38,200 nt of DNA from Bacillota bacterium (GTDB lineage: Bacteria; Bacillota; Sulfobacillia; JAJZYS01; JAJYTV01). Of the stretch, positions 1-38,200 are shown piece after piece. The stretch lies in contig JAJZIE010000003.1 in the NCBI GenBank assembly GCA_021810725.1, forward strand, positions 1 to 38,200. Direction: 5' to 3'. The notes under the pieces were generated by a model. It did no database searches and was not told where the DNA came from. It worked only from the letters and a program-made list of their open reading frames with translations. The position numbers and the translations under genes are program-made. Position 1 is the stretch's first letter; every line of letters starts with the position of its first letter.

Positions 1-45
1 CGGTATGGAATAAGAGTGATGCCGGCACCACTTGGCGAAGCTGGC

Positions 46-61
46 TGTGATATTAACCACA
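46..61. promoter_or_regulatory. TGTGA-N6-TCACA-type box 1 (Rex- or Crp/Fnr-like) upstream of nuoBCD
   Basis: TGTGA-TATTAA-CCACA followed by A. It lies in an AT-rich patch of otherwise GC-rich DNA. Confidence 0.6.
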
Positions 62-68
62 ACATATG

Positions 69-84
69 GGTGATACATATCACA
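69..84. promoter_or_regulatory. TGTGA-N6-TCACA-type box 2 (Rex- or Crp/Fnr-like) upstream of nuoBCD
   Basis: GGTGA-TACATA-TCACA followed by A. It starts 23 bp after box 1. Confidence 0.65.
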
Positions 85-133
85 ATAGAGGACTCCCTAC
101 TCCCGTGGTGAACGCTCCCATGGGGGTGTGTGG

Positions 134-2407
134 ATGTCCGTTGACGCAACACGGCGGGATTTTATCACGACACGCCTCGATGCGCTGGCGCGCTGGGCGG
201 AAAGCGGATCCATGTGGCCGCTGCCCTTCGGTACCGCGTGCTGCGCCATCGAGTTCATGGCGGTCGGCTCCTCCCGGTACGACATCGCGCGCTTCGGTTC
301 CGAAGTGCTGCGTTTCAGCCCCAGGCAGTCCGACCTGCTCCTGGTGATGGGCACGATCACCGACAAGATGGTGCCGATCCTGAAGAACGTGTACGAACAG
401 ATCGCGGACCCCAAGTGGGTCATCGCGATGGGCGCTTGCACGGTCTCGGGCGGCTTTTACCGTTCCTACCACGTGGTCCAGGGCATCGACGAGTTCCTGC
501 CGGTGGACCTCTACATTCCGGGGTGCCCACCGACGCCGGAAGCCGTGCTGCACGCCATCATGCGGCTGCAGCAGGGGATCAAGGACGGGACCTTCCGCCG
601 CGGCGCGAACCAGCGACCACTGCACGTCCGCACGGACGACGCGTCGGTCACGGAGCTCTCGCCGCCCGCCGCCGCGCTCGTGGCCTACTCGACCTCCTCG
701 TCCGACGTGGACGAGGCCTTGGCCGATCGGCTGCGCGCGGCGTTCGGTCCCGGCGTGCTCGGCACGCGCGCCTTCCGCGGCGACCTCACGGTGCGCCTCG
801 AGCGCACCACCCTGCTAGGCGTCGCGCGGCTCCTGCGCGACGACCCGGAGATGCGCTTCGATATGCTGCTCGACGTCTGCGGTGTCGACTACCTCACCCG
901 CACGCCGCGCTTCGACGCCGTCTACCACCTCTGCTCCACCACCACCGGCCATCGGATCCGCCTTGAGGTGGGGGTGCCCGAGGACGACCCGACGGTCGCC
1001 AGCGTGACGCCGATCTGGGCGGGGGCGGGCTGGTTCGAGCGCGAGGCCTACGACCTCTACGGCATCCGCTTCCTTGGCCATCCGGACCTGCGGCGCATCC
1101 TGACGCACGACGGCTTCGGCAACATCCACCCGATGCGCCGGGACTACCCGCCCGGCCTCCGCCAGCCCTTCTTCCAGGCGGCGACGTTGCCCCTAGCCGA
1201 GCGCTCGCCCATCGGCGAGGACGGCCAGGAGATCGTGCAGCACCCGACGATTCTCAATATCGGTCCCTCGCATCCCGCGACGCACGGCACCTTCCGCATC
1301 GTCGCGAGGGTCGACGGCGAGAAGGTGCGCGAGGCGGACGTCGAGCTTGGCTACCTGCACCGCAACTTCGAGAAGATGGCCGAGACCCACACCTACCACA
1401 ACATGATCCCGTACTGCGATCGTCTCAACTACTGCTCGAGCTTCATGAACAGCTCCGGCTTCGCCATGGCCGTCGAAAAGCTGATGGGCGTCACCATCCC
1501 CGAGCGCGCGCAGTCCCTGCGCGTCATCCTGAGCGAGTTCAGCCGCATCATGGACCACGCGGTCTGCATCGGCACGAACCTCATGGACATGGGGCTGATC
1601 AGCAGCTTCTTCTACCTCTGGAACCTGCGCGAGGAGATCTACGACCTCCTCGAGGAGTGCTCGGGCGCCCGCATGATGGTGAGCTTCGTGCGCATCGGCG
1701 GGTTCGCGGAAGACGTGCCACAGGACTTCAGAGAGCGCGTCGAGGCGATCCTCGAGCACGTGCCACCGGTCCTGCGCGACACCGACCGCATGATCACCCG
1801 CAACGCCCTCGCCCGTGACCGCATGCGCGGCGTCGGGGCCATCTCGAAGGAGGACGCCATCGCCTACGGCTTCACGGGGCCGTGCCTGCGGGCCGCCGGC
1901 GAGCCCTACGACGTTCGCCGGGCCTATCCCTACTACCACTACGACGAGTTCGAGTTCGACATCCCGGTGGGCGCCCAGGGCGACGTCTACGACCGCTACC
2001 TCGTGCGGCTCGAGGAGATGCGCCAGAGCCTGCGCATCGTGCGCCAGGCGCTCGACAACCTCCCGGATGGCCCCGTGGTCGTCGATGACGGACGCGTCGC
2101 CCTGCCGCCGAAGCACGGCGTCTACACCAACATCGAGGACATGATGGACCACTTCAAGCTGATCATGGACGGGCATGGCATCCGCCCGCCGGTCGGGGAA
2201 GTGTACGGCTACAGCGAAGCGGCGAACGGCGAGCTCGGCTTCTACATCGTGAGCGACGGCGGCCAGCGACCCTATCGGGTCAAGGTGCGCCCGCCCTCCT
2301 TTGCCATCTACCAGGCCTTCCCCCAGATGATCCGCGGCATGAACCCCGCGGACGTCGTGGCCACCCTCGGCAGCCTCAACATCATCGCAGGAGAAAGCGA
2401 GCGATAG
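134..2407 (+). CDS. nuoBCD: NADH-quinone oxidoreductase subunit B/C/D triple fusion
   Basis: One ORF carries NuoB motifs ([21 protein letters not shown]), NuoC motifs ([24 protein letters not shown]) and NuoD motifs ([37 protein letters not shown]). ATG 134 follows GGGGG; GTG 128 is an alternative start. Confidence 0.95.
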
Positions 2408-2409
2408 CC

Positions 2410-2868
2410 ATGCTGTCCAAGGATGCGCTCCGGGAGATCGAAGCCGCCAGGGCGGAGGAGGATTCCCCCCGCCATGCGCTCCTCACGGCCCTGCGGGTCA
2501 CGCAGGGCGAGCGCCGCCAGGTGGGACCCGAGGAGATCACCTACATCGCGGACCTCCTGGGACTGAGCCCGGCGTTGGTGCAGGGCGTGGCGCGCTTCTA
2601 CGACCAGATCTCCGCTACCCCCACAGGCCAGCACGTCCTGAGCCTCTGCCGCGGCATCTCCTGCTACCTCTGTGGCGCGGACGAGGTGGCGGCGGCGGTG
2701 GGGGAGCTCCTGGGGATTCGGCCGGGCGAGACCACGGCGGACGGTCGCTTCACCCTGCGCCTCGTCGAATGCGTCGGCGACTGCGATCGCGCTCCCGCGG
2801 CCATGGTCGACGACCGCTTCGTCGGGCCCGTGGCGGCCGTCGCCATCGACAACCTGACCAAGATGTAA
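2410..2868 (+). CDS. nuoE: NADH-quinone oxidoreductase subunit E (2Fe-2S)
   Basis: CRGISC...ECVGDCDRAP 2Fe-2S ligands, VARFY motif and operon position. Confidence 0.93.
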   Translation: MLSKDALREIEAARAEEDSPRHALLTALRVTQGERRQVGPEEITYIADLLGLSPALVQGVARFYDQISATPTGQHVLSLCRGISCYLCGADEVAAAVGELLGIRPGETTADGRFTLRLVECVGDCDRAPAAMVDDRFVGPVAAVAIDNLTKM

Positions 2869-2879
2869 GGAGGTACGGC

Positions 2880-4244
<1,365 letters not shown>

Positions 4245-4253
4245 AAGGGGGCG

Positions 4254-5906
4254 ATGAGCGGTGCCGATCTGACGATCGATGGACGGCAGATCGAGGTGGA
4301 GCAGGGCGTAAGCGTGATCCAGGCCGCCGATCGCCTCGGCGTCGAGATCCCGCGCTTCTGCTACCATCCCGATCTCAGGCCCGAGGGCAACTGCCGCATG
4401 TGTCTCGTCGAGGTCGACGGCTTTCCGAAGCCCGTCGTGGCCTGCGCGACGCCGGTCGTCGACGGCATGGTGGTGAAGACGCCGCACACGAGCCCTGTGG
4501 CGTCGCGAGCCGCGCGTGGCGTGCTCGAGTTCCTGCTGGTGAACCACCCGCTCGACTGCCCGATCTGCGACCAGGCGGGCGAGTGCTCGCTGCAGGACTT
4601 CTACATGCACCCGGACTACGGCCAGCACAGGAGCCACGTCGACCCCGAGGAGAAGATCCACAAGCGCAAGCGGGTCAACCTCGGCCCGCGCATCGTGCTC
4701 GACGCCGAGCGCTGCGTGATGTGCTCGCGCTGCGTCCGCTTCTCGGAGGAGGTCTCGGGCTACGCGGAACTGCAGTTCGTCCGCCGCGGCAACCACGTCG
4801 AGCTGACGGCGTTCGAGGACCGGGTCCTGGAGGACCCCTACGCCGGCAACCTGGCCGACGTCTGCCCGGTCGGCGCACTGACGTCGCGGGACTTCCGCTT
4901 CAAGCGACGCGTCTGGCATCTGAGTCACACGGACTCCGTCTGCGCCGGCTGCAGCACCGGCTGCAACGTGCGCATCGACCATTTCGACGGCCACATCGAG
5001 CGCGTCGTGCCGCGGCGCAATCCCGAAGTGAACCGGAGCTGGATCTGCGACGAGGGTCGTCTCAGCTATCAGAGCCTCACGTCGATTCCTCGCCTCACGC
5101 ATCCGCGCGAGGGCGACCGGCGACTCCTCTGGGCCGAGGCCATCGCCCTCGCGCACGAGACCCTGCACAGCGCGGGCGCCGTCACGGGGCTGCCGCTCGC
5201 GGCGCTCGCCTCGGCCTCCGCCACCAACGAGAGTCTCTGGCTCTTCCGGCAGTACGTCGAGGTGGCATTCCCCCAGCACCTTCTCGAGTTCCGTCTGGGC
5301 CGCGAGATGGAGACGGTCGCCGAGCGCGAGGACAAGCTCCTGCGCCGTGCCGACAAGCACCCGAACACGATGGGCGCCCTCCATCTCGGCTACGGCCGCG
5401 GTCTCGGGCTTAAGGGCCTCCTGGACTTGGCCGAAAAGGGCGAGCTGTCTCGGCTCCTCATGCTCTACTATCCGCCGCTCGTCGGACAGGAGGCCGAGGA
5501 GACGAAGGAGCGGATCGCGGGCCTGCTCGCACGGGTTCCGGAGAGCGTCGTGCTGACGACGCACGAGCTGCCCTACTTGACTGGGGCGAAGCTTCTCCTG
5601 CCGGTGGCGGCGTGGTCCGAGGAGGAGGGCACCTACACGAACCACCAAGGGGTGACGCAGCACGTCGGCAAGGCGATTTCCTTGCGCGAGGCGGTGCGCC
5701 CCGCGACCGACATCCTGGGCGATCTCTGGCAGGTGGCCACCGCCGCCCGCCGCGAGACAGCCCCGGAGCGCCTCTTCCGCGAGATCGCGATGAGCGTGCC
5801 CGCGTTCCGCGGCCTTAGCTACGCCGGGCTCGAGAGCCGGGCGGCGACGGTCTACCCACCGGAAGGGAGGATGCACTATGGCCAGGAAGGCTTCGCGGGT
5901 CGTTGA
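4254..5906 (+). CDS. nuoG: NADH-quinone oxidoreductase subunit G (short form, 550 aa)
   Basis: IPRFCYHP..GNCRMC, NHPLDCPICDQAGEC, CVMCSRC..DVCPVGAL and CAGCSTGC..WICDEG Fe-S motifs. The C-terminal region is reduced. Confidence 0.92.
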   Translation: MSGADLTIDGRQIEVEQGVSVIQAADRLGVEIPRFCYHPDLRPEGNCRMCLVEVDGFPKPVVACATPVVDGMVVKTPHTSPVASRAARGVLEFLLVNHPLDCPICDQAGECSLQDFYMHPDYGQHRSHVDPEEKIHKRKRVNLGPRIVLDAERCVMCSRCVRFSEEVSGYAELQFVRRGNHVELTAFEDRVLEDPYAGNLADVCPVGALTSRDFRFKRRVWHLSHTDSVCAGCSTGCNVRIDHFDGHIERVVPRRNPEVNRSWICDEGRLSYQSLTSIPRLTHPREGDRRLLWAEAIALAHETLHSAGAVTGLPLAALASASATNESLWLFRQYVEVAFPQHLLEFRLGREMETVAEREDKLLRRADKHPNTMGALHLGYGRGLGLKGLLDLAEKGELSRLLMLYYPPLVGQEAEETKERIAGLLARVPESVVLTTHELPYLTGAKLLLPVAAWSEEEGTYTNHQGVTQHVGKAISLREAVRPATDILGDLWQVATAARRETAPERLFREIAMSVPAFRGLSYAGLESRAATVYPPEGRMHYGQEGFAGR

Positions 5907-6477
5907 CGTGCGGAGGGCCGCCGAGGCCAGGACGGACGTCCTGAGCACGGCGGCCGGAACGCTCGCCGGCATGGAAGTGACCCTGCGCAACATGGTGCGC
6001 GCGACCGTAGGGCGCGAGCACGTCACGATCCAGTACCCCGAGCAGCGCAAGCCGTACTCCAGGCGCTTCCGGGGCGTGCATGTCCTGACGCATCGCGCCG
6101 ACGGCAGCCTCAAGTGCACGGCCTGCTACCTCTGCGAGACGGTCTGCCCCGCCCAGTGCATCACGATCGAGGCCAAGGACGTGGACGACCCGAGGGTGGA
6201 GAAGGCGCCGTCCCGCTACGAGATCGACCTGGCACGCTGCATCTTCTGCGGCTTCTGCGTCGAGGCGTGCCCGGAGGAGGCCCTGATCATGAGCCGCGAG
6301 TATGACCTCACGGCCATCACGCGCGGCCCAGAAACCCTGACCTACGGCATCGACCGGCTGACCGAGCGCCCGGAGATCGCGGCCTATGGCGCGGGCTTTC
6401 GGCCTCACATGCAGTATCCGCTGGTGGAGAGCTACCTGCCCGGCGAAGGACCGGAGAAGGCAGCCGCCGAGGAATAG
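5878..6477 (+). CDS. nuoI: NADH-quinone oxidoreductase subunit I (2x4Fe-4S)
   Basis: TIQYPEQ, RFRG, CTACYLCETVCP, CIFCGFCVEACP. GGGAGG RBS. Confidence 0.95.
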   Translation: MARKASRVVDVRRAAEARTDVLSTAAGTLAGMEVTLRNMVRATVGREHVTIQYPEQRKPYSRRFRGVHVLTHRADGSLKCTACYLCETVCPAQCITIEAKDVDDPRVEKAPSRYEIDLARCIFCGFCVEACPEEALIMSREYDLTAITRGPETLTYGIDRLTERPEIAAYGAGFRPHMQYPLVESYLPGEGPEKAAAEE

Positions 6478-6500
6478 GATCGGGCTCGACAAAGACCGTC

Positions 6501-6531
6501 GCGCCCACGCCGCTCCGTGCGTGGGCGCTTT
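6501..6531 (+). terminator. Probable intrinsic terminator after nuoI
   Basis: Perfect 10-bp stem GCGCCCACGC / GCGTGGGCGC followed by TTT(CGTT). Confidence 0.6.
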
Positions 6532-6628
6532 CGTTAGCAGACGGGCCACGGATCCGCCGAGCCAGCGTGTGCATGCATAACAAGGGCCAATCGGTCCATA
6601 GAACGCGGACCCTTTGCCCCGGTACCAA

Positions 6629-6644
6629 AGTGACCTGGAACACC
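6629..6644. promoter_or_regulatory. Crp/Fnr-like box upstream of hemerythrin-nar operon
   Basis: AGTGA-CCTGGA-ACACC. A weak -10-like AACGCT at 6666-6671 lies at class II activator spacing. Confidence 0.45.
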
Positions 6645-6696
6645 TCCCGCCCATCCGCGAGCGACAACGCTTTAAGGAGCAGTGGGAGGTGCCTTT

Positions 6697-7185
6697 GTGC
6701 CTATGGGACCTTCTTTGGTGGACCCGCACGCGCATCAGGACATCCATGACGCCGCGCGGGCCGAGATGGAATTCGGCACGGAGATCCTGCTGATGTCCTT
6801 GCGCGGCCAGGACGCCGCCACGTCCGTGCGCCTCGCCTCGGAGCTCCTCTGCGCGTGGCGGGAGCGTGTGCTGACGCACGCGGACGCCGAGGAGAAGGAC
6901 GTCTTCCCGCAGGTGCTCGCGGCGTCACCCGAGCTGGCGTCCGAGGTGGCCGCGCTCGTGCGGGACCACGATCTCATGCGGCTCCTCGTCGACGAGACCG
7001 AGCAGGGACTCGCCCGCGAGGGTTCGGTGACGGGGGCCGCGCTTGGGCGCCTGCAGGCACTCCTGCACATCCAGCGTCTGCACGCCCTCTACGAGGAGCA
7101 GACCTTCCTGCCTCAGGTTTCCGACGTGCTGGCTCAGGCGAAGACACCTTCCGAGGGGGCGGCTGAACATTGGCCAAACGCGTGA
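6697..7185 (+). CDS. Hemerythrin (HHE cation-binding) domain protein
   Basis: H..IH, HADAEE, DH and HALYEE di-iron ligand pattern. GGAGG RBS 7 nt before GTG 6697. The ORF overlaps the narG start. Confidence 0.85.
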   Translation: MPMGPSLVDPHAHQDIHDAARAEMEFGTEILLMSLRGQDAATSVRLASELLCAWRERVLTHADAEEKDVFPQVLAASPELASEVAALVRDHDLMRLLVDETEQGLAREGSVTGAALGRLQALLHIQRLHALYEEQTFLPQVSDVLAQAKTPSEGAAEHWPNA

Positions 7186-10100
7186 ACGCACTAGGTAACG
7201 CACTCACCTACCTGCGCCGCGGTCCAGGCCTGAACGGGGGCTGGAGCGAGGAGAGCCCGCGCGGGCGACAGTGGGAGCGGCTCTACCGGGACCGCTGGCA
7301 GCACGACAAGGTGGTGCGCTCGACGCACGGCGTCAACTGCACCGGCTCCTGCAGCTGGAAGATCCACGTCAAGGATGGCGTGATCACCTGGGAGACGCAG
7401 CAGACCGACTACCCGTCGCTCGGTCCCGACACCCCGGAGTACGAACCGCGCGGCTGCCCGCGCGGGGCAAGCTTCTCCTGGTACGAGTACAGCCCCTTGC
7501 GCATCCGCTACCCCTACGTGCGCGGCAGCCTCATCACCGCCTGGCGGGAGGCGATCGCCGAGACCAAGGATCCTGTCGCTGCCTGGCGTCTCCTCACAGC
7601 GAGCCCCGAGCGCCGGGCGGCGTATCGGTCCCAGCGTGGCAAGGGCGGCTTCGTGCGGGCCAGCTGGGAGGAGATCTCCGAGCTGATCGCGGCCGCCACC
7701 CTCGAGACGGTGCGCCACTACGGACCGGACCGCGTCATCGGCTTCACGCCGATCCCGGCGATGTCGATGGTCAGCTACGCCGCCGGCACGCGTTTTCTCT
7801 CGCTGATCGGCGGCACGATCCTCAGCTTCTACGACTGGTACGCGGACCTGCCGATCGCGTCGCCCCAGATCTGGGGCGAGCAGACCGACGTGCCCGAGAG
7901 CGCGGACTGGTTCAACGCGGAGTACATGATCGTCTGGGGCACGAACCTGCCGATGACGCGCACCCCGGATGCCCACTTCATGGTGGAGGCGCGCTACAAG
8001 GGCACGCGCGTCGCCGCCGTCAGCCCGGACTACGCCGAGTACGTCAAGTTCTCGGATCTCTGGCTGCCGGCCAAGGCCGGCACGGACGCGGCCCTCGCCA
8101 TGGCGATGATGCACGTCATCCTGAAGGAGTTCTACGTCGACCGCCAAGTGCCGTACTTCCAGGACTACGCCCGCCGCTTCACAGACCTTCCCTTCCTGGT
8201 GCGGCTCGTCGAGCGGGACGGCAGGCACTACGCGGACCGCTTCCTGCGCCTGTCGGACCTCGGCGAGGGCGGTGACGCGGACGCCTGGAAGACCGTCGTC
8301 TGGGACGAGGCGGAGAACGCGCCCGCCTGCCCGAACGGGAGCCTCGGCTACCGCTGGGACGGGTCGGGGCGCTGGAACCTGAAGCTCGAAGGGGACGGCG
8401 GCGCGCCGATCTCCCCCGCCCTCACGTTCCTCGGCGGCGAGGACCGCACAGTCGAGCTCGACTTCCCCTACTTCGGCGGCGGCAAGGGCGAGACTCTTCG
8501 CCGCCACGTCCCGGTGCGGCGGATCGAGGGCAGCGCGGGACCGCAGATCGTCACGACCGTCTTCGACCTGCTCCTCGCGAGCGCCGGGGTGGGCAGAGGC
8601 CTACCCGGAGACTATCCCCAGGACTACGACGACCCGCGCCCCTACACGCCGGCCTGGCAGGAGGCGATCACGGGCGTTGACCGCAAACTCGCGATCCAGG
8701 TGGCGCGCGAGTTCGCCGAAGTGGCCGAGAAGACCCGCGGCCGCGCCATGATCGCGATGGGCGCCGGCATCAACCACTGGTACCACAGCGACGTGATCTA
8801 CCGCGCCATTGTCGGCCTTGTCCTCTTGACGGGCTGCGAAGGGGTCAACGGCGGCGGCTGGGCGCATTACGTCGGCCAGGAGAAGGTGCGGCCGCTCGAG
8901 GGCTGGGCCACGCTCGCCTTCGCAGGCGACTGGGTGCCCGCCGCGCGGCAGCAGAACGGCACCTCCTTCTTCTACTTCGCCACCGACCAGTTCCGCTACG
9001 AGGACATGGGCACGGACGAGCTCACCTGGCCCGGTGGCGGCACGTTCTCCTCGATGCACCCGGCGGACGTCAACGCGCTCGCGGCTCGGCTCGGTTGGCT
9101 GCCGTCCTATCCGCAGTTCCGCGAGAACTCGCTCGAGACGGCGAGGAAGGCGAGGGCGGATAGCCAGGACGACCTCGGGGCGGTGCGCTCCGTCGCGCGG
9201 CGGCTCCAGGATCGGGACCTCGAGCTGTCGGTCGACGCGCCGGATCTCGAGGAGAACTTCCCGCGCGTCTTCTTCCTCTGGCGGGCGAACCTCCTCACCT
9301 CAAGCGGCAAGGGGCACGAGTACTTCCTCAGGCACCTCCTCGGCGCCGACGGCCACGTGCTCTCCGGCGAGGAGGGCAAGCGCCGTCCGCAGACGGTGGC
9401 CTGCGAGGGCGAGGCACCGCGCGGCAAGCTGGACCTCCTTGTCGACATCGACTTCCGCATGACGGGCAGCGGCCTCTACGCCGATATCGTGCTGCCCGCC
9501 GCCACCTGGTACGAGAAGCACGACATCTCGAGCACCGACATGCATCCCTTCGTCCATCCCTTCAATCCGGCGATCTCGCCTCCCTGGGAGACGAGGAGCG
9601 ACTGGGACACCTTCCGCACGATCGCGCGCAGGTTCTCGGAACTCGCCAGGGACCACCTGCCCGCGCAGGAGGACCTTGTGATGGCGCCTCTCCTGCACGA
9701 CACGCCGCAGGAGACCGCCCAGCCTTTCGGCGAGGTGCGGGACTGGCGCAAGGGCGAGGCGGAGGCGGTGCCGGGGAGGACGATGCCGCGCTTCCTCTTC
9801 GTCCAGCGCGACTACCCGCACGTCTACGAGCAGATGACGACGCTCGGCCCGCGCGCGGAAGGCCAGATCGTGCAGAAGGGCATCACCATCCCGACGCAGC
9901 ACGCCTACGCTGCGCTCCGCCAGGAGCTCGGAGCGAGCCGACGCGAAGGGCCCGGCAAGGGCCGGCCGCGGCTCGAGACGGCCGAGCAGGCCGCGAACGC
10001 GATCCTCAGGCTCTCCGGCGCGACGAACGGTCACCAGGCGGTGGCGGCCTGGAAGGCGCTCGAGCCGGCGACGGGCCTGCGGCTCGAGGACGTCGCGAAG

Positions 10101-10844
10101 GGCCGTGAGGAGGACGTCTACACCGTCAAGGACCTGACCGTCCAGCCGCGGCTCGCGATCGCCGCACCGGTCTGGAGCGGGCTCGAGGCCCACGGCCGGC
10201 GCTACGCGCCCTTCACGGCCAACGTCGAGCTCGAGATCCCGTGGCGCACGCTCACTGGGCGCCAGCACTTCTATGTCGACCACGCGATGATGCTCGACTT
10301 CGGCGAGGGGCTGCCCCTTTATAGGCCGCCGCTCACCGCGCACCCGTTCCCGGCTGGCCAGGCGCCCCCCGGGGAGGGCAGGCAGCTCACGCTGCGCTAC
10401 CTGACGCCGCACGGCAAGTGGGGCATCCACTCCACCTACACCGACACCCTGACGATGCTCACCCTGTTCCGCGGCGGCCCGACGATCTGGCTGAGCCCGC
10501 AGGACGCCGAGGCGCTCGCGGTCAAGGACAACGACTGGCTCGAGGCCCTGAACCGCAACGGCGCCGTCGCGGCCCGGGCGGTGGTGAGCCACCGCATCCC
10601 CGAGGGCGTCGCCATCATGTACCACGCCCAGGACCGCACGATCGCCGTGCCCGGCACGAAGGCGACCCAGGACCGCGGCGGCGCGCACAACAGCCTGACG
10701 CGCGTTCTCCCGAAGCCGACCCACATGATCGGCGGCTACGCGCAACTCAGCTACGGCTTCAACTACTACGGCCCGACAGGACACCAGCGGGACGAGATGA
10801 CCGTGGTGCGACGCCTTGGGGAGGTGGACTGGCTTGCGGATTAA
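7170..10844 (+). CDS. narG: Respiratory nitrate reductase alpha subunit
   Basis: RSTHGVNCTGSCSWK, EPRGCPRGASFSWY, FYDWYADLP, GGGWAHYVGQEK, GGYAQLSYGFNYYGPTG; 1224 aa. Confidence 0.98.
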   Translation: MAKRVNALGNALTYLRRGPGLNGGWSEESPRGRQWERLYRDRWQHDKVVRSTHGVNCTGSCSWKIHVKDGVITWETQQTDYPSLGPDTPEYEPRGCPRGASFSWYEYSPLRIRYPYVRGSLITAWREAIAETKDPVAAWRLLTASPERRAAYRSQRGKGGFVRASWEEISELIAAATLETVRHYGPDRVIGFTPIPAMSMVSYAAGTRFLSLIGGTILSFYDWYADLPIASPQIWGEQTDVPESADWFNAEYMIVWGTNLPMTRTPDAHFMVEARYKGTRVAAVSPDYAEYVKFSDLWLPAKAGTDAALAMAMMHVILKEFYVDRQVPYFQDYARRFTDLPFLVRLVERDGRHYADRFLRLSDLGEGGDADAWKTVVWDEAENAPACPNGSLGYRWDGSGRWNLKLEGDGGAPISPALTFLGGEDRTVELDFPYFGGGKGETLRRHVPVRRIEGSAGPQIVTTVFDLLLASAGVGRGLPGDYPQDYDDPRPYTPAWQEAITGVDRKLAIQVAREFAEVAEKTRGRAMIAMGAGINHWYHSDVIYRAIVGLVLLTGCEGVNGGGWAHYVGQEKVRPLEGWATLAFAGDWVPAARQQNGTSFFYFATDQFRYEDMGTDELTWPGGGTFSSMHPADVNALAARLGWLPSYPQFRENSLETARKARADSQDDLGAVRSVARRLQDRDLELSVDAPDLEENFPRVFFLWRANLLTSSGKGHEYFLRHLLGADGHVLSGEEGKRRPQTVACEGEAPRGKLDLLVDIDFRMTGSGLYADIVLPAATWYEKHDISSTDMHPFVHPFNPAISPPWETRSDWDTFRTIARRFSELARDHLPAQEDLVMAPLLHDTPQETAQPFGEVRDWRKGEAEAVPGRTMPRFLFVQRDYPHVYEQMTTLGPRAEGQIVQKGITIPTQHAYAALRQELGASRREGPGKGRPRLETAEQAANAILRLSGATNGHQAVAAWKALEPATGLRLEDVAKGREEDVYTVKDLTVQPRLAIAAPVWSGLEAHGRRYAPFTANVELEIPWRTLTGRQHFYVDHAMMLDFGEGLPLYRPPLTAHPFPAGQAPPGEGRQLTLRYLTPHGKWGIHSTYTDTLTMLTLFRGGPTIWLSPQDAEALAVKDNDWLEALNRNGAVAARAVVSHRIPEGVAIMYHAQDRTIAVPGTKATQDRGGAHNSLTRVLPKPTHMIGGYAQLSYGFNYYGPTGHQRDEMTVVRRLGEVDWLAD

Positions 10845-12351
10845 GGCGCAGGTGGCCATGGTGATGAACCTCGACAAGTGCATCGGCTGCCACACCTGCA
10901 GCGTGACCTGCAAGAACACGTGGACGAACCGGTCCGGGGCCGAGTACATGTGGTTCAACAACGTCGAGACGAAGCCCGGCGTCGGCTATCCGAAGCAGTG
11001 GGAGAACCAGGAGCGCTACCGCGGCGGCTGGCAGCTTCGAGACGGCAAGCTCAGCTTGCGCGCCGGCGGGCCGATCGAGAAGCTCGTCCACATCTTCCAC
11101 AACCCCGACCTGCCCGAGATCGACGACTACTACGAGCCCTGGACCTACGACTACGAGAACCTGATCGACAGCCCTGAGCGCCGCTACCAGCCGGTGGCGA
11201 GGCCGCGCTCGCAGCTGACCGGCGAGCCGATGGATCAGCCTTCCTGGGGCCCGAACTGGGAGGACGACCTCGCCGGAGCGCCGGAGCACGCCCTCTCCGA
11301 CCCGAACCTGAGGGGACTCGAGGAGCACATCGCCTTCGAGTATGAGCAGGCCTTCATGTTCTACCTGCCGCGCATCTGCGAGCACTGCCTGAACCCCGCC
11401 TGCGTCGCCGCCTGTCCCTCCGGGGCGATGTACAAGCGCGAGGAGGACGGCATCGTTCTCGTGGACCAGGACGCCTGCCGCGGCTGGCGCTTCTGCGTCA
11501 GCGCCTGTCCATACAAGAAGGTCTACTTCAACTGGCAGACCCACAAGGCGGAGAAGTGCACCTTCTGCTACCCGCGCATCGAGGCCGGCCTGCCGACGGT
11601 GTGCTCCGAGACCTGCGTCGGCCGCATCCGTTACCTCGGCGTCGTCTTCTACGACGCGGACCGCGTCAAGGCGGCGGCGTCGGTGGCGGACGAGAAGGAG
11701 CTCCTCGCGGCGCAACTCTCCGTCTTCCTCGATCCGAGCGACCCGGAAGTCATCCGGGCGGCGCATGAGGCGGGCATCACCGACGCCTGGATCGAGGCGG
11801 CGCAGCGCTCGCCGGTCTACAAGATGGCGGTGGAGTGGGGCATCGCGCTGCCGCTGCACCCGGAGTACCGCACGTTGCCGATGGTCTGGTACGTGCCGCC
11901 GCTGAGCCCGATCATGAGCCACGTCGAGGAGACGCGTCCCGCCACCACGGCGGACGAGATCCTTCCCGCGATCGAGGCGATGCGCATTCCGATGGAGTAC
12001 CTCGCGAACCTGCTCTCGGCCGGTGACGTGGACGTCATCCGCACGGTGCTGAGGCGCCTCGCGACGATGCGCGCCTTCCTGCGCGGCCGGGCGCTCGGCC
12101 TGCCTGAGGACGGCCGGATGCTTGAGGCCGCGGGGCTCACCGCGCAGCAGGTGGAGGACATGATGCGGCTTCTCGGCATCGCGAAGTACGACGAGCGCTT
12201 CGTCATCCCGACGGCCCGCAGGGAGGGCGAGCGGGACCTTCAGGCCCTGCAGGGCGGCTGCAGCCTCGACGACGTGCTGCCGCCCGAGGGCGCCTTCGCG
12301 AAGGGACGCCAGCCGATCGAACTGCGCGCCTGGACGGGGGAGCCGCGATGA
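10834..12351 (+). CDS. narH: Respiratory nitrate reductase beta subunit
   Basis: MRIKAQVAMVMNLDKCIGCHTCSVTCKN, PRICEHCLNPAC, CRGWRFCVSACPYKK. TTG 10834 follows GGAGG. Confidence 0.98.
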   Translation: MRIKAQVAMVMNLDKCIGCHTCSVTCKNTWTNRSGAEYMWFNNVETKPGVGYPKQWENQERYRGGWQLRDGKLSLRAGGPIEKLVHIFHNPDLPEIDDYYEPWTYDYENLIDSPERRYQPVARPRSQLTGEPMDQPSWGPNWEDDLAGAPEHALSDPNLRGLEEHIAFEYEQAFMFYLPRICEHCLNPACVAACPSGAMYKREEDGIVLVDQDACRGWRFCVSACPYKKVYFNWQTHKAEKCTFCYPRIEAGLPTVCSETCVGRIRYLGVVFYDADRVKAAASVADEKELLAAQLSVFLDPSDPEVIRAAHEAGITDAWIEAAQRSPVYKMAVEWGIALPLHPEYRTLPMVWYVPPLSPIMSHVEETRPATTADEILPAIEAMRIPMEYLANLLSAGDVDVIRTVLRRLATMRAFLRGRALGLPEDGRMLEAAGLTAQQVEDMMRLLGIAKYDERFVIPTARREGERDLQALQGGCSLDDVLPPEGAFAKGRQPIELRAWTGEPR

Positions 12352-12917
12352 GCGGGCGGACGCTGCGCAAGGTCGGCGCTCTGCTCCTCGGCTACCCGGA
12401 CCGGAACCGGTTCGGACTCGTGCTCTCCGCGCTCGACGACGTGGAGGATCCCGGCGCGCGGGACCTCCTGCGCCGCTTCCTCGAGGAGTCCCTCGCCTTG
12501 CCGGACGCGGAGCGCGAAGGGCGCTATGTCGCCACCTTCGACTTCCGCGAGGATCTCTCGCTCTATCTCACGTTTCAGGAGCTCGGAGACGCCCGGGACC
12601 GCGCGCCGCAGCTGCTGGCCCTGAAGCGGGAGATGCGCCATTGCGGCTTCCTCTGCCCGAAGGACGAGCTGCCGGACTACATCCCGCTGCTGCTCGAGTT
12701 CCTGGCGGAATGCCCGGACGGCTACGACGATCGGCCGCTTTCCTATCGCCTCGCGCGAGCCCTCGCGGGCATCGCGGAGCGCCTTGGGGAGGATCACCCG
12801 TACCTGCCGCTGCTGCGGGCGATCCTCACGGCCCTGCCGTCCGACGCCGCGGCTCAGGAGAAGCCCATGGGCGAAGCGGAAGACCTCGAACTGCCGTATC
12901 CCTTGCGCTACCTCTAG
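12348..12917 (+). CDS. narJ: Nitrate reductase molybdenum cofactor assembly chaperone
   Basis: LLLGYP, YVATFDF, LYLT, ELPDYIPLLLEF. It lies between narH and narI. Confidence 0.95.
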   Translation: MSGRTLRKVGALLLGYPDRNRFGLVLSALDDVEDPGARDLLRRFLEESLALPDAEREGRYVATFDFREDLSLYLTFQELGDARDRAPQLLALKREMRHCGFLCPKDELPDYIPLLLEFLAECPDGYDDRPLSYRLARALAGIAERLGEDHPYLPLLRAILTALPSDAAAQEKPMGEAEDLELPYPLRYL

Positions 12918-12935
12918 CCTTAGGGAGGTGATCCG

Positions 12936-13640
12936 TTGAGCGAATTCCTCTGGGTCGTCTACCCGTATCTCTGCCTGATGGTGCTGGTGGTGGGCATGCT
13001 CACCCGCTACAACTACGACCAGATCGGCTGGACGTCGAAGTCCAGCGAGATCCTGGAGAAGAGACTGCTCGGGCTGGGCAGCCCGCTCTTCCACTGGGGG
13101 ATCATCTTCGTCTTCCTCGGCCACGTCGCGGGTCTTCTCGTGCCGATCGAGGTCTACCAGGCCCTCGGCGTCTCGGAGCACCTCTACCACATGGGCGCGA
13201 TGGCCATGGGCGGCATCACCGGTCTCATGACCCTCGTCGGGCTCCTGCTGCTGCTTTGGCGCCGCCTCAGCGTCCGCCGCGTCAAAAGCCACACATCCAC
13301 GGGAGACTGGGTTGCGCTCGGCTTCCTCATCGCCACGGTGGCGCTCGGACTGTCGATGACGCTCGTCTACAACGTCAGCCACGTCGCCTACGAATACCGC
13401 ACGACGGTCGGGCCGTGGATCCGTGGCGTCATCCTGCTGCATCCGCAGGCGGCCCTGATGGCCCACGTGCCGCTCGTGCTGCAGCTGCACATCCTGACGG
13501 CGCTCGCGCTCTTCGCGGTTTCGCCGTTCACGCGGCTCGTCCACATCTTCAGCCTGCCGCTCGCGTACCTGAGGCGCAGGCCGATCCAGTACCGACGGCG
13601 CACGCCCGCCGTGCCCTGTGAACCGGCTCCGCGAGATTGA
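12936..13640 (+). CDS. narI: Respiratory nitrate reductase gamma subunit (cytochrome b)
   Basis: WTSKSSEILE, LFHWGI..GH, LH..FTRLVH heme ligands; about five TM helices. Confidence 0.97.
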   Translation: MSEFLWVVYPYLCLMVLVVGMLTRYNYDQIGWTSKSSEILEKRLLGLGSPLFHWGIIFVFLGHVAGLLVPIEVYQALGVSEHLYHMGAMAMGGITGLMTLVGLLLLLWRRLSVRRVKSHTSTGDWVALGFLIATVALGLSMTLVYNVSHVAYEYRTTVGPWIRGVILLHPQAALMAHVPLVLQLHILTALALFAVSPFTRLVHIFSLPLAYLRRRPIQYRRRTPAVPCEPAPRD

Positions 13641-13670
13641 GCTTGCGCGCCAAGTGAGGGAGGTGGCCGG

Positions 13671-13946
13671 ATGGCGGCCGATCGGCAGGAGACGACGGAG
13701 GAGCGCAGGCGGCAGATCCTCCGGGAGGATCTCGAGGACCTGAGGGCCGTGCTGACGCTGCGCTTCGGCGCGATTCCGGACGACATCGAGCAAAAGCTCG
13801 CGCGGCTTCAGGACATCGAGCAGACCAACCGGCTCGTGCTCGTCGCCGCGAACGCCCCGGACATGGATACCTTGCGCCGTGAATTCGCGTCGGAGATACC
13901 GGCGTTTCGCATCCTCTCGGGTTCCTTCGAGCAGCGCCCGCAGTAA
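13671..13946 (+). CDS. Small helical hypothetical protein (DUF4351-like)
   Basis: GGGAGG RBS. LTLRFGAIPDDIEQKLARLQDIEQ resembles the L..RFG..P helical module of DUF4351/Rpn C-termini. Confidence 0.65.
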   Translation: MAADRQETTEERRRQILREDLEDLRAVLTLRFGAIPDDIEQKLARLQDIEQTNRLVLVAANAPDMDTLRREFASEIPAFRILSGSFEQRPQ

Positions 13947-13970
13947 CCCGGACCGGAAGGAGGATGCCGT

Positions 13971-15038
13971 CTGGCAGAAGCCCGGAAGGCCCCGCGTAGA
14001 GCTCTTGACGGCCTCTATCCGGGCTACTTCGCGTATGTGATGGCGACCGGCATCGTCTCGACCGCGGCCGGTCTCTTCCGGCTGCGGGACTTCTCCCTCG
14101 TCCTGCTGGCGGCGGCGACCGTGGGCTACCTCGTGCTCATAGGGCTCTACGCCCTGCGCTTCGTCACGGCGGCCGCCGCGGTGCGCGAGGATGCCCGCTC
14201 GCCCGGCAGGGCGTTCGGCTTCTTCACCTTCGTCGCCGCGTCGAACGTGCTCTCGGCGCGCTACGCGGCGGCGGGCGACCTTCGCATCGCCGCGGGCCTC
14301 GCTCTCGTCGGCGCGGTCTCCTGGGTCGTGCTCACCTACACCATCCCGGTCGGGCTGATGCTGGGGAGCTCCGATCGCCCCCTTGGAACGAGCGTCAACG
14401 CTTCCTGGCTGATCTGGGTGGTGGCGACGCAGTCGGTCTCGACGGCGGCGTCCGTGCTGTCGTCCGCGGGCCTGGACCGTGCCCTGCTCGGCTTCCTGGC
14501 GGCGGTCTTTTGGGGCATCGGCTCGCTGCTCTACCTCATCCTGATCACGATCGTCACCGCGCGCATGCTGCTCGCCGCGATGCCCGCGACCGAGATGACC
14601 CCGCCCTACTGGATCAACATGGGCGCCACGGCGATCACCGTCCTCGCGGGGGTGCGCCTCCTTGCGACCCACCTGCCCGGGCGCCTGCACGAACTCGCGC
14701 CGGTCGTGACGGGCATCTCGTTCATGTTCTGGGCCTTCGGCAGCTTCTGGATCCCGGCGGTGGTGCTGTTCGGCGTCTGGCGCTATGGCCGCGGCGGGCA
14801 TCCCGTCGTCTACGAGCCGGCGCTCTGGAGCATCGTCTTCCCGATGGGCATGTACGTCACCGCGACCGACCTCCTCGGACATGTGGCGAGACTCCCATGG
14901 CTGCCTCCGCTCGCGGGCGGAGCGAGCTGGGGCGCGTATGCGGCATGGGTGGCGGTCTTTCTTTTCATGCTCTACGACCTGCTCGACCGGCGTGGCCCGA
15001 CCGCCGCGCCGGCGGCATCCCCGGGCCAAGACCTTTAA
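13971..15038 (+). CDS. TDT/SLAC1-family (tellurite resistance/C4-dicarboxylate) membrane transporter
   Basis: LYPGYFAYVMATGIVS, FFTFVAA, WLIWVVATQS, PPYWINMGATAIT, WSIVFPMGMY. The conserved N-terminus extends upstream of the called GTG 14037 to an in-frame CTG at 13971, 7 nt after AGGAGG. Confidence 0.9.
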   Translation: MAEARKAPRRALDGLYPGYFAYVMATGIVSTAAGLFRLRDFSLVLLAAATVGYLVLIGLYALRFVTAAAAVREDARSPGRAFGFFTFVAASNVLSARYAAAGDLRIAAGLALVGAVSWVVLTYTIPVGLMLGSSDRPLGTSVNASWLIWVVATQSVSTAASVLSSAGLDRALLGFLAAVFWGIGSLLYLILITIVTARMLLAAMPATEMTPPYWINMGATAITVLAGVRLLATHLPGRLHELAPVVTGISFMFWAFGSFWIPAVVLFGVWRYGRGGHPVVYEPALWSIVFPMGMYVTATDLLGHVARLPWLPPLAGGASWGAYAAWVAVFLFMLYDLLDRRGPTAAPAASPGQDL

Positions 15039-15157
15039 GGACACGCGGGAGCAGGGAACCGTCCTCGTCCGGGTTTTCGCGTCACAGATCGCCTGCATCA
15101 TCGGTCACAGTCGGGACAGGCTTTCGGTGGCATCCTGCCAAGGGGGGGCGAGGACAG

Positions 15158-16333
15158 ATGGCCATCGATGTCGCGGGCGACGCCGAGGTGCAGATGCTCA
15201 GGGAGGTCGCGCACGAGTTCGCCTTGCGCACCCTGCGTCCGGCGGGGCAGGAGGCGGACGAGACCGGCGAAACGCCCTGGCAGGCCGTGCGGGCGGCAGG
15301 CGAGCTCGGACTCATGGGCGCGAACGTGCCACAGGCCTACGGCGGTCCGGGGCTCAAAGCCACGACGCTGGCGGCCGTGATGGAGGAGCTCGGCTGGGGC
15401 AACTTCGGCATCACCGCGACGATCGGCGCCGCGTCGCTCGTCGCGGCGGCTCTGCTCATCGCCGGCAGCGAGGAGCAGAAGGGACGGTACCTGCCACGGC
15501 TTTGCAGCTCCGAGAGCCCGCTCGTCGGGGCACTGGCGCTAACGGAGCCGGAATCGGGGTCGGAGGCGGAGATTGAGCTCGAGGGTCAGGCGCAGACCCT
15601 GCGCACGCGCGCCGAGCGCACGACCGGCGGCTACCGGCTGCATGGCGCCAAGCGCTTCATCACGAACGGCGGCCCCGCCGACCTGACGCTGCTGCTCGCC
15701 GACATCGACGCCGATTCCGACGGCGGCTGGAGCCTCTTCCTGATCGAGCGGGGTCAGGAGGGTTTCCGGCCCGGCCGCCAGATCCCCACCATGGGCCTGC
15801 GCGGCTCCTACACCGGCGAGCTCTTCCTCGAGAATTGCGAGCTGCCTGAGCGGGCCGTTCTCGGCAAGCCCGGCGAGGGAATGGGGATCGTGCTCAAGGT
15901 GCTCGCGGTGGCGCGCACCATGATCGCCTCCGCGGCGGTCGGGCTGGCGAGAGCCGCCTACGAGACGGCCCTCGCCTACAGCGGCGAGCGGCGCCAGTTC
16001 GGCAGGCCGATCCGGGACCACCAACTCGTCGCGGGCCGACTGGCCACGATGCGGCTCGAGATCGACGCCGCCCGCCTTCTCGTGGCGAAGGCCGCCGAGG
16101 AGCTCGACGCCGGCCGGGACGCGGCGCTTGCCGCCGCGGAGGCGAAGCTCTTCGCGAGCGAGATGGCCGTCCGGGTGACGCAGGCCGCCCTGCAGATCCA
16201 CGGCGGGTACGGCTTCACGCGCGAATTGCCGCTCGAGATGTGGGTGCGCGACGCGATCATCAGCCGCATCTTCTTCGGCACGAGCGAGATGCAGCTCCTG
16301 GAGATCGCGCAGCACCTGGACCAGGGGAGATAG
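15158..16333 (+). CDS. Acyl-CoA dehydrogenase family flavoprotein (atypical)
   Basis: YGGPG, ALALTEPESGS, GAKRFITNG, RRQFGRPI, AKLFASE, ALQIHGGYGF. ATG 15158. Confidence 0.92.
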   Translation: MAIDVAGDAEVQMLREVAHEFALRTLRPAGQEADETGETPWQAVRAAGELGLMGANVPQAYGGPGLKATTLAAVMEELGWGNFGITATIGAASLVAAALLIAGSEEQKGRYLPRLCSSESPLVGALALTEPESGSEAEIELEGQAQTLRTRAERTTGGYRLHGAKRFITNGGPADLTLLLADIDADSDGGWSLFLIERGQEGFRPGRQIPTMGLRGSYTGELFLENCELPERAVLGKPGEGMGIVLKVLAVARTMIASAAVGLARAAYETALAYSGERRQFGRPIRDHQLVAGRLATMRLEIDAARLLVAKAAEELDAGRDAALAAAEAKLFASEMAVRVTQAALQIHGGYGFTRELPLEMWVRDAIISRIFFGTSEMQLLEIAQHLDQGR

Positions 16334-16364
16334 AGACCGGGGACCATCAAGGAGGGTGAGCATC

Positions 16365-16823
16365 ATGGATCGGAACACCGAGGCCATAGCGAAGATCCGC
16401 CGGCACCACGCGGCGCTCCTCGAGGGGCTGCGCGAGCCTTCGGAAGTCCTGCTCGCGGAGGTGTCCCAGGGCAGGAGGGGTGAAGAGGCCCATCGCGAGT
16501 TGGCGGCCTTCCTCGCGGAGGAGATCCTGCCGCACGCCGAGGCCGAGGAGGCCACGATCTACAAGCGCGGCCGCGAGGTGGCGGAGCTCGGGCCACTGCT
16601 CGAGGCGATGATCGCGGAGCACGGGCGGCTGCGACGGCTCGCGTCGGATCTCAAGGACGAGACCGACCCCGCGCGGGCCGCCGCGATCGGCTACACGATC
16701 ACGGAGCTCTTCTCGATCCATGCCGACAAGGAGAACGATCTCTTGTTGCCGCGGCTCGCCGAGGAGCCGGACGTCAGCGTGCACGACCTGCTCGGCGACA
16801 TGCACGAGCGGCTCGAGGGCTGA
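16365..16823 (+). CDS. Hemerythrin (HHE) domain protein
   Basis: HH, LPHAEAEE, MIAEH and HADKEND di-iron ligand pattern. GGAGGG RBS precedes ATG 16365. Confidence 0.88.
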   Translation: MDRNTEAIAKIRRHHAALLEGLREPSEVLLAEVSQGRRGEEAHRELAAFLAEEILPHAEAEEATIYKRGREVAELGPLLEAMIAEHGRLRRLASDLKDETDPARAAAIGYTITELFSIHADKENDLLLPRLAEEPDVSVHDLLGDMHERLEG

Positions 16824-16939
16824 GCCGGGAAAGCGTATCCCGCCGGAAGTCCAGACCCGGGACCCGGGGGCAACCGAGGCCCGCACGAGACAGGCCGCGG
16901 GTTCCCGGACCCTTTCGCTGAAATACGGGAGGTAATGCT

Positions 16940-17407
16940 GTGGAGCCGAGGATCGAGTATGGCAAGGTGGCCCCTGGCGCCATGCAGGCGATGCAGGGCC
17001 TCGAGGCGTATGTGCGGGGCAGCGGTTTGCCCCAGGGCCTCTTGGAACTTGTCCGCACCAGGGCGTCGCAGCTCAATCGCTGCGCCTATTGCCTCGACAT
17101 GCACACGAAGGACGCCAGGGCAAACGGGGAGACCGAACAGCGCCTCTACGCCCTCAGCGCCTGGCGCGAGACCCCGTTCTATTCGGACCGCGAGCGGGCG
17201 GCGCTCGCCTGGACGGAAGCGCTTACCCTCCTGCCCGGGGACCCGGTGTCCGACGAACTCTACGCGGAAGTGGCGGCGCAGTTCAGCGAGCGCGAGATCG
17301 TCGACCTGACGCTCGCGATCGTCGCGATCAACGGCTGGAACCGGCTCGCGGTCGGGCTGCGCAGCGTGCCTGGCACCTACCAGCCCCGTCCGCGGCCAGA
17401 GGACTGA
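16940..17407 (+). CDS. Carboxymuconolactone decarboxylase / AhpD-like protein
   Basis: RASQLNRCAYCLDMH, AWRETPFYSDRERAALAWTE, INGWNRL. Confidence 0.92.
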   Translation: MEPRIEYGKVAPGAMQAMQGLEAYVRGSGLPQGLLELVRTRASQLNRCAYCLDMHTKDARANGETEQRLYALSAWRETPFYSDRERAALAWTEALTLLPGDPVSDELYAEVAAQFSEREIVDLTLAIVAINGWNRLAVGLRSVPGTYQPRPRPED

Positions 17408-17428
17408 TCCCAGGGGGAGGCATCCGAC

Positions 17429-17869
17429 ATGCCGGAAGACCTTAGCTTCGAGATCGACGCTCGCTGGTCGGGCACCGGACGCGACGGGCGCGGCACGATC
17501 CGCACGGGCGGGCTCGAGATCGCCTATTCGGCGCCGGCCAGCATGGGTGGCCAGGGCAGCGGCACGAGCCCGGAGGAGCTGCTGATGTCCGCCGTTACAG
17601 CCTGCTACAGCGGGACACTCTTCCGCGTCCTGCAGCAGAGGGAACTGCCCGTGCGGGAGATCGAGATCAGGACGACCGGCCTCGTCACCGGGTACCCCAG
17701 GGAGACGCGCTTTCAAAAGATCGCCGTGCATCCCAAGGTCCTTGGCGGCGACCCTGGGCGCCTCGGCGACTACCGGGCGGCGGCCGAGACCGCCCGCGAT
17801 CGCTGCTTCATCGGTGGCACGGTGCGAGACAGCCTCGAGTATGTGGTCGGGGAGGTTTCGGTCTCGTAG
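17429..17869 (+). CDS. OsmC/Ohr family protein
   Basis: GGQGSGTSPEELLMSAVTAC and ARDRCFI; both family cysteines are present. Confidence 0.88.
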   Translation: MPEDLSFEIDARWSGTGRDGRGTIRTGGLEIAYSAPASMGGQGSGTSPEELLMSAVTACYSGTLFRVLQQRELPVREIEIRTTGLVTGYPRETRFQKIAVHPKVLGGDPGRLGDYRAAAETARDRCFIGGTVRDSLEYVVGEVSVS

Positions 17870-17880
17870 CAGGCGCTCCG

Positions 17881-18981
17881 CTAGGATCCCGCCGGGGGCA
17901 GCCGCACCCACCGAAGGCCATGGGGCGTCACGTAGGTGAGAAGATTGCCGTAGAGCTCCGGCATCTGGCCGGGGATGCGGTAGAGGCGGTCCGCCCGGAT
18001 GTCGAGCAGCTCCGGGCTGCTGGCCCAGAAGGCGAGATAGCCGTCGCCATAGCTCGGGTTCGAGGGGAAGACGCCCGGCGGGGTGATGCGGATCATGGTC
18101 TTGCCTTCCCTGAGGTAGAGGCCCTCGTCGACGCCGAAGTCCTCGGTGAAGGCGAGAAGGCCGGCACCAGGCACCATGGAGGTCAGGATGCCGGCGGTGC
18201 GCCAGAGGGTCCGGGGGTGACCGCCCTGGATCGGCACTTCCACGATGTCGCCCTGCACCTTGTCCTCGGGGTCGGCGGGCTTGAGCGCCAGGTAGACGCT
18301 TCGGCTGTCCGTGCCGATCGCGATCACGTCGAGGGACGAGGCGGAACTCTGCTCCCGGAAGAGGTCGCGGCAGTTGCCCGACGGCAGATGGCAGGCGACG
18401 ACGCTTGTCAGGTCGTTGTCGCCGACACTGCGCGTGCTGAGGAAGATGAGCTCGTGACCCTCGAAGTGGAACGAGGTGTCGATGCTGCGCAGATCGCCGG
18501 GGGGCAACTGGAGCGCGGCCGGCTTTCCACCGCCGACGGGCCATAGCTCGACGGGCGCGTTGCGCGGTCCGGACTCGGGCCCCACCTGGTAGGCGATGCC
18601 GTCCTGGCCCAGGGCCGACGCCGTCGCGATGTCGCGCTTCCTGCCTGGCGTGATCGGCACCACCAGACGCTCCCGGCCCGTCCCGGGATCGCCGAGGTAG
18701 AGTCCGTCGGCGAGACCACCCCTGGTCGGCTCGGTGGACAGGAGAACGCCCTGTCCGGGACTGTAGCCCGACGCCGGCATGGTCACGCCGGGGAAGGTGC
18801 CCGTCGGCCACGCCGCCGGCAGGTCGACTGGCTTCAGCGCGCGGTAGAGGTCGATGACGCCTGGGGGCGGCTCAGGCCCTGCCGATGGGATGAACGAAGG
18901 TTCGGGGTATGTCTTGCAGCCTGCGAGCACGAGGCCCGCGGCCGCGATCAAGGCGATGCGTGGCAGGAGGCTTTTCTGCAC
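17881..18981 (-). CDS. Hypothetical lipoprotein (possible beta-propeller)
   Basis: AGGAGG RBS before GTG 18981. The signal peptide MQKSLLPRIALIAAAGLVLAG-C has a lipobox (LAGC) and is followed by a Pro-rich linker. Confidence 0.75.
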   Translation of the reverse strand: MQKSLLPRIALIAAAGLVLAGCKTYPEPSFIPSAGPEPPPGVIDLYRALKPVDLPAAWPTGTFPGVTMPASGYSPGQGVLLSTEPTRGGLADGLYLGDPGTGRERLVVPITPGRKRDIATASALGQDGIAYQVGPESGPRNAPVELWPVGGGKPAALQLPPGDLRSIDTSFHFEGHELIFLSTRSVGDNDLTSVVACHLPSGNCRDLFREQSSASSLDVIAIGTDSRSVYLALKPADPEDKVQGDIVEVPIQGGHPRTLWRTAGILTSMVPGAGLLAFTEDFGVDEGLYLREGKTMIRITPPGVFPSNPSYGDGYLAFWASSPELLDIRADRLYRIPGQMPELYGNLLTYVTPHGLRWVRLPPAGS

Positions 18982-19107
18982 AGGATCCACCTCCTCTGCA
19001 TGTGCAGCGTACCATGCGATACTTTGCGCGCATGCGTCCTGCATCACACAAAGGATCGTCACGGCTCACGGCCTGATTGAGGCACGCGCACCGCGGCCTT
19101 TGGTTTG

Positions 19108-19117
19108 CGTAAGGGTG
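19108..19117. promoter_or_regulatory. CGTAAGGGTG motif upstream of moaA
   Basis: Identical 10-mer at 21346-21355 in the tatA / Mo-enzyme intergenic region. Confidence 0.35.
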
Positions 19118-19237
19118 ACCCTGGTCCCGCCGAAGATTTGGACACACCCCCGACCTTTCGTCCCATGGCAGGCATGCCCGGCGTGCACTGTTCGCCGAGC
19201 TTTCGCATCCTGTATCGTCGCATTGGGGGTGAACTTC

Positions 19238-20281
19238 CTGTCGCATCAATACTTGCGGCGTAAAGAGCCGCAAGTTTCGGATAGGCTCGGACGGCCCCTC
19301 AGAGATCTGCGCATTTCCCTGACGGACCACTGCAATTTCCGCTGCGTCTATTGCATGCCGAAGGCCGTATTCGGCACGCGTTACCGTTTTGTCGACCATG
19401 CCGGACTCCTGACGTTCGCCGAGATCGAACGCCTCGTCCACCTCTTCGCGCAGCTCGGCGTCGGCAAGCTCCGCCTCACGGGCGGCGAACCGCTGCTTCG
19501 CCCGCACATCGAAGACCTGATCGCCGCGCTCGTCGCGGTGCCCGGCATCGAGGACATCGCCGTGACGACGAACGGTTCGCTCTTGACGGCAAAGAAGGCC
19601 AAGGCCCTCAAGGACGCGGGCCTTCGGCGCATCACGATCAGCATCGACTCCCTGCAGGACGAGACCTACCAGGCGATGAACGACGTCGGCTTCCCGGTGG
19701 CGAAGGTGCTCCAGGCGATCGACCACGCCGAGGCGGCCGGGCTGCCCGTGAAGCTCAACATGGTCGTGCGGCGCGGCCTGAACGACCAGGACATCCTGCC
19801 GATGGCGGAGCACTTCCGGCATACGCCGCATGTCCTGCGCTTCATCGAGTACATGGACGTCGGCAACATGAACGGCTGGCGTCCCGAGGATGTCGTGCCG
19901 TCCCGCGAGATCATGGCCCGCATCGGCGAGCGCTGGCCGCTCGAGCCGCTCGAGCCGAGCCGCTACGGCGAGGTGGCCTCCCGCTACGGCTACAAGGACG
20001 GCCAGGGTGAGATCGGATTCATCTCCTCGGTCTCGCAGCCCTTCTGCCAGACCTGCACGAGAGCCCGGCTGTCGCCCGAAGGCACGCTCTACACCTGCCT
20101 CTTCGGCACGTCCGGCAAAGACCTGCGCGAGCTTCTGCGCGGCGGCGCCGGCGACGACGAGATCCTCCAGGACCTCAAGCAGGTCTGGGGCTCACGCGAA
20201 GACCGCTACTCCGAGCTCAGGAGCCTGCTGCGCGGGCGTGGCGACGGCCAGAAGGTCGAGATGTTCCACATCGGCGGCTGA
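19238..20281 (+). CDS. moaA: GTP 3',8-cyclase (molybdenum cofactor biosynthesis)
   Basis: DRLGRPLRDLRISLTDHCNFRCVYCMP, LTGGEPLLR, FIEYMDVG, FCQTCTRARL..C, terminal IGG. The start is uncertain: CTG 19238 after GGGGGTG, GTG 19229 or TTG 19253. Confidence 0.96.
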   Translation: MSHQYLRRKEPQVSDRLGRPLRDLRISLTDHCNFRCVYCMPKAVFGTRYRFVDHAGLLTFAEIERLVHLFAQLGVGKLRLTGGEPLLRPHIEDLIAALVAVPGIEDIAVTTNGSLLTAKKAKALKDAGLRRITISIDSLQDETYQAMNDVGFPVAKVLQAIDHAEAAGLPVKLNMVVRRGLNDQDILPMAEHFRHTPHVLRFIEYMDVGNMNGWRPEDVVPSREIMARIGERWPLEPLEPSRYGEVASRYGYKDGQGEIGFISSVSQPFCQTCTRARLSPEGTLYTCLFGTSGKDLRELLRGGAGDDEILQDLKQVWGSREDRYSELRSLLRGRGDGQKVEMFHIGG

Positions 20282-20332
20282 AGGGCTGTGGGAACGCCCA
20301 TGGCCTTGGCGGGAGAGGGGAATCCGCCGGAA

Positions 20333-20348
20333 TGTGATCTGCGTCACC
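20333..20348. promoter_or_regulatory. Crp/Fnr-like box upstream of LuxR-type regulator
   Basis: TGTGA-TCTGCG-TCACC. A -10-like TAGCAT at 20370-20375 gives class II (-41.5) geometry. Confidence 0.65.
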
Positions 20349-20404
20349 TTTTCCGCCATGTGGCGCGGCTAGCATGACGGCGCAGACAGCTGGAGAGTGA
20401 CGGC

Positions 20405-21028
20405 ATGAGTGGACCGATCCGCGTCTACCTCGTCGATGCTCGCTCTATTTGGCGCTCCGGCCTGCGCGAGGCACTGGAAGCGGACCTGGCCTTCCTCGTC
20501 AAGGGCGAAGCGCCGGACCATGCTGCCGCCCGGCAGGATCCGGAGTTTGCGCGTAGCGATGTGCTCGTGACAAGCTGGCCGCCTCTCAGGTCGGGAGATC
20601 TGCCGGACCTGGGGCGGATACCCACGCTGGCGCTGATGCGTGAAGGGGCCGAACCGGGTGCAGGCATCAGGGCCTTGCAGGGCGGCGCCGCTGCCTGCCT
20701 TTATGACGATCTGGGCGCCAAGGACTTGCGCTCGGCGGTCCGCTTCGTGCACGAGGGCGGCTGCCTCGTCGACCCGCTGGTCGCCGCTGCCGTCACGCAG
20801 CGGATCCACGAGCCGCAGCGAGCCGTGCCCCAGCTCAGCGAAGTCGAAGCCAAGGTGGCCGCCTGTATCGCGCGCGGCTGCACCAACCGCGAGATCGCGA
20901 GCGAGACGGGGCTGGCCGAGCGCACCGTCGTGACGATCATCTCCTCCTTGCTGCAAAAGCTTGGCGTGCCCACGCGCAGCGCCGTGGCCGCATGGTGGAT
21001 CAGGCAAGGGAGCCACCCGGGCGACTGA
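20405..21028 (+). CDS. NarL/LuxR-family regulator with degenerate receiver domain
   Basis: C-terminal LuxR HTH (LSEVE..VAACIARGCTNREIA..L..TV..KLGVPTR). The N-terminus has a REC-like fold (IRVYLVD) without the canonical Asp. Confidence 0.88.
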   Translation: MSGPIRVYLVDARSIWRSGLREALEADLAFLVKGEAPDHAAARQDPEFARSDVLVTSWPPLRSGDLPDLGRIPTLALMREGAEPGAGIRALQGGAAACLYDDLGAKDLRSAVRFVHEGGCLVDPLVAAAVTQRIHEPQRAVPQLSEVEAKVAACIARGCTNREIASETGLAERTVVTIISSLLQKLGVPTRSAVAAWWIRQGSHPGD

Positions 21029-21036
21029 AGCGGAGA

Positions 21037-21070
21037 AGCCGCAGCGATCTCGCTGCGGCTCTCTTTTTCT
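21037..21070 (+). terminator. Intrinsic terminator between convergent regulator and tatA
   Basis: Inverted repeat AGCCGCAGCGA / TCGCTGCGGCT followed by CTCTTTTTCT. Confidence 0.8.
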
Positions 21071-21076
21071 GCGTGC

Positions 21077-21271
21077 CTAGGCCTTGTTCTCGCTGGGCGG
21101 CTCCTGCTTGGCCTCCACCGCTAGGTCGTGCTGGACCTCATTCATGGACTTGCGGAATTCCTTGATCGTCTTGCCGATGCCCGCGCCGATTTCGGGCAGG
21201 CGCTTCGGCCCGAAAAGCAGCAGGGCGATGACAAGGATGATGACCAAATGCACCGGTGTGAGTAGATCCAA
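21077..21271 (-). CDS. tatA: Twin-arginine translocase TatA/TatE subunit
   Basis: LVIILVIALLLFGPKRLPEIGAGIGKTIKEFRK. GGAGG lies 7 nt before TTG 21271. Confidence 0.95.
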   Translation of the reverse strand: MDLLTPVHLVIILVIALLLFGPKRLPEIGAGIGKTIKEFRKSMNEVQHDLAVEAKQEPPSENKA

Positions 21272-21343
21272 AATCACGCCTCCCTTGCGTCGGGGGCTTC
21301 TCCGACACCGCCAGTCTAGCAGAGGCGCTTTGCAAGGCAGCCG

Positions 21344-21436
21344 TCCGTAAGGGTGCAGCGCCACGCGTAAGGTTGGACCATTCGACAAAGTAGAAACGCC
21401 GCGAAGCGGCCATGGGATACTGAACGCCCTTACGGA
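21344..21436. repeat. CGTAAGG motif cluster in divergent tatA / Mo-enzyme promoter
   Basis: TCCGTAAGGG at 21344-21353, CGTAAGG at 21366-21372 (20 bp later) and the inverted copy CCCTTACGGA at 21427-21436. Confidence 0.55.
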
Positions 21437-21561
21437 TGCCATGTGCGGTCTGACGACGCCGGTCCACTTTCGGACAATAAAGGCGGAGCCAACGCCGGAT
21501 GAGGACACGGGCACACCTTTGGAAGAATGTAGCCCGTAGACATGTCGGGAGGTGGCTCACA

Positions 21562-24036
21562 ATGCCGAAAATCCGTCGGCGGACATTCCTCAAGGGAGTC
21601 GCGGGCGGCGTCGGCCTTGCCGCACTAAGCACCCCGAGCTTCCGCCTGCTGGAGGCCGCAGCCGCGGGCAAGAGCAAGCCGCAGGGGAGTCGGGACCAGA
21701 CGTTCCGCACCGGCCACTCGAACAACTGCGACGGCTCGTGCGGACATCTCGTGCACGTGCGGGATGGACGTGTACGCTTGATCGAGGGTGCCCCCTGGGA
21801 CGACACGACCGTATCGGGAGCGCAGGCGCCGGACTACCACGCTCGCATCTGCCTGCGTGGCATCTCGCAGATCCAGAACACCTATAGCCCCGACCGCATC
21901 CGCTATCCCTACAAGCGGATCGGTCCGCGCGGCTCCGGCCGCTGGCAGCGCATCACCTGGGGAGAAGCCACCTCGACCATCGCCCAGAAGTTCCAGGAGA
22001 TCCAGCAGAAGTACGGCAAGACGGCGATCTGGATCCCGCCGTACACGGGTTCGCTCAGTGTTCTCGAGGGCGTGATCGGAGCGGGCTACCGCTTCGCGAG
22101 CGTCATCGGCGCGTCCGGTGGGGACTTCGAAGGAGACAACGAGGGCGACTCCGCGACTCCGGCCGGCTTCAACTACGTCCTGGTCGACCCGACGAACCCC
22201 GCGAACGGCGGCGGCTTTCTCGACGGTCATGAATTCACGGACTTCATGAACTCCAAGGTTATTTTCCTCTGGGCCAACAACCTCGCGGAGACGTCGATCC
22301 CCGACTGGCGCACGGTGATGGCCGCCCGCAAGAACGGCACGAAAGTGGTCGCGCTGGACCCGCGCTTCACGCCGACCTCGGCCTCCGCCGACGTTTGGGT
22401 GCCGATCCGACCGGGTACGGACCCTGCGCTAGTGGACGGCATGATCCGCGACATCCTGCAACGGAACATGATCAACGAGGACTATCTGAGGTCCTACAGC
22501 GTCGCTCCGTTCCTGGTGCGCGAGGACACGAAGCTCTTCCTGAGGGAGAAGGACGTGACGCCGGGCGGATCCGACGCGTACATGGTCATGGACAAGGACG
22601 GAAGCCTGAAGGCGGTCACGGACCCGAACCTCAAGCAGGCGCGGCTCTACGCCGCCACGACCGTGGGCAAGATGCGTGTGCGCACGGCTTTGCAGGCGCT
22701 ACGCGACGCCATGGAACCCTACACGCCCGAGTACGTCGCGAAGATCACCGACGTCAAGCCCGAGATGGTGACACAGCTCGCCGAGCTGTACGCCCAGGCG
22801 AACCCCGCGGCGATCAAGTGCGGCTTCGGCCTGTCGCACTGGTACCGGGGTGACCTCACCTACCAAGCGATGCTCACGATGGCGGCCCTGACGGGCAACA
22901 TCGGCGTGCACGGCGGCGGCGTGACCACATACAGCGGCGCCCTGCTCACCACCGCTTACGACCTCGGCGACTGGCTCTTCCCAGATGGCAAGAGCTACAC
23001 CTACCTACCGCCGATGCAAGCCTGCGACGCAATGCTCAAGAACGACCCCTATCCCGTGCGGGCCGCCTGGTTCGTCGTGGACAACTACGCCCAGCAGATG
23101 TCGGACAAGAACAAGGTGCGCAAAGCGCTCGAATCCCTCGACTTCCTCGTTGTCTCGGACTATGTCATGTCGGCGACGGCCGACTTGGCGGACATTGTCC
23201 TGCCGAGCTGCACCTACCTCGAGAAGACCGACCTCCTTGGCAGCGGCAATTACTATCTGCAGTACATGCCCAAGGTGATCGAACCGCTTTGGGAGTCGAA
23301 GTCAGACCTCGACCAGTTCACTATGGTCGCCCGCAAGATGGGCTACGGCAAGTACTTCGACAAGACCCCCGACGAGTACATCACCCAGATCCTGCGCATC
23401 GGCCAGAAGGATGCGGACGCGACGGTGGCCGGGCTGACGTGGGACCAACTGAAGAACGGAGCTCCGCATCTCAACACCGCAACGGTGCCCTACGTGCCGT
23501 TCTTCAACAAGCAGTTCCCGACGAAGTCCGGGCGGATCGAGTTCTACGTCGAGCTGCTGGTGCCGTACGACCAGGAGCTCTGCGGCTACAAGGAACCGAT
23601 CGAAGCGACGCCCTCGAATCCGCTCTACAAGAAGTACCCGCTCGTCTTCCTCTCCACCCACACGCGCTTCCGCACGCACTCGCAGTACACGCACCTGCCC
23701 TGGCTTGACGAGATCAACAACCAGGGCCAGGGCTTCCTGGAGATCAACCCGCGGGACGCCAGGGCGCGTGGCATCGCTGACGGCGCGGTGGTCCGGGTCT
23801 TCAACGACCGTGGCGAGATGAAGGTGCACGCGCGGTACACCGAAGGCATCAAGCCCGGCGTCGTCAACTGCTACCAGGGCGGTTGGGACACGGTCCGCGT
23901 CAAGCAGTACGTCGAGGGCCATCCGAACAACCTGACGCACCAGATTGCGAACCCGGCCCAGTCCATCATCCCGAACTTCCGCTCGAACGCGGCGTACTAC
24001 GACTGCCTCTGCCAAGTCGAACCGGTGGGAGTGTGA
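21562..24036 (+). CDS. Tat-exported Mo-bisPGD (DMSO reductase family) catalytic subunit, substrate unknown
   Basis: Tat motif RRRTFLK; FS0 motif HSNNCDGSC..ICLRG; DPRFT..ADVWVPIRPGTD; ADIVLP; HTRFRTHSQ; EINPRDA C-terminal domain. GGAGG precedes ATG 21562. Confidence 0.93.
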   Translation: MPKIRRRTFLKGVAGGVGLAALSTPSFRLLEAAAAGKSKPQGSRDQTFRTGHSNNCDGSCGHLVHVRDGRVRLIEGAPWDDTTVSGAQAPDYHARICLRGISQIQNTYSPDRIRYPYKRIGPRGSGRWQRITWGEATSTIAQKFQEIQQKYGKTAIWIPPYTGSLSVLEGVIGAGYRFASVIGASGGDFEGDNEGDSATPAGFNYVLVDPTNPANGGGFLDGHEFTDFMNSKVIFLWANNLAETSIPDWRTVMAARKNGTKVVALDPRFTPTSASADVWVPIRPGTDPALVDGMIRDILQRNMINEDYLRSYSVAPFLVREDTKLFLREKDVTPGGSDAYMVMDKDGSLKAVTDPNLKQARLYAATTVGKMRVRTALQALRDAMEPYTPEYVAKITDVKPEMVTQLAELYAQANPAAIKCGFGLSHWYRGDLTYQAMLTMAALTGNIGVHGGGVTTYSGALLTTAYDLGDWLFPDGKSYTYLPPMQACDAMLKNDPYPVRAAWFVVDNYAQQMSDKNKVRKALESLDFLVVSDYVMSATADLADIVLPSCTYLEKTDLLGSGNYYLQYMPKVIEPLWESKSDLDQFTMVARKMGYGKYFDKTPDEYITQILRIGQKDADATVAGLTWDQLKNGAPHLNTATVPYVPFFNKQFPTKSGRIEFYVELLVPYDQELCGYKEPIEATPSNPLYKKYPLVFLSTHTRFRTHSQYTHLPWLDEINNQGQGFLEINPRDARARGIADGAVVRVFNDRGEMKVHARYTEGIKPGVVNCYQGGWDTVRVKQYVEGHPNNLTHQIANPAQSIIPNFRSNAAYYDCLCQVEPVGV

Positions 24037-24042
24037 CGAACG

Positions 24043-24750
24043 ATGGCCCGCTGGGGAATGGTGATTGACCAGAGCAAGTGCGTCGGCTGCTGGACATGCG
24101 CTGTCGGCTGCAAGGCCATCAACGACGAGCCGCTCGGGTACTGGTGGAACCGCGTGCTTACGACCGAGCCCGACAGCTCGGCGCAGGTCGCCGCGCCCGC
24201 CACGCCGGCGGTGGACGTCCCGCACGGCACGTACCCGAACCTCGAACTCGCCTATCTGCCGCTGGCGTGCCAGCACTGCAACGACGCGCCCTGCGAGAAG
24301 GTCTGTCCGGTCGGGGCCACCTTCCGGCGCGACGACGGGCTGATCCTGATCGACTACGAGCGCTGCATCGGCTGTCGCTACTGTGTCGCAGCCTGCCCCT
24401 ACGGTGTACGCATCTTCAACTGGGGTCCCGCGAAGCGCGAGCCCGACTTCGTGATCGGCTACGGCGAGGAGTACCGGACGGGCGGACGGCTCGTGTTCGA
24501 GCCGGTACGGCCTGTGGGGATCGTGGAGAAGTGCACGCTCTGCGTCGAGCGTGTCGACGCGAACGAGCAGCCGTTCTGCGTGGACGTCTGCCCTGTCGGG
24601 GCACGTGTCTTCGGCGACCTCGACGACCCGAAGAGCGAGGTCTCGGTGCTGGTCAACGACGAAGGAGCGGAACAGCTTCTCGCGGAGCTCGGCACGAACC
24701 CTAACGTCTATTACCTGCCGTCCTCGCATCCGAGCAAGGTATCCGACTGA
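24043..24750 (+). CDS. Four-cluster 4Fe-4S subunit (DmsB/PsrB/NrfC-like)
   Basis: KCVGCWTCAVGCK, CQHCNDAPCEKVCP, CIGCRYCVAACPY, KCTLC..PFCVDVCP..FGDLDDP. Confidence 0.95.
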   Translation: MARWGMVIDQSKCVGCWTCAVGCKAINDEPLGYWWNRVLTTEPDSSAQVAAPATPAVDVPHGTYPNLELAYLPLACQHCNDAPCEKVCPVGATFRRDDGLILIDYERCIGCRYCVAACPYGVRIFNWGPAKREPDFVIGYGEEYRTGGRLVFEPVRPVGIVEKCTLCVERVDANEQPFCVDVCPVGARVFGDLDDPKSEVSVLVNDEGAEQLLAELGTNPNVYYLPSSHPSKVSD

Positions 24751-24769
24751 AGGAAGGGGTTGGCGAACC

Positions 24770-25990
24770 ATGGTCAACAGCAGCGTCCGAACAGACCTGC
24801 CTAGGGCACCCGGCCTAGCGCGCAGCCCCTGGACCTGGCTTCTCGGCGTCCTGGTGCTGCTCGGTCTCGTCGCCTGGGTCTACGAGCTCGGGCACGGGCT
24901 CGCGGCTACAGGCATGCGCGACGTGGTCTCCTGGGGCATGTACATCTTCACCTTCGCCTACCTCGTCGGCCTCTCCGCGGGCGGACTGATCGTCGCCTCC
25001 TCGTCGGAGGTCTTCCACATCGAGGCCCTCAGGCCGCTCGCGCGCCTGGGCGTCCTCACGGCCGCGGTCTTCTCCGCCGCCGCGGGGCTGATGATCATCC
25101 CGGACCTCGGCCAGCCGATCCGGGTGCTGAACCTGTTCATCTTCCCGAACTGGACGTCGCCACTCGTGTGGGACGTCACGATCATCACGATCTACTTCCT
25201 CTTCTCCGTCCTGGAACTCTGGGTGATGGTGCGCCGCCCCGAGAAGAAGAAGACGCTCACGACGCTTGCGTTCATCGGCCTGCCGCTCGCCGTGCTGCTC
25301 CATTCGATCACAGCCATCATCTTCGGCCTGCAGATGTCGAGGCCATGGTGGAACACGGCGCTCATGGCGCCCATCTTCGTGGCGTCCGCGATCCTCTCCG
25401 GCACCGCGCTGATCGTGCTGATCGCCTGGATCCTGCAGCGCTACAACAACCTGCGCATCCCTGCGGCCACCTGGCGCTGGCTTGCCGGGCTCATGGTCAT
25501 GGCGCTGTTCGTCGACCTCTTCTTCGTGGCCTCGGACTACGTGACCATCGCCTGGGACAACATCCCGAAGGACCGGCAGGTACTGGACCTCATCCTGCCC
25601 GGTGGCCCCTACCAGCTCACCTTCTGGTTCGAGTGGGTCCTCGGCGGCGTGATCCCGTTTGTCATCCTCGCCTCCTCGAAGTTGCGCGCCAAGGCCAGCA
25701 ACCTGGCGCTCGCCGCCGCGCTGATCCTGATGGGCGTCTACGCCTTCCGCATCGAGCTCGTCATTCCGGCGTTCGTCAACCCGCTGATCCAGTTGCCACC
25801 GGGCACCTCGCTCGGAGCCGTCTCGACGAGCGGATCCTTCCAGCTCGTCGGGCACTACAGCCCGACCTGGGTGGAGTATCTGATCACCGTCGGCCTCTTC
25901 GCGCTGACCGCTCTGGCGATCGCGATAGGGTATCGCCGCCTGCATCTCGGACGCACCATCCAGGAGGCGGCGGAGCATGTCGCGGACTGA
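24770..25990 (+). CDS. NrfD/PsrC-family membrane anchor subunit
   Basis: TGMRDVVSWGMYI..VGLSAGG, PDLGQP, SPLVWD, LHS, RPWW, PTWVE; about ten TM segments. Confidence 0.93.
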   Translation: MVNSSVRTDLPRAPGLARSPWTWLLGVLVLLGLVAWVYELGHGLAATGMRDVVSWGMYIFTFAYLVGLSAGGLIVASSSEVFHIEALRPLARLGVLTAAVFSAAAGLMIIPDLGQPIRVLNLFIFPNWTSPLVWDVTIITIYFLFSVLELWVMVRRPEKKKTLTTLAFIGLPLAVLLHSITAIIFGLQMSRPWWNTALMAPIFVASAILSGTALIVLIAWILQRYNNLRIPAATWRWLAGLMVMALFVDLFFVASDYVTIAWDNIPKDRQVLDLILPGGPYQLTFWFEWVLGGVIPFVILASSKLRAKASNLALAAALILMGVYAFRIELVIPAFVNPLIQLPPGTSLGAVSTSGSFQLVGHYSPTWVEYLITVGLFALTALAIAIGYRRLHLGRTIQEAAEHVAD

Positions 25991-26618
25991 CCCGGCCGAC
26001 ATGGGCCTGACGCCGTACGCCGCCGCCTCCGCGGCCGCGGCCGCCCTGGCGGCATTCTGGGGAGAACCGGAGCTGAAGTCGCTGCGGCTCTGGCGGAGCG
26101 AGGCGCTCCAGAGTGACCTCGCTCTTCTGGCCGGAATGCTCGAGGCGGGCAAGCACCTTCTTGACCCCCTGCGCGCCGCGCTCAAGTCGCCACATCGGGT
26201 TCTGGCGGAGGAGTACGAACGGCTCTTTGTCGGGCCGGGAACCGTGCCGTGCCCACCCTACGAGGCGCTCTGGCGCAAGGATCGGCCGAAGCTCGAGCAG
26301 GGGACGGTGTTCGGTGCCGTCACCGGCCGGGTGGCGGACCTCTACGACGACATTGGTGTGCAGATGCGCGCGGACCTGCGCGAACTCCCGGACCACGTCT
26401 CGGCGGAGTGGGAGGCGGTCGCCCACGGCCTCAAAGGCGGCGCCGAGCAGCGCCGGGCGGCGCGGGAACTTGTCACGGATCACCTGCGGGTCTGGCTGCC
26501 GCCGTTCTGCGGCCAGGTCCGGGAGGCCGCAAGCCTGCCGTTCTACGGACTCGTCGCCAGCTTGACCGAAGCATGGCTCCCTGCGCTTGCGGAGCTTCCA
26601 GGCGGGGACGAAGACTGA
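25977..26618 (+). CDS. TorD/DmsD-family chaperone
   Basis: EYERLFVGPG..PPYE, ELPDHVSAE, HLRVWLPPF. Confidence 0.92.
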   Translation: MSRTDPADMGLTPYAAASAAAAALAAFWGEPELKSLRLWRSEALQSDLALLAGMLEAGKHLLDPLRAALKSPHRVLAEEYERLFVGPGTVPCPPYEALWRKDRPKLEQGTVFGAVTGRVADLYDDIGVQMRADLRELPDHVSAEWEAVAHGLKGGAEQRRAARELVTDHLRVWLPPFCGQVREAASLPFYGLVASLTEAWLPALAELPGGDED

Positions 26619-26636
26619 AAGGCCCTGGGGAGGACG

Positions 26637-28031
26637 GTGGCCGTGCCGGAGCTCGAGATAGCCATCGACCCTGAGCTGCCGAGCGATCTCGCGCTGGATC
26701 TGCGCCGGCACCTTGAGGAGCGCTGGCCGGACGTCGCGGTCACCCCGCTGCGGCTGCCGGCCCCCCAGCGTGACGCCCGCGACGGGCCGCTGCTCGTACT
26801 GCTTCGGCCTGATGCCACACCGCCTCCAGCCGACCCGGGAACACTGGCCGTGGTGCCATGGGACAGGGCAGCCGACGCGCAGGGCAGGGGCCCCCTGTTC
26901 CGTCAGGTGGACGTCGAGATCGCCCGCGTCACGGCGCAGCGTCGAGGACGCCCTCCCGAGCGCGATGTCTCGCCGCCACCGCGGGAGATGACACGGCGCG
27001 CCCTCCTGCGCATTCCGCTGCCGATCGGCCGGCCACTTCCGCCCGTCCCGTGGTTCGAGGCCGGGCTTTGCCTACAGGCGGAGGGCTGCGACAAGTGCGC
27101 CGCCTGCTGCCCGCAGGGAGCGTTCAGCCTCTCCGCCGGAGAAGCGGTCATCGACGCCGCGGCTTGCACCGGTTGCGGCGTCTGCGTCGCGACGTGCCCG
27201 ACAGGCGCCGTCGAAAGCGCCCATCTTGGCGACGGCCAGTGGCGCGCGGCTCTCGGTGTCCTCAAAGCAGATCCTGGGGAACGACGTCTGGCTTTGCGCT
27301 GCCCACAGTCGTCGCCTGGTGTCCCGGACGACCGCCTCACCCTGCAGGTGGGCTGCATCGGCGAGGTCGGCTGGTATCACGTCCTGACCTGCCACGCGGA
27401 GACCGGGCACCTGCCCGAACTCTCGTGCGAAAGGCGCGACTGCCACCTGAGGCCGCAGGCAGAGGCTGCCCTGGCCCGCCTCGAGTTGGCCGCGGCGTCG
27501 TTGCCCGCGGGCTTGGCCGAAATGCCCACGGTGAAGGCAGCCGACACGCCCAGGGCTCCGCGGCGCGGCGATATCGCGACCGCCTTGCGGCGGCTGGGAA
27601 TGGCCATCGGCGAGGAGGCCAGACCGGAGATCTGGCCGCAGCTCGGGTGGACGCCGCAAGTGGGTGGCAACTGCACGCTGTGCGGCGGCTGCGTCCAGAC
27701 GTGTCCTGCGGGCGTGTTCGCCATCGAGGAGGAGGCACTCGCGACAAGCCTGCGGGTCGACGCGGCCTTGTGCACGGGCTGCGGTGCCTGTGCGCGAACC
27801 TGTCCCGAACAGGCACTGGAGGTCGTGCCTGCGCGCATCTCAGAGCTTCTGGGGTCCTTGGAGCGATTCCATGCGGCGAAGCAGCTCTGCAAGGGATGTG
27901 GGCAGCCTTACGAGTCGCCGACATTCGTCGCGGCATTGCGACAGCGCATGGTGAAGGCCGGCTTCGGCGGTCCACTCGTGGAGCGGCTCGACTATTGTCC
28001 GGAGTGCCGAGCAGCATTGCCGCGCGGGTGA
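26637..28031 (+). CDS. Polyferredoxin / 4Fe-4S binding accessory protein
   Basis: Four CxxCxxCxxxCP-type motifs (CDKCAACCP, CTGCGVCVATCP, CTLCGGCVQTCP, CTGCGACARTCP) plus a terminal CKGC..CPEC. Confidence 0.88.
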   Translation: MAVPELEIAIDPELPSDLALDLRRHLEERWPDVAVTPLRLPAPQRDARDGPLLVLLRPDATPPPADPGTLAVVPWDRAADAQGRGPLFRQVDVEIARVTAQRRGRPPERDVSPPPREMTRRALLRIPLPIGRPLPPVPWFEAGLCLQAEGCDKCAACCPQGAFSLSAGEAVIDAAACTGCGVCVATCPTGAVESAHLGDGQWRAALGVLKADPGERRLALRCPQSSPGVPDDRLTLQVGCIGEVGWYHVLTCHAETGHLPELSCERRDCHLRPQAEAALARLELAAASLPAGLAEMPTVKAADTPRAPRRGDIATALRRLGMAIGEEARPEIWPQLGWTPQVGGNCTLCGGCVQTCPAGVFAIEEEALATSLRVDAALCTGCGACARTCPEQALEVVPARISELLGSLERFHAAKQLCKGCGQPYESPTFVAALRQRMVKAGFGGPLVERLDYCPECRAALPRG

Positions 28032-28072
28032 GCGTTCGGATCCGGCCGGACGATCACCAGCCATCTGCCAGA

Positions 28073-28107
28073 AGACGGACCGCCTCCCCGGGGGGAGCGG
28101 CCCGTCT
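28073..28107. terminator. Hairpin between convergent polyferredoxin and ATPase genes
   Basis: Stem AGACGG(A)CCGC / GCGG(C)CCGTCT, without a strong U-tract. Confidence 0.45.
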
Positions 28108-28147
28108 GGGTTTCCGGCGTCAGGTCGAGGGGGTGCCGTGACGGCGC
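28079..28147. repeat. Degenerate copy of narK 3' end and terminator (copy 1)
   Basis: Shares CCGCCTCCC, AGCGGCCC, GCCCGTCT, GTCAGGTCG and the exact 19-mer GGGGGTGCCGTGACGGCGC (28129-28147) with 29594-29681. Confidence 0.8.
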
Positions 28148-28207
28148 AGGCAGCCGCGCCGCCCTCGGACTCCCACAAACGCATGGAACCGATGTATATG
28201 GGTATGT

Positions 28208-29377
28208 CTACGGTTGCTGGCTGTTGAGGAACTCCGCGAAGTGCGGCACGGTGAACGCCACGGTGCCGCGTTCGACGCTGTAGATCAGGCCCTTCCTGAG
28301 CAGACTGTCGCGGACGGGGGACAGGCTGCTCGGGCGCTTTTTCAGGTGTCCCGCAACTTCCGCCGTCGACACGCGGTCCGCGCCTAAAGCGGCCACCGCC
28401 TTGAGATAAGATCGCTCGGCCTGGGTAGCCCGCTCATAGCGTGAGCCGAAAAAGCCTGAGGCAAGCTCCTGGCGTGCGAGGCCTTCACTCGTCCGTACAT
28501 CGTCCTCAGTGATCGGACTTTTTGGTGCCACATCCCAGGCTTCCTTGGCGAACATCTGAATGAAGAATGGGTACCCGTCCGTCAGGGCCGCGAGGAGGTC
28601 GAGAGCCCCGCCGGTGTACGCTACGCCTTCACGTGCAGCCGGTGCGGTCACGGCGCGGTCTGTGTTGGATCTGCTCAGCCTGTCGACGGGGACATATTCG
28701 AACAGGCGCTCCGTATAACTCTTGGCGTCGCTCAGAACCGCGGGAAGGTGCGGCAGGCCAGCCCCCACGACCAGGATTCTGCCTCGGGTCTGGCTCATCT
28801 CGTGGCAGGCGACGGCCAACGAAGTGAGGTCTTGCTGGCTTGCATCCTGCAACTCGTCCATGAACAGACCGACACCGCCACCGACGCGCCGGACCAAAGC
28901 GTCTGCTTCCGCAAACAGCAGCGTCAGGTCGGCGGCGAGGTCGCCGGAATCAGCGCTGCCACGGGCGGCGTCGACATCAATGGCCAGTTGCCAGGTGCCG
29001 TCCGGGGACACCTTGAGCGAAAACGCTTTCAGCACGGCCAGGAACTGCCTGACCGCCCCTTTGGCACGCGATTCGGCCGCAAAGCGTCGCATCGCGACAT
29101 GCATGCTCTCAGCGATCTGCTGTCTAAGCGAGACGTCGCTGCGAACCTCCAGCTTGGCCGTGGTCCAGCCCTGCTCCAGGGCGACCGTTCGGAACCTGTT
29201 GAGTAGAACGGTCTTGCCTACACCACGAAGTCCCACGAGCATGACGCCGCGCACGGGACGGTCCTGCGCCGCCCGTGCGACCACTTGCTCAAACATGCGG
29301 ATCTCGCGATCCCTGCCCGCCAGTTCCGGAGGCTGCTGTCCAGCCCCAGGGGCGTAGGGATTGGTGACTGGATTCAT
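28208..29377 (-). CDS. AAA-family ATP-binding protein with C-terminal winged helix
   Basis: MNPVTNPYAPGAG..PPELAGRD, Walker A GLRGVGKT, Walker B LFMDELQ, GYPFFIQ, C-terminal RDSLLRKGLIY..FTVPHF. Confidence 0.9.
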   Translation of the reverse strand: MNPVTNPYAPGAGQQPPELAGRDREIRMFEQVVARAAQDRPVRGVMLVGLRGVGKTVLLNRFRTVALEQGWTTAKLEVRSDVSLRQQIAESMHVAMRRFAAESRAKGAVRQFLAVLKAFSLKVSPDGTWQLAIDVDAARGSADSGDLAADLTLLFAEADALVRRVGGGVGLFMDELQDASQQDLTSLAVACHEMSQTRGRILVVGAGLPHLPAVLSDAKSYTERLFEYVPVDRLSRSNTDRAVTAPAAREGVAYTGGALDLLAALTDGYPFFIQMFAKEAWDVAPKSPITEDDVRTSEGLARQELASGFFGSRYERATQAERSYLKAVAALGADRVSTAEVAGHLKKRPSSLSPVRDSLLRKGLIYSVERGTVAFTVPHFAEFLNSQQP

Positions 29378-29414
29378 GTATAGCATTGTATAGCGTTGTA
29401 TTGGTTTTTCGCAA
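29377..29414 (-). promoter_or_regulatory. Sigma-A-like promoter for a leaderless ATPase mRNA, overlapped by 10-bp direct repeats
   Basis: On the minus strand: TTGCGA-N18-TACAAT-N7-ATG, with no RBS. On the plus strand: TGTATAGCAT TGTATAGCGT TGTATTG. Confidence 0.6.
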
Positions 29415-29584
29415 TAGAGTCGAATGCATCGTCGCGGCCCTCCGCGTTGACGCGGGGCAGCGGGTGGGCGCGAGATGGCCAGCGGTGTTGGCGGGGCGTT
29501 CCAGAACCCGCTGGGGGCCACGGACCGGGGTTTTGCTTCGGCACAACGCGGACGCGCCGGCAGTTGCCCCAGGATCGAGCCGGT

Positions 29585-29623
29585 GCAAAAGGGCCGCCTC
29601 CCTCCCGGGAAGCGGCCCTTTGC
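29585..29623 (-). terminator. Intrinsic terminator of narK
   Basis: GCAAAAGGGCCGC / GCGGCCCTTTGC stem, with a T-run on the minus strand. Confidence 0.75.
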
Positions 29624-29681
29624 CCCTCGCAGCCCGTCTCAGCTTACGGCGGTCAGGTCGGCGGGGGTGCCGTGACGGCGC
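29594..29681. repeat. narK 3' end and terminator (copy 2 of duplicated segment)
   Basis: Exact 19-mer GGGGGTGCCGTGACGGCGC at 29663-29681 and GTCAGGTCG at 29652-29660, matching copy 1. Confidence 0.8.
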
Positions 29682-30955
29682 GCGAGGTTTCCCAGCCACC
29701 CGACGACCAGCATGTCGACGAGGATGACAGCCACCACGGCCAGAAGCCCGAGCGGATAGGTGCCGGTCTGGCCGGCGATGTAGCCCATCAGCGGTGGCAG
29801 CACAAAGCCGCCGAAGGCGCCGAGTCCCCCGACCCAACCCGACGCTCCGCCGACGGCCTGCGGTACGTAGCGCGGGACGAGCTTGAACACGACGGCGTTC
29901 TGCAGGCCGATACCGACCGCTAGCACCACCTCGCCGCCGACCGCCACCGCGACGCTCGGGGCGAAGGCCATGACGAGTGCCCCTACCAGCATGATCGCGA
30001 GGTTGCCCATCAGGGCGAAGCGCACCGTGACCCGGTCCGCCAAGAGACCGCCCGGTACGCGCACCAGCGACGCGAGCAGGGAGAAGGTCAGGGTGAGCAC
30101 GCCACCGGTGGTCAGGGACTCCTTGTAGGCGACGTGCCAGAGAGACGGCAGCCAGGTGGTGAGGGCGAGGAAGCCGCCGAACGAGAGGAAGTAGAGGAGG
30201 ACGAGCGCCCAGGTCTCCGGCACCCTGGCCGCCTCGCGCAGGCCCTGCCAGGTGGAGCCGGCCGGCATCATGTCCTGGCGCAGGCTGCGCATCGTCGCCG
30301 CGATCTCCTTGTCGCCGGCCCCCTGGCGCCTCAGCTGGAACCAGGGCGCGTCCTTGATGAAGACGGCGTAGAGGATCGCGATGACGAGCAGGAGGCCGAA
30401 CCAGATGCTGTAGGCGGAAAGGAGCCCGAGGCCGCCCACCGCCACCGGCAGGAGCCACGACGAAAGGCCCGGCGCCGCGTTGCCAAGACCCGCATAGACG
30501 CCGAGCGGACCGCCTTGGCGGCTCTTCGGGAACCAGTACGAGACCTGCGCGATGCCGACCGAGAAGGTGGCGATGCCGGACCCGATCAGCATGCCGAGGA
30601 TCAGGAGGATGGGGTAGAGTCCGGCCATGTGGTTCGGATAGTCCGCCCGGAGCAGGAGCAGCAGCAAGGCGATGCCGAGCAGGGTGATGCCGAGCAGGAT
30701 GAGGAAGGGGCGCTTGCCGCCGCGGCTGTCGACCCATGCGCCGAAGGGGATGCGCAGAAGCGAGCCGGTGAAGTTCGGGATGCCGGAGAGAAGGCCTGCC
30801 GCGGCTGGCGTCAGGCCAAGCAGCAGCGTGAACTTGGGCACCAGCGGTCCGAAGATGGCGACGCCCGCGAAGCCGCCGAAGAAGCCGAGTGTCGCGATCC
30901 AGAGCGCCTGGTTCATGGAGCCGGCGATGCGATACTTCCGTTGATCGGTGGGCAC
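29639..30955 (-). CDS. narK: Nitrate/nitrite MFS transporter (NNP family)
   Basis: GSLLRIPFG, GIATFSVGIAQVSYWFP..QG..LG..AGLGN, FGGFLA, GWVGGLGAFGGFVLPP. GGAGG precedes GTG 30955. Confidence 0.92.
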   Translation of the reverse strand: MPTDQRKYRIAGSMNQALWIATLGFFGGFAGVAIFGPLVPKFTLLLGLTPAAAGLLSGIPNFTGSLLRIPFGAWVDSRGGKRPFLILLGITLLGIALLLLLLRADYPNHMAGLYPILLILGMLIGSGIATFSVGIAQVSYWFPKSRQGGPLGVYAGLGNAAPGLSSWLLPVAVGGLGLLSAYSIWFGLLLVIAILYAVFIKDAPWFQLRRQGAGDKEIAATMRSLRQDMMPAGSTWQGLREAARVPETWALVLLYFLSFGGFLALTTWLPSLWHVAYKESLTTGGVLTLTFSLLASLVRVPGGLLADRVTVRFALMGNLAIMLVGALVMAFAPSVAVAVGGEVVLAVGIGLQNAVVFKLVPRYVPQAVGGASGWVGGLGAFGGFVLPPLMGYIAGQTGTYPLGLLAVVAVILVDMLVVGWLGNLARRHGTPADLTAVS

Positions 30956-31037
30956 GATGCGACCTCCCCAGAGGCAGTTGCCGACGGGCCCTGTCGGCCT
31001 TTCTCCTCCCATGTACCCTTGGGTAGAGCCGTCCTTT

Positions 31038-31053
31038 TGTGGCGCAGGTCACC
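31038..31053. promoter_or_regulatory. Crp/Fnr-like box upstream of narK
   Basis: TGTGG-CGCAGG-TCACC flanked by T and A runs (minus strand GGTGA-CCTGCG-CCACA). Confidence 0.6.
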
Positions 31054-31270
31054 AAAACCGGCCCGCTGGCCAGGAAGGGCCGCTTGGTTGGGCCGTCCGT
31101 CGGATGGCCACTCCTCCAACCGGCCGAACCGCCGTCCGAGAGGTCAAGAACATTGGGACGGGTCGAGGGGCGAGTCCGGCGTTCGCCCCTGCACGCAGAG
31201 CCCGCACCTCACCGTAAGTACCTGGAGGGAATACGGTGTAGCAATGTTCTGTCGGGAAGGAGAGATAGCT

Positions 31271-32752
31271 GTGGCCGATCACGCCATCGTCGAGTTTCCG
31301 ATTCCGACGCCCGGGAGCAACCCGTGGGACGTGGCGGTCGCCTCCGGGCCAGACGTCTGGTTCACGGAGTTCAACGCAAACAAGGTGGGGAGGTACCACG
31401 TTCCTACGGGGACGTTCACCGAACTCGAGCTGCCCACCCCGGACAGCCAGCCCGCAGGGATCACCGCGGACCCTTACGGCGTCATTTGGTTGGTGGAGGC
31501 GAACGGTAACAATCTGGCGCGCATCGATCCCGCGACCCTGGACATCCTCGAAGTGCCAATCCCGACACCGGACAGCCGTCCCCTCGCCATCGCCGTAGGG
31601 CCGGACGGCAACCTCTGGTTCACGGAAGCGTTCGCCTCGCAGGTCGGCCGTCTCGAGCTCTCGAGTACGAGCATCACCGAGTTCCCCACGCCGACGCCGA
31701 ACGCCACGCCGATGGGCATCGCCGGAGGACCGGCAAGCGTCTGGTTTACCGAATCGCACCCCGGGGCCGCCGCCATCGTGCAGATCGTCCTGGCCACCAT
31801 GGGCATGGCCGAGGTGAAGTTGCCGGATCCGGACAGTTCGCCGCTAGCGATCACGCTGGGACCTGACGGCAACATGTGGTTCACGGCGCCAGGCACCACC
31901 GGGCTCGGCAGCGGCCTGGGCAAGGTCAGTCCGGTCTCGCTCGCGGTCACCATGCTCTCGACCCCGACGCCCAAGTCGGCGGTGGCCGGCATCGCGGCGG
32001 GGCCCGACCACAATGTCTGGTTCACCGAGGGCATCGGCAATCTCGGCTTCGTGAATCCGGACACCCTGGCCATCACCGAGATCCCCGCGGGGGCCGGACG
32101 CAGTCCGTTCCTGCTCACGACCGGCTTCGATGGCACGCTCTGGTTCACGGACCCGGCCACGAACAGTCTGGGCGAGGTCTTCGTGCGGGTCGCTCCGGGG
32201 CCGTGCGGACCTGGCGGCTGCCCGGCTCCGACCGAGATCGCCTGCATCGTCGTCGACAAGGTTTTCGACTACTGCTACCAGCAGGACACGTCGCCGATGG
32301 TCTGCGCTCCTCTGCTGGAGGACCCGCCGCCAGGCCCTGTCGTCAGTTGCACCGTGTCCGCCGTCAGCTGCACCTTCGCGAGCAGCGTGCCTGCCGCCAG
32401 CACCGACTACGTCAACGCCACCTTCGTGCTGAGCGCCACGGTCACGTTCAGCGTCCAGTTCGACGCCATCTGCTACGTCGCCCAGGAACCGGTCAGCCTG
32501 TTCAAGACGGTGACGCTCTGCGGCCCAACGGGAACCACTCCGTCGTGCGCGGTGGTCAGCGCGACATGCATCCCGCCTGTCGTCATCGACGAGGAGGTCT
32601 GCACCACCGTGACCTTCTGCGCGACCTTCGCCTCGACCGCCCAGGTCCAGCTGCTCGTACCCGCCTACGGCTACTGCACGCCCGCGCCCTGCGTGACCCT
32701 GCCCCTGGGCGCATGCCCCCCGTCGCCCATCTTCCCGCCTCAGTGCACCTGA
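31271..32752 (+). CDS. Vgb-like seven-bladed beta-propeller fused to Cys-rich C-terminal domain
   Basis: Seven E.P.PTP.S.P..I..GPDG..WFT repeats, then about 185 aa with 17 Cys (CIVVDKVFDYC...QLLVPAYGYC). GAAGGAG precedes GTG 31271. Confidence 0.85.
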   Translation: MADHAIVEFPIPTPGSNPWDVAVASGPDVWFTEFNANKVGRYHVPTGTFTELELPTPDSQPAGITADPYGVIWLVEANGNNLARIDPATLDILEVPIPTPDSRPLAIAVGPDGNLWFTEAFASQVGRLELSSTSITEFPTPTPNATPMGIAGGPASVWFTESHPGAAAIVQIVLATMGMAEVKLPDPDSSPLAITLGPDGNMWFTAPGTTGLGSGLGKVSPVSLAVTMLSTPTPKSAVAGIAAGPDHNVWFTEGIGNLGFVNPDTLAITEIPAGAGRSPFLLTTGFDGTLWFTDPATNSLGEVFVRVAPGPCGPGGCPAPTEIACIVVDKVFDYCYQQDTSPMVCAPLLEDPPPGPVVSCTVSAVSCTFASSVPAASTDYVNATFVLSATVTFSVQFDAICYVAQEPVSLFKTVTLCGPTGTTPSCAVVSATCIPPVVIDEEVCTTVTFCATFASTAQVQLLVPAYGYCTPAPCVTLPLGACPPSPIFPPQCT

Positions 32753-32756
32753 AAGC

Positions 32757-32808
32757 GGGGCGCGAAGGACCGCCTCTGGCGCACGCCAGGTGGTCCTTCG
32801 TGTCCCTT
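32757..32808 (+). terminator. Long hairpin after the Vgb-like gene
   Basis: GGGGCGCGAAGGACCGCCT / AGGTGGTCCTTCGTGTCCC stem with G-U pairs and a short TT tail. Confidence 0.55.
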
Positions 32809-32976
32809 GGCCCACATCGGCGGCGGGCGCACCTGCAGCTCCGTGGCGCGAGCTGCCACACGGCTGGAGCAGCGGGGACCGCCATGCGAACCGCGGGAGG
32901 AGTCCTGGTCGCCAGCGGACGTACGTTGCCAGTGGACCAGGCACCGTCTAGCATGGCAGCGTAGGCGGTGATCTGG

Positions 32977-33597
32977 ATGTTCCTGCTGGTCGACAACTAC
33001 GACTCCTTCACCTACAACTTGGTGCAGCATCTTGGTCGCCTCGGCGTGGAGACCAAGGTGCTGCGCAATGACGCATGCACTGTTGAGGATGTAAGGAACT
33101 CGGCTGCCGAGGCGGTTGTGCTCTCGCCTGGCCCGGGCAGGCCCGAAGACGCCGGCGTGTGCGTACCGCTCGTACAGGCACTCTTCTCTCGTCTGCCGAT
33201 CTTCGGCGTCTGCCTCGGCATGCAGGCGATCGCGGCCGCGTTTGGCGGCCAGATCATCGGCGCGCAGCGCCCGCTTCACGGCAAGCAGGCACCCGCCTGG
33301 CACGTCGGCGAGGGCAGCCTGCGCAGTCTGCCTTCGCCACTGACGGTCTGCCGCTACCACTCACTCGTCGTGGATCCCAAGACGCTGCCTCCCGAGCTGG
33401 CGGTGACGGCCTGGAGCGCCGAGGGCGAGGTGATGGCCCTGCGCCACCGCGGGGCCCCCGTCGAAGGTCTCCAGTTCCATCCGGAGTCCGCCTTCACCGT
33501 GCACGGCATCGACATTCTGGCGAACTTCGTGGCCGAGGTGCGCGGCCTTTGCCCAGAGCCACCCCTTCCGGAACGGCGTGAGGCGCACCATGTCTGA
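32977..33597 (+). CDS. pabA: Aminodeoxychorismate/anthranilate synthase component II (glutamine amidotransferase)
   Basis: LLVDNYDSFTYNL, SPGPGRP, GVCLGMQ, RYHSL, QFHPES. Confidence 0.93.
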   Translation: MFLLVDNYDSFTYNLVQHLGRLGVETKVLRNDACTVEDVRNSAAEAVVLSPGPGRPEDAGVCVPLVQALFSRLPIFGVCLGMQAIAAAFGGQIIGAQRPLHGKQAPAWHVGEGSLRSLPSPLTVCRYHSLVVDPKTLPPELAVTAWSAEGEVMALRHRGAPVEGLQFHPESAFTVHGIDILANFVAEVRGLCPEPPLPERREAHHV

Positions 33598-35005
33598 GAG
33601 GCCGGTGGTCATCGCCAGGGTACAGGGACAGTTCGACCCCTCTGGCCTCTTCGACCGGCTGCCACCGTCCCAAGACCGGTTTCTCCTGGAGTCTGGACCG
33701 ACCGGACCGGAGGAGACGCGTCGCTGGTCGTTCCTTGGCAGCCGGCCATTTGCCGTCTTCACGCTGCACGACGGCGAAACCCGCTTAAAGACGCAGGATG
33801 GCGAGCGTCTGCTGCCCGGGGATCCCTTTGCCGCTCTCGATGCCCTGCTTTCGCAGTGGCGCCTTGAACACGTGGCCGGCCTGCCGCCGCTCGCGGGAGG
33901 CTTCGTCGGCTATTTCGCCTACGATAGCGGACGCTACATCGAACGGCTGCCCGCGACCGCCCTGAACGAATCTTCACTCCCGGACATCTACCTCTGCGCC
34001 TACGATGCGCTGCTTGCCATCGACCACTCAGGCGGCGAGGCGTGGGTGATCGCGTCACCCCTGCCGGGGCGCGAGGAGGCCGCGGCAAGGCTGGCGCAGG
34101 AATTGGCCCGGGTTGTGACCGAGACCGTGCCGGCCCGGGAAATGGCGCCGAAAGAAGCCGTGCCGGAGGCGGCCATCCGGGTCCGGTCGAACTTCGACCG
34201 CGCGGGCTACAGCAGTGCGGTGGAACGTGCGCGGGACTACATTCGGGCCGGCGACATCTTCGAGGTGAACCTGTCGCAGCGCTTCACAGCAGGCGTGCCT
34301 TTCCCCGCACGCAGGCTCCACGAGCGACTGCGCGCTCTTAGCCCGGCGCCTTTCAGCGCGTACCTGGACGCCGGAAGGTTCCAGGTCGTGAGTTCGTCGC
34401 CAGAGCGCTTTCTCCGTGTCGACGAGCTGCGCCGCGTGGAGACGCGCCCGATCAAGGGAACGCGGCCGCGCGGCAAGGGAGCGCGGCAGGACGCCGAGCT
34501 TGCCAGGGAGCTGCTCGCGAGCGAGAAGGACCAGGCGGAGCTCAACATGATCGTGGACCTTTCGCGCAACGATCTTGGCCGCGTCTGTCAGATTGGTACG
34601 GTACGTGTCAGCGCGGCCCGCAGGCTAGAGCGCTACGCGAACGTCCACCATGCGGTGGCGGTGATCGAGGGGGAGCTGATGCCCACCGCGACCATGGGGG
34701 ACCTTCTGCGGGCGACACTGCCTGGGGGATCGATCACTGGCGCACCGAAGATCCGCGCCATGGAGATCATCGAGGAACTCGAGGGCGTACGCCGCAACGC
34801 CTACTGCGGCGCCTTGGGATACCTCGGCTTCACGGGGCAGCTCGATCTGAGCATCATGATCCGCACCATGGTCTGCGCCGACGGCCGCGTGACCTTCGGC
34901 GCGGGCGGTGCCGTCGTGCTCGACTCGGACCCGGATGGGGAGTATGACGAGACCCTGGCCAAGGCGAGCGCGATGCTGCAGGCGCTGGGCGCAGAGGTTG
35001 TCTGA
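33590..35005 (+). CDS. pabB: Aminodeoxychorismate synthase component I
   Basis: FLLES, GYFAYD, GDIFEVNLSQR, SSPERF, the PabB-type RPIKGT motif, MIVDLSRNDLG, PGGSITGAPKIRAM. Confidence 0.93.
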   Translation: MSERPVVIARVQGQFDPSGLFDRLPPSQDRFLLESGPTGPEETRRWSFLGSRPFAVFTLHDGETRLKTQDGERLLPGDPFAALDALLSQWRLEHVAGLPPLAGGFVGYFAYDSGRYIERLPATALNESSLPDIYLCAYDALLAIDHSGGEAWVIASPLPGREEAAARLAQELARVVTETVPAREMAPKEAVPEAAIRVRSNFDRAGYSSAVERARDYIRAGDIFEVNLSQRFTAGVPFPARRLHERLRALSPAPFSAYLDAGRFQVVSSSPERFLRVDELRRVETRPIKGTRPRGKGARQDAELARELLASEKDQAELNMIVDLSRNDLGRVCQIGTVRVSAARRLERYANVHHAVAVIEGELMPTATMGDLLRATLPGGSITGAPKIRAMEIIEELEGVRRNAYCGALGYLGFTGQLDLSIMIRTMVCADGRVTFGAGGAVVLDSDPDGEYDETLAKASAMLQALGAEVV

Positions 35006-35050
35006 AGGCCGTGGTGTGGTCCTGGGTCACGCGAAGGAGCTGGTGGAGCT

Positions 35051-35965
35051 TTGAGCCCGCAAGGTCCCGGTGGCAACCGGGGGGGACCCGTCGTCTGGGT
35101 GGCTTCATCGGACGCTCGAGCCCGGTTCTTGCCCAGCCATGCCGTGTCCGTGCCGCTCGATGACCGTGGTCTGCGCTACGGCGACGGACTCTTCGAGACG
35201 ATGCGGGTCCAACGTGGCGGTTTGCCGTTCATCGAGCGTCACGTCGCGAGACTGCGCGACGGGCTGAGGTCGCTGCGTTTTCCAGAGCTCGCTCTGAGCG
35301 ACCGGGAGATCGTCCAGGGCTGTGTCGACACGGCCCGCCGAAACGGAGTCGAGAATGGTTTCCTGCGCCTCGCCGTGAGCCGCGGCAGTGGACCGCGCGG
35401 TTTCGGACCACCCGCCGCGGCATCCTGGCGGCTGACGGCCGAGGTGGGAACGGGCGAGGGCGGGCCCGATATGCCGGACCCACTGACCTGCGTCGTCGCC
35501 CCCTGGCGGCTGGACGCCGGCTACCCCGGCAACCGGCTGAAGTCGTGGAGCGCGTTGGACAAGGTACTCGCGATGCAGCACGCGCAGGCCCAGGGCGCGG
35601 ACGAGTGCCTCTTTTTGAACATGGACGGTCAGCTCGTCGAGGGCACCCGGGCGAACCTTTTCCTTGTGGCCGGGAGCGACATCGTCACGCCGGACCTGGC
35701 TTCGGGCCCACTCCCCGGCATCGCTCGCGGTCTCGTGCTGGAGTTGGCAAGGCTGGCCGGCATGACGGTTCGGGAGGCGAAACTTCCGCTGAGTTCCGTG
35801 TCCGAGGCGAGCGAGATGTTCGTGACGAGCGCCTTTCGGGGCGTCGTGCCCGTGCGGGCGGTCGCGAATCTGGCCCTGCCGTCCGCACCAGGGCCTGTGA
35901 CGCGCGCGGTTCGGCAGCTCGTGGAGGCGGCCATGGACAAGGCGGCGACACACGCCAAGCCCTGA
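35051..35965 (+). CDS. pabC: Aminotransferase class IV, probable aminodeoxychorismate lyase
   Basis: DRGLRYGDGLFETMR, HVARL, LKS (PLP Lys), EGTRANLF, LPGIAR. It follows pabB. Confidence 0.8.
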   Translation: MSPQGPGGNRGGPVVWVASSDARARFLPSHAVSVPLDDRGLRYGDGLFETMRVQRGGLPFIERHVARLRDGLRSLRFPELALSDREIVQGCVDTARRNGVENGFLRLAVSRGSGPRGFGPPAAASWRLTAEVGTGEGGPDMPDPLTCVVAPWRLDAGYPGNRLKSWSALDKVLAMQHAQAQGADECLFLNMDGQLVEGTRANLFLVAGSDIVTPDLASGPLPGIARGLVLELARLAGMTVREAKLPLSSVSEASEMFVTSAFRGVVPVRAVANLALPSAPGPVTRAVRQLVEAAMDKAATHAKP

Positions 35966-35966
35966 C

Positions 35967-36224
35967 CTAGGACCGGGGCGCGCGCGGTGGCCTCACGCGA
36001 CGGCTGGCGGCGATGACGACGCTGAGGCTGACGCCCTCCATCAGCACCAGGGCCGCTACCCCGATCCACTGCTCCGTGCTGAGCGGACGTGGCTGCCTGA
36101 AGACCATGACGAAGAGCGCGACCAGGATCACGAGGGACAGAGACTGCAGCGCGACACTCCAGGCCAGTCCGCGACGTGGCAAGGCTCCGCCGGGACGCCG
36201 AGGAACGGACGTGTCAGGAGCCAC
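35967..36224 (-). CDS. Small two-TM membrane protein, possibly 3' remnant of a gene cut by the IS607 element
   Basis: LAWSVALQSLSLVILVALFVMVF and WIGVAALVLMEGVSLSVVIAA hydrophobic helices. There is no good RBS, and the 5' end abuts the IS left end. Confidence 0.5.
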   Translation of the reverse strand: MAPDTSVPRRPGGALPRRGLAWSVALQSLSLVILVALFVMVFRQPRPLSTEQWIGVAALVLMEGVSLSVVIAASRRVRPPRAPRS

Positions 36225-36232
36225 CCTGAGTC

Positions 36233-36278
36233 CATGACACCTCTTGACAAGGCATGATGAACACCACACGATGGGAAT
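36233..36278 (+). promoter_or_regulatory. IS607 left-end repeats and leaderless tnpA promoter
   Basis: C(A/T)TGA at 36233, 36243 and 36253. TTGACA(36244)-N17-CACGAT(36267)-N6-ATG. Confidence 0.6.
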
Positions 36279-36926
36279 ATGAACCAGGAACAGATGCTGT
36301 CCACTGGGCAGGTCGCGGAGCGTCTCGGCATGACCGTGCGCACTGTCTACCGTTGGGAAAAGGCGGGGCGGTTGCATCCTGTGCGGCTGCCGACGGGACA
36401 GCGGAGATTCCCGGCGAGCGAAGTTGACGCGCTCCTTCACGCAAAGGCACGGGCGGTGCCGCGTTGCGTCGTCTACGCTCGCGTCTCCAGCGGGAAGCAG
36501 GCGGAGGCTGGCAACCTCGATCGGCAGCGCGAACGATTGGTCGCGGCGGCAGCAGAGCGACGCTACAAACTGGTCGCAACCGTCACGGAACGGGCCTCGG
36601 GATTGAACGAGAAGCGCAAGGGTCTGCACCGCCTGTTCCACATGGCCGCTGCCGACGAGATCGACGTGGTGCTGGTGGAGTTCAAGGATCGCCTGGCGCG
36701 TTTCGGCTTCGCCTATGTGGTCGAAGCGCTGGCGGCACACGGCGTCCGCGTCGAGGTGCTGGACGGACCGGTCGCAACCGACGCGACCCAGGAACTTGTG
36801 CAGGACATGCTCGCGATCGTCGCCGTGTTCGCCGCAAGGCTCTACGGGGGACGGCCACAGCGATTCCGCCACAAAGTCCAGGAGGCGGCGCAGGAACTGG
36901 ATGACGAGGTGATGGGCGATGCCTGA
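36279..36926 (+). CDS. tnpA: IS607-family serine transposase
   Basis: N-terminal MerR-like HTH (LSTGQVAERLG..TVYRWEKAG), YARVSS catalytic Ser, ASGLNEKR, KDRLARFG, ELVQDMLAIV..ARLYG. Confidence 0.95.
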   Translation: MNQEQMLSTGQVAERLGMTVRTVYRWEKAGRLHPVRLPTGQRRFPASEVDALLHAKARAVPRCVVYARVSSGKQAEAGNLDRQRERLVAAAAERRYKLVATVTERASGLNEKRKGLHRLFHMAAADEIDVVLVEFKDRLARFGFAYVVEALAAHGVRVEVLDGPVATDATQELVQDMLAIVAVFAARLYGGRPQRFRHKVQEAAQELDDEVMGDA

Positions 36927-38200
36927 TCCGATTCTCGTCGGCGTCACCCGCACCGTCCGCCTGCGCATCGCCGAGGGTGCGGACCCCGTCGCGACCCGGG
37001 CGATCGCGAGCACGCAGATCGAATGGGCCAAGGCCATACGTTTTTACACGGACCTGTTCCTCGAACACCCCGACGTCTACGAGGAGAAGAAAACCGTCAG
37101 GGCGCGCAAGGGCGGGGAACACGAGGTCTCCTGGACCGGGAAGGACCTGCTCACTTGGGCTGAGCGCGTGAGCGTGCGCACGGAGGATCACCCCACGGTA
37201 CTCCACGACTTCAGCGAGGTTTGCCCCCAGATGCCCGTCACGCTGCGCCGTGCGGCGCTCAATGCGGCCTCGGGTGCCGTCGCGAGCCATCTCACGAACC
37301 ACAAGCAGTGGGAGAAGGCGAGCCCTGCGACGCGTGGCAAGGAGCCGGGGGAGCCCGACCCGCACCCCAACCTGACGCTCTATGGCGGCATGTACCATCT
37401 GGATGTGGAGCGGCTGCGCAAGGGCGGGTGCCGGCTGAAGGTCTTCGCGGACGGTCGCTGGCGATGGACCGACGTGCCATTGCAGATGCCTCCCTATGCG
37501 CTCGACCTCTTTACCCAGTCGGAAGCGGAGCAGGCGCGCATCGCCGCGGAGCGGGCGGAGCAGAACGCCCGGATGATCGCCGAGGGGAGAGAACACCGCT
37601 CTGGTGAAGAAAGGGAGCGCCTGAGAGCGACTCCCGGCGTTTGGGTCGCGCAGTCACCGACGCTGGTCGCGAAGCCGGAGGGACTCTATCTGCACGTCCC
37701 CTTCGAGAAGCGCGTCGAGATCAAGGGCAAGGCGGAGGAGCGTCGTCTCGCGGAACCCGATCTCAAGGTGGGCACGATCGATCTCAACGCTGACTCAACC
37801 GTGGCCGCCGCCTGGGAAGGCGAGCGCTGCAAGGGTGTAGAGACCGTCTGGCACGCAGAGGAGAACGCAAAGCGCGAGCGTGCGCTCCGCAAGGTGGCGC
37901 GCAAGCAGAAGGCGTCGGGAACCCCGATCAAGGGTGAGCGCTCGAACCAAGACCTCTGGGGCTACATCCGCAACCTCGACGCCTCCCTGGCCTGGCAAGT
38001 CGCCGCGCGCATCGTCGCCTGGGCGGTCGCCCTCGGGCTGCAGGTCCTCGTCTTCGAGCACCTGCGCCCGTACCGTCCAGAGCGGGGTCTTTCCTCGAGT
38101 CGAAGGACGAACCGCAAGCGCTCCTACTGGCTGCGGGGGCAGGTCCTGAGGCATGTGCGTGATCTGGCCTTGCGCGAAGGGATCCTGGTCGTCGAGCGGA
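36919..38200 (+). CDS. tnpB: TnpB-like RNA-guided endonuclease (partial, >427 aa; not in ORF track)
   Basis: Manual translation from ATG 36919 (after GAGGTG) is open to the window end: MPDPILVGVTRTVRLRI...LRRAALNAASG...SPTLV...LHVPF... It contains RuvC-I VGTIDLNAD (D288) and RuvC-II LVFEHL (E380). Confidence 0.88.
   Translation, partial: MPDPILVGVTRTVRLRIAEGADPVATRAIASTQIEWAKAIRFYTDLFLEHPDVYEEKKTVRARKGGEHEVSWTGKDLLTWAERVSVRTEDHPTVLHDFSEVCPQMPVTLRRAALNAASGAVASHLTNHKQWEKASPATRGKEPGEPDPHPNLTLYGGMYHLDVERLRKGGCRLKVFADGRWRWTDVPLQMPPYALDLFTQSEAEQARIAAERAEQNARMIAEGREHRSGEERERLRATPGVWVAQSPTLVAKPEGLYLHVPFEKRVEIKGKAEERRLAEPDLKVGTIDLNADSTVAAAWEGERCKGVETVWHAEENAKRERALRKVARKQKASGTPIKGERSNQDLWGYIRNLDASLAWQVAARIVAWAVALGLQVLVFEHLRPYRPERGLSSSRRTNRKRSYWLRGQVLRHVRDLALREGILVVER

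Follow-up and report, generated by a model that had tools for sequence, protein, structure and literature searches.

A nar-linked gene cassette for the hydrophilic arm of complex I in a Bacillota bacterium

The 14 subunits of complex I are generally regarded as a set that is inherited together. The stretch of DNA analysed here (the window) comprises 38,200 nucleotides of a draft MAG from the Bacillota (assembly GCA_021810725.1, contig JAJZIE010000003.1, C34 below), and it opens with genes assigned to the hydrophilic arm of this enzyme, which are followed by those of a respiratory nitrate reductase. The arrangement raises the question of what such an arm works with: whether it is one half of a complex I split over two loci, an additional arm assembling on a membrane arm already present, an NADH dehydrogenase that does without a membrane arm, or a copy with no specific tie to nitrate.

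Gene content, promoter boxes and signs of expression

A sequence-only reading of this DNA had described nuoBCD-E-F-G-I as a tight operon with its own regulatory boxes and a terminator, placed directly before nar, and the analysis bears this out: Pfam and NCBIfam agree on the gene content of 134-6477, two palindromes that are conserved in the related genomes G003 and G002 lie upstream, a hairpin follows nuoI, though with a weak T tail, and narGHJI comes after a hemerythrin gene (Table 1).

Table 1. Features of the cassette and of the adjoining nar region, in window coordinates
Feature	Position	Strand	Basis or remark
CRP/FNR-type palindrome 1 (TGTGATATTAACCACA)	46..61		1 mismatch to TGTGA-N6-TCACA
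CRP/FNR-type palindrome 2 (GGTGATACATATCACA)	69..84		1 mismatch to TGTGA-N6-TCACA
nuoBCD, NuoB-NuoC-NuoD fusion, 757 aa, Q module	134..2407	+	Pfam PF01058, PF00329, PF00346
nuoE, 152 aa	2410..2868	+	PF01257; NF005722 at cut-off
nuoF, 454 aa	2880..4244	+	PF01512, PF10589, SLBB; NF010120 over cut-off
Short nuoG, 550 aa	4254..5906	+	Fer2_4, NADH-G_4Fe-4S_3, Fer4_Nqo3, Molybdop_Fe4S4
nuoI, 199 aa, 2x[4Fe-4S]	5878..6477	+	Fer4 families; TIGR01971 over cut-off
Terminator-like hairpin 3' of nuoI	6501..6528	+	10-pair stem, 9 G-C; weak T tail TTTCGTT
Hemerythrin-domain gene, overlaps narG start	6682..7185	+	PF01814
narG-narH-narJ-narI, respiratory nitrate reductase	7170..13640	+	Pfam families, 4/4 genes
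SLAC1/TehA-family anion channel	14037..15038	+	PF03595; paralogue adjoins second cassette too

Domains of the Q module (NuoB, C, D, I) and of the N module (NuoE, F, G) were all found, and 134-6477 appears to be a self-contained transcription unit that encodes the whole hydrophilic arm of complex I. The fused nuoBCD product exceeds the cut-offs of TIGR01962 and NF004739 and reaches 724 bits against NF009808 (B/C/D), under its cut-off of 1156; NuoB, NuoD, NuoF and NuoI lie over their NCBIfam cut-offs, and NuoE lies at it. NuoG matches positions 1-328 of the 606 in TIGR01973, scoring 419.5 against a cut-off of 470, and is thus not of full length; the short form is also found in relatives of the split clade described below. 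The start of nuoBCD, ATG 134, is common to orthologues, and for nuoF a start at 2769 was rejected because AAGGAGG precedes ATG 2880. Contigs from runs X1 and X4 (DNA and RNA) have an extra G after position 4269, within nuoG.

His38, Tyr87 and Asp139 of Thermus thermophilus Nqo4, which we take to be quinone-site residues from the roles given to them in the published structure, have their equivalents in cassette NuoD within HPATHG, RLNYCSS and LMDMG (alignment to 2fug_4), and the tandem-Cys N2 motif of NuoB, CCAIE, is found at 238-252. From the conserved quinone-site residues, the Q module is probably still of the quinone-reducing type.

Membrane subunits are missing from this locus, as had been claimed. 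Contig C34 has no match to PF00146, PF00361, PF00420 or PF00507 (NuoH, NuoL/M/N, NuoK and NuoA, respectively), so that the cassette is not a contiguous nuoA-N operon with membrane subunit genes in it. Within the cassette proteins themselves, the most hydrophobic 19-residue window reaches at most 1.6, compared to 2.29 for NarI as a control. Since the window is the entire contig, the absence of nuoA upstream rests here on 133 nt; at the orthologous loci of G001, G002, G003, G006, G013 and the Chloroflexota-labelled L039, however, nuoA was not found in 1-12 kb of upstream DNA either, and no membrane subunit gene stands beside the cassette in any of the seven lineage genomes. As membrane anchors, two candidates were rejected, neither of which has a Pfam match: the lipoprotein-like product (394 aa) of a gene at 17884-19065 on the minus strand, which is not polytopic, and an uncharacterised polytopic protein of about 300 aa encoded 3' of nuoI in G006 and G008, which is unlinked to the cassette here (homologue on C326). 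Other genes of the window encode MoaA, a Psr-like Mo-enzyme set and a LuxR-type regulator.

The two boxes sit 23 bp apart, and the whole assembly (2.66 Mb) has only 20 such sites. In G003 and G002, palindrome 1 is kept at about -83 and palindrome 2 at about -60; G001 has a perfect palindrome at -60, although the flanking DNA diverges. Paired boxes are confined to the genus in which the cassette is linked to nar, and they are missing at the cassettes of G006, G008, G013 and L039. Elsewhere in the genome, at least five CRP/FNR-family HTH matches exceed the Pfam cut-off, with CRP/FNR-family proteins encoded on C14, C200, C174, C28 and C24.

Contigs of the metatranscriptome run X4 cover 122-1171 and 2191-6473 with 0-2 differing letters and span the BCD/E/F, F/G and G/I junctions; this RNA evidence consists of assembled contigs from one library that possibly contains DNA, and the contig start at 122 and end at 6473 are not valid as transcript ends. 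X4 contigs are sparse or absent in most bins of the narG-narI and SLAC1 region (7.5-15.1 kb), which the DNA runs cover, but because the contigs are assembled, their cover is unusable for ranking expression or for calling nar silent. For all five cassette genes, dN/dS against G003 is 0.08-0.20. The cassette is under purifying selection and is probably expressed. The runs that contain the sequence carry the labels mine drainage and sediment metagenomes.

The resident complex I and a second cassette

A membrane block elsewhere in the genome, without a second nuoB/C/D/I set, had been named beforehand as the sign of an ordinary complex I split over two loci. The MAG instead carries a resident complex I with a nuoA-H operon on C349, which includes its own B, C and D, and with L-M-N on C276, as well as a nuoA-H-only operon on C321, a stand-alone resident nuoI on C288 and two hydrogenase/Mbx-like clusters. 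The resident operon of the lineage contains nuoEFG, and its B, D and F proteins are 43-54% identical to those of the cassette. In the MAG and in G002, G006 and G013, each complex-I-type NuoH found shares its operon with a dedicated NuoB/C/D set: G002 (97% complete) has two and G006 (96% complete) one, all in operons that also encode B-G, and G013 (96% complete) has a single NuoH in such an operon, which also holds all three of its NuoL/M/N matches. No orphan membrane-only nuo operon was found in the MAG or in these three genomes. Because the resident NuoH operons have their own B/C/D, together with a separate nuoI, the cassette is an additional set and does not serve to complete a split enzyme. 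The cassette-bearing genomes of the lineage are all draft MAGs, and since the source MAG is 80.7% complete, a further membrane arm may have escaped assembly; NuoK has no match anywhere in it.

The MAG holds a second, diverged cassette on C26/C37, where the order is narGHJI and then nuoBCD-E-F-G-I, with nuoBCD about 190 nt 3' of narI on the same strand. The join of the two contigs is inferred from nucleotide identity to C34, which rises to 0.92-0.98 at both contig breaks. A SLAC1 paralogue on C37 is 69% identical to the window copy. The proteins of the two loci diverge by 19-57%, yet both cassettes adjoin nar; as both loci may stem from one duplication, they are not independent evidence of the linkage. 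That the MAG has two nar-linked cassettes, and that this linkage is limited to one genus, was unforeseen by the sequence-only reading. Three cassettes per genome (the C26/C37 copy and a locus on contig C93 of G001 being counted separately) were considered and rejected, and two are more likely, as the G001 locus looks chimeric from a frame break at BCD residue 661/662. Contamination was likewise rejected: the GC content of the contig is 0.678 compared to a genome mean of 0.683, and the cassette recurs in six other related genomes, on long contigs.

Origin of the cassette and comparison with known systems

In a NuoD tree (IQ-TREE, 31 rows), the sequences of the window, G003, G006, G013 and L039 form a clade with support of 100/100, which nests among fusions from Vicinamibacteria, Bdellovibrionota and Acidobacteriota, and a 100/100 branch separates cassette NuoD from resident NuoD. 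By this tree, the cassette did not originate with the resident enzyme but is horizontally derived, a xenolog of the clade with fused BCD and split operons. Four complete Bdellovibrio genomes each have exactly one NuoD, in a BCD-E-F-G-I cassette, and one NuoH, in a nuoA-H-..-L-M-N operon that lies some 0.8 Mb from it; by gene content, cassette and distant nuoA-H-J-N operon are the only complex I there, and the cassette must work with NuoH, so that in Bdellovibrio this cassette type docks on a separately encoded membrane arm. The Acidobacteriota genome G045 has one NuoD and one NuoH on separate contigs. The sequence-only reading had not anticipated that in Bdellovibrio this type of cassette normally provides the peripheral arm of a split complex I.

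The Bdellovibrio nuo operon is termed 'split' in passages of Degli Esposti (2015, PMC4758237). With this NUO12-type enzyme the cassette shares the B-C-D fusion, the BCD-E-F-G-I operon without A, H and J-N, the short NuoG and the position of its NuoD inside the fused/split clade. Whereas the Bdellovibrio cassette is the sole peripheral arm and is paired with one distant nuoA-H-J-K-L-M-N operon, the cassette here is not the only B/C/D/I set and is not matched by one membrane-only operon; it supplements a resident enzyme that already has B-G and I, occurs in two copies, carries CRP/FNR-type boxes and adjoins nar.

The proposed nuo plus nar synteny recurs in part. G001 and G003 have the same nar-cassette arrangements as the MAG, in G003 likewise with a hemerythrin-domain gene between nuoI and narG, but G006, G008, G013 and L039 have their cassettes at sites without nar, and the linkage is confined to one genus. 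NarI is present in six of the seven cassette genomes, with no match in G013, and it is also present without a cassette in G005 and five other genomes of the same class. Among 160 more distant loci, one has a nar match, and that one is a contig of a congener. Of 80 genome loci, 29 are of the BCD-E-F-G-I form and 23 are BCD-(G)-I without A and H; a metagenome scan of 80 loci returned sequences at most 66% identical, none with nar and 40 too short to classify, and no close relatives.

Thermus thermophilus has a nar-linked NADH dehydrogenase, Nrc (nrcDEFN), which, according to parts of one report, is separately transcribed under a CRP-family activator, is dispensable or patchy among strains, and makes two-hybrid contacts between NrcE and NarI, from which a 'nitrate respirasome' was proposed (PMC7694296). 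The cassette resembles Nrc as a dedicated NADH dehydrogenase operon adjoining nar, here in one genus only, and it carries conserved CRP/FNR-type boxes, which may or may not stand for comparable control. By domain content the proteins are unrelated: Nrc is described in that source as a ferredoxin, a polytopic membrane protein, an SdhB-like Fe-S protein and an NDH-2-like flavoenzyme, whereas the cassette has complex I domains only, no membrane subunit and no hydrophobic segment. Bacteria with two complex I isozymes, as portions of another paper present them (PMC4453560), also carry sets of unlike origin within a single genome, presumably to suit different conditions, but theirs are whole 14-gene operons and here the hydrophilic arm only was duplicated or acquired. 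The 11-subunit complex I-like enzymes without NuoEFG likewise have modules that are separately encoded and combined; going by excerpts of the two sources, they are the opposite case, a membrane arm with Q and without N (PMC3144371; PMC11238625), as opposed to N and Q without a membrane arm. In the literature consulted, no cassette restricted to this arm is described either next to nar or together with a complete complex I, although clusters of this kind may appear in the supplements of PMC4453560 and in figure S2 of PMC4758237.

If the cassette does swap with the resident arm, it would have a parallel in the retuning of one core complex by exchange of a paralogous module. Cyanobacterial NDH-1 isoforms carry exchangeable NdhD/NdhF paralogues on one core complex. 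There, distal membrane subunits are exchanged, while here it would be the whole hydrophilic arm.

Possible roles of the cassette

We give about even chances to the cassette being an accessory peripheral arm under anaerobic regulation, built onto the resident membrane arm and supplying Nar. A CRP/FNR-family regulator at the two upstream palindromes would turn the cassette on under anoxia or nitrate, its anchorless products would assemble on the resident NuoA, H, J, K, L, M and N in place of the resident arm, and the outcome would be an alternative NADH:menaquinone oxidoreductase isoform giving quinol to NarGHI. A complex prediction of the cassette NuoB and NuoD domains with resident NuoH (C321), with chains given as alignments, reached 0.72 compared to 0.60 for a control with NuoD replaced, and as the pair also resembles solved structures, this weighs on neither side of the docking question. 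Somewhat more tentatively, we propose one proton-pumping membrane arm with interchangeable hydrophilic arms, in which the foreign cassette, under FNR/CRP control and in two nar-linked paralogues, would replace the resident arm under anoxia or nitrate to yield a hybrid complex I. Counting against the accessory arm are the modest identity of the cassette to resident B, D and F, noted above, and a nar linkage that is not general, with cassettes lacking nar and NarI lacking a cassette; a further point is the pressure against hybrid enzymes of which Spero et al. (2015, PMC4453560) speak, reporting that loss or transfer generally affects the complex I subunits as a group.

A non-pumping NADH dehydrogenase that is independent of a membrane arm, peripheral at the membrane or docked on NarI or another membrane protein, and passes electrons to menaquinone or directly to Nar, is an unlikely candidate. 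In its favour, none of the seven lineage genomes encodes a membrane subunit with the cassette, the second locus has the cassette directly after narI, Nrc with its NrcE-NarI contacts is a precedent (PMC7694296), and the polytopic protein after nuoI in G006 and G008 could be read the same way. That protein, however, is unlinked to the cassette here, NuoD retains the quinone-site residues whose usual partner is NuoH, the cassette proteins have no hydrophobic segment, the closest Bdellovibrio relatives must work with NuoH, and G013 has the cassette but no Nar. It is also rather unlikely that the cassette is a spare arm or retained xenolog with no specific tie to nitrate, its adjacency to nar being a single local rearrangement or duplication in an 'anaerobic respiration island'. 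The four cassettes away from nar (G006, G008, G013, L039) are in keeping with this, as are the MoaA, Psr-like and LuxR-type genes of the window and the G006 cassette, which keeps the CMD/OsmC/lipoprotein neighbours found here at 16.9-19 kb, as if nar had been inserted between them; against it stand the nar adjacency retained by both paralogous loci despite their divergence, the restriction of paired boxes to the nar-linked genus and the NarI of most cassette genomes.

An ordinary split complex I, whose dedicated nuoA-H-J-N membrane operon went unassembled in the draft genomes, is very unlikely. Bdellovibrio and G045 do have this arrangement, and incompleteness of the MAG and its missing NuoK leave room for it, but in the more complete G002, G006 and G013 every complex-I-type NuoH seen belongs to an operon that also encodes NuoB-G, and the few NuoL/M/N matches of G013 are all in one operon. 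Complex I is reversible, and quinol-to-NAD+ reverse electron flow in lithotrophic growth, with the Nar-type enzyme working toward nitrite oxidation, would suit source runs labelled mine drainage and sediment metagenomes; nothing specific favours reversal, though, and CRP/FNR-type boxes, a NarI-type gamma subunit and NarJ fit ordinary nitrate respiration, which makes reverse operation the most improbable of the roles considered.

The lineage thus retains a full resident enzyme together with one or two foreign sets for the electron-input arm under purifying selection, and in one genus these sets are coupled in layout to anaerobic-type promoter boxes and nitrate reductase genes. If arm swapping is true, complex I would have its first example of an exchanged whole arm: a hybrid enzyme with arms of different evolutionary origin, and an exception to the reported rule that the subunits travel as one set. 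Such swapping would provide a natural system for recognition between hydrophilic and membrane arms, show the divergence that is tolerated at their interface, and raise the question of why cells would adjust NADH oxidation or quinone reduction to anaerobic chains of low potential. Should the arm instead function on its own, complex I parts would have given rise to a novel type of NADH dehydrogenase. Either way, calls of complex I as present or absent in MAGs, and counts of nuo paralogues, must recognise arm-only cassettes.

The cassette and its surroundings

The window spans the whole of contig C34 (38,200 bp, GC 0.678), part of a draft MAG of 2.66 Mb in 361 contigs, with 80.7% completeness and 1.9% contamination. 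Pfam and NCBIfam matched the gene order of the sequence-only reading, nuoBCD, nuoE, nuoF, nuoG and nuoI followed by nar. None of the cassette proteins has a hydrophobic segment, and C34 gave no match to NuoH, NuoL/M/N or NuoK.

Features of the window, from the boxes ahead of the cassette to the poly-ferredoxin gene
Feature	Position	Strand	Evidence or remark
Palindrome 1, TGTGATATTAACCACA	46-61		1 mismatch to TGTGA-N6-TCACA
Palindrome 2, GGTGATACATATCACA	69-84		1 mismatch to TGTGA-N6-TCACA
nuoBCD, NuoB-NuoC-NuoD fusion, 757 aa	134-2407	+	ATG start; Pfam, NCBIfam
nuoE	2410-2868	+	Pfam, NCBIfam
nuoF	2880-4244	+	true start ATG 2880, AAGGAGG in front; Pfam, NCBIfam
nuoG, short, 550 aa	4254-5906	+	TIGR01973 match only to N-terminal 328 of 606 positions
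nuoI	5878-6477	+	Pfam, NCBIfam
Hairpin, 10 pairs (9 G-C)	6501-6528	+	3' of nuoI
Hemerythrin-domain (HHE) gene, first	6682-7185	+	Pfam; overlaps narG
narGHJI	7170-13640	+	Pfam
SLAC1/TehA-type channel	14037-15038	+	Pfam
Hemerythrin-HHE gene, second	16179-16820		
MoaA	18848-20278		
LuxR-type regulator	20378-21025		1-mismatch CRP-type box in front at 20333-20348
Mo-oxidoreductase / 4Fe-4S / NrfD set	21481-25987		
Poly-ferredoxin, 470 aa	26619-28028		

In all DNA (run X1) and RNA-library (X4) contigs covering the site, an extra G follows position 4269, 16 nt inside the called nuoG; since NuoG homology to relatives also starts only from residue 6, this start may be mis-called in the assembly or else a strain variant. 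The first of the two hemerythrin genes, kept in the congener G003, shares 16 nt with the start of narG and looks translationally coupled to nar; its product may act in NO/O2 sensing or Fe-S repair. The SLAC1/TehA-family protein, whose gene adjoins both nar/nuo loci of the genome, is a candidate nitrate/nitrite channel, and the window ORFs that were scanned include no gene of the MFS NarK type. Further downstream, 18848-28028 looks like an anaerobic-respiration island.

The two palindromes ahead of the cassette, which we take to be of the CRP/Bacillus-Fnr type, are spaced 23 bp apart, in the most AT-rich context of the assembly, which has 20 such sites altogether. Both are kept in G003 and G002 (at about -83 and -60), and in G001 the site at -60 is perfect although the DNA around it differs. 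The boxes noted in the sequence-only reading are real. They are absent upstream of the cassette in G006 and G013, where it lies away from nar, and the locus labelled Chloroflexota (L039) has weaker sites only, about 160 nt upstream. CRP/FNR-type HTH matches above the Pfam cut-off number at least five in the genome and none in the window.

The window holds only 133 nt ahead of the nuoBCD start codon, and its own 127-nt leader aligns with that of G002. That no nuoA precedes the cassette is settled by the orthologous loci, none of which (G001, G002, G003, G006, G013, L039) has one upstream. The cassette is preceded by a TetR gene and FmdE in G003, by mevalonate-pathway genes in G006 (167-kb contig), and by an uncharacterised single-pass protein and PD40 proteins in G001 and G002; in L039 no ORF can be recognised within 1 kb 5' of the cassette, and the genes on its 3' side encode MetE, MTHFR and a P-type ATPase. 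In G013, a 766-aa COX1-family gene (C57; L034:9292-11589), whose product is of a size expected for a quinol-type NO reductase or oxidase, lies immediately 5' of nuoBCD and a SCO1/SenC gene downstream, and the genome has no NarI match with the query used.

A second copy, distribution and origin

A second cassette is present in the same genome. The minus strand of contig C26 carries narG-H-J-I and, after about 190 nt, nuoBCD running off the contig, and C37 begins within a NuoD domain and continues with nuoE, nuoF, nuoG (550 aa), nuoI and a convergent SLAC1 gene (C37:4470-5576, minus strand). Because identity to C34 at the DNA level climbs to 0.92-0.98 at both contig breaks, we infer a single locus split by a near-identical stretch. 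Its products are 81-96% (BCD), 64% (NuoE), 85% (NuoF), 75% (NuoG), 79% (NuoI), 67% (NarG), 70% (NarH), 43% (NarJ), 58% (NarI) and 69% (SLAC1) identical to those of the window. Gene conversion between the paralogues may explain the near-identical stretch, since DNA identity (C34:1000-2350 versus the C26/C37 ends) is 90-98% in the NuoC-D region, in which C26 and C37 both end, but 63-88% over most of nuoBCD; the C34 sequence there could also be partly collapsed assembly. Both arrangements, cassette before nar and nar before cassette, likewise occur in G001.

Seven of 40 genomes searched carry the cassette at an identity of at least 77% over the BCD fusion, namely six of nine in the family (G000, which is the window's own genome, G001, G002, G003, G006, G008), one of five others in the order (G013; the cassette is missing from its congeners G011 and G012) and none of 26 others in the class. 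A NarI match of at least 260 bits occurs in all six family genomes with the cassette and also in the cassette-less G005, G019, G020, G022, G030 and G031. The cassette adjoins nar only in the window's genus (twice in G000, and in G001 and G003); among more distant loci, one of 160, on a congener's contig, has a nar match. In G006 the cassette is flanked by the CMD, OsmC and lipoprotein-like genes whose place in the window is 16.9-19 kb, which suggests that hemerythrin-nar-SLAC1 was inserted between them and the cassette. In both cassette loci of the genus of G006 and G008, nuoI is immediately followed by a same-strand gene for a polytopic membrane protein (L031:8785-9699 and L038:692-1615; 78% identical) that is about 300 aa long and has no Pfam match; a homologue (53%) lies in the window's MAG on a contig other than the cassette's (C326:9520-10374).

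Among 80 genome-contig loci with fused BCD, 29 are BCD-E-F-G-I without nuoA/H, 23 are BCD-(G)-I, 18 belong to a contiguous operon that includes nuoA and/or nuoH, and 10 are too short to classify. In a NuoD tree of 31 rows, the window's cassette and those of G003, G006, G013 and L039 form one clade (support 100/100) nested inside a Vicinamibacteria/Bdellovibrionota/Acidobacteriota fusion clade, a 100/100 branch sets this clade apart from the resident NuoD found in these genomes, and by this phylogeny the cassette is evidently a xenolog of the resident arm. Four complete Bdellovibrio genomes have exactly one NuoD each, in the cassette, and one NuoH about 0.8 Mb away, which in one of them belongs to a nuoA-H-..-L-M-N locus with no B/C/D/I. 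In the clade of origin, cassettes of this type attach to a membrane arm whose genes lie elsewhere. Degli Esposti (PMC4758237) gives B-C-D fusions the name "NUO12" and cites Bdellovibrio as having a "split" operon.

Resident complex I

The window's own genome carries nuoA-B-C-D-E-F-G-H up to the end of C349, nuoL(part)-M-N on C276, two hydrogenase/Mbx/Mrp-like clusters with NuoH-, NuoL-, NuoB- and NuoD-like genes (C297, C312) and a formate-dehydrogenase-like cluster with NuoE/NuoF/NuoG-like genes on C18 (L018:2120-6612). A second nuoA-H operon, with no I and no J-N, lies on C321 (L011:5690-13245) before an aldehyde dehydrogenase gene, and another in G002 (C43; L127:755-8308) is followed by 3.7 kb without a nuo match; like the cassette, such operons would be obliged to borrow distal membrane subunits. 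The resident operon of the family, as seen in G006 (C80; L126:5177-7128), is A-B-C-D-E-F-G-H-J-K-L-M-N and lacks a nuoI between H and J, a layout that G013 looks to share. The window's own genome has a stand-alone nuoI (177 aa) beside a glyA-like gene (C288:443-976; L131), and such a nuoI was found in 13 of 13 other genomes searched in the order; in G009 and G010 it sits within the operon region.

A membrane block elsewhere, with no second B/C/D/I set, would have made the cassette half of an ordinary split complex I. No membrane-only block was found in the own genome, G013, G006 or G002, resident operons carry their own B/C/D, and the cassette is an extra set, not one half of a split enzyme. 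G013 (96% complete) has one NuoH, two NuoD (resident and cassette) and three L/M/N, all in one operon; G006 (96%) has one complex-I NuoH with its own B-G, the cassette and two hydrogenase-like sets; G002 (97%) has a full A-N operon, the A-H-only operon and the cassette.

Function and possible mechanisms

The cassette NuoD conserves the equivalents of Nqo4 His38, Tyr87 and Asp139, the cassette NuoB conserves the CCAIE motif, and dN/dS against G003 is 0.10 (BCD), 0.14 (E), 0.11 (F), 0.20 (G) and 0.08 (I), and 0.13-0.31 against G006 and G013. Metatranscriptome contigs (X4) cover 122-1171 and 2191-6473 with 0-2 differing letters and span the BCD/E/F, F/G and G/I junctions; being assembled contigs of one library possibly containing DNA, they are only a hint of expression.

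An accessory peripheral arm on the resident NuoA/H/J-N, feeding Nar, is the best-supported reading, held with about even confidence, because the cassette has no anchor, its quinone-site chemistry is conserved, its clade works with a distant membrane operon and no orphan membrane arm was found. Its weakest point is the unproven hybrid of a foreign arm with a resident membrane arm: cassette and resident B/D/F are 43-54% identical, and complex I subunits are reported to tend to travel together (PMC4453560), contrary to such a hybrid. An enzyme free of any membrane arm would share the missing anchor, and beside the docking cassettes of the clade it is unlikely. That the cassette has no specific nitrate role, as its loci away from nar could suggest, is similarly unlikely next to the nar-linked copies with their boxes. 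A membrane operon of its own that escaped assembly, conceivable in a draft MAG, is improbable beside the near-complete relatives, and an arm operating in reverse is the most improbable of these readings.

The accessory-arm reading has a functional analogue in Thermus Nrc, an NADH dehydrogenase linked to nar and activated by a CRP-family factor (PMC7694296), although the Nrc proteins are unrelated to those of the cassette. The stand-alone soluble-arm operon next to nar seen in the sequence-only reading was confirmed, and its interpretation as a dockable or non-pumping module is partly supported. The CRP/FNR-type boxes would serve to switch the cassette on, its products would use the resident NuoA/H/J-N as their membrane part, and the resulting enzyme would supply quinol to Nar. 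As judged from sequence, the finding is a peripheral-arm cassette of the Bdellovibrio type, fused in B-C-D and without nuoA/H, which differs from the split complex I of Bdellovibrio in being an extra, nar-linked and apparently box-controlled paralogue beside a complete resident complex I.
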